DNA from: Cyanidioschyzon merolae
Taxonomy: Eukaryota
Reading direction: 5' to 3' (one strand)
DNA length: 64,000 bases
Assembly (NCBI GenBank): GCA_000091205.1
Contig: AP006496.2
Shown here: piece after piece, positions 1 through 64,000 of the stretch
Position numbering within the stretch: position 1 is the first letter of the stretch
Layout of the letters: each line of letters begins with the position of its first letter
The notes under the pieces: model-generated
What the model was told of the DNA's origin: nothing
The model's database searches: none
Seen by the model: the letters and a program-made list of their open reading frames with translations, nothing else
Made by a program: the position numbers and the translations under genes

Positions 1-31
1 CTGCTACTTTGGTTATTGCTCTTGTTGCTTT

Positions 32-895
32 TTGTTGCAGCAGCGTTTGTTGTCACTTTTGTTCCTGCTTTTTGTTGCTGCGTATGACGTGCTCGTCGAG
101 CTTGTAGCGTTCCTGGTAGCACAGTTGCGCATGAGGTCCCCGTCGAGCGCCCCTGTGACCTGGGACATGACAGTGCCCTCTGTCGAGGAGGTCGCTCAGT
201 TACTGGAGGAAGCGGAATCGCAGTTGAAGCGGTTTGACAGTGTGAGCGAGGCCTTGGAACGCGACGTTCACGCGTTACGGGCACTCGTCGAGCAGGTGCC
301 TGCTGCAGCGCACCTGGAGCGAACGTCAGAGACGTCGACAGGCCAACCGCTCGTGTTCCAGTGGAACCAGCAGCATAGTGCACACCTCGACCGGCTTGTC
401 ACCCAGGAACGAGCGACCGAGGCGTCCGACATGAGCGTCTGGAGACGTGTTGCAGATGCACTGAAACCAGCACTGCCCCTCGTTAGAGAGGCGTTCGCCC
501 CGGAGTCTCTCGCTGAGGCGTGCCGCACGCGCTACCTGGCTGTAGAGGCGTATCGAAAACGCGCAGACTGGGCTGACGAGCAGCTGACAACGATGCTTCT
601 GGGCCTGGACGCTGTGCCTGGGGTTTCGCGACAAGCGCTGCTGCTCGCGCACCAGTTACGGCGGCCTGCGCAGGCAAAACAGATCAGTGCGCTCATCGGG
701 CGTCGAAAGAAACTCATTGATCGATGCCTAGCGATCGAGGCTGAGCTTGAACAGCAGCGAGTGCAACTGGGACTGCTCCCAACCGACAAGAACGGTGCGG
801 AGCCGATGCGCTCCGCTGCCGAGTCTACCACCAGCAGTAGCACCAGCACCAGCGCTGCATCGTCGCATACCGCGCTCGAGCCGGATCCGGACTGA
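32..895 (+). CDS. Hypothetical protein, possibly 5'-truncated at the window edge; C-terminus is Ser/Thr-rich
   Basis: 287-aa ORF with mixed composition including D, E and K, and no recognisable domain. The ORF may continue upstream of position 1. Confidence 0.35.
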   Translation: MLQQRLLSLLFLLFVAAYDVLVELVAFLVAQLRMRSPSSAPVTWDMTVPSVEEVAQLLEEAESQLKRFDSVSEALERDVHALRALVEQVPAAAHLERTSETSTGQPLVFQWNQQHSAHLDRLVTQERATEASDMSVWRRVADALKPALPLVREAFAPESLAEACRTRYLAVEAYRKRADWADEQLTTMLLGLDAVPGVSRQALLLAHQLRRPAQAKQISALIGRRKKLIDRCLAIEAELEQQRVQLGLLPTDKNGAEPMRSAAESTTSSSTSTSAASSHTALEPDPD

Positions 896-3847
896 GGTAG
901 ATTGCAGCTTTTACAAAAATATGCGGACGTTTCCAGGCGGCTCTGCAAGCTATCCGAGTACCCAGCAGACTGCGTACTCGTCGCGTCGTGAGGCTGCTGG
1001 TAAAAAGCGTAGACCCGCGTCTCCGGTGGTGCTGCCACCCGGACTGGCCCAAGCACAGCGAGCCAACGACGCACAGCGTCTACCTGCTTAACTGCCACGG
1101 ACGGTAGGCGCCTCAGACAACACGCCCTAAACGTTCTGGTCGGACGATTTGCGCCTCACGAGTCATAACGCTGGTTGAAACGTCCAACAAGGCGGCGGTT
1201 GCAGGTCAGCGCTTGAAAGGCAACGCCGCAGCGGGCGCGCGTTCCGAGCCGCACTGCTCGAGCCGTTTCCCCAGCCGCTGCTGTGCTCACAAGTCTGGGA
1301 ACATGTGGATAGTTCGCCTGGCTCGATCAGGCAAAGATTGGTTTCGAATAGGTTTGTGCTCGCTGATCTTGCTCCTTGTGCTCTTGTCGTCAAAGTCAGG
1401 TTCAGCGCGGCTGACAGGAGCCCGAGCGTGCCGACGCCTCTTCAGTGGACGCTTGAACTGGTCCGTGTTAGGGCGTTTTTCGCAGCGCTTGGTACCAGCG
1501 CAACTGGAGCTGAACCATGCCCTCGGTGTTTGCGAGAATCGGACGCATTGCTTTTGCGGCACGCAGCGAGTGCGTATGCTGAGCCTCTACCCGGACGCGC
1601 GACGAGTACGGAGTCTTGTTTCGCACAACGGAGGTGTGTCGTGTGCGCTGCGCCCTCGGGGTGCGCGCTTGTCCTACCGCTGCTCCTGCGAAGGGCTGAG
1701 CGTGTGTCGAAAAGTTGGTAAGAGGACCTCGACGCAGCCGTTGACGTTGTCTGCCGATACTGTCGACCGAGAGGTGCTCACGCAGCGCTTTGGCTATTGG
1801 GAAGTTCCCTGTGAACGGCGCGAGAGCGAGGCACTCGAACTCGTCTGCCGCTGATACACTAGCAATTGGTGCCTGCCGTCGCGTCTTTGAGGCGGGACTG
1901 TATTTGAAATGCACCCGACTGGCATGCACAGACTACCTTGTAAGCGCCAGGAATGCTGAGAGTGAGTCAGGGACCTCGCGGCGATGCAGCAGAATGCGCT
2001 CAACCTACTCTCGATGCGCTCAGTGTGTACACGACGAAAACATCACTGGCAATTTTACTGGGTGCTGTATTGTCGGGCTACTCTCGATGCGCTCAGTGTA
2101 CACGACTAGAACATTACTGGTAATTTTACTGGGTGCTGTATTGTCGGTCTACCCTCGATGCGCTCAGTGTACACGAATAGAATATTACTGGCAAGTTCAC
2201 TGGGCGCTTTGCCGAGGGCCTTACTGCCGAGCACCTCGGTCGCATCGTGGATTCCTCGTGGACTCATCGAGTGTGTGGCGAAGCGGTCGAGTCTCTCAAG
2301 GCCTAGATAGCGCTTGTCTGGGTGTGTGGGTGTGTATATGTATGTGGCAGATTGCTAGCTAACGTGCTACCGGGATGCATCAAGTGCAGGACGCTACGAG
2401 CAGGTGCTGATGTCTGCGTCTGCAGAGCGCTCTACGACGCTTGCGATCGCTATGGATATTGGTGGACTCTGCGATGGAGCGTGATGCTGCTCTTGTCGCT
2501 GCAGCACGTTGTCTCGAGAGCCATTGCTCGGATATACGGCACTACGAAGAGTAGTCGCTCGTGCAAGAGGTATCTGCAAGGGCTTCCGAAGCAGCAGTAG
2601 GTACAAGAACGGTCGTGGGCCGCTCATATCACGCGAGCAGCGAGAACAATCATGCTCCAACAAGACGGCTTCTACAGCACTGAACTTGAAAGCCGCGCGG
2701 GTGCCGGAAGCAGTTACCAGTATCCGAGAGGACGACCTGTGCAGCGAGCCGAGGCTGCCACTATGCTTACCCTGGCGTCTCTGTGGAGAAACGCTTCTCA
2801 CGCGTTTCCCAACAAGTGTGGTAGAGCAAGCGCGTTTCCAGTAGCATCTTTGCGGAGGAACGCTTTTGTTTGGACGTGCACCCGGGGGCGGCGGCATTCG
2901 CGCTGCAACCGGTTTGCGTGGACGCTCGGTGTCATGCATGTATCCTGACCTATCCACAATAGAAATGCAACGTACGGCCTGGCCGGGTGTTTCTCTTTAG
3001 CGGTCCGCCAGAGAAACGTTCTCGGTGCCTGTGAGGACGATCAAGTTTCAGGGCGTGCAACGCAACTAGAACCGCAGCTCGATACAACGCGCTTCACCTC
3101 GGCGTCATGCAGCGCTGCAGCGCTTCCCAGTGCGACCACAAAAGACACCATGAGGCACCTCTCTGCGACGTTCTCCATTTGTTCCGCCAGCCGAGTGGCA
3201 GCTGCGACAGATACCAGGCACTGAGCGCTCGGCACTGTACCCGAGTCTTCTGCGCGACAAGCTCGCTATACCTGTTACTGGACATGCTGCAAGTAAATGC
3301 CCCTGTTTGGCTGCGCTTCCCCCGGGGCAACGACCTTGTCTGCACCGCACACAAGCAATACTTCGGGTACTGCGCGCTGGACTTCCATCCTAACGCAGAA
3401 AAAGTCTCTACGGGAGCACAGCGCCCCTGGAGGACGCGTAACAGCGCGCACGCTGAAAGCCCCTCGAAGCGAGCACACTCATCGGAGCCTCAACGACTCC
3501 GTGCTTCTCACGGAATTCACGCGGTCCACTCGTTGTTGATGCCATAAACTGCAGCTTCCCCTCAAAGCGTGAACAAAGGAGCCAGCGCAACACACCCCAG
3601 CACCAGCGTCAACGAACACACCGCAGAGACAACGATGTAGTTTGCTGGTTTTCAATCTATAGCACCATACGAATCGTGAGATACCCCCGATACAGATGCA
3701 TCAGATTGTCGAGTTCCTTTTTTACCCCGTCGTATCCATGGATCTACGCAGATTCCCCCAGTCCTGGTGCATAACGTCCACAGTTCCCGATAGTCGCAGC
3801 ACGTTCGCACCATCAGCGTTGCCCGATTCCATGCAGAAGCGTTAGCG

Positions 3848-4882
3848 TTGCAGCGCGCTGTTGCCATCCTAGGTACGCGTCTTTCAAACGAGTTCATGTC
3901 GTCCCTGGGAACGACTGCTACTACCATGAAAAATCGTCAAGTACAGCTGATTGCTCTGCAGATGTCCATGGTGCCAAACGAGCCTGCGAAGAACGTGGCT
4001 CGGGCAGTGCAAACGTTGCAAAGCTCGTTGACCGAGGCTGGTGCCGCACCAGCTGGTGTGCAACGGATAGCCCTTCTGCCGGAACTCTTTGCCGCGCAGT
4101 ACTTTCCTGTAGACGGCGGGGAACCGCGTCACTACAGTCTGGCAGTGCCGTCGCCGTTTACCGAGCCTGAACACTGGTTCTGGCGCGAGATGGCGAGTCT
4201 CTGTCGACAGACTGAGGTCGTGTTGGCAGTGTCGTTCTTCGAGCAGGCCGGGGGCTGGACGTTTTTCAACTCGCTGGCGGTGCTGGACCCGGGCGCTGCT
4301 GACCTCTTCGTTCAGCCTGTTTACAGAAAACTTCACATCCCGCACTCGCCGGGCTACCACGAAAAGTTTTACTTTTCGCCTGGCGATACCCCGCCCACGG
4401 TGTACCAGACAAGTCGGGGCATTCGCATTGGCGTCGGTATCTGCTGGGATCAGTGGTTCCCCGAGCTCGCACGATGCCTTGCGCTGAACGGTGCAGAAGT
4501 GCTACTTTACCCGACCGCTATTGGGAGCGAGCCCCAGGATCCGACGTTGGACTCGCGGGAGCACTGGCGTCGCACCCAGCAGGGTCATGCTGCTGCGAAC
4601 CTGATGCCGCTTATGGCTGCGAACCGTACCGGAATAGAGCTTGCCCAGGACGGCTCAATGCAGATTCGTTTCTACGGCTCCTCGTTCATCACCGACAATA
4701 CGGGTGCTATCGTGGCAGAGGCATCGCGAGACGCTGACCCGGTGGTGCTCTTCAGCCCCGTTATGGACCTGGACGCGTATCGGGAAGCGCGACTCGCCTG
4801 GGGCGTGTTTCGAGATCGTCGGCCCGATATGTATGGGTCGCTGCTGGCCTTGGACGGTGTAGCGAAGCGCGCGCCTGTGTGA
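3848..4882 (+). CDS. N-carbamoylputrescine amidase (CN-hydrolase / nitrilase superfamily)
   Basis: The ORF contains GVGICWDQWFPE, which holds the catalytic Cys of the E-K-C triad. It aligns over long stretches with plant N-carbamoylputrescine amidase as I recall it, including HIPxxPGYxEKFYFxPGDT, AEVLLYPTAIGSEP, DSREHW, QGHAAANLMPL, RFYGSSF and WGVFRDRRPDMY. The true start may be an internal Met (MSSLG or MKNRQ). Confidence 0.85.
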   Translation: MQRAVAILGTRLSNEFMSSLGTTATTMKNRQVQLIALQMSMVPNEPAKNVARAVQTLQSSLTEAGAAPAGVQRIALLPELFAAQYFPVDGGEPRHYSLAVPSPFTEPEHWFWREMASLCRQTEVVLAVSFFEQAGGWTFFNSLAVLDPGAADLFVQPVYRKLHIPHSPGYHEKFYFSPGDTPPTVYQTSRGIRIGVGICWDQWFPELARCLALNGAEVLLYPTAIGSEPQDPTLDSREHWRRTQQGHAAANLMPLMAANRTGIELAQDGSMQIRFYGSSFITDNTGAIVAEASRDADPVVLFSPVMDLDAYREARLAWGVFRDRRPDMYGSLLALDGVAKRAPV

Positions 4883-5179
4883 ACGCGAACAAAGAAAGCA
4901 TGAGTAGCGGAAAAAGCTGCCCGTCAGTACCGCGTAAGCATGCTCATCTCGGGACTTGGGCACGCTATTCGAGTGGAGCGCGAAAACGACGACACTGGTA
5001 GCGCTACGACACTGGACCTGTTGCCGGCTCGCTGCAACCGGATTGTCAAGGCCGCTCTCGGAAGTGTAGCGCAGCAGTCCATCGCGTGATACCACAGAAT
5101 CCAAGCGGTTTGTTCTTTCGATAGACACATCGAGCAGACTGACCAGGAATCCTCGATCGTGCACGCGATATGGTACCGC

Positions 5180-5607
5180 TATGATCCAGGAAAGCGTGTA
5201 TCATGCTTTACCGGACCTCTTTTTTTCCATGATCCATTCTTGGTGTCGGCGATAATCCAGGAAAGCGTGTATCATGCTTTACCGGACCTCTTTTTTTCCA
5301 TGATCCATTCTTGGTGTCGGCGATAATCCAGGAAAGCGTGTATCATGCTTTACCGGACCTCTTTTTTTCCATGATCCATTCTTGGTGTCGGCGATAATCC
5401 GGGAAAGCGTGTATCATGCTTTACCGGACCTCTTTTTTTCCATGATCCATTCTTGGTGTCGGCGATAATCCAGGAAAGCGTGTATCATGCTTTACCGGAC
5501 CTCTTTTTTTCCATGATCCATTCTTGGTGTCGGCGATAATCCGGGAAAGCGTGTATCATGCTTTACCGGACCTCTTTTTTTCCATGATCCATTCTTGGTG
5601 TCGGCGA
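5180..5607. repeat. 71-bp minisatellite, about 6 copies
   Basis: gataatccaggaaagcgtgtatcatgctttaccggacctctttttttccatgatccattcttggtgtcggc repeats, with a single A/G variant (ccagg or ccggg). Confidence 0.9.
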
Positions 5608-6279
5608 CAATCCGGTCATTTCGTATGCTCCACCGTACGCCGAGTCTGTTGTGAACGCCCGCAACAGCGCCTCTAGCGATACTCCAGACGCTGCATGGCG
5701 AACGAACGACTTTGCCGCTTGTCAGAGGGCTTCGGCTCATCGACTAGAACACCCCGTGGCTAGCGTGCACACCTGATTCATCGCATCGCTATCGATCCTG
5801 GGACGGAGAAATGTCATTGAAACTAAACATGGACTTGCCATCGCGAGACAGGGATCGCTTACCCCGTCAACTTGCCGTCTGTACGCACCGGAGTGGACGA
5901 GTTCCACTACGCTTCAATCCGCATTGCTTCTCGAGTCATGATGCGTCCATCGGATTGTCTGGATGCGAACCTACTGTGAGCGCTCGCTCACGCGCCCAGG
6001 CATTGCCACACGAAGGCGACAAATTGTTGTCGTAGCGCCATGCGGGTGTCACCGCTCGAATGCCTCCACTGATGCGCTGTCGCCGCAGCGGAGCGGCAGC
6101 CTGGCGGCACCAGTCGCTGATCAGCACCAAGTCAATGTCGTGGCTCGCGCGCTGCCAGGGCGCCCCAAGCAGTAGGTGCTCCACAGCTAGCGCCGAGCCC
6201 TGGTCGAATCGAACCCAACAACATAAAGTTTACACGGATAAAAATCCGAACTAGACCCGATGAAACTGTTACTCTACGA

Positions 6280-8112
6280 TTATGCGTTCAGAACGTTGCA
6301 AACAGACACTGCAGGAACCGGCCAGGCTTTCCGACGACTCTTGCGGACGCCCGAGAGACGCAACAAGCGAGTCTCGAAATTCAAGTTAGGATCGCATCCA
6401 TCCATAGCGAGGAGCGAAGCGTCGCCACCAGTACGCCGGTCGTCTGCTGCGTGTGCCGGGTTCGCGCCACAGCCGCCAGTCCAGGTGTCGCTGCCACTTG
6501 CACTCCGCCAAGGCCAATGAAACACACCGAACACGCTGCCTGGAGAGTATTGCGGGAGCCAGTTGCGCTCGGCGCTCGTGGAACCTGACTTGGTACAGCA
6601 GGATACCGAAAGCTCGTGCCCGTCACCTGCATCCCGCCCGCAACCCCTCGAACTGCTGCCTATCCACACTGTACCACCGGGCGTGCCACTAGTCCTGTCT
6701 TGGACGCGTTTCGATCCCCGGCCATTGGCGACGCGTTTGGCGAGAGACTTGATCGCGCGTCCCGTTGCCACTGAACGCGGTGGACGCATACGCCGACCTC
6801 TCGCCGAATGATGCTCCGTTGACTGAGATGTTGTGCCGCTATCCCGCATACCAGGTGCATCCTGAAACGCGCGCTCATACATCACTTGGTGCTGGACATT
6901 GCCAGGCTTCACGTGGCGCAGGCGACCCTCGCGCTTTGCCCGTGCACAAAACTCGCTGAGCGTCTCGCGGCGAAATGACGGATTCAGGTCGAAGCGTTTG
7001 CGCGAATCATCTGGCTGGGTCACCAGACAAAAAATGGAGCAAAACGCGTAATCCTTTTGAAGAGGGCGCCAGCACGTTCGACAGCGACTAGCGCTGCTCG
7101 ATGCCCCCTGCCACGAAGTTGGAACGTGGGCGGCGCCAGTGTCCGAGCCCGATCCACGAACTAGATACATGACTCGCTGCCCATTGTTCAAATAGCTCTG
7201 GACCTGACTCACGTCCATCTCTTTGCAGATGTCCTTGGCGAGCACCACGTCGTGATACATGTATCTACAAATGCCAATGTGTGGATGCGAGGCGTGTGGT
7301 GCATCACCGAATTCCAACTGGCGCTGTCGGTCGACGCAGAGCCGGCAGACCGCTTCGCAGCAGTGCAGACAAAACACGGTGCGCTCAATCCAGCGTTGGT
7401 TAACTTTCCGAGAATCGTGTCCCGCGCTCTTATGCACGCCGCAGATGCTGTAGAATGAGGTGCGGAAGAGCTTCGGCAGCCAATCGGCCATCGCAGCCAA
7501 TGGATCGCTACCGCCTTTCATGGGTGCCGAGTCCGTGTGCGTATAGCGACGGACGACGGAAGTCGGACCGCTGGTGAGCGCAACGCCCCGCTCGCCGCCC
7601 TCCGAGTCAGACGATATGGGCGTTGTTGGCAAGCGATCGTCTGCTGGCGCGCTGTGCGGCTGTGGTGCCGTCACACATAAAGTTCCATATTCGTTGATTC
7701 TCGAGTTCTCGCAACCCCCCCACAGCTTAGTGTATCCATCTGATGTCCATTCATTCAAGCTAGCTGTTTCCGAAGTGCTCGCGCAGTGCACGAGACTCTG
7801 TTCCGGCACTGCGGGAATGGTCGAGGTCTCGCAGGCGTCACGCACGCTGCTCACAACGCCAACGCCGAGAAAAGCGTCTCTGACGTGAAAAGCGTACGCT
7901 CCCCCAGGCCCGGAGGCCGAGCTGTTCAAACGCCCGGTCTGGGACGAGTCCATAGGGTCCAACGACACAACCCAGTATGCGAATGGACGTGTACACGGTT
8001 CAACTGCCGTGTAGTCGCTTAGAGAGAGCGTCTGTTCCATCCAAAATTTTGCCGCGCAGCAGAAATATCTACGATCGGGCAGATATGGCTGTCGGTGGCG
8101 TGCTGGCACCAT
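6280..8112 (-). CDS. PLATZ-domain zinc-finger protein with long low-complexity flanks
   Basis: The central block FCLHCCEAVCRLCV...HASHPHIGICRYMYHDVVLAKDICKEMDVSQVQSYLNNGQRVMYL...SRCRTCWRPLQKDYAFCSIFCLV matches the PLATZ signature (IRRYVYHDVV...VQxYxINxxKVVF...CxxCxRxLxxPFxFCSLxCK). The domain lies at about 7020-7380. The remaining roughly 490 aa are S/G/R-rich low complexity, so the true start may be internal. Confidence 0.65.
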   Translation of the reverse strand: MVPARHRQPYLPDRRYFCCAAKFWMEQTLSLSDYTAVEPCTRPFAYWVVSLDPMDSSQTGRLNSSASGPGGAYAFHVRDAFLGVGVVSSVRDACETSTIPAVPEQSLVHCASTSETASLNEWTSDGYTKLWGGCENSRINEYGTLCVTAPQPHSAPADDRLPTTPISSDSEGGERGVALTSGPTSVVRRYTHTDSAPMKGGSDPLAAMADWLPKLFRTSFYSICGVHKSAGHDSRKVNQRWIERTVFCLHCCEAVCRLCVDRQRQLEFGDAPHASHPHIGICRYMYHDVVLAKDICKEMDVSQVQSYLNNGQRVMYLVRGSGSDTGAAHVPTSWQGASSSASRCRTCWRPLQKDYAFCSIFCLVTQPDDSRKRFDLNPSFRRETLSEFCARAKREGRLRHVKPGNVQHQVMYERAFQDAPGMRDSGTTSQSTEHHSARGRRMRPPRSVATGRAIKSLAKRVANGRGSKRVQDRTSGTPGGTVWIGSSSRGCGRDAGDGHELSVSCCTKSGSTSAERNWLPQYSPGSVFGVFHWPWRSASGSDTWTGGCGANPAHAADDRRTGGDASLLAMDGCDPNLNFETRLLRLSGVRKSRRKAWPVPAVSVCNVLNA

Positions 8113-8285
8113 TGAGCTGAAATGAACAAGTTTAGATCACTTTGATCCAAGTTGGGCTGCTGCTGAACGGACAGCGCACGGATAGCTGTCGGTGGTGTGC
8201 TGGCACCTTTGATCTTAAATGAACAATTTATATCACTTTGATCCAAGTTGCGCCGCTGCTGAACGGATGGCGCACGGAAGGCGTT
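8085..8285. repeat. Two to three copies of a degenerate 95-bp repeat
   Basis: gctgtcggtgg(c/t)gtgctggcacc...aaatgaacaa(g/t)ttta(g/t)atcactttgatccaagttg(g/c)gc(t/c)gctgctgaacgga. Confidence 0.7.
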
Positions 8286-10705
8286 GCGCTATGCGGGTAC
8301 CTCTCTGTGGTGCAGCATTTCCAATGGCATGCCATTGGGTACTTTTTCGCGGTCAAAAGCAGAAGCGTTCAAAGTGCGATCACTTGGTGATATAAAAAGA
8401 CCAATAGAAAGGTATGGACATGGAAGACGGGCATCCTTGAGGGCCTGGTGCCGCCGGATTCCAGAAAAAAAAAACGAGAAAAAGAGTCCTCGTCTCGCTG
8501 CCCATCGATTGTAGAAGAGCACGTGTCGAAGAAGAAGAAGAAGAGCGGTGATAGGCGAGACAAGGTGTTTGCCTGACGGGACAATGACGAGACTATTATG
8601 GCACAATGAGTGCGCGTTCGAAAAATCATCGTACTGATGAGTTCAACCGGATGCAATAAACGCATCTAGTTCGAGAACCGAGAACGGAACACCGCCATGA
8701 ATATCAGACGCTGTGTAGCGCTGAAGTCTAGACCCAGGGAGCTGACACCAGCCAACTTTGTGGGGCAGCCTCTCAGGCTATAAGTGTTCAACGAGAAACT
8801 GAGACCGATAGCAGGCGGCCGGTCAAAAAAGATTGGCAGACGCCTGTGAATAGGTACATATTTACCCTCCATGGTCGTGAAACGATGTTCGTTTTGCTGA
8901 CGTGTATAGACATTACTACCGTTCCATAAATGCTACATTATATGTCCGATACAGGTATTCGGGCAAGCGTCTATCATTCCTCACCCTACCTCCAATTTTC
9001 ATGATCCATGCATCCTCATCGAGATACTAGTCGATTTCGAACGTTCCACAGTGCGTCGAGCCTGACCTGAACGTCCGCAGCAATGCTTGTAGCGCCAGTG
9101 CGAATGGAGCACGTTGAACAAAACGGCTTCGCCATACCACGGAAGGCATCGGCTCGAGGCACGATTCATTGGTCACAGAGTCGGGACGCATCATCATTCC
9201 GGAATCCTGCAAGCTGCGTAGACATACCCGCTGCTTGCGACTACGCGAAGCGATGTGCTACGTGACCACAGCGACCAGGGCAACGCCCGGATGCTGACCT
9301 CTCACATCTCGTCGCGGAAGCGAGTCTGTCGCGGACGAGGTGCTCGGGCTTCGCCACAGCACCCGGCACTGGAGCGAGCGTCACACACCAGCTTGGTAGA
9401 AGCGTCGGGGTCAGGGGACCGGACCTCATGTCTCAAAGGTAAACTTCCGAATGCACGGAAAGCTGCTAATTCTTACATCCCATCCCGTCGACAGGAATTA
9501 CCCAGTCAAATCACTGCTATTTCGTGATTCGTTTTCTTCCTTGTCCGTGGCAGCAGCTGTCCTATGGCTAGTTCCTCTCCACTTGGACACGTTGGCCAGC
9601 GGGTCCGCCCTAGCCTCGTTTCCGACGGGATCAAGCCCCTATTCCAGACACGAGCGCTCCTGCAGAACGGATGAAGCATGCACGGGTCTATGGAGAGCCC
9701 GCGGCCCTCGCCCTTGATTCCCTGCACATGATACGCGACAGGACGCTGCGCTTTGGCACTTGCAGGCCGAGTACCCCATCTCCGCCGCTGCACCCTATAC
9801 CAGTGTGCGGGGTCGTATCAGCGAGAAGCCAGTCGACGCTGCCTGCAGAGCGATCACGCTCTCATCCGGCAGAGGCGGGCTCTACAGGTTCGCTTGACTG
9901 CGAGCTCCCATTGACGCAAAACAAACGAGCCACCGATCCTGTCATATTCGGAAACGTCTACAGGCGTGCTGAGGAAGCTCGATCGTACAGTCACTCTCCA
10001 GCTGAGGATCAGGGCACCTGATGCGTCCGATGCTGCCTCGTCGCCGAACAAAGCACCCGCGCTCTCTTCCACGAAGTGGTTGTGCGTCTGGTTAGGATCC
10101 GTACTAACGCGTATCGCAAGCTGGCTGCATTTCAATGCCCGAATACCGTCGCCCTGCCAGTGTACTTTGCTGCGTACACCAGACGAGGAGGCGGTGCTCC
10201 GCAGCCAGCACCCGCCCCTCTCGACGGAATACATGTCGCTTGGCTCGGACATTCCAGTGCCTGAACGAGACCCGTTCAGCGCTGCGGTCGGCGCTGCACG
10301 CCATCAGTGTCTCCCCACACTTGTCTATGTTCAGACGGGAGCCACTCGCTGGCAATAGCCGAAGGCAGCGGACGTCCACCGTGGGGAGCTTCCACATGCG
10401 CTTTTCCGAGTCACGATCAGAGTACGGGTTCACCGCTCACGTTCGCAACGTTCACGCAACCTCATGTGAGGAATCAGCACGTTTCGAAACAGATGCATGG
10501 ATGAAGACCATGTTTACCGGCACTAAGGTCACGTAGATTCGCAGCAGTCACTGTATGGCACTGTATGAAGCAATGCTCTGAAGCATTGCCTATGTCGATG
10601 TGGCTCGTTTGTCGTCTCCGCGCGTCGCAGCCGGCATTTGGAAACCAGCGCTCAGATGCCACCTTGCCCGCGAGGGAACAAAATGCGTCGCTGCTTCACA
10701 TCGAG

Positions 10706-12529
10706 CTACCGCCACATCCATGTGTCGATGCCGGCGTCCAGTGGAGGTGCCCACTGGTCAAAGTCCATGGCGGGTACCATACTCGGCCAGTAGCCGGCGT
10801 GGTGGACAGATCCTCGTCGCGACCAGAGCGGCTCCGAGTCGGAATTCGTCGGACTCCATAACAAGCGCTCCGGCTGACGACGACTATACCCGCAGTCGTG
10901 AAGGAGGATGTCTTCCAGCTCCGAAGCCATCAGCGTTGGGCGCAGCGTGTACGACACGCTCGTAGCGTACTCGTACTCCAGCCAGTCGACCTCGGCGAAG
11001 AGGTGCCACGGGTCCGCGTCAAGCGATCCCGACAGCGACGCAGCCGGACGCGTTTCGCCAAGCGCTGTTGAGCCGTGAAACGCACCCAGACCGACCTCGT
11101 GAGCGCCACGCATGCGCCAAAGCGCGCCCACATGCGGCAGACACCGACAAACGTAACATGCTTCGGCCCCGAGAACGGATCCGTCTCGGATTCGCCGCAA
11201 GACGTCGGGAAGCGGCAGCTTCGGCTCGCCCAGTTGCTGTCGTGCCAGCTGGACGTGGGCGCTAGCCTCGAGAGCAGCCTCTTCGTGGGTAGCGAGCCGC
11301 GTACGTCTCACGTCCGTAAGACGTGCAAGGTCAAGAAAGCAATTAAACAGCACGACAGGTACGCCGACCGCTCGACAAGCATCCACAATGCGCAGCACGG
11401 ACCCCAGATGCCTCGACGCAACCGCATTTGTAATGACAACCACATCCGGCAGTGCTGCAAGCAAGTCGTCGCCGTAATCTCCGTCGAATGCCTGCGCGAC
11501 ATGGGTGCATCCTGCATCGGCTAAGAGCGCGTTTCGCACAGCAAATAGCGTCCGTAGTCGGCAACGTCGATCACGAGGCACCAGCATCCAGGGGCTGGTA
11601 CTCCCGGCCGCCACCGCTGCCTCTGGATGCGTATCCAACGCAGTAAGTCCAAGGAGGTTGCGTTCCGGGTCTGCAGCCGCGTCGGCAATACCAATCACAT
11701 CCAGAAAGGATGCATCGTCGGCGGTATGGCTCGCCTCCAGCACGTTGCGGGCCGAGTCGAACACAGCGCGCATGAGGCAACGTGCTATTTCCTCATTGGG
11801 ATCTATGTCTTCGTAATAGGTTAGCAACTTGGGCGCTGAGCCCCGAAGCGAGTCGGCATCACGTGTGCCGGGCGAGTCCGCTGCAACACCGTGACGAGCT
11901 TGTGTCCCTCGCCACCGCCGCAGGGGCATGAGCGCTCCACCCCCAAGCTGCCGAGCTGTGGCGTCCAGAGGCGCCACACAAACACACACCCGCGCTCCGC
12001 GTTGCTGCGTGAACACTTCCACATAGTCATGAAAGAGATCACGAGAGTAGCGACGCAGTTCGTTTGCCGGGACGGCATGGTACCACTTGTCTTTGGTGCG
12101 CCCCATGGGCAGCTCTATGGACCAGACCCCCCAGTCGGGGACCTTGCGCAAGACGTGCAGCGTCGCATACTGCGCCTGCAGGATAGAGAACTCCACGGTC
12201 TGGGGCAGGCACGGCGGCAGTGAACTGGTATCCGCGTACACTGTGCGTAGGGACTCCGTGAGCGCTTCAAAGTTGCATGTCGCATCTGGTACAGCAGACC
12301 ACGACGCGATGCGCTCAAGTCGCTGGCGCTGCGCTTTCGTTATCGCTGGTTCCGAGTTCACACCGACGAGCAGTGCGCGCTGTGTCCCTAGTCGTTTCCG
12401 CAAGCTTGAGCGGCAACCTCGCGACACCAAAGGCACAACGAAACAGCGCTGTGAGCGAGCGCTGCTGCTGGGAAAGCCTGCCACAAACGCGCTTTTTCGC
12501 TCACAAGCACTGCAGTGAAGCCTCCGCAT
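10706..12529 (-). CDS. Hypothetical protein, 607 aa, no confident domain assignment
   Basis: Long ORF with balanced composition. The central block DVVVITNAVASRHLGSVLRIVDACRAVGVPVVLFNCFLD looks like a folded domain, but I cannot name it. Confidence 0.45.
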   Translation of the reverse strand: MRRLHCSACERKSAFVAGFPSSSARSQRCFVVPLVSRGCRSSLRKRLGTQRALLVGVNSEPAITKAQRQRLERIASWSAVPDATCNFEALTESLRTVYADTSSLPPCLPQTVEFSILQAQYATLHVLRKVPDWGVWSIELPMGRTKDKWYHAVPANELRRYSRDLFHDYVEVFTQQRGARVCVCVAPLDATARQLGGGALMPLRRWRGTQARHGVAADSPGTRDADSLRGSAPKLLTYYEDIDPNEEIARCLMRAVFDSARNVLEASHTADDASFLDVIGIADAAADPERNLLGLTALDTHPEAAVAAGSTSPWMLVPRDRRCRLRTLFAVRNALLADAGCTHVAQAFDGDYGDDLLAALPDVVVITNAVASRHLGSVLRIVDACRAVGVPVVLFNCFLDLARLTDVRRTRLATHEEAALEASAHVQLARQQLGEPKLPLPDVLRRIRDGSVLGAEACYVCRCLPHVGALWRMRGAHEVGLGAFHGSTALGETRPAASLSGSLDADPWHLFAEVDWLEYEYATSVSYTLRPTLMASELEDILLHDCGYSRRQPERLLWSPTNSDSEPLWSRRGSVHHAGYWPSMVPAMDFDQWAPPLDAGIDTWMWR

Positions 12530-12770
12530 GGAACCTGTGCGGGTAGGTTACCACCAGCACCAGCACCAGCACCAGCACCACTACCAGAGACGCTGTGTGG
12601 CAGCGTGAGCGCTTTTCAGGTGTCGCCCCTCCCGCTACGTCACCTGTCGACGGAGCTGGTGGCGTTTGGGGCCCGCCTGCCGCAGTGCAGCGCTCGCGCA
12701 GGATTCTCGACGCATCGCGGCAGCATCAGGGCAGCGATATACCTCACGGAGCACTGAAAAACACACACAC

Positions 12771-12865
12771 ACACAAAAAAAGTAAGAAAAGAAAAATGCG
12801 CATAATCGGAGAACGCTTGCCTAGGTAAACGTTTTGTCAATGAAAAAAATCAGGGCATCGTTGAG
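12771..12865. repeat. Dispersed conserved element of about 95 bp, copy A, immediately 5' of the 93-bp array
   Basis: See copy B at 41195-41300. The two copies are about 85% identical over roughly 90 bp. Confidence 0.7.
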
Positions 12866-12876
12866 CCGTTGTTGAT

Positions 12877-13695
12877 GCACCAGATTCCCCGATTCTCACC
12901 CGAGACGCATGGAGTTGCACTTGGTATCGGCAATTCGGGAAGCAATGCTCTCAATGAGCCGGTGTTGGTGCACCAGATTCCCCGATTCTCACCCGAGACG
13001 CATGGAGTTGCACTTGGTATCGGCAATTCGGGAAGCAATGCTCTCAATGAGCCGGTGTTGGTGCACCAGATTCCCCGATTCTCACCCGAGACGCATGGAG
13101 TTGCACTTGGTATCGGCAATTCGGGAAGCAATGCTCTCAATGAGCCGGTGTTGGTGCACCAGATTCCCCGATTCTCACCCGAGACGCATGGAGTTGCACT
13201 TGGTATCGGCAATTCGGGAAGCAATGCTCTCAATGAGCCGGTGTTGGTGCACCAGATTCCCCGATTCTCACCCGAGACGAATGGAGTTGCACTTGGTATC
13301 GGCAATTCGGGAAGCAATGCTCTCAATGAGCCGGTGTTGGTGCACCAGATTCCCCGATTCTCACCCGAGACGCATGGAGTTGCACTTGGTATCGGCAATT
13401 CGGGAAGCAATGCTCTCAATGAGCCGGTGTTGGTGCACCAGATTCCCCGATTCTCACCCGAGACGAATGGAGTTGCACTTGGTATCGGCAATTCGGGAAG
13501 CAATGCTCTCAATGAGCCGGTGTTGGTGCACCAGATTCCCCGATTCTCACCCGAGACGCATGGAGTTGCACTTGGTATCGGCAATTCGGGAAGCAATGCT
13601 CTCAATGAGCCGGTGTTGGTGCACCAGATTCCCCGATTCTCACCCGAGACGAATGGAGTTGCACTTGGTATCGGCAATTCGGGAAGCAATGCTCT
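12877..13695. repeat. 93-bp tandem array, 8.8 near-perfect copies
   Basis: Unit gcaccagattccccgattctcacccgagacgcatggagttgcacttggtatcggcaattcgggaagcaatgctctcaatgagccggtgttggt starts at 12877, 12970, ... 13621. The only variation is an alternating C/A (gacgCatgg or gacgAatgg). All three + frames and one - frame are open, which produces the ORFs 12869..13819, 12909..13724 and 12850..13767. Confidence 0.95.
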
Positions 13696-14136
13696 CGCGT
13701 ATGACACGCTCCAGGTTCCACTAGGAACACACGTCATACGCGGCTTTCGGCATGATGTTTCGTTCACGAGGTTCTCCTGGTGCCTTCCCTACCTCGAGAA
13801 CGCTATCTGCGGCCTCTGAAGCGTCGCTGCGGACGTCGTAGGAAGAGGATACGGCTTTTTTTCAAACCTGTGCGGGCACCAGCACGAGAAACCTCTGGTC
13901 CTCAACGCGGAGACTGGTCAGACAACTGTTCGACGTCCTGGCGTCTGCATGGGGCGCAGAGGCCTCTGCCGCGAGTGCCGTCGGCACCCAAGTATACGAA
14001 GAACCCAGCTCCACGTATCGATCCTGTACCATAAACAAAATCGGCATGAGGGTTGCGCTTGCCGAGCGCTGCACGTCAGCGATAGGCCCGCAGTCGCCTG
14101 ATCCTGTCGGTGTATCGGCAAGCGAGGTTCTAGCAC

Positions 14137-14168
14137 CAGCAACAGCAGCAGCAGCAGCAGCAGCAGCA
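14137..14168. repeat. (GCA)n microsatellite
   Basis: gcaacagcagcagcagcagcagcagcagca. Confidence 0.9.
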
Positions 14169-15135
14169 TCTGGACCCCAGTGCGTAGACCGCTGGCTACG
14201 ACGCAACCTTTATCGGCGATGGTGCTTGCACGTACGCTGAGCGAGACGTGCCCGCAGCGGTGAGCGTCTAGGTGCAGCGCAGGGACACAAAGTTGCGGCC
14301 GCTTGCTCGATGCTGGCTCAGCGTCGTCGTGTATCGGCTCGTTTCGAACCGGGTTACATGGTATCTGGAATCATGGTGCTTAGCATTCTTTACTCGTTTT
14401 CGCTTCTCAGTGCCATTGAGCAACGCAGTGAGGTTGATCGACCTTGTGCGGACGCGCGCCCTTGCCGTTCTCTGTCCCGCGTTTCGACGTGCTATTTCGA
14501 GGCAGTTTCCCGCAGCCAGTGATCACGGAACCCAGGTGCGCGAACAGGGGGCCCAAGTCGAGCGCTGGCGACCGGGTTCCCGCTCATCACGATGTCAGCG
14601 AGTGCGCTCGAAATGGATCATGTGCCTGCAGAGGGCGTCTGAGCCCAGTCTAGTGGTACCGCCTGTAGCCAGTGAACTGCGAACATCGGAACTCGGGGCC
14701 ATTGCGGTAGTCAACCATGGCATTCTACGATCGAACAATTGTGAGTCTGCGGCTAGACGCTCGTCGCCCGACGACACACATCACCAATGCGCTTGCCCGT
14801 AACTGCTCCAGCAAGGTACAGCAGCCGTGCATCCTTGCCCATTCACCGGACGCAAAGGACTTGCTCCCATCGACGAAAGTTCGTTTGTGGAGCATCCAGC
14901 AGGCGCAACGAAGGCGACACGATCCGCAGGCTCGTGAGCACAGGCGGCGGGATGTCCGCTCCATGACCACGTTCCTCAACACCAAAGCATCACACGCATG
15001 ATACCAATCGTTGTAAAGAATCCATGTCTCTCGTGCACGCTCTTCGGACGACCACACGAGCTTCGCCAAACGTCAACAGCAGACTTGAACCCAAAACCGC
15101 ACCAACGGAACGCCGTGCAGCTGCCGTGCGAACCT

Positions 15136-15684
15136 TTAGCGACCGCCGGCCAAGTCACGTCGGCGCGATAGCGCCGTATCGCCACGGCGAACGCGAATGT
15201 TCAGAGCCTTGACCAGCCGGTCGAAACGCTCCAGATCCTGAGACTGCAGATACCGGAGCAAACGCCGCCGCCGTGAGTTCAGCAACTGAAGCCCTCGCGT
15301 CGAAGACAAGTCTTTCGGGTGCTCTTTCAGGTGCTCCGTGATAATGTTAACACGTTCTGTAAGCGCCGCAATTTGGTACTCCGGGGACCCCGTGTCCCGC
15401 TCGTGCACTCGGAACCGCGCGCTGGCCGCCCGCACCCGCTGGAGGTTCAGCCACGTCTTATTGCCGCCTCCTTCGGGAAGATCAGAACCATCCATGGGCA
15501 GCAGGCTCTCCGTAGTGCGCTCGGACTTGCCGAGGAAAAAGTCGAAAGTATCTTCTCCGGTCTGGAGACGCAACCCGGCCAGCGCACAGACTCGAGCACG
15601 CCGTGTTGCGCACTGCGGCGACGTCACACGCTTCGACCCCAACACAGAAAACGCACTGCACGTGCTCGGTAGTATGAACGCCAT
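15136..15684 (-). CDS. Bacterial-type ribosomal protein bS15, nuclear-encoded organellar form with an N-terminal presequence
   Basis: The C-terminal 90 aa (TGSPEYQIAALTERVNIITEHLKEHPKDLSSTRGLQLLNSRRRRLLRYLQSQDLERFDRLVKALNIRV) match the bS15 signature TGSxExQIAxLTxRIxxLTEHLKxHKKDxxSRRGLLxxVxxRRRLLxYL. About 85 aa of N-terminal extension (MAFILPSTCSAFSVLGSKR...) is consistent with a transit peptide. Confidence 0.8.
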   Translation of the reverse strand: MAFILPSTCSAFSVLGSKRVTSPQCATRRARVCALAGLRLQTGEDTFDFFLGKSERTTESLLPMDGSDLPEGGGNKTWLNLQRVRAASARFRVHERDTGSPEYQIAALTERVNIITEHLKEHPKDLSSTRGLQLLNSRRRRLLRYLQSQDLERFDRLVKALNIRVRRGDTALSRRRDLAGGR

Positions 15685-15864
15685 TTCGATTACAAAGCTA
15701 TCAGAGAAGTAATAGACGATCTAAACGCGCAGTTCGCTCCTACACAAGTTGCAGCACGGTCCACTGCGACTTGTGTGTGTTCCAACAAAGCCAAGTGCCC
15801 TGTGTGACTTTTCAAGGCGACGCTTCGAGCGTGCGCGTGCGCCGAGGGCAGCGATCACCGCGCC

Positions 15865-15890
15865 GCTGCTGCTGCTGCTGCTGCTGCTCT
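15865..15890. repeat. (GCT)n microsatellite
   Basis: gctgctgctgctgctgctgctgct. Confidence 0.9.
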
Positions 15891-17123
15891 CGCCAAGATC
15901 CGAGAAGCGCAATGTCGAGCGCAGCGCATGCACGCACGCACGACGATGCGCGGTGGTAGATCGTGTATATTTATGAACCAAACGGTACAGTAAGCTTCGT
16001 GCGCACGAAGGTGCATCAGTGCCTTCTGACACACCCTATACATTTACGTACAATGAAGTACAGGAGCTTCGTTGGTATGCACGCGTACCCGTGCCGCGCC
16101 AGCCCGCCCGTCCGCCGGTGCTGTACCTGTACCAGAATCGAGTGGAAACAGATGCAACGGACAAACTCGGACGTGCACTCTGAATGTTGCGTTTCTTCGC
16201 ATGCTCATCGACACTGGCTTTTATGGGCAATATTTGTGACTGCAGCTTTTCCTCTATCTTATTCGGAGCCTCAAATACGCAGGTCTCTTCTCTGTATCCA
16301 GTTCCGAGGCCAAAAGTCGAAGGATGTAGACAGCAGTCTCGAAATCTCGAGTCCTGTGCTTGCGCGTGTTGTTCACGCGCTACATGCGCAGGTGAACATT
16401 GCGATCTAGGTTCGATTGCAATTTTCATTTTGTCTGTATAGAGTCTCGGTGCGCTCTTCGCAGCGCTGATGCTTGGCTTTGGCCATAGATTCCCACATGT
16501 CCAACTGATATATTCCCCAGAGGGCAACTTCATGGCCCCAGAAGGCTTGCTTCGTCGCTCGATACGTATCCTTGGCAGGTACACAAGGCTCGCTTCGATG
16601 CCCTGCCCTGTTTAAGAGCTTGTCCCAGTATCGACAACCGGGAATCCTGAACCTCCGTATATCTCCGCAAGCGCTTATCACTGCGTATGGAACATCAAGG
16701 CTGTGTATCTAAGAAGGGTTCGGAAATACCTGGAAAATCAGGGACAGGACGAAGATTTCCGTGCCCTAATTTCATCTGACGCGGGTGCAGGCATAGACGC
16801 TTACGAAATGCATGTATCGTGAAGCATCCACGAACTGCTTCTTCGTACTCCACAGAGCCGGAAGGCGTTTCACGTCACAGGCGACGCGGCGCACGCTGCG
16901 GCTTCGTGATCGCTGGTAGCCCGCGTGCCGTACGTGTACAACGACAGCAATACCAACAACGCTTTCTGGGAAGTATTCGCAAACGCTTCGTGACTTGAGA
17001 GCGCGACAGCGAGCACAGTGTTGGTAAACCAGTGCAGTGAACCAGAGTGGCCAACGCGACCTCTTTTTTACTCGGGATATGGTAGAGCGACAGTAACAGC
17101 GTTGGTCGTGCTCTGGGCGTCGT

Positions 17124-18794
17124 GTGTTTGGAGGAGGGCTCTTTCCGCGAACGTCTAACGACAAGGGGGTCGCGAGCTTCTCGGCTGCGAACATCTCGCT
17201 GGTGCTCGCGACACATCTTTCGCGAGACGAGCGCTCTATCGACGTTCCTGAAGTGCACGGGCAGCGAGAGCTCAAATTCATGTTTGAGGTGAGGCAGCAG
17301 ACGCGTCCGCTGACGCGCTTTACGGGCAAGCCCCCGGAGTCGCGAATGCCTTGGGACGTACGTTTTAGACTCTGGCGCCGGTCAACTGAGTTCTGGTGGC
17401 GTGCCGGTTCCATATACTGTTCTTACAAGTGGTCTCAGTTTTTCATTGGTGCTCTCGGGCGCTTGGGAGCGCTGAATCGTGACGCGGCCTGGTCCTCACA
17501 ACACGAACGAGCATCGAAAGCAATGTACAACATGTGCAGCGAAATGCGTGGTTTCCTGATCAAAGCTGGACAGTTCCTGGCAACACGAGCCGACTTTTTG
17601 CCCGAACCGTTTATTCGGCGATTATCCAAGCTACACGACGATGTGGAGCCGATCACCGCAGCTGCTGCGCAGCGAGTCGTTGCGAGCGAGCTCGGTATTC
17701 AGCACTTGGACGACATATTCGAGTGCTTCGAGTCGGATCCGCTTGGTGCGGCATCGATATCGCAAGTGCACCGTGCAAAGCTGCGAAAGAGCATTGCCAG
17801 CGCGGCGCTCGGGAAGCGTCATCGCGACACCTGGGTCGCCGTCAAAGTCCAATACCCGGACGCTGAAAACATGATGCTGAACGACCTCGCATCGCTGCTC
17901 ATTCTGGCGCGGTTCCTGCAGCGCTACGAACTAAAGTTCGACTTGGAGTCTCCAGTTTTGGAACTGCAAAGTCAGATCCGCCAAGAGTTCGATTTCATTC
18001 GCGAGGCAGCGAACACGGAGCGCATCCGCTCACTTGTGCTTGGAAGCCGCAAACTGCGAGCCCGCATCCAGGTGCCGCGGATTTATCATGCGACGAAGCG
18101 CCTCATCATCATGGAGTACTTGGATGGAGTGCCGATCCCGCAGCTGGAGGAGGAACTACGACGCCGACGTGTCCGAATACCCGCCCGACTGGAGCGAATG
18201 CTGGAACGGAACCTGATGGATTCGATTGCGCTCGTGTATGGCAAGATGCTTCTCGGGAAGGGTTTCTTCCAGGCGGATCCCCATCCGGGAAATATGCTCG
18301 TCCTCCAGAGGAATTGGAGCGGAAATCGATCTTTTTTTAAGGGTACACTGGCTTATCTCGGCCTCGTTGAGCCGACAATCCAGCTAGGCCTCTTGGATTT
18401 TGGCCAGTGCAAGCAGCTGACTCCAGAGCGACTGCGTCAGCTGCGCGCGCTCATGCGGGCGATGTACAGAGGGCACCACGTTGCAGCCGCTTTTTTCGAT
18501 CTGGGTATCGCACTGGAGCGGGAGCCCGAATTCTACGACCCGAATGACGTTGCCATTCTAGCGTATTCTATGTTTGATACGCGGCCGCTGCCTGCGGGCC
18601 GGAGCATTTCGCCGTTCGATCCGAACTGCCCGCTGAAGCAGACGCCTGTGCGGCATCTTCCCGGTGATTTATTCTTCGTACTGCGCACGATTCAGATCCT
18701 GCGCGGTCTCCAGAGCCGCATGCAGAGCCGGCAGTGTCTGAACACTTCGCTGGCAAAGGAATGGTGCGGTCGCTGGGGCCTTTGCGCGGACTAG
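17124..18794 (+). CDS. ABC1/UbiB-family atypical kinase (ADCK-like)
   Basis: ABC1 motifs are present: LIKAGQFLATRADFLPEPFIRRLSKLHDDVEP, ISQVHRAKL, WVAVKVQYPD, QEFDFIREAANTERI, LIIMEYLDG and FFQADPHPGNMLV. Confidence 0.85.
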   Translation: MFGGGLFPRTSNDKGVASFSAANISLVLATHLSRDERSIDVPEVHGQRELKFMFEVRQQTRPLTRFTGKPPESRMPWDVRFRLWRRSTEFWWRAGSIYCSYKWSQFFIGALGRLGALNRDAAWSSQHERASKAMYNMCSEMRGFLIKAGQFLATRADFLPEPFIRRLSKLHDDVEPITAAAAQRVVASELGIQHLDDIFECFESDPLGAASISQVHRAKLRKSIASAALGKRHRDTWVAVKVQYPDAENMMLNDLASLLILARFLQRYELKFDLESPVLELQSQIRQEFDFIREAANTERIRSLVLGSRKLRARIQVPRIYHATKRLIIMEYLDGVPIPQLEEELRRRRVRIPARLERMLERNLMDSIALVYGKMLLGKGFFQADPHPGNMLVLQRNWSGNRSFFKGTLAYLGLVEPTIQLGLLDFGQCKQLTPERLRQLRALMRAMYRGHHVAAAFFDLGIALEREPEFYDPNDVAILAYSMFDTRPLPAGRSISPFDPNCPLKQTPVRHLPGDLFFVLRTIQILRGLQSRMQSRQCLNTSLAKEWCGRWGLCAD

Positions 18795-20276
18795 CAGCCG
18801 TGCTGCGCCACCTCTGTGGCCGAGGTATTTCGACTGGCAGCAATTTGCACTTTTGTAGCGATACCAGAGCAAGCGCGGAAGCCACAGTAGCGTCGAGGAA
18901 CTGAGCGACAATCTAGGACGTGGCGTGTGGAGCACCTTGGCCGGCATCGAGCGTGTCAGTTGCCCGGATTCAGCAAGCCGCTATGAAAACAATCGTAAAT
19001 TGCTCCTCTTATGGTCATGACTAGAGGCATTGGAGGATGCATGGAAGCATTCGGAAAACTGGAAAGACGTTCAGACTTGCGAACTGCGTCAGGGTTGGCG
19101 GCGAGCTTGTGGTGTTCGTCTGGAGCGCGACCCCAAACGTATCCCACAAGGCATGAACCTTGTCGCCGCGGACGCTCGGGAGGCACGATATCGGCGCCGG
19201 CTCGAGCAGGCCATCCGTTGGGGCGTGGAGCATCCGCACCTCGTCCAGCTCCGGCTGACGCGCGTGCATACACCTCGAACCGTGCCGTCTCAGCCCGCTC
19301 ATGAGGATCACGTGGTGGTGCGGCACGCCGTGGAACACCTGTCGCTGGAGGAGGCTCTGTGCAGTACCACGAGCTTCAACGTCTTGTCGCAGCGGTGAAC
19401 TTTCCTGTGTGGTAAACCCGAACAAAGCCTATTCGGATTTCGATTGCAGAAACGAGCATATTACGGGAGCAATCGCCAGGATCACTCAGGACTCGGATGG
19501 TACGCCGGCGCTCGCGTCTAGGCGTCTTCGAGCTGACCCACACAACGGCGCTTCGCAGCTGTTCTGTCTTTGGCCGGCGACCACGGCAGCGACGCATCCA
19601 GCATAGCAGGGAGCGTCTGAAGCAGACGCGGCATCCGGAGCGTCTCTGTATCAATCTATCCTCAATGCACGACGAAAGGATTGATCCGGGAGTAGTGCAA
19701 CTCAGAAGCATCCAGACACGAGGTGTCGCCTCTTTTCGAGTGCCCTGCACCAACCGCGCATCCAGCGGACGCTAACTCGATGCATCGATCGGACGCTATT
19801 CGAGAACACCATTGTCTCCGCGCCGAAGTAGTACGTTCCCTCCTCTCCCAGCGCACTGCGTGATCAGAGCGACGTTCTTTTATGTAGCCCTCTGTTCCCA
19901 GGTGTACCTTGCGACAAATGGGACGTTCTCCTATACACCTTTCCTTACGTCGGTGTATCGCACGACAAATGCAACGTTCTCGAATGTACCGCTAGGTTTC
20001 GAAGCACATTGTGTGACAATTGCTATGTTCTCCTACATACCCCTCCTTACTTTAGTATATCGCATGAAAATTGCGACGTTCTCCAAGATACCCCAATTTT
20101 CCTCAGTATACCGCGTGACAGGCGTTGCGGATGCGCCGTCCCCGGGAACGTGCCGCGCTGCCCGTCGAATTTGAAACGCCACAACGCCGCGGCTCCAACG
20201 GGTGTTCGCAACGCAACCGCTACTGTTCATCGTGTACGGATACTTTCTCCGGAAATAAGGACCTCCGAGAAGAGAC

Positions 20277-21311
20277 ATGTTGTACTGGGTTGGCGTCTTC
20301 CGGCCGTCAAGGTTTCTCGTCAGTGTCTGTGCCTTCATAGGACTTGTGGCAGCTATCCTGATCCATCTGGAAGTGCTCGCGTCTCCGCTGGAGGCAGTGA
20401 TCGTCGCTTTACTCCTCGGTTTCGGGGTGGTAACCTTCCGTGCGTTCTGGGATCACGTCACCGAGGATTGCTTCGAGCAAAACGGCCAAAATGAAAGCGT
20501 CGTCGAATTCATGTCGTTCTCGCATCTAGCGGTGTCCGTGGTGCTCAACGTCCTCTGCGTCGCGCTCGTCGCTGCCCGGGGCCGTGCCGACCACCACTGG
20601 GCCCAGGTTAGCACCATCGTATGCCTACTCTCAATGCTGTACATGGCCTGTGCGGGTGGTCACATCTATGACGCACTCGTGCATCATAACTATGAGCAAG
20701 AGAACGCAGCTGTCGAACTTGTCATCATCTACGACACGTGGTTCCCGTTAGCAATGAACCTGCTGCTTCTCGCTCGTTTGGCTGGCGCCCAGGCCTTTTT
20801 CTTGCAGCGAATCGTCTGGGAACCCTTCGCGTTCGCTGAAAGGGTGCTCGAATGGACTACACTTTTGACGCAAAGGCAGTTACAGTTTCAGCTGGGGCGT
20901 AATTTCTTCCTCCGGCTTCTGCAGCAATCCGCGCACGCATCCAGTCAACAGATCATGCGTGCGCTCGAAGTTGTCATGCGTGCTGCGCGCCAAGGCGACT
21001 TTCACCTCGCCCTCCATGTAGGGTGTATCGTTGCCGGGTTCCTGCTTACGTCCGTTTACATCGTGGCGGTGTTGCCGGTGCTTGCCCGCTGCCACGGCAA
21101 GTTCGCAGCAGCGTCCGCAGAGGAGGCACGGCTCGCTGGTGCTTTGAAGACGCCTGCTGGGGCGTTGACACCAGCCAAGGCGGCATCTACAGCGCGCACA
21201 CCAGCAACGACAACGACGGCGCGTAAGAGTCGTCCGCGAGTGCCGACTCCGATGACGCTGCGACGCAAGAACCTTCGTTCCCAGAGCGTGCGGCGAGGCC
21301 TCCAGTTCTAG
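20277..21311 (+). CDS. Predicted multipass membrane protein, about 6 hydrophobic helices, Ala/Thr/Arg-rich tail
   Basis: Hydrophobic segments include SVCAFIGLVAAILIHL, AVIVALLLGFGVVTF, LAVSVVLNVLCVALVAA, VCLLSMLYMACAGG, WFPLAMNLLLLARL and IVAGFLLTSVYIVAVLPVLA. No named family recognised. Confidence 0.4.
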   Translation: MLYWVGVFRPSRFLVSVCAFIGLVAAILIHLEVLASPLEAVIVALLLGFGVVTFRAFWDHVTEDCFEQNGQNESVVEFMSFSHLAVSVVLNVLCVALVAARGRADHHWAQVSTIVCLLSMLYMACAGGHIYDALVHHNYEQENAAVELVIIYDTWFPLAMNLLLLARLAGAQAFFLQRIVWEPFAFAERVLEWTTLLTQRQLQFQLGRNFFLRLLQQSAHASSQQIMRALEVVMRAARQGDFHLALHVGCIVAGFLLTSVYIVAVLPVLARCHGKFAAASAEEARLAGALKTPAGALTPAKAASTARTPATTTTARKSRPRVPTPMTLRRKNLRSQSVRRGLQF

Positions 21312-21609
21312 CTTGTCTGGCGAGCGTCGCCGCTTAAGTGCATCATGACATTGTGTCTATCAGGAATAGCGTAAACGCGGTATTCGATGGTGCCCTGTTC
21401 GGGTGAGCGCTCTCTGTCTATAAGATGCCGCGCACCTGGGGCGCGGTTGCGGTATATCTCTGCGCGTCTGCGTATCGCACGATGGCAGTATTTGCGATTC
21501 GCTGGAAGGCACCGGCGCACAGTGCAAATCGGCTGGAGCAGTCCTGCGTCCTCGTACCAATGAGCTGTTCATGTACACGGCAAGCAAGCGAGTCGTCAGG
21601 AGTGCCCAG

Positions 21610-23886
21610 TCACGCAGCAGCTCCGTCGGGTACGCTCAGCGGTCGACTCGGATCGTACCACCAGAGGCGCGCGTCCCCGTCATTACCGCAACTGGCCAGC
21701 AGACTCTGCTGCTGGGACCAGACTGCACTGAAGACAGGCCCCCGTCGACACGCCGTAAGGCGCTGGATGAGCGTAGCGCTCTCAACGTCCCAGATACAAA
21801 TTTGGCCGTCCTCGCTGCCACCAACCACAAGTAGCTCGTTCGGGCCAAAACAGGCCCGGATGAAATTCTTGCTCGTGTTCTGGTGGCCCTTGAAGCGTCG
21901 GATCGGCCGTGATGCCCGCAAATCCCACAACCGATTCGAGTTGTCTTTGCTCGAACTCAAGAGCAGCGTCCCCGTCGAGTTGAGCTCAACGCTGGTCACC
22001 TCGCCAAAATGGAAGCTGAACGTCCGAACGCATACGCCGCTGATGATATCCCAGAACTTGATGGTGGAGTCCTTGCTCCCGCTCACAATCAGGTTGCCAT
22101 GCGGGTTGAACACTGCTCGCGTAACCGCAGCCTGGTGACCAACGAAACTGCGCACAATCTGACCCGTGCGGATGTCGTGCAGTCGCAACGTCTTATCGTA
22201 GCCGCCACTGAGCACGTGCGTTTCCGCCGGATGCACGCAGACCGTATACACATCGCCACCAGTGGTTGGAAGCTTGGTCAGCGCATGGCCGGGTCCAGCT
22301 CCTGAGAGCCCGCCTCCAGGGCGAACACTGGTGCTGTTGCCGATACTGCCGATACTGCTGATGCTGCTGCCTTGCATCGCTGCGCTTGTCGCTACCGAGC
22401 CGTGCCCCACGGCCGGATGGTGTGCGAGCATCGCTCCGAGTCGAAAGCCCGGCGCATGCGCTTCGCTTACCCAGAGGCCAATGCGCCCGTCCGCCGAGCC
22501 CGACGCAAGGACGCGGCCCGAGGGCGAAGCACTCACATCCCAGACCCGCGACGAATGCCCGCTCAGCATACCGAGCAGCGCCCCGGAGTCGGTATCCCAG
22601 AGGCCTACACGGCGATCGCTGGAACCCGTCGCCAGCATGAGACCCTCCTTGCCGACAAAAGTGACACACTTGATGTTCGCCTCGTGGCCGCAGAGTCGTG
22701 GCGGGCGCTCCGCATTCGGAATCGCGAAACAGTGGTAGTCTTCCAGGAGCGTCCGAATCCGGGGCAGGACGAGCGGGTGATATCGAGCGAACTCTATTTG
22801 ATAGGCATAGGCCTGCTGCACCAGTTGCTCGAGTCGATGGGGCGGCACCTCTCTGCGTTGTGGCGACGTGCCCTGGGGATCGCCGAAAACGCATTCTGCC
22901 TCTTGCTCCATGTCGAGTAGGCGCGTCAGCTGCTCCGCCAGAAGCTCACGGCCCGCTTGGGAGCCACCCCAGTCCAGAGAGAGCGGGATGGACGCCGCGT
23001 GCGCCTCATGGACAGACTTGCAGGTCAGCAGGTAGCAGAGGTCTCGAAACTCGGCGGGGCCTCGTGGCGCGTGTCCCTCCAGCGGCTTGAGACGTTTCAT
23101 GAGCACCGCATAAGCTTTCTCTGTCTCATGGCGCTCAATGAGCTCCAGGAACTGCTGTCTATAGAGGGCGTAGAGAAACACTTTCAGATTCTTCAGCGGG
23201 GTCTTCTGACAGAGCCGCTCTACCTCGGACCAGTCACCAGTGAGAATTGCACTGCGGATTCGACGTGCCTGCCACTGCTGGCTACGTGCCTCGCGTTCCA
23301 TTAGGTTCGCCTCGTCGTTGACCACCATACTGGACAACACGTAGCCATGGTCCTCGAGATACTGGCGAATCATGCGCAGCATGTCGCGCTGGATGCACGG
23401 GTCCTCGGGGTCGAAGACTAGCCCCAAACGTGGAGCACCCTCGCGAACGAGCGGCCTGGTATTGTTGCCGACGTGCACCCCCGCGAGTGCCGGGCCCTGC
23501 GGCACACCACTCCATAGCGCACGTGAGCCCGTCGCAGACTCGGTAGCGTCTGTCCAGTGCATCCGCGACGGAGAGATCATTTGCTCGCCTGCATCGAGTC
23601 GACGCCCGGGTGGTGCAGTGAACCCAGCTTGGGTCGGCAACGAGAGCCGACGAGCTCCCAGCAACTCCAGTGCATCCCGGAGACCGCGAGTGTACCGCGG
23701 CCCGTGATCAATCAACACAGACTCTGTAGCAACAACGCTCAGAGGTCGTTGAGGTTGCGGTTGAGGTTGAGACTCAGGCTGGAGTGCACCAAACGCTGTT
23801 GTCTGTGTGGCAGGCTCGAGGCCGTCAGCGTGGGCGGCTTGCTCGTTCGCAGCTTGCTGCATCCACTTTCGTACCCCAGCAAACAC
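21610..23886 (-). CDS. LisH-CTLH-WD40 repeat protein (WDR26/GID7- or SMU1-like)
   Basis: There is a LisH-like motif (DPCIQRDMLRMIRQYLEDHGYVLSSMVV) and a CTLH-like segment (RIRSAILTGDWSEVERLCQK...FLYALYRQQFLELIE). These are followed by at least 6 WD repeats (GHEANIKCVTF...WD, GHSSRVWDVSASP, GHQAAVTRAVFNP...KFWD, FHFGEVTSVELN...RLWD, GHQNTSKNFIRACF...ICIWD, GPVFSAVWS...RLWW). The N-terminus is low complexity and the start is uncertain. Confidence 0.8.
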   Translation of the reverse strand: MFAGVRKWMQQAANEQAAHADGLEPATQTTAFGALQPESQPQPQPQRPLSVVATESVLIDHGPRYTRGLRDALELLGARRLSLPTQAGFTAPPGRRLDAGEQMISPSRMHWTDATESATGSRALWSGVPQGPALAGVHVGNNTRPLVREGAPRLGLVFDPEDPCIQRDMLRMIRQYLEDHGYVLSSMVVNDEANLMEREARSQQWQARRIRSAILTGDWSEVERLCQKTPLKNLKVFLYALYRQQFLELIERHETEKAYAVLMKRLKPLEGHAPRGPAEFRDLCYLLTCKSVHEAHAASIPLSLDWGGSQAGRELLAEQLTRLLDMEQEAECVFGDPQGTSPQRREVPPHRLEQLVQQAYAYQIEFARYHPLVLPRIRTLLEDYHCFAIPNAERPPRLCGHEANIKCVTFVGKEGLMLATGSSDRRVGLWDTDSGALLGMLSGHSSRVWDVSASPSGRVLASGSADGRIGLWVSEAHAPGFRLGAMLAHHPAVGHGSVATSAAMQGSSISSIGSIGNSTSVRPGGGLSGAGPGHALTKLPTTGGDVYTVCVHPAETHVLSGGYDKTLRLHDIRTGQIVRSFVGHQAAVTRAVFNPHGNLIVSGSKDSTIKFWDIISGVCVRTFSFHFGEVTSVELNSTGTLLLSSSKDNSNRLWDLRASRPIRRFKGHQNTSKNFIRACFGPNELLVVGGSEDGQICIWDVESATLIQRLTACRRGPVFSAVWSQQQSLLASCGNDGDARLWWYDPSRPLSVPDGAAA

Positions 23887-24109
23887 GCTAACGCTGCAAC
23901 GGTCGGCTTTTCTGGGCGAACACCCTCGGGGAACGCTGTGCTCGCTAGTTTCGCGAGCTGGCCTGCTTTTCGCAGTCCAAGCTCCAAGTGTGCAGTGCAG
24001 CTCGTCTTAACACGTAAACGCCACCGGTAATCAGAGACGAGTGACTTGCCCCAAGCGACTCCAAAACCCTTTCGTGGGACGTTGTTCAGTCAAGCTGTGC
24101 TTCCGCGGT

Positions 24110-24395
24110 AAACGATCAGGCGACTCCGTACCCGAATACTCCAAGGTCCGGGATCGGTGTGTCTGAGCAGCTGCTCCCCTGAGAAAAGAACGCTACCGGG
24201 CACTTCGGTCGATCAGGTGACTCCGTACCCGAACACTCCAAGGTCCGGGATCGGTGTGTCTAAGCAGCTGCTCCCCTGAGAAAAGAACGCTACCGGGCAC
24301 TTTGGTCGATCAGGTGACTCCGTACCCGAACACTCCAAGGTCCGGGATCGTTGTGTCTAAGCAGCTGGCCCCCTGAGAAAAGAACGCTACCGGGT
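24110..24395. repeat. 97-bp tandem repeat, about 2.9 copies, in the divergent WD40 / amine-oxidase promoter region
   Basis: ccaaggtccgggatcggtgtgtct(g/a)agcagctg(c/g)tcccctgagaaaagaacgctaccgggcac recurs at 24141, 24238 and 24335. A (CCA)8 tract follows at 24442-24465. Confidence 0.85.
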
Positions 24396-24474
24396 CGTAA
24401 CGTTTGCGACCCAGTACCTCAGCGCGTGCGTACAGGAGTTACACCACCACCACCACCACCACCACGAAACCTTC

Positions 24475-26466
24475 TTGCGCTCCTTTGCTACGACGTCCAC
24501 GACTAGTGCTTCTGTTGCTCCTGCTGGGACGGTGCGGTGTGCAGGCCTCAGCACCAAACTGCAACAGCGTCCTGTCATTCACAGTAGCCAGGCAATGGCA
24601 CAAGTCTTGGCTTTGAGCGATAGGTGCTGCGGCTGCCTCGAGAGGCGATCGCTTCTACTTTACAGCCTCGTTTTAGGGAGCGAGATCAACGAAGGTTTCC
24701 AGGAGCGACCTCTCAGCGTGCGTACTGGTGATGCCTTCCGAGTTCACTGTGATTCTCATATGAACCCGACGACCTTGTTTGTTCTGCACGCCGGTGCCGA
24801 TGCCGGTGCTAGCGTTCAGGTGTTGGGCAGCAGTTTCTCGGCATCGAGAAAGCACCCGAGGTGCCTTGTACGCAAACGGCAACCGGAGCGACGAGGGCGT
24901 CTACAGCGTTTCTCATCACCAGCGTGGAGGCAACGTCTTCGTCGGCAGGTGCTCCAGGCACAAGTCGAGCTGCCGCAGGTGCGCATCGTCGGGGCCGGCC
25001 TTGCCGGACTCACCACCGCCATTGCACTCATCGAGGAGTACGGTTGGGATCCAGCCAGCGTGTCCATCTTCGAAGCATCGGACACTGTTGGCGGGAGGGT
25101 TCGCACGGACCGCCTCCCTGAGGGCTACCTTCTCGACCGCGGTTTCCAGGTGGTGCTCGAGGCATACCCCGAGCAGAAACGGCTCTTTCGGGTGACGGGA
25201 GCAGCATATCCCGACGAACTGAAACTGCGGCGCTTTCTGCCCGGTGCTACGGTACGTCTTCCGAACGGTACCTGGGCCTATGTGGGAGACCCGTTGCGCA
25301 GCGACCTCGGGGATGTCTGGACAACGCTGCTAGCGCCTCTGGGAACCATCCAAGACAAGGCACGAGTCGGTTGGATGCGTCTTCAGACGCAGTTGCGATA
25401 CACTTCGAACCCGAACAGCATTCTGGAGCAAGTCAACATGAACGGCAACCGGGAGGAGACGGCAGAGGAGGCGCTCGCCGCACTGACACCTGGCTTGCGG
25501 CAATCGTTCTTCTCCCCGTTCTATCGAGGCATCTTCTTGGATGAACTGTACAACATCTCGTCTCGTCTCTTTCGCTACGTTTACCACATGCTTGCGGTCG
25601 GGTATGCATCGCTACCCGATAATGGTCACGGTATCGGGGCACTGCCGCGTTTCCTCGCCCAGCGGCTGCGAGACGAGCACGGCCTGACGATTCACTATGG
25701 CCAGCGAGTGACCGACTTGTCGACGCTGGCGGACAGAGCTGTGCTTGTTCTGGCAGCCGACGTTGCCTCGACAAAGAAACTCTTGGAGCAGGCGAGCGTC
25801 GCGAACCGTTTCTCGCCGAAAGCGCAGGCAGATATACGGAAGTTGCTGTGTGGCTGGCTCGCTGCCGGTGCCGACGGTGTCCATGAGACGCTGCAGCGCG
25901 TCTCAACGTGCCTCTACTTTGGAGGAGAGGGCGCTGAGCCACCAGAAGCGCTCATAACCCGACCGAGATCCCTGGTGCTCGCGGCAGACGCCCCGAGTCC
26001 TTCGGGGATGCCACGTCGCCCGCTCGTCAACAACTTGTGCTTCCCGTCGGCGGTTGCTCGTTCGTATGCTCCATCGAACAAGTACCTAGTGAGCTGCACA
26101 GTCGTGGAGACAGCGCTTCACCAGCAACTCGATCCAAAAGACAATGACCTGCTTCCAGGCGGTGAGCTGGAAGCGCTCGTGCGTACCCAGCTCTACAAAT
26201 GGTATCCTAGTCAACGACACCTTCTCGATGACTGGAGCTTCCTTCGAGGATATCGTGTGCGCGGCGCTCAGCCGCGACAGCGTCTCAACGGGGAGCGTTT
26301 TGTGATGCCCAACGAGGACGGCTGTTTGGACGCTGGTCGACTCTACGTCTGTGGCGACTGGTGCGATACCCCGACTGCGAACGGAGCGATCCACTCGGGT
26401 TATCGTGTTGCTGGCGGTATTGCCAAGGCGTTTGGCGTCCACTCGAGAAGCACCTCCAGCCGCTAG
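24475..26466 (+). CDS. FAD/NAD(P)-binding amine-oxidase-like oxidoreductase with a low-complexity N-terminal extension
   Basis: There is a Rossmann dinucleotide-binding motif RIVGAGLAGLTTAI. It is followed by EASDTVGGRVRT, the characteristic GG-motif of flavin amine oxidases, the PDS/CRTISO-like family and protoporphyrinogen-oxidase-like proteins. The first roughly 150 aa are S/T/R-rich and may be a targeting peptide. Confidence 0.65.
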   Translation: MRSFATTSTTSASVAPAGTVRCAGLSTKLQQRPVIHSSQAMAQVLALSDRCCGCLERRSLLLYSLVLGSEINEGFQERPLSVRTGDAFRVHCDSHMNPTTLFVLHAGADAGASVQVLGSSFSASRKHPRCLVRKRQPERRGRLQRFSSPAWRQRLRRQVLQAQVELPQVRIVGAGLAGLTTAIALIEEYGWDPASVSIFEASDTVGGRVRTDRLPEGYLLDRGFQVVLEAYPEQKRLFRVTGAAYPDELKLRRFLPGATVRLPNGTWAYVGDPLRSDLGDVWTTLLAPLGTIQDKARVGWMRLQTQLRYTSNPNSILEQVNMNGNREETAEEALAALTPGLRQSFFSPFYRGIFLDELYNISSRLFRYVYHMLAVGYASLPDNGHGIGALPRFLAQRLRDEHGLTIHYGQRVTDLSTLADRAVLVLAADVASTKKLLEQASVANRFSPKAQADIRKLLCGWLAAGADGVHETLQRVSTCLYFGGEGAEPPEALITRPRSLVLAADAPSPSGMPRRPLVNNLCFPSAVARSYAPSNKYLVSCTVVETALHQQLDPKDNDLLPGGELEALVRTQLYKWYPSQRHLLDDWSFLRGYRVRGAQPRQRLNGERFVMPNEDGCLDAGRLYVCGDWCDTPTANGAIHSGYRVAGGIAKAFGVHSRSTSSR

Positions 26467-26706
26467 GCCAGTGGTGTCGGCAATGCACTGAGCGTGGAAC
26501 GTGAGCTGCACCAGAATGCCGGTCTCTTGCGCCCAAGGTTGCCTGCGTATCCGGGCTGCTCCACAGGAGCGACACGATCCAAGGCATTCCCGGGATCATT
26601 GCTGCTTTCCCCGCACGCTCTACGTGAGAGCTGGGAGCGGAGCGAAACCTACAGCAACGCCTTCACATCCATTTCTAGACAGTGTCATAAACAGGGTTAT
26701 GCAAGC

Positions 26707-28359
26707 CTAGGGTGGCGCTACCTGCTCACCACGCAGGGATCGCAGGAGCAGTTGACGATAGAGATCACGTTGTTTCACGACAGCGTTCACCACCGCTTCA
26801 AACTCCTGGCGTTGTCGGCGTATGTGTTCGAGTTCGGCTTCGAGCTGGGCAAGCTGGTGCGCTGGTACCGTCATCGACGCAGTGGCGCCTGTCGATGCTT
26901 CTGTGGACGCTACAAGACCCTCCAGCTCTTGGATGCGTTGTTTTTGGTGCTCAAAAGCGTCTTTGTACTGCTGAAGCTGCTCGTTGAGCTGCGCTTGCTC
27001 GCGCTCGACAGTGGCGGCTCGTTGTTTCCAGTGCTCTGTTGCAAGCTCCGACTCCTGCAGTGCCCGATGCATCCGATCGAACTGTGCGATGACAAACTGA
27101 AACCGACGCTTCTGCTCCTCTAACAGCGGCAGACGCGCTTCAAGTTCGCCCAATAGCGAGCGCATGTAGGAGAGGTGACGGCCCTCGCGGGCGAGCCGCT
27201 CCCAGGATGCCTCCGACGGAATAGCCGCCACCGTCGCCGGTGTGGCCTTGTCCGCCGCTGCACCTGCAATGCCGTCTTCAGCAAAGACGTAAGAAACGGG
27301 CGAGCGAAGCGTCGGCGTCTGCAGCAGGCGCCTCTGGACGGAGCCAAAGAAAGGCGACGGGCGTCCGCTCCGGGGATCCCTCGTCTCCACCGGGACCCGT
27401 TGTGCGGGTGATGCCAGCAAGGAGCGTCGAGGCCGCTTCCCCAGTGGCGACATGGTCGCAGGTCCCGTTGTGGGGCCAGCGTCAGCACCAGCATTCATCG
27501 TCGTCGAAGATGAAGACGCTTTCTCGAACGCTAGCACGCGAGCATGCAAGGCGTCCCGCTCTTTCTCCAGCGCTGCACACGTATCCTTCCACACGCAGAC
27601 TTCCTCACCTGCCTTGCTGAGCACATCTTCGAGCTGAGCTCGAGCAGCAGCGACTTCGCCCTCGAGCCGCACGCGCTCTCGCTCAAGCTCCTGTTGCTCC
27701 TCGCGTGCGATACGGACTCGAGAGCGCTCCTCTGCAAGACGTGCTTCCAGCTGTTCACACGTCGACTCGAGCGTGTGGATCTGTGCCTCCGTATCCGCCG
27801 TGCTCCGTATATGCGCTTTTCGGACTTCAGCAAGTTCACGCGTCCGCTCGGTGAGCGCACGCTGCAGCTGCTCGATTTCGCGTTCAGCTGCAGCGAGTCG
27901 ACTTGTAACCTCAGAGTGCACGTCCAGCTCCGAGGTGCGCGCCAACAAAGTTGCCTCTCGCCGTTTGAGGTCTTCCAGGGCAGACTCTTGTTCCGCAAGA
28001 AGTTTTTCCAGCTCGCTGGCACGCGATGAAGCCTCTGCGGCAGATGTCTCGGCATTCAGCCAGGCTCCTTCAAGACGTGCGTACTCCTCCTCCAGGCGAA
28101 GCAGACTTTGTTCGAGCGCGCGCTCACGTTCCTGCTTCGCCCGAAGCGTATCCATGATTGCACGCTTCTGGTCGCGTTCTTTTGTGAGGCACTGCTGGCA
28201 GCTATCCAGAGCATGCTCTAGTGCACGGAAAAAGTCCTCCCAGTCCGCACTGGGGTTTCGGTGCTCGCCAGCCCGAAGCTGCCGCTCGTCACTGTCCATG
28301 CGTTTAACGGACCCTCGAAACACGCTTGCAGAGGTCGTGAATACTGTCCCAGAAAACAC
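26707..28359 (-). CDS. Coiled-coil protein (E/R/L/A/Q-rich heptad repeats)
   Basis: 550-aa ORF with long predicted coiled-coil stretches (ERERALEQSLLRLEEEYARLEGA..., REIEQLQRALTERTRELAEV...). The antisense ORF (27773-28366 +) is shorter and Ser/Arg-rich, so the minus strand is preferred. Confidence 0.5.
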   Translation of the reverse strand: MFSGTVFTTSASVFRGSVKRMDSDERQLRAGEHRNPSADWEDFFRALEHALDSCQQCLTKERDQKRAIMDTLRAKQERERALEQSLLRLEEEYARLEGAWLNAETSAAEASSRASELEKLLAEQESALEDLKRREATLLARTSELDVHSEVTSRLAAAEREIEQLQRALTERTRELAEVRKAHIRSTADTEAQIHTLESTCEQLEARLAEERSRVRIAREEQQELERERVRLEGEVAAARAQLEDVLSKAGEEVCVWKDTCAALEKERDALHARVLAFEKASSSSTTMNAGADAGPTTGPATMSPLGKRPRRSLLASPAQRVPVETRDPRSGRPSPFFGSVQRRLLQTPTLRSPVSYVFAEDGIAGAAADKATPATVAAIPSEASWERLAREGRHLSYMRSLLGELEARLPLLEEQKRRFQFVIAQFDRMHRALQESELATEHWKQRAATVEREQAQLNEQLQQYKDAFEHQKQRIQELEGLVASTEASTGATASMTVPAHQLAQLEAELEHIRRQRQEFEAVVNAVVKQRDLYRQLLLRSLRGEQVAPP

Positions 28360-28701
28360 GCTCTAGCGAAGCACACCCACTGGTAAAGCTCTCTTTCCGG
28401 GTGCGATCGAGCACGCGACCGAGTCGAGCAGCCAGACGCGCTTCACCGGGCGCCGGAGCACGACGCCAGCGATACCCGACCCTAGGTTCCAGTCTAGCGA
28501 ACTCTCTTCCTAAATCCACTCCAGTGAATGCACAGTCCGTCAACTAGAGGCAAATCCAAGCACGTCACTCGCCTTGCGGGACGCTGATGAAGTCTCTACG
28601 GCAGTAACAACCTTCCGCTGAACGCCGTGGGCGCACCCGGTGTCAGCCGCACACTTGTGTTCACGCGTTCCCGCTGCCTCCTTCGCATACCCTAGCGCAC
28701 A

Positions 28702-29829
28702 GTGTTCATTCCTGTGTTCCTGGTGGCGCTCATTGAAGGCGCTGGGTCTTTCCGAGCGTGTACTGTCGTTAAGCTGAAACGAGTGAGGTGTTGTGAGGGC
28801 TCTGAGTGGAGACGAGCGACTCAGAGTGGCTGGTCAACAGGTTCCTTGAATAAGAGGCATCCCAGTGGTACCACGTCGGCGCAGGTAAAGGGGATGCGCT
28901 TCGACTGGAGCGTCACTGTCGCTATGGAAAAGCGTCTGAACAAATTGGCTTCTCAAATGTCAGGCGATAACTTGGAGCGAACACTGAGGACACTTGGGAC
29001 TCCTGAATGCACCAGAGAGCCGGCCTTTGTTTGCGGAGCAGCGCGTCCGACGCGGCAGGTCTGGTTGCCGAACGCTGGACTCCTTTGCGAGCGCTCGCGG
29101 CGAACAGGTCGATCGACCTTCGAGAGACAGGGGCGTGTCACGGTTGGAGCGTTTCGCTGCTGGTGCCAACAGGAACCGACTGCGGGCGAGGAGCGTTCGC
29201 CAGCGACAAACCGTCCTGGTGGGAAAGTAGAAACCGCCGCTGTCGGTGCCGGTGCCGCTTCCCTGGTGAAGGTTCGTTTCATCAACACACCTGGCGGTCT
29301 TGAGCTTGAGACCATGGCACCCCCAGGCAGTATTGTGCTCGCGGTAGCGGATGAGCTCGGTCTGCGGATACCGCGCGGATGCACTTCCGGGGTGTGTGGA
29401 GCGTGCACCTGCGACATGGTTCATCCATCACTCCCTGGGGGACGGCAAACGGTCCGCGTCTGTAGCACGAAGGTAGCGACTTTTCCCGGTATTGATGAGA
29501 TCGTGATCGATGTGTATCGAATGAAGGAGAGCGCTACCAGAGATGCGTATCAGAGCTCGACGCTGAGGGCCTTGAATCGCTTCGACAATATCGACTTTGA
29601 GTACAAGGCGGGCGCCCAGCCGCGGGCTATCATGAACCCGGCAAACCCGTTTGCACGACCACGCACGGTTCGATGTGAGAAATGCAAAGGAACCGGGAAA
29701 CACGTTTGCGAGGCATGTGAAGGCACAGGAAAATCGACCGCGACCCTGATGTGTTATGTATGTGTGGGATTACGGCGAACACGGTGTGCAGAATGCCAGG
29801 GCACTGGATCGCGAACACTGCGACGGTGA
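28702..29829 (+). CDS. Fed7-like plant-type 2Fe-2S ferredoxin domain fused to a DnaJ-type CxxCxGxG zinc finger
   Basis: The ferredoxin core is VKVRFINTPGGLELETMAPPGSIVLAVADELGLRIPRGCTSGVCGACTC...VRVC, with a CX4CX2C...C cluster. The C-terminus has CEKCKGTGKHVCEACEGTGK...CYVCVG...CAECQGTGS, four CxxCxG(x)G repeats as in the DnaJ Zn-finger. The N-terminal 140 aa extension may carry targeting sequence, and the start may be a downstream Met (for example MRFDW or MEKRLNK). Confidence 0.6.
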   Translation: MFIPVFLVALIEGAGSFRACTVVKLKRVRCCEGSEWRRATQSGWSTGSLNKRHPSGTTSAQVKGMRFDWSVTVAMEKRLNKLASQMSGDNLERTLRTLGTPECTREPAFVCGAARPTRQVWLPNAGLLCERSRRTGRSTFERQGRVTVGAFRCWCQQEPTAGEERSPATNRPGGKVETAAVGAGAASLVKVRFINTPGGLELETMAPPGSIVLAVADELGLRIPRGCTSGVCGACTCDMVHPSLPGGRQTVRVCSTKVATFPGIDEIVIDVYRMKESATRDAYQSSTLRALNRFDNIDFEYKAGAQPRAIMNPANPFARPRTVRCEKCKGTGKHVCEACEGTGKSTATLMCYVCVGLRRTRCAECQGTGSRTLRR

Positions 29830-31494
29830 GCGGTTCGGTGTCTCGAACACGATGCCAACACATGGGCTTTTGCTTTGCGCTGGAGCTGGATGCCATTGCG
29901 CTATCGTGTGTAATAAACTGAATCGATAAACCTGTCTGGCGGAGCGAGCGCCTCAGTGTTTGCCAGGGTATGGCGCTTGGTCGAGTTCGCAGGCTTGACG
30001 ACCGTCGGTGAGTGAACCTTTGAGCATCACCGTCGTGCGATGCAGCGTGAGGAATACTTGAGGGTGCGGGCAAGGTTATGCTCCGGAATCCATAAACAAG
30101 TGCTGGGGAACGATATCGCTCTTGGAGCTTGCAGTGACATTTATATGGAGGCGCGTAGACCAGCCCAGACAGGAGTCTCGGGAGGCGATTCCCGCCCTGA
30201 ACCGCGACGATGCTCGAGTGTGTTCTGTTCGTGGATGTGCATCACGTCAGTAACGCACTCACTGACGCAGTTGGGGTGCGGTTCACGTATTGGAACAAGG
30301 ATTACAAAATCCGGTGTTTGGGTGTTGTTACCGGCCGGAAAAATAGCGAGAACAAAGCAGTTAAGCGATGATGTATGCGAAGACAGCATCATCGAACTTG
30401 GCATGACCAGGAATACATGCTTATTCGCTGCAAGCGAGGAATATCCATGATGGATGACAAGGGGCTTCAGCAGGCATCGCTCAGCGTTTTGTTTTGTTTG
30501 CCACAAGTCGTCCCTGCTACTCTTCAGCACTGACGTCACTAGTGCGGGATGCGACCTGTCGGTGAGCGTCGGTGCTGGAGCGTGCTCTTTCGCAGGCGTA
30601 GCTCGTCGTGAAACAGGGAGCTCAGGCGCTTATCCCGTGTCTCGTTTCGAGAATCTGCCGCTGTACTTGAGCAAAAGCCGGTGCACCTGGCATCTTCCGC
30701 GACACCCTGCCCAGCGACCCCGAGCAGCAGTGCTTGCGCACTACAGCTCTACAGCGGGAAACCGGTACTCGGCAGCTGCGTTTGCACGATATTTTAGAGA
30801 CCAGAGCGACAGCTTCTTCCACAAGACTGAGTGCACAGAGACGCGTACTTCCGTTCCTCCATTCCGACAGAGGGCGCTTTGAAGCGCCTCGCCGTGTACA
30901 AGCACCGGAAGCTCCGTTTCCTATGTGGATTGCCAGACGCACGGCAGCGACGCACTTCACGGACGTAGATGTAGATGGATACAGGCCTGTTTAGCGGGCA
31001 AAGTGTGAAAAAGACGCAATGTATGTCGGTTCATATAGACGCGTGCAGCGTCCGGGACTCCAAGGGATGTTCCTGCAGTGCAATGATTGCAAATAGCAGT
31101 CGACATTTACGATACGAATCAGTGGACAAGCGCAAGGCAAGCCGCCGAGTGCGCAGAGTCGTGACCTACCACACAGCGGTGGTGCGCTTACACAAACATA
31201 AACACTTGTCGAGGTTTACAAGTCCGCCCAAATAGACGCCCCTGGGCGCGTTCCACGTAGACGACGGGCGCGTCAGCCGCGCACCAGTACCGCAGGCGGA
31301 CCCAGGCGCCTCCAAAGTCACACATATGCGCTCGGGTGTGTAGCGTGTCAAGAGCGACGCAAGCTTTACGGAGAGAGTTGATGCAGTGCTCGCACACTGC
31401 AGGCGAGGCCGCGAGCGCCAACGAGCGCGACGCTCGGCGGCACCCACAGGACGCTGCACCCGCTCGGCGGCACCAGTTGTGAGCAAGCACCGCC

Positions 31495-34548
<3,054 letters not shown>

Positions 34549-35154
34549 GCGTTGTGCTCGCTGCAACCGAGTACGTAAAGACCTTTGCTTCTGCGTACAT
34601 TTCATATAAACTCTCAGTTCTATGCACAAACTTACCGCAATCTTCGCTTTTGTGTAAGCCCTGAAAACATAGATGCAGCGAGGGACATCGCATAGCGTCA
34701 TTGTTTTTTAACCTCCCCTTGGATGGACTCCAGTCGTGCGAACGCTCGCGCGGCCGCATCGCCCAGCGCCCTGAATAAAGCGCTCAGGTGGGTATCCTGT
34801 CCGAAACGTCTTGGTAGCCCTGCTAGCATCGCCGATGGCCGTACGTGGAGTATCCAGCGACCTTCCTGGAACCAAGCCGTCGAGCGCCATCGCAACGGCC
34901 TTGCGTAGCGTCTGTATATGTTGAATTGGAAACGTATACAAACCATAGCGGACGACAGCGTCTCAGTGATAGACGTCTGCACAGAAAGCATGTTCTGTAT
35001 GCAGTGTATCTCACCGTATGAAGTATCGGTTGCCGGGCAACTGCATGCCTCGACAGTTCGAGCGATCGTCTTCGGCACGCAGGGAAGGGACGGCATTCGC
35101 CGGGGACTCGGATGCTGGACGCAGGAAACAAATCGGGTTAAGCAGAACACCAGT

Positions 35155-35508
35155 TTACTCGCCTTTGGCTTTCTTCTTCGGGAGAAGCACTGCGTGGATA
35201 TTCGGCAACACGCCGCCAGACGCAATGGTCACGTCCGCCAGGAGCTTGTTCAGCTCCTCGTCGTTGCGGATCGCCAGCTGGATATGACGCGGGATGATGC
35301 GCGTCTTCTTGTTGTCGCGCGCAGCGTTGCCCGCCAGCTCGAGAACCTCGGCGGTCAGGTACTCCATGACTGCAGCGAGGTAGACGGGCGCGCCAGCGCC
35401 GATGCGCTCCGCGTACCCGCCGTCTCGCAGGTACCGGTGGACGCGCCCCACCGGAAACTGCAAACCTGCTTTGCTGGAGCGTGACTTTGCCTTGCCCTTG
35501 GGCGCCAT
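35155..35508 (-). CDS. H2A: Histone H2A (canonical, 117 aa, no SQ(E/D) H2A.X tail)
   Basis: The ORF reads [90 protein letters not shown]...KKKAKGE. The start was verified as CAT at 35506-35508. The ORF-track entry extends upstream. Confidence 0.95.
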
Positions 35509-37272
35509 GGTGCTGAAAGCTTCGAGAGAGAACGCGAGAGACCGACCGCGAGAGAAACAGCAGCCGCAGCGGTATACCCGTCGACGGCAGAGAAGTGAGA
35601 CGAGAGCAGGAGCGACACAGAGCGCTGTGTCACACGGTATCAGTCGCGAGTACGAGAACGCCAAGTGTTGCAGCGGTGGTTGCGAGCGGCACAGGCGCGC
35701 CGTACCGTGGTGGCGTCTGCTGCGGGAGCCAGGGGCACGCGTTTGTTCGCGATCCGCGGCGGATGCGCGCGATGCGCAGGTGTCGATCATGGATCGCCAT
35801 CGCGCTGGAATACCGGACTGGCACCTGGTACAGAGCGGGTGATCGAGCGATCTGGCGATCGGGCGATCTACGCGGCGACACCGCGCATCGCTGCCCTGCT
35901 TCAGTCTTCGTACATCGTGTACGATCTGGCGATCTGGCGAACGACCCTGCAGCGCTATGTTTTGCTCGTGCCAGCGAATCGCTGCGATGCGTCACTCCTC
36001 GTACATCGTCTTCGATCGTCCGATCGACTGTGCGATGCTGCGTGGCTGCTGGTGCCGGCAACTCGCCCCTGCGCCATTCATCATCCTTCGTCAGCGATCG
36101 GGAGACCTCCCAATCGATTCGGCCAGCTCTACTGTTTCCCGGTACTCGAGACTCGCCCCTGCGCCATTCGTGGTCCTTCGTCAGCGATCGGGCGACCTCG
36201 CAATGGATTCGGCCAGCTCTACTGTTTCCCGGTACTAGAGACTCGCTCCTTCACCATACATCATCCTTCGTCAGCGATCGGGCGACCTCGCAATCGATTC
36301 GGCCAGCTCTACTGTTTCCCGGTACTAGAGACTCGCCCCTGCGCCATTCGTGGTCCTTCGTCAGCGATCGGGCGACCTCGCAATCGATTCGGCCAGCTCT
36401 ACTGTTTCCCGGTACTAGAGACTCGCCCCTGCGCCATTCGTGGTCCTTCGTCAGCGATCGGGCGACCTCGCAATCGATTCTGTAGCTCTGCTGTTTTCCG
36501 GTACTAGAGACTCGCCCCTGCGCCATTCGTCGGCCTTCGTCAGCGATCGGGCGACCGCATGATTCAGTCTTAGGCATTGACGATGGCGCAGCACGGAGCG
36601 GGCAGGCGATAGATCTTGCTTCGCAGCCATTCTTGCAGATCACCCGGTGTCGCGCGGTCGCCAATGGCAGTGATCGGCACTGCTTTCGCACCCGATCCTC
36701 CGATGCCTCGTGAGCACTCGGGCACGCGATACCGTGCCCTCATCCGGCGCAGGTCCGCGAGTCCAGCGATCTGAAGGGCTGTCGGCAAGCGGACACTCCC
36801 GCCGGGGACCACGAGCTGATTCTTGAACGCGCGCAGGTCCGCGAGTCTCTCGATCTGCTGACAAGCGCGCTTGCGATCACGCGATCGCTGTGCTACATTC
36901 CGTGCGCACGGATCGCGCCGCTGCGCGTCCGCACCGCGCGCCAGAGATGTGCGCCGGCAGCGCGAGCACCGCCGATCGCGGCGGCTCAGATCGCGCGCGC
37001 CAGCCGATCGCGATCCGCCCTTGCCGAACGTGCGTACGCGTGCCATCCGCAGCGCCGGATGCGCAGGTGCCTCTGGGCGCTTGGCAGGCAGCGCGCCCCC
37101 GCTCTTCCGCCTTGGCGCTGTGTTACACGGTACACGCGGGTCTGCCTCGACAAGTGCCTGGCCTGTGTGCGTCTTTGTGTCCCTGCCCGCGTGTGTTTGC
37201 GCGTGCCCAGCTGTTGTTGCTCTGTAACCGTGAGCGCTATCGCTCGAGTGTGTCTGACTGCGAACCCGAGAC
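35509..37272. promoter_or_regulatory. Bidirectional H2A/H2B intergenic promoter region (left copy), containing a 90-bp x6 array
   Basis: H2A and H2B are divergent and 1.76 kb apart. Each 90-bp unit carries TTTCCCGG, a 7/8 match to the E2F consensus TTTCCCGC. Confidence 0.45.
36061..36570. repeat. 90-bp tandem array, 6 copies, between H2A and H2B (left)
   Basis: Unit starts at 36061, 36151, 36241, 36331, 36421 and 36509. Unit sequence: actcgcccctgcgccattcgtggtccttcgtcagcgatcgggcgacctcgcaatcgattcggccagctctactgtttcccggtactagag. Confidence 0.9.
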
Positions 37273-37629
37273 ATGGCTATGAAAGGGAAGACTGTTGCGA
37301 AGAAGGTGGCGAAGGCGCCCGCTAGTATCGACAAGAAGAAGCGCAAGCGCCTCGAGACGTACAGCATCTACATCTACAAGGTTCTGAAGCAGGTGCACCC
37401 GGACACGGGCATCAGCTCGAAGGCGATGTCTATTATGAACTCTTTTGTGAACGACCTGTTCGAGCGGATTGCGTCGGAGGCGAGCAAGCTTGCGCAGTAC
37501 AATAAGACGAAGACGCTGACGTCGCGGGAGATCCAGACTGCAGTGCGCCTGCTGCTGCCGGGCGAGCTTGCGAAGCACGCCGTCTCCGAGGGCACCAAGG
37601 CTGTCACCAAATACACCTCAAGCCAGTAA
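37273..37629 (+). CDS. H2B: Histone H2B (118 aa)
   Basis: The ORF contains ...[97 protein letters not shown]. Confidence 0.95.
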
Positions 37630-37689
37630 AACGTTTACGTCGCCTGTGCATGTCTCGACTGCTGGGTGCGCTCCTGGCGGGCCGGCTGC

Positions 37690-38065
37690 CCGTGCCGGTC
37701 CGAGTGCCGGTATCCGCGTCGCTTCCAGCATACACGCTTCTTTGCTGCCCGTACCGGTCCGAGTACTGGTATCCGCGTCGCTTCCAGCATACACGCTTCT
37801 TTGCTGCCCGCGCCGGTCCGAGTACCGGTATCCGCGTCGCTTCCAGCATACACGCTTCTTTGCTGCCCGTACCAGTCCGAGTACCGGTATCCGCGTCGCT
37901 TCCAGCATACACGCTTCTTTGCTGCCCGTACCAGTCCGAGTACCGGTATCCGCGTCGCTTCCAGCGTCCATGGTTCTTTGCTGCAGGTTCCGGTCCGAGT
38001 ACCGGTATCCGCGTCGCTTCCAGCATCCATGCTTCTTTGCTGCCCGTGCCGGTCCGAGTCCCGGT
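37690..38065. repeat. 59-61-bp minisatellite, about 6 copies, downstream of H2B (left)
   Basis: The motif ccggtccgagtaccggtatccgcgtcgcttccagcatacacgcttctttgctgcccgta recurs at 37711, 37769, 37828, 37887, 37947 and 38006. Confidence 0.85.
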
Positions 38066-38466
38066 ACCTATCAGAGGGTGCTGCTGATGGTGGCTGCACA
38101 GGGGCAGCGTCAGCTCACAGTTCAAGCCGCCCACTTGCAGTGCATAGCCCACTGTCGATGCCGGTGCCGCGCTCGAGGAGATACCTCCACACGCCCTTTG
38201 CGCTTTTTTGTTCCAGACACTGCAAGGTCCATGCACGCGACGGCGGCTGTCCTGCGCACGAGCTCGACATGTCGTAGCGACCTCTACTGGATGCATCGCG
38301 GATACCCGCTCGCACGACCAGTGGAAGCATCAGTGACTGGGGCGGGCGCCGCACGGCCCGTCCAACGCGTCTTCGCTGCTTCCATACACCCATCCCGTGC
38401 TCTGTGACCGCAACTTGGGTATTTCAGCGGGCGCTGGCGGTGCATGAACAGCGTTCCTTGGACGGG

Positions 38467-39099
38467 TTACCCGTCCTGTGGGTCCAGAGCTGCTGAGCCC
38501 GCTACGAGTCGTGGAAGCTCGCGCTCGAGCACGAGTCGTACCCGCTGCGCCGCAGCCTCGTCGTCGTCCAGCGAGCGAACTCCCTCCGCTGTATACGGCG
38601 GCGGCACATAGACAGAGTCAAGCACGATTATGTTCGGCTCGTCCCAGCGACACGGCAGCGTCCTGTCGAGGGCGTCGAAGACCAGTTGGCCGAGCACACT
38701 CACGCCCCGCCCGAGCTTCGAAGACCGCTCACGCGCCCGGGCTAAACTCCGACTCTCGCGCTGCCGGAGTGCCTCGATACTGAGTGCAGGAAGGGAACCG
38801 CCAGAGAATAGCGCTCGCTCGCGTCCACTCCGCCAGCGCGACTGCCGCTGACTCGCTTCGATGCCCTCGCTCAGAACCTGCACTTCTGCCACGTGCGAAG
38901 CCCGTAGAACGTGCACATCGTACAGATCTGCACCCGATGACGAAGGCGTACAAACCACCAAAAGGTTCCGACGCTCATCATACGCGAAAACAATACCCTC
39001 AATGCCAGCAGGTACCGACGGCTCCGTAGGCGCGTCCGGCACACATTCGTCCAGCACAAGGCGCACCCTCAGACCCACGAGCGGCCGATCCATGAGCAC
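38467..39099 (-). CDS. LSM12: LSM12 homolog (LSM domain plus AD domain)
   Basis: The segment IEGIVFAYDERRNLLVVCTPSSSGADLYDVHVLRASHVAEVQVL parallels the LSM12 segment [37 protein letters not shown]. The segment CRWDEPNIIVLDSVYVPPPYTAEG parallels the AD-domain segment [24 protein letters not shown]. Confidence 0.75.
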   Translation of the reverse strand: MLMDRPLVGLRVRLVLDECVPDAPTEPSVPAGIEGIVFAYDERRNLLVVCTPSSSGADLYDVHVLRASHVAEVQVLSEGIEASQRQSRWRSGRERALFSGGSLPALSIEALRQRESRSLARARERSSKLGRGVSVLGQLVFDALDRTLPCRWDEPNIIVLDSVYVPPPYTAEGVRSLDDDEAAAQRVRLVLERELPRLVAGSAALDPQDG

Positions 39100-41194
39100 T
39101 CAACCAAAATATACACACCCAGCTTTACGGAAGGTGAACCTCCCCTGCTGGGGCTCAGTTTCGGCCTCGCCCAGCGTAGCCTAGCCCAGCGCAGCGACTC
39201 CTCCGAAAAGCGCGTCCCAGAGGTACTGTGACAGTCAAGAGCGCTGCTGCCGGTGCCGTCCTCGTGCAGGGCGAAAGCGGCTGCGCGACACACGCATGCC
39301 CGATCGACAGGGAACGCTGAACTACCCGCTTTGTTCCTACTTTTCGATCTGTATTTCGAGGGTTTCTGTAGGCATATAGCCTGGACATTCCAACTGGGGC
39401 AACACGAGCTTACGGATGGATACCTAGTTTGATGAATTTTTGTCGTGTTTCCGGAAGGCTCTTTCGATGGCCCACTCATGGAACTCGTAGCGTTCCTTGA
39501 GTGAGGATGCTTCGTGACGCTCTGGAGCAGGAGTTCGCAATCGAACCGATATCGATATCCAGTGCATGCGTACAGGCCTCTGTGGTTGCTCTTTGCCCGG
39601 GTATATTAAATTTAAAAGGCACACTCTTGAAGTTCTCGGTCGTTCCGTTGGAACGAGAATCATAGACCCAGCAATTCGCGCCTTTGGATTGGCGCGGATG
39701 AATTCCCGACGACGCACAAGCTCCTCACAAGCTCATGTCGAGCGTACATTGAATTTTTTAGGTCTATAATCCATTGCGCTCGAGACGCAAATCGCTCTTT
39801 CGTCGTCGCTACCTCCGATACGACATTCGAGAGCAGCATGGTATCTCTCAAAGGAGCTGGTGCCGGAGGCTCCCGTCACTTCTATTCGCATAAAGAACTG
39901 CATTGGACTCGGAGTCGAGTCATCGAAGCGACCGTTTCAAGGAGGGAATGCACCACCGTTTTCCACGGAGGGAGCGTAGACGGATCGAAAGCTTTCGACA
40001 GCATCTCCAGAATGAGTTTTCCCCGCGGTGTTTCCTTCATCGCATACAACATCGCACGCTGGAAATCCTCTAGCTAATAGCGCACCCTGCGGTTGCGCAT
40101 GCAAAAGACAGCAAACTCGCAGAACGATCCCCAGAAGAATCTCGGAATCGATTCACACGGCACCGGGTGCGGAAATCGAGAAGCGCATCGAGTGGTGCGC
40201 TCTGCACGGATCGAGGGCATGTAGCAGGCCACGAAGCAAGCGTTCACCCACTACGAAGCAGCGCTCGGCAGCGGATGAGGAGGAGGTCTGGTGCTGGTGG
40301 TGCTGGTGGTGCCCATACCGAACCGTCTGAACGAATTTACTTGTCGCCGATACGGCATCCGCACCGAGGCCTTATAAAACCTATATGCAAACGGGAAGCG
40401 ATGCGTCGATCGCGACTCGTACATGCGCACGAAACTCGTCGACATGAGCCAGAGGCGGCAAAATCAGGTCCTAAACGCCACCGCCAGAATCACTCGAACG
40501 CTGGCAGCAGTCCTGGAGAAACAGGATAGACTGGCGCATTTCATTCCAGATATAGGAGAGAGGAGAAGGATCCAGTCGCAGAAAAATCCCGCACAGGCTG
40601 ATGCGCATGACAATCGAAAGAGACCCAAACTCGAAAAAGTATATCCGGGTTGTTTCATTGGATCCGTTCCATTCTAGTCTGGACTGCGTTATGCACAAGC
40701 ACTGCTCAGTCGAACCAGGGATTCTCGAACGCGCGATTTCATTCTCGACAAGATGGGTATCGACTACGTCTCCAATTCGCAGACGTGCGTTCCACTGCTT
40801 ACTGACCAGACTTTTCCGAAACGACTCGTGATAACATCCCAGTCTACAGGTGTCGTGTCTGTCGAGTACTCTGCACTGGCTCCAGACGCGGCATTGCGAA
40901 TTCATTCTCACGGATAAAACTTCTATACAAGTCAGCCTTCCCCGAATGTGCGCTTGATCGCAGCGCGCACTGCAAGCAGCCGCCTCGAGCCGACGCCCCC
41001 CGTGCGGTACGGCGACGCCGTTCTGTCTCCGTGCAGCGACCGCACCGGCGCTATAGGCGCCATTGCGGATGCTCTCGACAGGTGCCAGGCACACACGATA
41101 GGACGTATGAAACGACCAGAATATCCGAGAAGAAGTATAGGTAATGTAACTTGGAGGTAGCGGGTTTGGTGGATATTTCACCGCACACAGGAAA

Positions 41195-41300
41195 AAACAC
41201 GCAAAAAAGGTGAGAAGAGAAAAATGCGCATAATCGGCGAACGCTGGCCTATGGAAACGTTTTGTCTATGGAAAAAAATGCAAAGCAGCCGCCGTTGCGC
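41195..41300. repeat. Dispersed conserved element of about 95 bp, copy B (copy A at 12771-12865)
   Basis: agaaaaatgcgcataatcgg(c/a)gaacgct(g/t)gccta(t/g)g(g/t)aaacgttttgtc(t/a)atg(g)aaaaaaat...gccgttg is shared between the two loci, and both copies are preceded by an A-rich tract. Confidence 0.7.
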
Positions 41301-41488
41301 GATGATCGCCGAGGACACGCCACCAGATTCCCGCCGTAGGCGCCGGCGCAAAGCGTTTTGCTTTCAACTGCAGCCTCGACGCTCGCGGCGAGTACGCCTT
41401 GCGCCCATCTCGGTGAGCGGTGTTGTTCGCGGTTACCTGTAGGGACCTCGCTCGAACACTTGTGGGCTTTTTGGTGTTGCTGAGAGAG

Positions 41489-41953
41489 ATGGCGTCTGGG
41501 GTTTCGGTTGATCCAGCGTGCTCTGCGGAGCTTTTGACCCTTATCCGTGCGTGTCCGCGCCAGTACCGAGCGGTTATTTACCGAGTGTCGCCTGACCTTC
41601 GTACGATTATAGTGGACCGCGTTCTGCCGTCGTCGAACATCACTGGTCGGAGCGCCGTGGAAGATTGGAAGGAGTTTACGAGTGACAAGTACCTACCCCG
41701 GGACGATTGCCGGTACGCGGTCTACGACTTTGAGTTCGATACTGCGGAGACGGGAAAGAAGAACAAAATAATTTTCTTGCTCTGGTCCCCCGCTAGCGCA
41801 CCGATCCGGTCAAAGATGGTTTACACTTCTTCGAGGCAAGCGATCGTCGCAGTTCTCGACGGTGTCCAAAAGGAGGTGCAGGCGACCGACGAGGAGGAAC
41901 TCGAGTATGCATGGGTCGAGTCGCAGGTGCGCCTCGCGTCATCCGCGCGCTAG
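41489..41953 (+). CDS. ADF/cofilin family actin-depolymerising factor
   Basis: Starting at MASGVSVDPACSAELLTLIRA..., the ORF has the ADF-H pattern (YRAVIYRVSPDLRTIIVDRV; YAVYDFEFDTAETGKKNKIIFLLWSPASAPIRSKMVYTSS). The ORF-track start at 41420 adds 23 hydrophobic residues that are probably not translated. Confidence 0.8.
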   Translation: MASGVSVDPACSAELLTLIRACPRQYRAVIYRVSPDLRTIIVDRVLPSSNITGRSAVEDWKEFTSDKYLPRDDCRYAVYDFEFDTAETGKKNKIIFLLWSPASAPIRSKMVYTSSRQAIVAVLDGVQKEVQATDEEELEYAWVESQVRLASSAR

Positions 41954-42873
41954 GCGGGTTTCGCCAGAAACGCTGACGGCTGTGGCGGCGCCTGTCCGAC
42001 TCTCTGGGCCCCGGCGCGTTCGCTCTTTCACAGGCAGCCGCTCCTGCTGTTGCGCGCTGGCCTCATGTCGGCGCCGAGCGCTCTGCAGTGACCTCGCAGC
42101 CCCCTTGCGATAGCTTGGTAACGTAGGGCTCGCTCTGGCTCTTCCCGGCACAATCTCGGCGACATCACCGGCTTCGCCCGCAGCGAATCCGCAATAACGT
42201 AAAAATGGCTTCTATGCACTGTACGAGCATCTTGCAGAATGTCCACGTTACCAACAACGCACGCGCGGTACCAACTTGAGCGCGTCAGTTTTTCCAAGTG
42301 CGCACGCTCAGGCCGCCCGTACGACCGAGTATCGCCTCTAAACGATCCGCCATAGGCGTCCTTGCCCAAGCTGCATCAGACTGGGCGTCCGGGTGCACTC
42401 CCTTGGGCTGGTGAGCGTACCTCACTGGCACGCACCGGTGCTCTGAGAACACTGAGGAAAACAGCGCCTCCTGGGGCGCTACGAACGCTACAGGAAGGCC
42501 CGCGCGGACACGCCGTGGCGTCGGCAGCTCGCGGCCCCTCGGGGGCCAGTGTGCCCGAGCCCCCAGCAGCAGCCACTTTCACCGGCTCTATCCAGGCTGG
42601 AAATGTACGCAAGCACTGCAAGCACTGCAAGCATTGACCCCCGCGGTGCAGTCGCGACAACACCTGCCAAATTGCTCTCCGCTGTGCATCGACTGCGACA
42701 AGAGCGGCCAACAAGCCGTTCAGTCAGCGGCAACCGCCAGGGGTACCACGTGCCCGGCCACCCATGTCACCACCAATGTTTAGCAACAGGCGAGCCGAGC
42801 GCCCCAAAACCAGTCCATTCGGCGCCGGTGCTCTATAAACCCCCGGTTTTGTGCGCCCACACACGGGGCAACA

Positions 42874-44148
42874 CTATCTCCGCATCGCCAAGGCGTTCTC
42901 CTCGAGGGCAGCCTCCCGGAATCTGCGGAGAGCGCCCTCCACAAACCGCCGGTCCAACAAATTGCTACACAGACGCCTCAGCATCTGCCGCACGATGTCC
43001 TGCTCCAGAGCGCTCAGAGATCGGTAGCGTTCACGCCAGTCCTTGCGGGATTCAGCGCATCCGCGTAGATCCCGGCCCAAAGGCGGCCCAGTGCCAGCCT
43101 CTGCGGCTTGCGCATCACTCCAGCTAGCGTTCACACACAGATCCGAATGCCGAGCGCTCTCGCCACCAGTCTCCTCGTATGGCATCAGCAAGTATGCCAA
43201 AAAGCCGTAGATAGCCCGAAAGTTAGCTGCCGAGCCCAGCGCATCCGCATGCGATGCACCCCGGTGCAGCTCAGCGATTCCCGCAGGTGCCGCGTCCGGC
43301 ACGCCCTTCAGCGATACGTTCGGCAGCCGCCGCTTCAGTGCGCGCACACCGTTTGCGCCTCCACCACTTCCAGCACCACATTCCGCTGGTGCTGCTGGTG
43401 CTGCTGGTGCTGCTGGTGCTGCTGGTGCTGCTGGTGCTGCTGGTGCTGCTGGTGCTGCTGGTGCTGCTGGTGTTGCGTCCAGCGCCACGCTGTCCAGTGG
43501 CGATGCGTGGGCACACGTGTCCGCTGATGCTGCGCGTATGCGTGCGTTTCCCGCCAATGCCCAGCGCCAGCCTCGATCGCGCGCTGCCGCATGCGCTAGC
43601 GATGCGCTGGTTGAGAAGTTTGCGCCTCCGCCCGAAGCAGACACGCTAGACACATCCTCCGCGGCGTGCGGTCTCAATAGGGTCCGTTCTTGAGGCGAAA
43701 GGGCGCTGTCCGATTCGTTTGTGGTGCGTACTGGTGCCTTGTCGACGGTTGCCGCAGTTGCGCGCGTCTCGGGTCGCGAACCCGTGCTGGAGGCCGCTCC
43801 GCCGTCACTTGCCTCGGTGCTGGCGGCGCTGCTGCCGCCGCCCGCAGTTCGTCGCTTGCGCGCTGGGGGAATCCACGCGCTCTGATCGCTCTTCTGCAGT
43901 TTCAGAAAATACTTCTGTGCATGCGACCGGATCTGTACAACCGTCTTCGTCCCTATGTGCTGCTCAATGCGCTTCCAATCCCGCTCATACAGCCGCAGCG
44001 CCTCCACGAATAGCTCGTGCTCCTCCGCTGTCCACGCTTCGCGTGGCTTCATGAGGCGGTACGGCTTGCGCGGTCGGCGCGTCACTGGCGTTAGACGAGT
44101 CCCAGACGAGCCGCATCCTGTTGTTTCCTCCGATACTGATGGCCACAT
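42874..44148 (-). CDS. SHAQKYF-class single-repeat MYB transcription factor (RVE/CCA1-like DNA-binding domain)
   Basis: The MYB/SANT repeat is near the N-terminus: [60 protein letters not shown]. The rest is Ala/Ser/Pro-rich and includes a (PAA)9 tract. Confidence 0.75.
43375..43470. repeat. (GCTGGT)n hexanucleotide microsatellite inside the MYB CDS, encoding (PAA)n on the minus strand
   Basis: gctgctggtgctgctggt... runs for about 16 units. Confidence 0.9.
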
Positions 44149-45129
44149 CCCGCTCTATTGTTCCCTACTTTTAGCCAATTGTGCGCCGTTTGAAGTGCTT
44201 ACACCAACCTGCGAACTACAGCACCAAACTGTGACCGAGTCCACGCGCCTGCACTGAGCTGCACGAAGCTTTGCGCGACTCTGAGCAAGAGCACCAAAAA
44301 GCAAGCAAGTGTGCGACCAGGTCCGTCACGAGAGAAGATTTTCCGACTCGCACCAGTCGCCACAACGATAGAGTCTCCTTTCGACACGCTGCAGCCACCA
44401 CGAGCTCCTACAGTGCACGTCGCGAGTCCCGGACACGTATCCCAGGCTCTGCAAGCCCTATCGCAAGCTGGCTACCAGAAAGCACAACGTATACCGCTGC
44501 AAACAGAGCCACTGGTTCCCGCACACCGATTCTTTTGGATGGCGTCAACCACCACCGGTGAGAGTCTCAGTGCGACTCGCCAGCGATATCCGCGCACAGC
44601 CAAAGCAACGCGCAAAGTTCGGCGGTTCGAGCGGCCGCTCCAACGCAACGCGGCACCCTGCCGGCCAGCTGCGGAGCAGCGTTTGCTGAGGCTTCTGTTG
44701 CCAGCCGCGGTACGTTCGGCTTTAGCTGGGGTTGAATTTTGAGCAGCGTCTGCCACAAGGGTCGCCTCGGGGTCGTATCCGTAGGAGCGCTGCTGCGAAG
44801 CCGCTGTGGCGGCTGTAGGCGGAACATCCGAGGGCGTTTCCCATTGCTGGACCTCTCACGCTGCGATATCCCCCGAGGCAGAGGCTCGTCGGTTCGGCGA
44901 CGGTTAGGGCGCTGCTCCGTCGCGTGTAGGCCGGGCCTTCTAGGCAGCGTGCGCGCTTCGGTTGCAGGACGGTTTCACTCCTGCGCACTTTCTGCCGTTT
45001 CGTGGGCGTGGCACTTTCTTGGAGGCACCTGGTGACGAACGGGGATCCTCTGAGCACCAAGACCGCCTGAGACGTGTGTAGGCGGGACACTGCGCGCCCT
45101 GGGTGCATATTGCCGAACTCACTGCCACA

Positions 45130-45480
45130 GGGCGGTACGAAGAGTCTCCCGCATGGATAACGTTGAGTCATAGGACGTCGGGGATACGGTGTGTATATCA
45201 CCGGAATTGCTCCCGCCGAGCGGTACGAAGAGTCTCCCGAGTAGACAGCTAAGAGTCATAGGACGTCGGGGACACAGTGTGTATATCACCGAAATTGCTC
45301 CCGTCGAGCGGTACGAAGAGCCTCCCGCATGGATAACGTTGAGTCATAGGACGTCGGGGATACGGTGTGAATATCACCGGAATTGCTCCCGCCGAGCGGT
45401 ACGAAGAGTCTCCCGTGTAGACAGCCAAGAGTCATAGGACGTCGGGGACACAGTGTGTATATCACGGGAATTGCTCCTGC
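45130..45480. repeat. Tandem repeat of about 88-91 bp, about 4 copies, in the MYB-uS3 intergenic region
   Basis: Repeating gagcggtacgaagagtctcccg...gtcataggacgtcgggga(t/c)ac(g/a)gtgtgtatatcaccg(g/a)aattgctcccg. Confidence 0.8.
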
Positions 45481-46684
45481 TCACAAACTGCGTATTGCGA
45501 CCTGATCATGCTGGTTTGCGCATATGCTAATACTATTCCTAACGTCTGAACAGAGAAAGCCTCTGCCCGGGGTCGTCCAGAGTCTCATGCGGCGCTGTCG
45601 AATAGTTTGCCGTGGAGTTTATTTACAGTTGGGAGTCGCGGGCGCTCCGACTCGAGCAGCTGCGTTCGCGTCCTTGGATAGCGAAAGCGCTCCATGCTAC
45701 TGGTGTTCGACTCACTCGATCATGTGTGGGCACTGAGGATACAATGTCCGACGACCTCTGACTGGCAAGCACCAGTCATGCGCGCCCTCGGCTTCTAGTT
45801 CCAGACGACAGTCTGCCCGCTGCGGGCATCGACGTGGTGAAGGTAGGCAGCCGGCTCGAGCGATCGTCCATGCTGCCACGGATGCTGTGATCCCTATTTG
45901 GGTTCAATGACTCTACCCCATACACACACGAGTGTCCGCGCGAACGAAGTGCTTCGAGCAGGCCCGGCACAGAGCTCTCGACATGCCGCGCCATTCCCCC
46001 TGGACGAAACCGCTGGGCTGCTTGTTCGGGAATCGACGCTGCAACCACCGGCTGGGTCCACAGGAAGCGCACCGTCCAGGAATACGACTGCGCTGTGCGC
46101 CTGGGACTTGTGCTGACCCGTGTCAGCGCTCACGAAGGAGCGGCTGAGACTCGGACGAGCGCCTTCGCCAGCTCGAGTAGCGTATGCGCTCCAGTGCGCT
46201 GACGTGCTCCAGTGCGCGCTGGCAAGCAGGCATGCTCTATCGTGTTTGGCGAGCATCTGGACGAGCACTGCACCCCAGCTTGGAGACGAGAACGCCTGTC
46301 GCTCCAGAAATTGTCGAATACAGTACCCGAGATGGATCAGCGCGAGGCTTCGAAGAAGACAGACGCCTGGAACAGGCACCCGTCACCACTCGAAGAGGCA
46401 ACACAGATAGCTCAGCGTTTAGGTTTCCGGTCCCGTTCAACTCTGGTCGGGTCTCCCGCGCGGCGGGCACCGCTTAATGCACGTCGCATCAGGGTAGAGC
46501 ACTGCATCCAATGCAGCGCAAAACACGAGGGGAACACATGCCTCAGAGGCATCGAAGACGACAGCGACATGAGCGTAGAACTCGCCGTAGAAAAGGCCTC
46601 TGCACGAGCCCATTGGAAAAGATCCGGCGGAGCTCGGCAACGTGCCCCTAAAATGAACAGCTACCTTGTATCGCGCCTGACCGC

Positions 46685-47473
46685 TCACGGTCGCGCCGCT
46701 CCGACACCGATAACAGGCGCTCCACCCATGACACCAGGCGCCACACCCACGGGTGCTGCCGGCATAGCCGCCGGGCCGTATGTCGTGTGTGTCGCAACAA
46801 CCTTGCCGAGCGTGTCTTCCTCCTTCGGCTCCAGAATAACGATCGAGTCCGGAAGCGGCTTCCGCGGGCCCTGACGGCCTGTCGGATCGTGCGGCAACAT
46901 GATCTTCACCTTGATCCCGAGTACGCCTTGCCGCAAGAGCACGTGCCGCACGGCGCGGTCGATAAAGTCGAGTTTCGGTTGCCCCGTCGAGATCATGTAC
47001 CCGTCCATGAACTTCATGGTCTTTGCCCGCTGCGCCCGGAGCTTCCCGGAGATTTGCACTTCGCAGCCCTTGGCCCCAGACTCCATCACAAAGCGAAGCA
47101 CGCCGTACGCCGCACGTCGCACAGCGAGCCCGCCCAGCAGTTTGTACCGCAGAGACTCGGCCTGTGCCATCGCGCACAGACCTCTGTTCGGCACGCGCTC
47201 GACAAACAGCGACACCTGGTTCTCCGGAAAGCCAAAGCGTTTCTCAACAAGCGCAGTCAGCTCACGAATGCGCCGGCCCTTCTCGCCGAGCACAGTCTGC
47301 GTCCGTGTCGCTCGGATAATGACCTCGTGGCCTCGAGGTGTCACGCGCACCTCAACGCCAGCGTACCCGTCCTCCGCCAGCTCACGCGTGAGCAGCTCAG
47401 ACAGCTCCGCGAAGAAAACGCCGTCCGCAACAAACTTGCGCTTCCAAGAAACCTGTCTACGACCAGCCTCCAT
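46685..47473 (-). CDS. RPS3: 40S ribosomal protein S3 (uS3)
   Basis: The KH domain and uS3 C-terminal domain are present: [60 protein letters not shown]...[58 protein letters not shown]. The ORF is uninterrupted. Confidence 0.95.
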
Positions 47474-48093
47474 GATTAAAGCAGCACCCTCACGCGCTTA
47501 CGCAGAGAACCTCAAAAAAGCACAGGAACGAAGCAAGAGAGCGACAGCGTGCAGGAAGCTACACCCAGCACCACAAGGTCGCACACCGTCTCAGTTGCGC
47601 ACCTACAAGCGCTGATTCGCCAACAAACAAGCAAACCGAGTCTGTCACGACGGTGAGAAGCGCTCAGGTAACGAACTGAGCTTCGTAGAGCCTGTACAGC
47701 GCGGCGCGACGCGGCAGTGCGGCGACGAATGCGTGCGCACGGGATGCGTGCACGCGTGCAGGCCATGCGATGCGGGCAGGCGTTGATGGCATTGCCGTGC
47801 CGTGCAGCGCCGTGCCGCGCCGTGCAGCGCCGTGCCGTGCAGCGCCGCGCCGTGCAGCGCCGCGCACGATGTCACGTGTGACCTATTGATGCCATTGGGC
47901 AATGCGCTCGAGCATTGACGTCGACGCCTGTATGCCGAAGCCCCTGCGCCTGGAGCGTCCTTGCAGTATAGTCGTGTGGAGTTGCTTTGGCTGGCGTTGC
48001 TATTGTGCGGGACGTGCCTACACTGTGTGTTCCAACAGATATACATTGACAAACGTTGCGACTGTGCGGGGCGTGCTCGTTGTGTAGCGGTCG

Positions 48094-49698
48094 ATGCATC
48101 TCGACGCATCGCAGCTTCGTCATCTCACGGATGGCGAGCTTCGCACTTTAACGGCCGTGGAGCTGGGTATGCGGAACCACGAGCGTGTGCCCGTGGAGCT
48201 TGTTGGAGCGCTCTCGGGAAACCGTGGTGCACGTCGGGCGCTGCAGGTACTCCTTCGGCACAAGCTCGTTCACCACGAGTCGCGTCCGTACGAGTCGTAC
48301 CGGCTGACTCCGCTAGGGTATGACTACTTGGCGCTGCGCGCGCTGCGGGAGCGCTCGAGCGTCTGCTCTGTGGGCGGGCTCATCGGAACGGGCAAGGAGA
48401 GTGACGTGCACGAGGTTCTCGGCGGCGTGGATGGCTCGGAGCTGTTTGTGCTGAAGGTTCACCGTTTGGGCCGGACGAGCTTCCGGCGGGCGCGAACGAA
48501 GCGAGGTTACTGTGAACGGACGCCGTTTGTGCCCGAGGAAGCGACTTCCGACGTTGCAGCGGGGAGCTCAGGACGCTTGTTACCGACTGTGGAGGGTGTA
48601 TCCGAGAGCGAACGCGCAAGCGAGGGCGTCCCCGCAGACCGGCTCGATGGGAATATTGTTAGGTTTACGTCGCAGTCGAGCGACAGACGGGTCGTAGCGA
48701 ACTGGCTGTATCTGAGCCGACTTGCGGCCCAGCGGGAGTACGAAGCTCTAGTGTTTCTGTATGGACAGGGCCTGCCGGTGCCGGAGCCTATCGATGCGAA
48801 TCGCCACTGCGTCGTCCAGCGGCTTGTACAGGGTGCGCTGCCGCTCAGCCACGCTCGATCGCTGCGTGATCCCAGAGCAGTCTTCGAACGAATCTGGGAG
48901 TTTCAGGAGCGCCTGACTGAGCTTGGCCTGGTCCACGGCGACTTGAATGAATTTAACGTCCTGGTCGACTGTGAGACGGAACAGATCACTGTGATCGACT
49001 TTCCGCAAATGGTGCCACTCGGGCATCGAGACGCGCTGGAGATGCTGGAGCGCGATCGGCGCAGCCTAGTCAGCTTCTTTTACAACCGGTTTGGGTTGCC
49101 GCTCTGCATCGAACGCGGCCTACTCGCGGAAGCAAGCTCCGTCAGCGAGCATTTAGTGACCGCGCGCGCTGAGGACGTCACTGATGCTTCGAACGCGACC
49201 TTGAGTCTATGGCGACAAGCGGATTCCGGGGCAGAGGCCGCGTCACGCCCCGACACCGCTGGATCGGACGAGGCCACGATCTGTGGCAAGCAGCTCGCGA
49301 ACGCGGTGTCGCAGCTGGCAAGTCTGGCACACATGAGGACTCTCGGGAATGCGCCTTACATTTCTGAGTGCGCTAGTGCGTCGGTTTGGTCAGGTCTGCG
49401 CGAAGCACGGGACCCAACTCGGTTTAGTGCAGCGAACGGCAGTGCAGACGAGGCGAGCGCCCCCCTGCGAGAGGGCTGGCATGGGCGAGCTGCTTCCGTT
49501 ACAGAGGCTGACGTTGGCGTTGCGAGTGCGCGCTCAGCTGGAGTCGAGCGCAAGTTCGATACTCGCGCCATATCGAGGCAGCTCCAAGCGGAGCATGCAC
49601 GATGCCACCGGAAACTGTTGCTCCGCGAAGCAACGCGACTTGGTAAGGCACACCCCCGAGCTGCGCGGCGCGCGATACCCACCACAGACTGGAGTTGA
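48094..49698 (+). CDS. RIO2: RIO2 serine kinase (40S maturation factor)
   Basis: There is an N-terminal winged-helix segment (LRHLTDGELRTLTAVELGMRNHERVPVELVGALSG) and a RIO domain (VGGLIGTGKESDVHEV, LFVLKVHRLGRTSFR, HGDLNEFNVLV, VIDFPQMV). The start is divergent from uS3, 620 bp away. Confidence 0.88.
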   Translation: MHLDASQLRHLTDGELRTLTAVELGMRNHERVPVELVGALSGNRGARRALQVLLRHKLVHHESRPYESYRLTPLGYDYLALRALRERSSVCSVGGLIGTGKESDVHEVLGGVDGSELFVLKVHRLGRTSFRRARTKRGYCERTPFVPEEATSDVAAGSSGRLLPTVEGVSESERASEGVPADRLDGNIVRFTSQSSDRRVVANWLYLSRLAAQREYEALVFLYGQGLPVPEPIDANRHCVVQRLVQGALPLSHARSLRDPRAVFERIWEFQERLTELGLVHGDLNEFNVLVDCETEQITVIDFPQMVPLGHRDALEMLERDRRSLVSFFYNRFGLPLCIERGLLAEASSVSEHLVTARAEDVTDASNATLSLWRQADSGAEAASRPDTAGSDEATICGKQLANAVSQLASLAHMRTLGNAPYISECASASVWSGLREARDPTRFSAANGSADEASAPLREGWHGRAASVTEADVGVASARSAGVERKFDTRAISRQLQAEHARCHRKLLLREATRLGKAHPRAARRAIPTTDWS

Positions 49699-49890
49699 GG
49701 GGGCCGCCCAGCACGCGGCGCGCCCGACTGTTGCGGACTTGGAGAACTTTTCTCCATGCAAAGTTCAGGTGAACTGCGCGAGCCTGTGAAAGGCTCTCTA
49801 CCGGAAGCAGGACGGTAGCGGATGTACTGGGGATTATTTGCCGCACAGTGTAAGTGGTCTTTACGTACTCGGTTGCAGCGAGCACAACGC

Positions 49891-50223
<333 letters not shown>

Positions 50224-51920
50224 TCACAAGCAAACAAACACGCAGAAGAAGAGCAAACACAGGCTCAACCGTAGACGTGCGCGCGCGTAAACGAGAACGC
50301 AAACGCAAGCACACGCGCGAAGAGAATCGTAAACGAGAACGCACGCACAGACGCAAGCACGCGATGCGCACGGCGGCGGTACACGAACGTCACAGACGAA
50401 ATGCTGCGGGTAGCGCGCACGCACACACACAGAGACACACGCTCACAAGCAGCTCGCACACAGAGAGAGCGGGAGAGACGGGTTCAGACACAGGCCGGGG
50501 ATGCACGCAAACTCGGATGCGCGCCTCTGGCCGGTGGTTGATCGCTGCGAGTACCTGGGGACTCTATGCGGGGCGGAGAGCGCCAAGGCTTGCCGGAGGT
50601 GACGCCTGTGTGCGACCGGCGCCGGGGCCCTGCTGCAGCGCCGGCAGCGCGCTTGTTCGCGTTGAGCGCTGCGCTGGCGGTGCGTGCGGCGGGTGTTCCG
50701 GGTGATGGTGTGCGTTGCGTGCCGCGAGCCGGTACGCGCTGCTTGGTGCGTGTGTGATCGGTTTCGAACACGGAGCGCGAGGCTGTGATCGTGGGACCGG
50801 CGGGTGGCGCGATCTGGCGCCGGCTGGTGCGCGGATCGTGCGCGCCAGTTGGCGCGCGCGCGCGTCATCGGTGCGGCGCATTGAAACGGAGCGCGCGATC
50901 CGATGAGCACGTCGGCGCACGGGCGCCCTGTGCGCGCATTGCTCGATCGCGGCGCTGGGCGGCGGCTGGTGTATCTGGCGCCGCCGTGGCGCTCGTGGTC
51001 TCGTGCGCGCAGCTGTCCGGAGCGGTGCCCGGCAGCGGTGTATCTGGCGCCGCCGTGGCGCTCGTGGTCTCGTGCGCGCAGCTGTCCGGAGCGGTGCCCG
51101 GCAGCGGTGGATGCTGGCGCATGGCGCTCGTCAGGGCGGTGATGCCGCAGGCCCAGGAGCCAACCGGAGCTCGCCGCCCGACGACTAGGTAACGCGGGAA
51201 GCAGGACTGGCGCCGGGCACCTCTGCGTCGGTGGATCGGGCATGACGCGTTCAGCACGGCTGATCGGAAGCTTGCGGTGGTGGTATCGGTGATATGGAGC
51301 ATAGATCAGTGGCGCTTGGGGTCGTTTCAGTGGTGCATTCGGGAATGCAGCATAGACCGGTCGGAATCGGAGGGCGACACTCGTCGAGCGGCGTTGCACC
51401 ATATAGAGCAGTGCTGGCTGGGGCACGCACATTGTCCAGTCTGTCATCACACTGCTCGCATCAGTGCTGAGCGGAACCTGTGAATCGCCCATTCGTTTAC
51501 CCACCATGCTGCTGAGCAGACTCCATTCCACGAGGCGTCAGAGTGTCCATTTACGAAGCACATGTACCGCTCGCGGCCCGCCGGTCATCAAGCCGGATAT
51601 GTGGGAGGCGGCGCTGCCGATCGGATCCCGCCAATCTCGCATTCCGCATCGCTGATGCTATGACACCTGTTGTCGTAAAGCCCATGCTGCACCCTTGAAA
51701 GCTTGCGGTAAGCTGCCCGTCGTTGGAGCCGTGATATCGCGTGCGCTCTCTCCGCTGCAAGCTCGCAGAGAAGGACTGGAATCTTCCGCGAGACGCATTT
51801 TCGCCGGAACCCAGCCCCGCGATGTCGTCTCCTCAGCGGGCGCTCCCGGACTTTGGGAGACTCACAGGTATGTCCTCAGCAGTGATGCACGCGAGACCGA
51901 TGTATCGCCATGCACCATCC

Positions 51921-52530
51921 GGGTGATGAGACTACTGTCAGCAGTAGCTGTACTTTCTGATCTGCACTGAGCGTATCTTCGGCTCATCGCTCCAAATGCA
52001 TGCCAGACCGATCTATCGATATACACTAGTCGGGTGATGAGACTATCGTCGGCGCCAGCTGTACTTTCTGATCTGCACTGAGCGTATCTTCGGCTCATCG
52101 CTCCAAATGCATGCTAGACCGATCTATCGATATACACTAGTCGGGTGATGAGACTACTGTCAGCAGTAGCTGTACTTTCTGATCTGCACTGAGCGTATCT
52201 TCGGCTCATCGCTCCAAATGCATGCCAGACCGATCTATCGATATACACTAGTCGGGTGATGAGACTACTGTCAACAGTAGCTGTACTTTCTGATCTGCAC
52301 TGAGCGTATCTTCGGCTCATCGCTCCAAATGCATGCCAGACCGATCTATCGATACACACTAGTCGGGTGATGAGACTACTGTCAACAGTAGCTGTACTTT
52401 CTGATCTGCACTGTGCGTATCTTCGGCTCATCGCTCCAAATGCATGCCAGACCGATCTATCGATATACACTAGTCGGGTGATGAGCCTATCGTCGGCGCC
52501 AGCTGAACTTTCTGATCTGCACCGGGCGTC
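51921..52530. repeat. 111-bp minisatellite, 5.5 copies, in the H3-H4 intergenic region (right)
   Basis: gggtgatgag starts recur at 51921, 52032, 52143, 52254, 52365 and 52476, a period of exactly 111 bp. Confidence 0.9.
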
Positions 52531-52712
52531 TCCTGGTCTCGTCGCCGGAGACGGCGCGCGATCCACTACCGAGGCATGCGAGATCGCTGAAGCACCAAGA
52601 TCGCCCGCATCGCAAGATCGCTCACGCGTGCACCCCGCTGGTGGCGCGCACGCGTCTCGCCGATCGCACTCACCACCCGCACGCGGGCGATCGGCACCAT
52701 CTCCTCCGTTGA

Positions 52713-53285
<573 letters not shown>

Positions 53286-54774
53286 GGCGGTGCTTGCTCA
53301 CAACTGGTGCCGCCGAGCGGGTGCAGCGTCCTGTGGGTGCCGACGAGCGTCGCGCTCGTTGGCGCTCGCGGCCTCGCCTGCAGTGTGCGAGCACTGCATC
53401 AACTCTCTCCGTAAAGCTTGCGTCGCTCTTGACACGCTACACACCCGAGCGCATATGTGTGACTTTGGAGGCGCCTGGGTCCGCCTGCGGTACTGGTGCG
53501 CGGCTGACGCGCCCGTCGTCTACGTGGAACGCGCCCAGGGGCGTCTATTTGGGCGGACTTGTAAACCTCGACAAGTGTTTATGTTTGTGTAAGCGCACCA
53601 CCGCTGTGTGGTAGGTCACGACTCTGCGCACTCGGCGGCTTGCCTTGCGCTTGTCCACTGATTCGTATCGTAAATGTCGACTGCTATTTGCAATCATTGC
53701 ACTGCAGGAACATCCCTTGGAGTCCCGGACGCTGCACGCGTCTATATGAACCGACATACATTGCGTCTTTTTCACACTTTGCCCGCTAAACAGGCCTGTA
53801 TCCATCTACATCTACGTCCGTGAAGTGCGTCGCTGCCGTGCGTCTGGCAATCCACATAGGAAACGGAGCTTCCGGTGCTTGTACACGGCGAGGCGCTTCA
53901 AAGCGCCCTCTGTCGGAATGGAGGAACGGAAGTACGCGTCTCTGTGCACTCAGTCTTGTGGAAGAGGCTGTCGCTCTGGTCTCTAAAATATCGTGCAAAC
54001 GCAGCTGCCGAGTACCGGTTTCCCGCTGTAGAGCTGTAGTGCGCAAGCACTGCTGCTCGGGGTCGCTGGGCAGGGTGTCGCGGAAGATGCCAGGTGCACC
54101 GGCTTTTGTTCAAGTACAGCGGCAGATTCTCGGAACGAGACACGGGATAAGCGCCTGAGCTCCCTGTTTCACGACGAGCTACGTCTGCGAAACAGCACGC
54201 TCCGGCACCGACGCTCACCGACAGGTCCCATCCCGCACTAGTGACGTCAGCGCTGAATAGTAGCAGGGACATTTTATAGAAATGACAAGCTGCCATACCC
54301 TTTAAAGAGGCAGCGTGCGAAGCAGAATGTCACGTCGTCTCTAGGTTCAAGCGCATCCGCTGCCGCCAGTCTTGATTTGTACTCGGAACGCTGTTCATAC
54401 ACCGCCAGCGCCCGCTGAAATACCCAAGTTGCGGTCACAGAGCACGGGATGGGTGTATGGAAGCAGCGAAGAAGCGTTGGACGGGCCGTGCAGCGCCCGC
54501 CCCCCATCACTGATGCTTCCACTGGTCGTGCGAGCGGGTATCCGCGATGCATCCAGTAGAGGTCGCTACGACATTTCGCGCTCGTGCGCGGGGCAGCCGC
54601 CGTGGCGTGCATGGACCTTGCAGTGTCTGGAACAAAAAAGCGCAAAGGGCGTGTGGAGGTATCTCCTCGAGCGCGGCACCGGCATCGACAGTGGGCTATG
54701 CACTGCAAGTGGGCGGCTTGAACTGTGAGCTGACGCTGCCCCTGTGCAGCCACCATCAGCAGCACCCTCTGATA

Positions 54775-54985
54775 GGTACCGGGCCTCGGACTGGTACGGG
54801 CAGCAGAGAAGAGTGGACGCTGCAAGCGACGCGGATACCGGTACTCGAACCGGAACCTGCAGCAAAGAACCATGGATGCTGGAAGCGACGCGGATACCGG
54901 TACTCGGACCGGCACGGGCAGCAAAGAACCATGGACGCTGGAAGCGACGCGGATACCGGTACTCGGACTGGTACGGGCAGCCGGC
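54775..54985. repeat. 61-bp minisatellite, about 3.5 copies, downstream of H2B (right); paralogous to the 6-copy array at 37690-38065
   Basis: gcgacgcggataccggtactcgg recurs at 54826, 54887 and 54948. Confidence 0.8.
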
Positions 54986-55036
54986 CCGCCAGGAGCGCAC
55001 CCAGCAGTCGAGACATGCACAGGCGACGTAAACGTT

Positions 55037-55393
55037 TTACTGGCTTGAGGTGTATTTGGTGACAGCCTTGGTGCCCTCGGAGACGGCGTGCTTCGCAAGC
55101 TCGCCCGGCAGCAGCAGGCGCACTGCAGTCTGGATCTCCCGCGACGTCAGCGTCTTCGTCTTATTGTACTGCGCAAGCTTGCTCGCCTCCGACGCAATCC
55201 GCTCGAACAGGTCGTTCACAAAAGAGTTCATAATAGACATCGCCTTCGAGCTGATGCCCGTGTCCGGGTGCACCTGCTTCAGAACCTTGTAGATGTAGAT
55301 GCTGTACGTCTCGAGGCGCTTGCGCTTCTTCTTGTCGATACTAGCGGGCGCCTTCGCCACCTTCTTCGCAACAGTCTTCCCTTTCATAGCCAT
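55037..55393 (-). CDS. H2B: Histone H2B (second copy)
   Basis: The protein is identical to the H2B at 37273..37629. Confidence 0.95.
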
Positions 55394-56109
55394 GTCTCGG
55401 GTTCGCAGTCAGACACACTCGAGCGATAGCGCTCACGGTTACAGAGCAACAACAGCTGGGCACGCGCAAACACACGCGGGCAGGGACACAAAGACGCACA
55501 CAGGCCAGGCACTTGTCGAGGCAGACCCGCGTGTACCGTGTAACACAGCGCCAAGGCGGAAGAGCGGGGGCGCGCTGCCTGCCAAGCGCCCAGAGGCACC
55601 TGCGCATCCGGCGCTGCGGATGGCACGCGTACGCACGTTCGGCAAGGGCGGATCGCGATCGGCTGGCGCGCGCGATCTGAGCCGCCGCGATCGGCGGTGC
55701 TCGCGCTGCCGGCGCACATCTCTGGCGCGCGGTGCGGACGCGCAGCGGCGCGATCCGTGCGCACGGAATGTAGCACAGCGATCGCGTGATCGCAAGCGCG
55801 CTTGTCAGCAGATCGAGAGACTCGCGGACCTGCGCGCGTTCAAGAATCAGCTCGTGGTCCCCGGCGGGAGTGTCCGCTTGCCGACAGCCCTTCAGATCGC
55901 TGGACTCGCGGACCTGCGCCGGATGAGGGCACGGTATCGCGTGCCCGAGTGCTCACGAGGCATCGGAGGATCGGGTGCGAAAGCAGTGCCGATCACTGCC
56001 ATTGGCGACCGCGCGACACCGGGTGATCTGCAAGAATGGCTGCGAAGCAAGATCTATCGCCTGCCCGCTCCGTGCTGCGCCATCGTCAATGCCTAAGACT
56101 GAATCATGC

Positions 56110-56520
56110 GGTCGCCCGATCGCTGACGAAGGCCGACGAATGGCGCAGGGGCGAGTCTCTAGTACCGGAAAACAGCAGAGCTACAGAATCGATTGCGAGG
56201 TCGCCCGATCGCTGACGAAGGACCACGAATGGCGCAGGGGCGAGTCTCTAGTACCGGGAAACAGTAGAGCTGGCCGAATCGATTGCGAGGTCGCCCGATC
56301 GCTGACGAAGGACCACGAATGGCGCAGGGGCGAGTCTCTAGTACCGGGAAACAGTAGAGCTGGCCGAATCGATTGCGAGGTCGCCCGATCGCTGACGAAG
56401 GATGATGTATGGTGAAGGAGCGAGTCTCTAGTACCGGGAAACAGTAGAGCTGGCCGAATCCATTGCGAGGTCGCCCGATCGCTGACGAAGGACCACGAAT
56501 GGCGCAGGGGCGAGTTGCCG
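56110..56520. repeat. 90-bp tandem array, about 4.5 copies, between H2B and H2A (right)
   Basis: Units gcgagtctctagtaccgggaaacagtagagctggccgaatcgattgcgaggtcgcccgatcgctgacgaaggaccacgaatggcgcagg recur with a 90-bp period. Confidence 0.85.
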
Positions 56521-57075
56521 GCACCAGCAGCCACGCAGCATCGCACAGTCGATCGGACGATCGAAGACGATGTACGAGGAGTGACGCATCCCAGCGATTC
56601 GCTTGCACGAGCAAAACATAGCGCTGCAGGGTCGTTCGCCAGATCGCCAGATCGTACACGATGTACGAAGACTGAAGCAGGGCAGCGATGCGCGGTGTCG
56701 CCGCGTAGATCGCCCGATCGCCAGATCGCCAGATCGCTCGATCACCCGCTCTGTACCAGGTGCCAGTCCGGTATTCCAGCGCGATGGCGATCCATGATCG
56801 ACACCTGCGCATCGCGCGCAGCCGCCGCGGATCGCGAACAAACGCGTGCCCCTGGCTCCCGCAGCAGACGCCACCACGGTACGGCGCGCCTGTGCCGCTC
56901 GCAACCACTGCTGCAACACTTGGCGTTCTCGTACTCGCGACTGATACCGTGTGACACAGCGCTCTGTGTCGCTCCTGCTCTCGTCTCACTTCTCTGCCGT
57001 CGACGGGTATACCGCTGCGGCTGCTGTTTCTCTCGCGGTCGGTCTCTCGCGTTCTCTCTCGAAGCTTTCAGCACC

Positions 57076-57429
57076 ATGGCGCCCAAGGGCAAGGCAAAGT
57101 CACGCTCCAGCAAAGCAGGTTTGCAGTTTCCGGTGGGGCGCGTCCACCGGTACCTGCGAGACGGCGGGTACGCGGAGCGCATCGGCGCTGGCGCGCCCGT
57201 CTACCTCGCTGCAGTCATGGAGTACCTGACCGCCGAGGTTCTCGAGCTGGCGGGCAACGCTGCGCGCGACAACAAGAAGACGCGCATCATCCCGCGTCAT
57301 ATCCAGCTGGCGATCCGCAACGACGAGGAGCTGAACAAGCTCCTGGCGGACGTGACCATTGCGTCTGGCGGCGTGTTGCCGAATATCCACGCAGTGCTTC
57401 TCCCGAAGAAGAAAGCCAAAGGCGAGTAA
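57076..57429 (+). CDS. H2A: Histone H2A (second copy)
   Basis: The protein is identical to the H2A at 35155..35508. The ATG was verified at 57076. Confidence 0.95.
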
Positions 57430-57661
57430 ACTGGTGTTCTGCTTAACCCGATTTGTTTCCTGCGTCCAGCGTCCGAGTCCCTGGTCACCGCCGTGCATGT
57501 TCGTCGTCGCGTTTCCCGCTCCGCATCTATCGCACGGTTTGAATCGCTCCAAGTATACGGCCTCAGATTGATACCAAAGAGGATTCGACGGTGTGCGTCT
57601 CCGCCAGCCCTGCGACACGAATGCATCGCATCGAGCAGGGCTCCCAGTTCCAGACGCGCTG

Positions 57662-58660
57662 CTACGTATGCTGTTCATAGACCCGACGAATGACGCCCCT
57701 CCTGATCGCTTCGATAGCCTCCTCGCGGCTGATACCGAGGCCATAATCGCAAAGAGGAACATGCTCCAAACTCAGGATTTGGTATGGGTGGCGTTTCACA
57801 TCGGGGTGCTCGTGTCTCCCGAGAACCTCCCAACCTGCCCACCGTTCGAGTGCCTCGAGCCCAGCCTCGTCCACCCGCTCAGGGGCTGCGGTATCCACAG
57901 CCTCGAGGGCCATCGCCGCAGCTGCTAGGTCTCGGCCTCGGAAATGCAAGCAGCCCACAGTCCCGAAACTCTTCGTCACCGCCGCCCAAGCTCGTGCGTA
58001 CACTCGCTCCCACCATGAGGCTGGGCACTCTCCGATGCAGTCGGATCGCTGCAAAAGGTCGCGTACAGCGCCAAGATACCGATACGCATGATCCATGCGG
58101 AGATCAAAGTGCGTAGCGCGGAGAAGCGCCCGCTCAGCGAACAAGAGCTGCTGTTTCTCCTCCACGAAGCGCTCGGTGCCCTCGTAGACCTCGAGGCCCC
58201 CTGGATGCGTCCTACTGTTCCGCGTGCGCGTCTTCACGCTCAGATAAATCACTTTGCTCAGAGAACAGGGGCACTCCTCCACCTTGGCGGCCAGGAAAAC
58301 CGCCGCGGATGCCATCTGGTATGGGTCGAAAGGCACCGCGGCCGGCGCCGTCCACTCACTGGTACCTCGGCCAGAGCCAGGCTCTAACTCCGCCCTCGTG
58401 ACCGGTACAATGTGATCGCTGTACAAATAGTACCGCATATAGAGCACGTGGGCCGTTGCACGCACGTAGGAACCCAGCCCCAGCTGCTTCGCAACTTCCA
58501 CCAGAAACTGCTGAACTGCAACGTGCACAGCACGGTTCGACGCTAACCCCAGCGGAGACCGTTCAATGACATCCCACTCCAACAGCCAGTCTTCGGGTCT
58601 CGGTTTCGGCGGCAGCCTGTGTCTCTGGATGTAGTCCGCCTCTTCAGTATCAACGTCCAT
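57662..58660 (-). CDS. Cyclin-box protein, transcription-type cyclin (C/H/K/L-like)
   Basis: The cyclin fold is indicated by VQQFLVEVAKQLGLGSYVRATAHVLYMRYYLYSDHIV...MASAAVFLAAKVEECPCSLSKVIYL, followed by a second repeat (LLFAERALLRATHFDLRMDHAYRYL). Confidence 0.7.
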   Translation of the reverse strand: MDVDTEEADYIQRHRLPPKPRPEDWLLEWDVIERSPLGLASNRAVHVAVQQFLVEVAKQLGLGSYVRATAHVLYMRYYLYSDHIVPVTRAELEPGSGRGTSEWTAPAAVPFDPYQMASAAVFLAAKVEECPCSLSKVIYLSVKTRTRNSRTHPGGLEVYEGTERFVEEKQQLLFAERALLRATHFDLRMDHAYRYLGAVRDLLQRSDCIGECPASWWERVYARAWAAVTKSFGTVGCLHFRGRDLAAAAMALEAVDTAAPERVDEAGLEALERWAGWEVLGRHEHPDVKRHPYQILSLEHVPLCDYGLGISREEAIEAIRRGVIRRVYEQHT

Positions 58661-59994
58661 AGCGGGAGCTGAAAACGCGCAAACTCCCGGCGACTACCGC
58701 GATCGTTCTCAGTGGAGGGTCTGCTGCACTCGACATGCTCCATTCGGGCAATGCAGTCCATCGTCTTTGATCGATAAAACGTTTCCGTACTGAGCACGGA
58801 GTACAGACTGCTCGCTTGATATCAGCAATCGGAAAAGTATCTATCAGTCTTCATCCTACCTTCAAGTTCTATGACGTATACGTCCCTTCCGAGATCATCA
58901 TCATTTCGTACGTTCTGTCGAGCGCCGAGCCTACCTAGTGCGCCCGCAAGTGCACCTGGCGCATCCCAGCCTACGCGCTAGTCAGAAGCGCAGGCGTCGC
59001 CTCGTCGCCACTAACGGGACGTCGTGAGACGCCTCGTGTAGAAGGCAGAAGGCTGCTGAAGTCGGACTTGAGTCATCGCAGCGATCGCTACCGGTACAGG
59101 GTGCGTCTCCGCTTTACACGAAATGTGGGTAGACGGATCGAAGTTTCCTGACCTGTTCCCCAATCTGAATTTTACGTACGGTACCTGTTTTACCACGGAC
59201 AGCATTGCAATCCATCATTCTTCTCTCGAATCGAGCGCTCTGCGCTTACGCACGCAGCGAATAGAGCACTCGCTGAGAGGATCGCTTAGAAGAAGCCCAC
59301 GATCACTGACTACAGCCCAGAACACCTCAATGCGGAAGGGGGTATCGATTGGAGCCCCCTGTACTCGTCCAGGGCATGATGCGAGCGATGAAACAAGTGT
59401 TCACGCGCTAAAAAGCCCTGCCTTTGTGATGGAGGAGGAGGAGGAGGCGGTGAATTTTGCGCCGTATCGACCGGTGGGAACACCAAACCACAACCAAGTA
59501 TGACTGCTTCGAAGCACACACCGGGCTGTTTACAAGAAAGATGAAAAGCGCGAGCGAAGCGCAGATCACAGAATCCATCCACGCACGAAATGCGTCAATA
59601 ACGCCCGGAAGCAGCGATGTCGGGACGTGAACGCTACCGTCAACATCCCTCGACTGCTGCCAACAGAGCTACATTGAAAGTAGAGACCGCCTTATTTTTC
59701 AGCCGAATAAAAGAGCGTGGAAAATGAAACACTCGTCTTCAAGTCCGCAAAGGATGGTATAGATGAACATAGAAAAAGACCCTAACGTGAGCGTCTACAC
59801 ACCCGAGTTCCTGGATACGTTCTGTTTCATTCCCGCGAGGATGCGCAGACCCCCATACTATGAGTGCTTGTACATCGCCGTTCGCTTGTGAGGCGCCCGG
59901 CACCAGAACTCCGCACCCAGGAGGCGTCGCTCTCTTGTAAACGAACCGCTCATAGCGTCATCGTCCTCGTTGCCACCGTTACACGACGCCATAG

Positions 59995-60500
<506 letters not shown>

Positions 60501-61049
60501 TCTAGATAGAAGCGTTGTTGATCTGGCTCGGGAATGGAGACCGCGACGTGGCCCCAGCAGCGGAAGTAACTGGAGCTCAGGCATTATCTGGCAGTGAATG
60601 GTCCGTTAGCCGCCTATGGCAAGGATATGTGGCCTCAGGACGGGGTGGGCGTCTGCCCTTGCGTCCCTCACAGGGACTAGCACCCGATCAAGTACCCCAA
60701 AGTAACGCGTTCGCTTGTCCTACAGAGTCCGTTTACGCGATCCGCAAATCAAGAAGGAGGAAAACAGCTAGCGCAGCAACATGCCTGTGCCAGGATACCA
60801 GCACGGGATATGCTGCAACCTGTGCGGCTGAGAGAGCCCCACGCTGGGGCGTCTCCTAGGTCAGGGCCGCGCCTTCGAGGCGCCTCAGCGCGGGCGCTGA
60901 CAGTCACCTGCAAGCGAACGCGTCGCAGAGCACCATCATCATCATCATCACCAACCTCGACAGGCGCTTCTTGTCCAGCGCCTTTGCCAGCACAGGCACC
61001 GCAGCACCCTCCGTGTCCGTCGGCGCTCGGATGCCAGTCTAAGCTGCAC

Positions 61050-63410
61050 TCACAACCGAGGAAGCACTTCAATGCCGAGGAGGCGCAGGCCAGATTCCAC
61101 GACGTATCCAGTCAGCGCACAGAGCGCAAGCCGCGAATGCCGCACCGAGTCGTCCTCCGCACCCAGAACAGGGCAGTGCTCGTAGAACTGATTGAAGCGT
61201 TGCGAGAGCTCGAACAGATACTCGCAGAGCACGTGCGGCATAAGCTCCCGCTCCAGGTCCAGCAGAACGTACGGGAAGCGGAGCAGCTGCCGTGCGAGGG
61301 CCCCCTCAGCAGGCTCCGTGACGCACAGCAATAACTGCTGCTCTGAGGCACAGTTCGCAACCAGCTCCTGCATGCACACCTCCGCGTCTGCTGGGAGGCC
61401 GGCGGCTTTCCGCGCTATCCCGCTCACGCGCGTGAAGACATACATCATATACGGAGCTGTATTCCCGTTCAGCGAGAGCATCTTCTCGTAGCTGAATCGG
61501 TAATCCGCTGTACGTGTTGTGCGTAGGTCCGCATACTTGACAGCCCCAATACCGATAGCCCGCGCTGCCCGCTCTAGGTACTCGGGCGACTCTGTGCGTC
61601 CCGGCTGCTCAGCGATTCGCTGCTCGAGATCGTGACGTGCCAGCTCGATAGCTCGCTCGAGCAGGTCCATCAGACGCACCGTGTCTCCGGATCGGGTCTT
61701 GAACTTCTTGCCGTCGTCCCCGAGAACGAGGCCAAAGGGGACATGCTCCAGCGAGACTTCCGCGGGGTCGAAGAACCCCGCTCGACGAGCGACCTGGAAA
61801 ACCTGAGCGAAATGCGTCGCCTGTCCCGCATCCGTTACATAGAGAATTCGCTGCGCACGATCCTCCTGGACGCGGTATAGAATTGCCGCCAGGTCCGTTG
61901 TCGAGTACATGTAGCCACCGTCGCTCTTCCGAACGATGAGCGGCTGCGGAGAGCCATCCCGATTCTTGAAGCCCTCCAGGAACACGCACAATGCGCCCTG
62001 GTCGACCTGCACCAGTCCTTTTCGCTCGAGGCGTTCAATCACATCGGGCAGATATGGGTTGTAGAAGGACTCGCCACGTTCCGTCAGCTGCACATCGAGA
62101 AGCTGGTATATTTTTTCAAACTCCCGGCGCGAAAGCTCGCAAAGGAGGCGCCACGCCCGCAACGACGCCTCGTCACCGGACTGCAGCTTCGTGACTTGAG
62201 CTCGTGCCGCATTCTGGAAGACTGGGTCTTCGTCGAAACGCTTTTTCGCCTGCTTATAAAATGCTACAAGGTCCCCGAGGTCCGGTGGACGCTCTCCGGT
62301 GAGCGCTTCGGGGGCCACCTCTGCGAGGTACGCGATCAACATCCCGAACTGCGTGCCCCAGTCGCCAACATGGTTCAAGCGTATCACCGTGTGGCCCAGG
62401 TATTCCAGCACCCGGCACAACGTGTCCCCGATAATCGTACTTCGGAGATGCCCCACATGCATTTCCTTCGCAATATTCGGCGAAGAAAAGTCCACGACGA
62501 TACGCTGCAGTTTCGGCGGCTCAGGAACGTTGAGCTTACCACGCGGGTCGCTCATCATCTGTCGTATGACAGAGGCCAGGTAGCCATCGCTCAGCCGAAA
62601 GTTCACAAAGCCCGGGCCCGCCACCTCCAGTGGGGTCGCGCACATGCCCGCAACTTTCTGCTCTAGGCCGACCCGCAGACGCTCCGCAACGTCTCGCGGT
62701 TTGCTTTTGAGTTGTCGCGCGAGACTCATGGCGACATTGCACTGGAAGTCACCAAACTCCGGACGCGACGAAAAGACGACCATCGGATCGACAACCTCGG
62801 GGAGCGCATCCCCGTACTCCTTAGAAAGGACCTCAATAACGCTACGCCGCAGATACTCTAACGGCCCCAAGCGGTACGACTCGGCTGGGGCGTCTGGCGC
62901 CATCCCCGCCAAACCGGCGGAATGCTTCACCTCTCGCGCCATGCGCAGGTTGACGGGACCTTCTAGACGTCGCACCTGCTTTCGAAACGGCCCACCGCGC
63001 GCACCGACACCAAAGCACTGATCCAGAGTCCTGCGCCCGGCTCGAGCACTGATCAGCGACCTCAGCCCGCTATGACGATAACAAACAGAAGCAGCTCTCC
63101 CTCTGCAATAAAGACTTGTCGGATGTCGCCGTGCTGACGCTCGAGTAGCTTCACAGGCAAACCCAAGCGTGCGTTGCATGCACAGATCTGCCGATGCTTC
63201 ACCAAGCGTACACGCGTTCCGGTTAAACGTCTGTTCCGCTGCTGGTCTCTTTCGGATAAGGTGCTTGCACGCGAACGTCTCACAAGTCGTGGCTTCACAG
63301 CGCCCGTGCAGCGACGTACGTCGGCGGTACAAGTCGACGGCCACCGGCCAGCGCAACTGCACTGTCGCCGTCGATCTCAGGGCGATGCCTCCTCGAGCAG
63401 TTTCTTTCAT
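61050..63410 (-). CDS. ArgRS: Arginyl-tRNA synthetase (class I), with a probable real start at 62942 or an N-terminal organellar presequence
   Basis: The HIGH motif HVGHLRSTIIGD, the ArgRS N-terminal additional domain (LEYLRRSVIEVLSKEYG), and a C-terminal DALR anticodon-binding region are present. The 156 aa upstream of MAREVKHS are Arg/Cys-rich and poorly protein-like. Confidence 0.88.
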   Translation of the reverse strand: MKETARGGIALRSTATVQLRWPVAVDLYRRRTSLHGRCEATTCETFACKHLIRKRPAAEQTFNRNACTLGEASADLCMQRTLGFACEATRASARRHPTSLYCRGRAASVCYRHSGLRSLISARAGRRTLDQCFGVGARGGPFRKQVRRLEGPVNLRMAREVKHSAGLAGMAPDAPAESYRLGPLEYLRRSVIEVLSKEYGDALPEVVDPMVVFSSRPEFGDFQCNVAMSLARQLKSKPRDVAERLRVGLEQKVAGMCATPLEVAGPGFVNFRLSDGYLASVIRQMMSDPRGKLNVPEPPKLQRIVVDFSSPNIAKEMHVGHLRSTIIGDTLCRVLEYLGHTVIRLNHVGDWGTQFGMLIAYLAEVAPEALTGERPPDLGDLVAFYKQAKKRFDEDPVFQNAARAQVTKLQSGDEASLRAWRLLCELSRREFEKIYQLLDVQLTERGESFYNPYLPDVIERLERKGLVQVDQGALCVFLEGFKNRDGSPQPLIVRKSDGGYMYSTTDLAAILYRVQEDRAQRILYVTDAGQATHFAQVFQVARRAGFFDPAEVSLEHVPFGLVLGDDGKKFKTRSGDTVRLMDLLERAIELARHDLEQRIAEQPGRTESPEYLERAARAIGIGAVKYADLRTTRTADYRFSYEKMLSLNGNTAPYMMYVFTRVSGIARKAAGLPADAEVCMQELVANCASEQQLLLCVTEPAEGALARQLLRFPYVLLDLERELMPHVLCEYLFELSQRFNQFYEHCPVLGAEDDSVRHSRLALCALTGYVVESGLRLLGIEVLPRL

Positions 63411-63439
63411 CGATTACTTGCTTGACCGATAGATGGGGA

Positions 63440-64000
63440 TCAATGACGATAGATTGCATATGTAAGTGATAGATTCCGTATATCGGTTTGATAACCTACT
63501 GGCTAGGCTGATAGATTGTGATCAACGAGTATAGATTCCGTATATCCGTTCGATGCCCTACTGGCTAGGCTGATAGATTGTGATCAACGAGTATAGATTC
63601 CGTATATCCGTTTGATACCCGACTCGCTGGGCTGATAGATTGTGATCAACGAGTATAGATTCCGTATATCCGTTTGATGCCCTACTGGCTAGGCTGATAG
63701 ATTGTGATCAATGAGTATAGATTCCGTATATTCGTTTGATACCTTACTGGCTAGGCTGATAGATTGTGATCAACGAGTATAGATTCCGTATATCCGTTTG
63801 ATACCCTACTGGCTAGGCTGATAGATTGTGATCAATGAGTATAGATTCCGTATATCCGTTTGATGCCCTACTAGCTAGGCTGATAGATTGTGATCAATGA
63901 GTATAGATTCCGTATATCCGTTTGATGCCCTACTGGCTAGGCTGATAGATTGTGATCAACGAGTATAGATTCCGTATATCCGTTTGATACCCTACTGGCT
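63440..64000. repeat. 62-bp minisatellite, at least 9 copies, running to the window end (5' flank of ArgRS)
   Basis: ctggctaggctgatagattgtgatcaa(c/t)gagtatagattccgtatatccgtt(t/c)gat(g/a)ccctactgg repeats head-to-tail. Confidence 0.9.

Follow-up and report, generated by a model that had tools for sequence, protein, structure and literature searches.

Minisatellites, or VNTR loci, are tandem arrays of units of roughly 10-100 bp in eukaryotic intergenic DNA. The locus described here resembles them in its head-to-tail 93-bp units, its restriction to a single place, the very high identity among units and a copy number that varies among strains, and the internal order of its variants points to the multi-unit duplication steps known from such loci. 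Nothing essential differs, and the kind of feature is one already known, a plain minisatellite.

Two other described systems are relevant for comparison. The first is the coding gene with tandem repeats kept in frame inside it, as in some cell-surface genes of yeast; our array resembles such genes in having a period that is a multiple of three, a frame that is kept and a length that varies among strains, whereas its open reading frame (ORF) lacks a conserved start, homologs, a conserved coding signal in its flank and a syntenic counterpart. The second system, 5'-truncated insertions of LINEs, concerns the DNA adjoining the array, which shares with such insertions homology to the 3' end of copies encoding reverse transcriptase (RT), variable 5' truncation, a short A-rich end and target-site duplications, here of 9-19 nt. 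The genome of Cyanidioschyzon merolae is reported to contain 26 class I elements, all of them closest to non-LTR retrotransposons (PMC1955436).

We analyzed a 64,000-nucleotide stretch of C. merolae DNA (contig AP006496.2), hereafter the window, together with metagenome contigs carrying the same locus and the corresponding region of two related species. The feature under study is very probably an ordinary, young, strain-variable, locus-specific noncoding minisatellite in the spacer between the gene for the chloroplast ribosomal protein S15 precursor and a gene for a 607-aa hypothetical protein. Coordinates of all features are given in Table 1.

Table 1. Features of the array locus and of related positions in the window.
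Feature	Coordinates	Strand	Evidence or remark
607-aa hypothetical gene	10706-12529	minus	start at 12529
Target-site duplication of 9 nt, upstream copy, ATCAGGGCA	12725-12733	+	
Non-LTR retrotransposon 3' tail, truncated at its 5' end (~115 nt) and with a short A-run as its last bases	12734-12848	+	nhmmer 12738-12848, model positions 185-289 of 291, E = 3e-25
Target-site duplication of 9 nt, downstream copy, ATCAGGGCA	12849-12857	+	array starts 4 nt later
Reverse ORF, 305 aa, noncoding-like codon usage	12850-13767	-	codon score -0.166; probable artefact
93-bp minisatellite, 9.0 units	12862-13696	.	Tandem Repeats Finder, repeat family D1, unit comparison
Longest ORF, 314 aa from ATG (316 aa from TTG at 12869), 31-aa repeat and 40 unique residues	12875-13819	+	unit scores 0.114 in codon usage; probable artefact
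Second forward ORF, 271 aa, noncoding-like codon usage	12909-13724	+	codon score -0.107; probable artefact
Higher-order part of the array, units 4-9, three 186-bp dimers	13141-13698	.	variant order; 4-unit allele in L001
Chloroplast ribosomal protein S15 precursor gene	15136-15684	minus	identical to BAM81259.1 (Cyanidioschyzon merolae strain 10D)
CYME_CMN160C	20277-21311		identical to BAM81261.1 (C. merolae 10D)
Second LINE tail, 295 nt	40984-41278	+	E = 3.5e-99, model positions 1-291

Results

Genomic setting and anatomy of the array

The array lies on chromosome 14 of C. merolae or of a very close strain, in a spacer of 2.6 kb bounded by the 3' end of the S15 precursor gene and the 5' end of the 607-aa hypothetical gene. 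It is on the upstream side of the latter, 333 bp from its ATG. No Pfam domain was detected in the 607-aa protein, homologs of which were found in Cyanidiophyceae only (Cyanidiococcus F1559_002916, 56% identity, and a 355-aa metagenome protein, 59%). A (CACCAG)n microsatellite at 12552-12587, 23 nt upstream of the same ATG, counts 4.8 copies in the window, compared with 6.8 in three of the metagenome contigs (L001-L003).

A preliminary description of this DNA had reported a near-identical array of nine 93-bp units, and such an array is indeed present: Tandem Repeats Finder (TRF) recovered 9.0 copies with 99% matches (score 1635), and the repeat finder placed the units head to tail at a constant spacing of 93 nt. 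The start given there, 12771, includes the adjoining dispersed element; the array proper begins at 12862. Unit-by-unit comparison showed that units 2-4, 6 and 8 are identical to each other, while units 5, 7 and 9 have A, not C, at unit position 47. Unit 1 carries two private substitutions, and unit 9 ends in GC in place of AA at its junction with the right flank. The C/A variant, described earlier as alternating, is the sole difference among units 2-9 apart from the end of unit 9; the alternation itself is absent from the first units, the order along the nine being C C C C A C A C A. Since units 4-9 read (C,A)x3, which corresponds to three 186-bp dimers, this order indicates that the latest expansions probably went in two-unit steps.

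Copy number in other assemblies

Contigs of the same locus were retrieved from hot-spring metagenomes using the S15 protein and the 607-aa protein, and their flanks are nearly identical to those in the window; the contigs obtained with the 607-aa protein are assemblies of DNA. Among the assemblies that span the array, the window has nine units, L001 (the same contig as L082) has four, in the order C C C A, and L002 and L003 have exactly one each; the numbers for the metagenome contigs derive from short-read assemblies, in which arrays can be collapsed, and the four-unit count may be too low. Because the SNPs flanking the array differ between L002 and L003, the two are distinct haplotypes with one unit. 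We infer that the one-unit alleles are real: contig names of the type "k141_..." suggest read support for every 141-mer, and one 141-mer takes in the whole 93-bp unit with both flanks. Assemblers typically break contigs at multi-copy tandem repeats, and seven further contigs (L004, L005, L006, L045, L109, L133 and L137) stop within the array while including one or more junctions between its units.

With alleles of 1, 1, 4 and 9 units and seven contigs that break inside it, the array behaves as a copy-number-variable locus, the polymorphism being derived from metagenome assemblies and not from typed isolates. The very recent expansion proposed earlier from the homogeneity of the units is in line with this variation, which fits recent expansion as well as contraction. 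Tandem repeats are also a classic source of misassembly and the metagenome assemblies disagree on the count, so one might suspect that the array was created during assembly. That has next to no probability in view of the internal unit-to-unit junctions in at least eight independent contigs and of the array's own internal pattern of variants, with distinct first and last units.

The adjoining element is a truncated LINE tail

A conserved element common to the array locus and the region upstream of a cofilin-like ORF had been noted previously, and we recovered it by BLAST: 12769-12849 (81 nt) is 88% identical to 41197-41277 (E = 2e-22), and the match is sharply bounded. The dispersed element is longer than these 81 nt, however, extending over ~12734-12848 at the array and over 40984-41278 at the cofilin locus, where 210 nt separate its end from the downstream cofilin-like ATG (41489). 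When the 18-mer core of the element was scanned in the metagenome contigs, at least 120 stretches were obtained; among the matches listed, ~106 belong to one family at 42-53 or more distinct insertion sites, a number that exceeds the published count of 26 class I elements (PMC1955436).

Alignment of the family copies showed that their 3' ends are all alike (...GTCAATGAAAAAAA), with unique DNA beyond them, and that homology reaches a variable distance upstream, coverage falling steadily toward the 5' end as expected for graded 5' truncation. Two long copies, L060 and L030, have more than 2.1 kb in common that ends in the element, and their same-strand ORFs match RVT_1 above the Pfam cut-off (E = 1.4e-18 and 6.5e-11). 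A word of at least 8 nt was common to both flanks in 22 of 53 insertions among the matches listed, as compared with 2.5% in mismatched-flank controls. The RT-encoding long copies, the graded 5' truncation and the target-site duplications identify the dispersed element as the 5'-truncated 3' tail of a non-LTR retrotransposon (LINE), in keeping with the published class I elements of this genome, all nearest to that type (PMC1955436). The earlier estimate of a 12-bp gap between element and array is close to the 12-13 nt that we found, and the gap is explained by the target-site duplication, which takes up nine of these bases. At the cofilin locus the LINE tail is likewise flanked by a target-site duplication, TGCAA(A)GCAGCCGCC, at 40971-40984 and 41279-41293.

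An alternative identity of the element, as a promoter module or small-RNA gene, was considered on account of its palindromes (ATGCGCAT and AAACGTTT) and dropped given the RT-encoding long copies, the 5' truncation and the target-site duplications; a search of Rfam with the LINE-tail element gave a chance match only. A derivation of the array from the element, with which it shares CACCAGATTCCC, was also rejected: BLAST similarity is confined to the 81 nt, and the 93-bp unit has no match to any of the LINE copies.

Several additional observations were made on this family. Independent insertions in L102, L019, L066, L112, L015 and at 40984-41278 in the window have a common 5' end (CTCGAGCCGACGCC...) ~295 nt from the tail; target-site duplications directly abut it, and other family copies continue upstream of it into the RT ORF. 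It could define a non-autonomous subfamily of SINE-like type, or else truncation could be favoured at that point. The window carries five fragments of the LINE tail detected with the HMM. Two of these, 8981-9158 and 58822-58963 (model positions 1-178 and 64-204), are without the 3' tail; simple 5' truncation is insufficient for them, and later deletion or rearrangement is likely. Another, 5581-5739 (minus strand, model positions 3-161), has its end directly overlapped by a 71-bp x 6.1 array (5184-5613, 98% matches). At L025 (635-1187), L048 (1-376), L069 and L094 (2810-3367), the LINE 3' tail forms tandem arrays of its own, with units of 150 bp in up to 3.7 copies and of 116 bp in 4.9 copies.

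Contact between LINE fragments and arrays raises the question of whether the retrotransposon insertion caused the 93-bp array, the first duplication having been made during repair of the target-site break. The start of the array 4 nt past the target-site duplication, the second LINE fragment (5581-5739) next to the 71-bp array and the four metagenome loci with an amplified tail would all suit such an origin. Of the five LINE fragments in the window, two are in contact with an array, which is not significant: under random placement, two or more are so in 14-28% of trials, and for this association the metagenome loci are biased against arrays. Moreover, the one-unit alleles already contain the LINE fragment, and the LINE copy is ~10% diverged from another copy of the family whereas the array units are ~99% identical, so that insertion and array expansion differ in age. 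We regard an origin of the array in the insertion as unlikely and take the adjacency to be coincidental, a causal link retaining a slight probability.

Reading frames across the array

Three overlapping ORFs (316, 271 and 305 aa) cover the array, in agreement with the 270-316 aa reported before. They exist because the unit is a multiple of three in length and free of stops in three of the six frames, two forward and one reverse. The preliminary description gave all forward frames as open and also spoke of four stop-free frames; in the third forward frame, however, each unit contains a TGA. At least three open frames are found for 66% of random 93-mers from the window once these are tandemised, and for 19% of shuffles of the unit. 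Three open frames are unremarkable for a tandemised 93-mer of window DNA.

As described previously, the + frame reads as a 31-aa repeat, PVLVHQIPRFSPETHGVALGIGNSGSNALNE, that continues into 40 unique residues. The ORF at 12875-13819 could be taken for a real young gene whose product would consist of nine repeats of 31 aa and a 40-residue tail and would vary in length among strains, and several observations are of the kind that such a gene would produce. Using a codon-usage log-odds score trained on 12 long ORFs of the window, we obtained 0.114 for the PVLVHQ... frame of the unit, to be compared with 0.147 ± 0.138 (mean ± sd) for in-frame gene windows, and the + ORF is the only one in the spacer with gene-like codon usage; the second forward open frame (-0.107) and the reverse open frame (-0.166) are noncoding-like. 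The period, a multiple of three, lets every allele keep the frame. In the window, L002 and L109 the ATG at 12875 stands 18 nt past the downstream target-site duplication and 26 nt past the LINE tail. Finally, metagenome gene callers sometimes call the + frame, as they do the reverse ORF (a 150-aa call in L001).

Other results speak against a gene. Only 31 codons of the array are independent, and a score of 0.114 is reached by 4.4% of 31-codon intergenic windows and by 8.4% of stop-free intergenic windows, which makes the gene-like codon score a weak hint; the 40-residue unique tail is noncoding-like (-0.053). The sole in-frame ATG is the one at 12875, the frame being closed by a TGA at 12842, and it is replaced by GTG in five of eight assemblies (L001, L003, L045, L133 and L137). 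In the one-unit alleles the + ORF is 66 aa long.

With the longest ORF as query, an index-free phmmer search of 1.84 billion representative proteins yielded as homolog one 97-aa metagenome fragment of the same ORF only, the other matches being four unrelated repeat proteins with 25-41% identity over short repeated stretches. Fragments of both the + and the reverse ORF have been called in metagenome contigs, and one of them (P0024) is in the representative library. Word-indexed searches with these two ORFs returned nothing; they missed the called fragments of both and are not counted as negatives. This type of protein search appears to fail for highly repetitive queries. Neither the array ORFs nor several ORFs in their neighbourhood had an exact counterpart on record. 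Pfam matches of the array ORFs (e.g. Bcr-Abl_Oligo, E = 4e-32) were rejected: they cover 10-28 residues, belong to unrelated families and include no single stretch that passes. Their low whole-protein E-values arise because the scores sum nine identical weak matches.

Cyanidiococcus yangmingshanensis and a second relative have the same gene order around the locus (WD40, DUF6790, ABC1, S15, 602-aa gene, PLATZ, CN_hydrolase). Neither similar DNA nor a similar ORF, whatever the frame, occurs in their spacers between S15 and the 602-aa gene (tblastn E > 0.01), and the LINE tail is absent from these spacers as well; the NCBI annotation of C. yangmingshanensis places no gene in this spacer. At the level of RNA, the array has no Rfam match at the gathering score or at E <= 1, a tRNA scan found none, and DNA fold z-scores of -0.04 to -0.54 indicate a stability that is not unusual.

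On this evidence a real young gene at 12875-13819 is very unlikely. A related view, that the haplotypes with ATG at 12875 and an expanded array have a gene in the process of being born, with a 314-aa ORF for a predicted de novo repeat protein absent from the sister species, seems to us scarcely probable. The preliminary description called the ORFs probable artefacts while leaving room for a genuine repeat protein, and the lack of homologs, the empty syntenic position in Cyanidiococcus and the polymorphic start codon support that judgment. Most likely, the array is noncoding and its three long ORFs are artefacts of a stop-free unit.

The array among other tandem repeats of the window

The 93-mer and the unique tail of the ORF match the S15 locus only in a search of 142 loci plus the window (~0.9 Mb of Cyanidioschyzon contigs, including full-length retrotransposon copies). 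The expectation, stated beforehand, that a plain minisatellite would show itself by occurrence of the unit at many noncoding loci does not hold here: across the ~0.9 Mb searched the unit is confined to one locus, which is normal for a minisatellite.

By TRF, 16 arrays in the window have periods of 50 bp or more. They make up a common class, in which the 93-bp array stands out as the largest and the most homogeneous. Other members also differ between assemblies: the 71-bp array has 6.1 copies in the window vs 3.1 and 2.1 in other assemblies, and a 97-bp array 2.9 copies vs 1.9 elsewhere. For a genome regarded as "simple", a density of 16 arrays in 64 kb, with periods of 51-111 bp and mostly in spacers, is very high. 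Several of these minisatellites yield long spurious ORFs as well, for example at 35595-36507 and 37568-38407.

The window further contains a large inverted duplication (30510-38457 vs 49856-57494), composed of several blocks of 0.5-2.1 kb with 99% identity. Arrays differ between its arms, with 2.5 vs 5.8 copies of a 107/111-bp unit, 6.5 vs 3.5 copies of a 59-bp unit and 5.5 vs 4.5 copies of a 90-bp unit. In addition to this duplication there are repeats of 300-500 bp with 100% identity, direct as well as inverted, at 31462-31961, 52819-53118 and 59999-60498.

The abundance of such arrays bears on a further explanation, namely that the 93-bp array regulates the 607-aa gene in cis, as a module of multiplied binding sites, a spacer or an insulator through which copy number would tune expression. 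Its place 333 bp upstream of the start of that gene and its strain-variable copy number are what one would expect of such a module. Nonetheless, alleles with one unit occur on two haplotypes, the syntenic spacer of the relatives has nothing similar, and 16 comparable arrays are scattered through the spacers of the window, so a regulatory role of this kind appears quite unlikely.

Discussion

The locus is best explained as a locus-specific noncoding minisatellite, and features of its junctions suggest how it may have arisen. The single-copy form of the unit is 91 nt, whereas the internal junctions carry an extra AA that is present in neither flank. As a first step, a 91-nt single-copy stretch may have been duplicated head to tail with a 2-nt AA filler, which would have set the 93-bp period. 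The array could then have grown and shrunk by replication slippage or unequal sister-chromatid exchange, and in the strain represented by the window the last steps would have been duplications of a two-unit C-A dimer (186 bp). The near-identity of the units is accounted for by the youth of the expansion. The ancestral allele may have had one unit or many, since a contraction between the first and last units would regenerate the exact one-unit form. The LINE tail probably represents an older and unrelated event, inserted by target-primed reverse transcription.

There is also a practical side to this locus. It is a warning for genome annotation: stop-free repeats give ORFs of 270-316 aa and grossly inflated Pfam whole-protein E-values. 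Short dead LINE tails, for their part, are more numerous in this genome than the published count of 26 class I elements (PMC1955436).

Taken alone, the 93-bp array matters little, being one of many young minisatellites in a genome that is usually described as exceptionally simple. Together with its 71-bp and 97-bp neighbours, however, the locus may provide strain-typing markers for hot-spring populations of Cyanidioschyzon.

Follow-up and report, generated by a model that had tools for sequence, protein, structure and literature searches.

The window analyzed here, a stretch of 64,000 nucleotides, is part of chromosome 14 of Cyanidioschyzon merolae 10D. It contains a 607-aa ORF at 10706-12529 (-), which matches CMN157C (BAM81258) exactly, and the ADF/cofilin gene at 41489-41950 (+), an exact match to BAM81271. 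Two similar intergenic segments, here called copy A and copy B (Table 1), lie upstream of the start codons of these genes by 210-320 nt (CMN157C, position 12529 on the minus strand; ADF, position 41489 on the plus strand) and face the nearest gene start in opposite directions. The 3' end of copy B is 210 nt away from the ATG of ADF/cofilin, and copy A adjoins an array of nine 93-bp units at 12862-13696, in agreement with a sequence-only reading of this DNA that had placed one copy about 200 bp 5' of ADF/cofilin and the other beside a 93-bp array.

The surroundings hold further repeats. Intergenic tandem arrays with units of 59-111 bp start at 2005, 5184, 8088, 12862, 24113, 32287, 36061, 37685, 45132, 51885 and 63469, and for the array beside copy A the unit counts of the window and of environmental contig L070 differ by one. 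A segment of about 8 kb is duplicated in inverted orientation with about 99% identity (30510-38457 versus 49856-57494) and includes arrays with periods of 107/111, 69, 90 and 59 bp, and a 500-nt repeat occurs, 100% identical, at 31462-31961, 52819-53118 and 59999-60498. A region of about 1.9-2.4 kb (39100-40980) that separates copy B from the gene at 38467-39099 (-) has no convincing ORF. Among the fetched loci it matches only the orthologous contigs L057 and L101, in addition to one short hit of 75% identity (L072, 40156-40247), and is thus not a repeat in these loci. From window position 41467 on, environmental contig L001 and the window are 98.4% identical. Positions 1-2506 of L001 stand in place of window positions 39100-41466 (the ORF-poor 2.4 kb and copy B) and contain a gene for a DEAD-box helicase at a distance of 50 nt upstream of ADF. 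Either a rearrangement in the strain or chimeric assembly of the contig accounts for this difference.

Copies A and B share a direct repeat of 81 nt without gaps and with 88% identity (12769-12849 versus 41197-41277; repeat family D17 of the 64-kb window), for which a window-internal blastn search gives E = 1e-24. Within this window the 12-mer GCGCATAATCGG has exactly two occurrences, and a block of 19 nt is invariant between the two copies. Their similarity is confirmed to be far above chance, and the earlier description of about 85% identity over some 90 bp at two loci is borne out. The extent given at that time was too short, as copy A measures 116 nt and copy B 296 nt: the interval 41195-41300 corresponds to the last third of copy B only, and the A-rich or (CA)n tract that had been said to precede the element is internal to it. 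The homology of copy B with more than 40 independent loci begins at 40981-40986 and stops at 41266-41285. Copy B starts with CCTCGAGCCGAC and ends with ...GGAAACGTTTTGTCTATGG followed by A7; the 3' end of copy A reads ...GTCAATG, also followed by A7. Two more copies, C and D, belong to related subfamilies. Copy C aligns with the 1.33-kb family consensus described below at 73% identity over 75 nt (blastn, E = 1e-6); it carries the 5' blocks of the A/B family followed by a different, decayed tail, and reaches 5' past the CCTCGAG point. Copy D is detected by nhmmer at 58816-58953 (E = 7e-7), with a weak core match at 58766-58789. An inverted third match just outside copy B, 40906-40954 (-), has an nhmmer E of 0.005 at about 63% identity and was treated as chance.

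Table 1. Repeat copies, their shared stretch and the flanking target-site duplications (TSDs) in the window, assigned according to the interpretation preferred in the text.
Feature	Position	Strand	Remarks
Copy A, 5'-truncated LINE tail, 116 nt	12734-12849	+	consensus positions 1237-1331; alignment; length of 116 from TSD script
Copy A, left TSD TCAGGGCA	12726-12733		ATCAGGGCA if the preceding A is counted; sequence and TSD script
Copy A, right TSD TCAGGGCA	12850-12857		degenerate first unit of the 93-bp array follows directly
Stretch of 81 nt shared with copy B	12769-12849	+	internal A-rich linker, core TGCGCATAATCGGNGAACGCT...AAACGTTTTGTC, A tail
Copy B, 5'-truncated LINE 3' UTR tail, 296 nt	40983-41278	+	consensus positions 1048-1329 of 1.33 kb; alignments
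Copy B, left TSD TGCAAGCAGCCG	40971-40982		read from the sequence; exact part GCAGCCGCC by TSD script
Copy B, right TSD TGCAAAGCAGCCG	41279-41291		one A more than left; sequence and TSD script
Copy C, older diverged copy of a related subfamily	~8895-9196	-	boundaries approximate; aligned with subfamily members
Copy D, diverged copy of a related subfamily	~58763-59010	-	ends with ...GGAAACGTTTTATCGATCAAAGA; boundaries approximate; aligned with subfamily members

Both copies are flanked by short direct repeats (Table 1), which are target-site duplications and take the combined form TGCAA(A)GCAGCCG in the case of copy B. The A/B similarity stops exactly at these repeats. The sequence GCCGTTG, which had been noted downstream of the shared element, is indeed common to A and B, but it is not part of the element: neither GCCGTTG nor the 12-mer CACCAGATTCCC was found downstream of 44 other insertion sites examined. 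CACCAGATTCCC is present only in the units of the 93-bp array (12862-13696) and once at 41321-41332, 43 nt past copy B. Its chance expectation across the window is 0.18, and when the two flanks are shuffled and aligned locally, 4 of 300 trials attain the score of the shared 12-mer. Based on the 44 sites and the shuffles, an extension of the element into GCCGTTG or CACCAGATTCCC is ruled out in favor of flanking DNA, and the sharing of CACCAGATTCCC is probably a coincidence.

To place the two copies in a wider context, further copies were collected from JGI metagenome contigs, some of them 98-99.5% identical to the window; strain 10D itself is represented by the 64-kb window. The query pattern was the 20-nt core TGCGCATAATCGGNGAACGC, and the conservation of this core among the fetched copies is therefore by construction. 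The core matches at least 120 stretches in metagenome contigs, eight of which are unrelated chance hits. Among the matches listed, the whole element is carried by at least 121 occurrences in at least 46 flank-distinct clusters, and a single assembly (Ga0078972) already contains at least 33 such clusters. What had been described as a two-copy element is thus a dispersed multi-copy family in environmental Cyanidioschyzon DNA, and the copy counting that had been proposed as a check points to a retroposon terminus.

The architecture of this family is that of a nested set anchored at the 3' side. All copies among the matches listed have one 3' end, ...GGAAACGTTTTGTCAATG (TGCGCATAATCGGAGAACGCTGGCCTAWGKAAACGTTTTGTCAATG), followed by an A-run that varies from A6 to A9, while their 5' ends differ and element lengths range from 68 to about 1400 nt. 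Among the same matches, homology is shared by 109 loci at a distance of 20 nt from the core and by 70 at 120 nt; about 21-33 loci remain at 220-320 nt, 16 reach 520 nt and 9 extend to 920-1220 nt. The longest unit that the fetched loci have in common measures 1.33 kb. A tail-derived minisatellite, in which the terminal 110-150 nt of the tail form a tandem array of two to at least four copies, is present in some environmental contigs (L078 2868-3344; L022 734-903; L043 109-277; L061 1958-2126).

Target-site duplications, the search for which had also been proposed, are present at both window copies and at other sites. Exact non-A flanking repeats of at least 10 nt were found in 13 of 38 distinct insertions compared to 0.27% of mismatched-flank pairs, and repeats of at least 12 nt in 10 of 38 compared to none in the mismatched-flank control, both among the matches listed. 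At the remaining 25 of the 38 sites the script detected no exact duplication of at least 10 nt, although some of them have a duplication recognizable by eye that was missed through imprecise boundaries. The length of the duplications varies from 8 to 23 nt among the matches listed, with TCGAGGCCGCGG, TCGCCGCCTGCC, TCGAAAAGCCAAC and a 23-nt repeat in L060 as clear examples. About 18 duplications are well supported and 12 of them start with (A)TCG (L010, L014, L016, L018, L023, L032, L047, L048, L050, L063, L096 and L123), whereas copy A of the window has ATCA at 12725-12733. That most duplications start with (A)TCG indicates a target preference of the family and points to a putative sequence-preferring nick site.

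These features also bear on the possibility that the element is a MITE or another DNA-transposon remnant, or else derives from a segmental duplication. Its small size, its dispersal and its lack of coding sequence fit such an origin, and another part of the window indeed holds a large inverted duplication of 99% identity. Yet no terminal inverted repeats pair the element termini, as already stated in the sequence-only reading; the target-site duplications of 8-23 nt are not of fixed length, and the copies carry an A-tail and 5' truncations. Copies A and B have unrelated flanks except for the 12-mer that 4 of 300 shuffles match, and a segmental duplicate retained by chance is ruled out by the differing duplications around A and B together with the dozens of copies elsewhere. 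The probability that we assign to a DNA transposon or a duplication is thus close to nil.

A reverse-transcriptase (RT) parent of the family can be traced in the environmental contigs. On two single contigs, L127 and L129, an RT ORF with the FADD motif runs unbroken into the tail consensus with 88-91% identity. In L127, the ORF at 508-1293 (...LLFADDVVLL...) extends into the beginning of a match to the 1.33-kb consensus (987-2279, 90% identity), which ends in a diverged core and an A-rich tail; in L129 the RT ORF likewise continues unbroken into the tail, over 2.3 kb. Three proteins that are 84-87% identical to the L127 ORF (P0112, P0111 and P0114) pass the gathering score of Pfam RVT_1, with 79, 47 and 84 bits reported for these paralogues. 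The 1.33-kb consensus itself holds an ORF remnant for which protein searches retrieved short environmental ORFs only. One of these ORFs, P0054, reaches further on its N-terminal side, and the extension is 85-90% identical to fragments with PF00078; the nearest named proteins are annotated as 'RNA-directed DNA polymerase from mobile element jockey'. Pfam gave no match for the C-terminal ORF remnant or for P0054, P0043 and P0038. The string 'CPCCG...ET...C' in the remnant resembles the C-terminal Cys motifs of LINE ORF2 and may correspond to them. All RT ORFs seen are fragments of at most 416 aa, and neither an intact full-length element nor an endonuclease domain, by which LINE clades are defined (APE or restriction-like), was recovered among the copies fetched, upstream walk included. 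Upstream of the RT region of the 3.3-kb LINE copy in L129 (about 1900-2100), one frame reads ...IGFASWNICGVASILDDEI...IGKETQ; we take this SWNICG...KET string to resemble the N-terminus of an AP-type endonuclease (APE), the rest of the domain being missing. Direct terminal repeats other than the target-site duplications, LTRs included, were not seen in the family.

The nested 3'-anchored set, the A-tails, the variable target-site duplications and the RT-encoding parent together constitute the signature of non-LTR retrotransposition. We are therefore highly confident that copies A and B are 5'-truncated 3' UTR tails of a non-LTR (LINE) retrotransposon of Cyanidioschyzon merolae, dead on arrival. 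Both belong to one LINE family, copy A being more severely 5'-truncated than copy B. The earlier proposal of a MITE or SINE terminus holds insofar as a retroposon does terminate here; the retroposon is a LINE, of which the element forms the 3' end, and neither a MITE nor a SINE with a Pol III head.

Target-primed reverse transcription is the established mechanism of non-LTR retrotransposons, and the two copies may have arisen along the following lines. The endonuclease of the element would nick the target at an (A)TCG-type site, and the 3'-OH released in this way would serve as the primer for reverse-transcribing the LINE RNA from its A-rich end, a site that the RT may recognize through the terminal motif. 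Synthesis would then abort before the 5' end is reached, at the recurrent 296-nt point in the case of copy B and at 116 nt in the case of copy A, and the duplications would be generated during second-strand repair. The terminal motif GGAAACGTTTTGTC is kept in subfamilies whose tails otherwise differ, which suggests that it is a plausible RT-recognition element of the kind associated with 'stringent' 3'-end recognition.

Fragments of this type do not code for protein, and no function need be assumed for them. The location of A and B some 200-250 nt upstream of CMN157C and ADF/cofilin reflects insertion into tolerated intergenic DNA. The pairwise divergence of about 13%, the fragmentary state of the RT ORFs and the fact that environmental strains carry both insertions point to old and inactive copies; the orthologous environmental contigs are 99.2-99.5% identical to the window and carry both A and B (clusters 23 and 0).

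In the sequence-only reading, a small ncRNA gene and a shared promoter or insulator motif had been put forward as well. A conserved core acting as a small non-coding RNA gene in several copies would be in line with the invariant 19-nt block and with the T-runs that border a 46-nt core on both sides on the minus strand. Rfam, however, gave no match for the whole window at the gathering threshold, nor for the tail and the 1.4-kb element at E<=1, and the cores fold no better than shuffled sequences (z-scores of +0.23 to +0.44 on both strands; -1.5 for the 354-nt tail). The predicted structures of A and B are unlike each other. A 10-bp helix of the MFE fold (GAUAGGACGU/ACGUUUUGUC) was compared by eye across the subfamilies and dismissed: the only double change, in copy D, leads to C-A and is not compensatory. 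The sequence is moreover fully explained by a longer element with target-site duplications and an RT-encoding parent, which makes the RNA gene extremely improbable.

The alternative that the element is a shared, or co-opted, promoter, enhancer or insulator motif for the neighboring genes draws on the start codons of CMN157C and ADF lying 210-320 nt downstream of the two copies. Its probability is also very low, given that the two copies point in opposite directions with respect to the nearest gene, that dozens of sites with unrelated flanks carry the same sequence and that the A/B likeness ends exactly at the target-site duplications, so that insertion accounts for the sequence. Exaptation at a single locus, e.g., that of ADF, is conceivable. 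With LINE insertion as the preferred explanation, the two unannotated intergenic look-alikes on chromosome 14 are retroposon debris and represent neither a novel RNA gene nor a motif with a regulatory role.

Insertion by a LINE leaves room for a refinement concerning copy B. Among the matches listed, 10 of 38 distinct insertions, copy B included, begin within 3 nt on either side of the same point at CCTCGAGCCGAC (consensus 1044-1053), a common start that is unexpected under simple random truncation. Copy B and the other copies of about 296 nt could accordingly represent a discrete, non-autonomous, SINE-like retroposon derived from the LINE 3' end, with an RNA of its own, transcribed or processed, that would be mobilized in trans by the LINE. 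Several of the ten have clean target-site duplications of 10-23 nt. Two 5' subtypes can be distinguished, and all ten common-start copies belong to subtype 1, compared to none of the six subtype-2 copies with this start. In long copies, a hairpin (ACCCGA-TTCTACG-TCGGGT) is located immediately upstream of the common start. On the other side, no tRNA-, 7SL- or 5S-like head was detected by Rfam at E<=1 or by ARAGORN (no tRNA or tRNA-like head in the window and seven loci), and no convincing A/B boxes were seen by eye. The 296-nt copies do not form a lineage of their own in a neighbor-joining tree, where they intermingle with two copies of 1.33 kb and the mean distances are equal (0.13). In addition, copy A with its 116 nt and the many other lengths show ordinary truncation. 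A separate SINE-like retroposon is hence unlikely, and we take the 296-nt start to be a site of repeated truncation or processing rather than the mark of a separate SINE lineage.

Formulated more narrowly, the 296-nt form might be a head-less LINE-tail retroposon that inserts at (A)TCG and whose RNA 5' end arises by processing or by RT arrest at the hairpin, a proposal that we hold to be just as doubtful. C. merolae is among the most transposon-poor free-living eukaryotes. If the proposal were true, tails of the 296-nt type would outnumber the 26 retroelements reported for its genome, and some of them, such as the one at the ADF/cofilin promoter, may have been co-opted.

Regardless of this refinement, the kind of repeat described here is already known and represents ordinary retroposon debris. 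Similar to truncated insertions of the L1 type, the family combines 3'-anchored nesting and 5' truncation with a variable A-rich tail and variable target-site duplications. Whereas L1 prefers TT/AAAA, this family favors (A)TCG, and unlike the L1-type insertions its tail is a short run of A6-A9 after the conserved terminal motif GGAAACGTTTTGTC. Some SINEs share the 3' tail of a LINE, as do tRNA-derived SINEs paired with stringent LINEs. The copies resemble such LINE-tailed SINEs in their short non-coding form, their LINE 3' end, their target-site duplications and, in this case, a recurrent form of 296 nt, but they differ in lacking a Pol III-type head, in the colinearity of the 296 nt with the LINE 3' UTR and in not forming a separate lineage in the tree. 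The (A)TCG preference, the subfamily-wide terminal motif and the recurrent 296-nt truncation point are of minor interest for transposon biology.

The closest comparison is provided by the elements of C. merolae itself. The 10D genome contains 26 class I elements, all of which are closest to non-LTR retrotransposons and three of which have an intact RT (Nozaki et al., 2007, PMC1955436). The genome has also been mined by the Repbase curators (Bao and Jurka, 2013, PMC3627910), and the Ensembl repeat tracks include the LINE class (PMC11050394). The A/B family shares its genome with the published non-LTR elements of C. merolae (PMC1955436) and resembles them in having an RT-encoding parent with a non-LTR-type RT and no LTRs; its own nearest named relatives are jockey-type RTs. 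The difference concerns the way of counting: the 26 elements were counted by RT similarity, which would leave out short RT-less tails such as A and B, whereas at least 33 tails per assembly are seen here. LINE-derived insertions are thus more numerous in this very compact genome than the RT-based count of 26 class I elements suggests.
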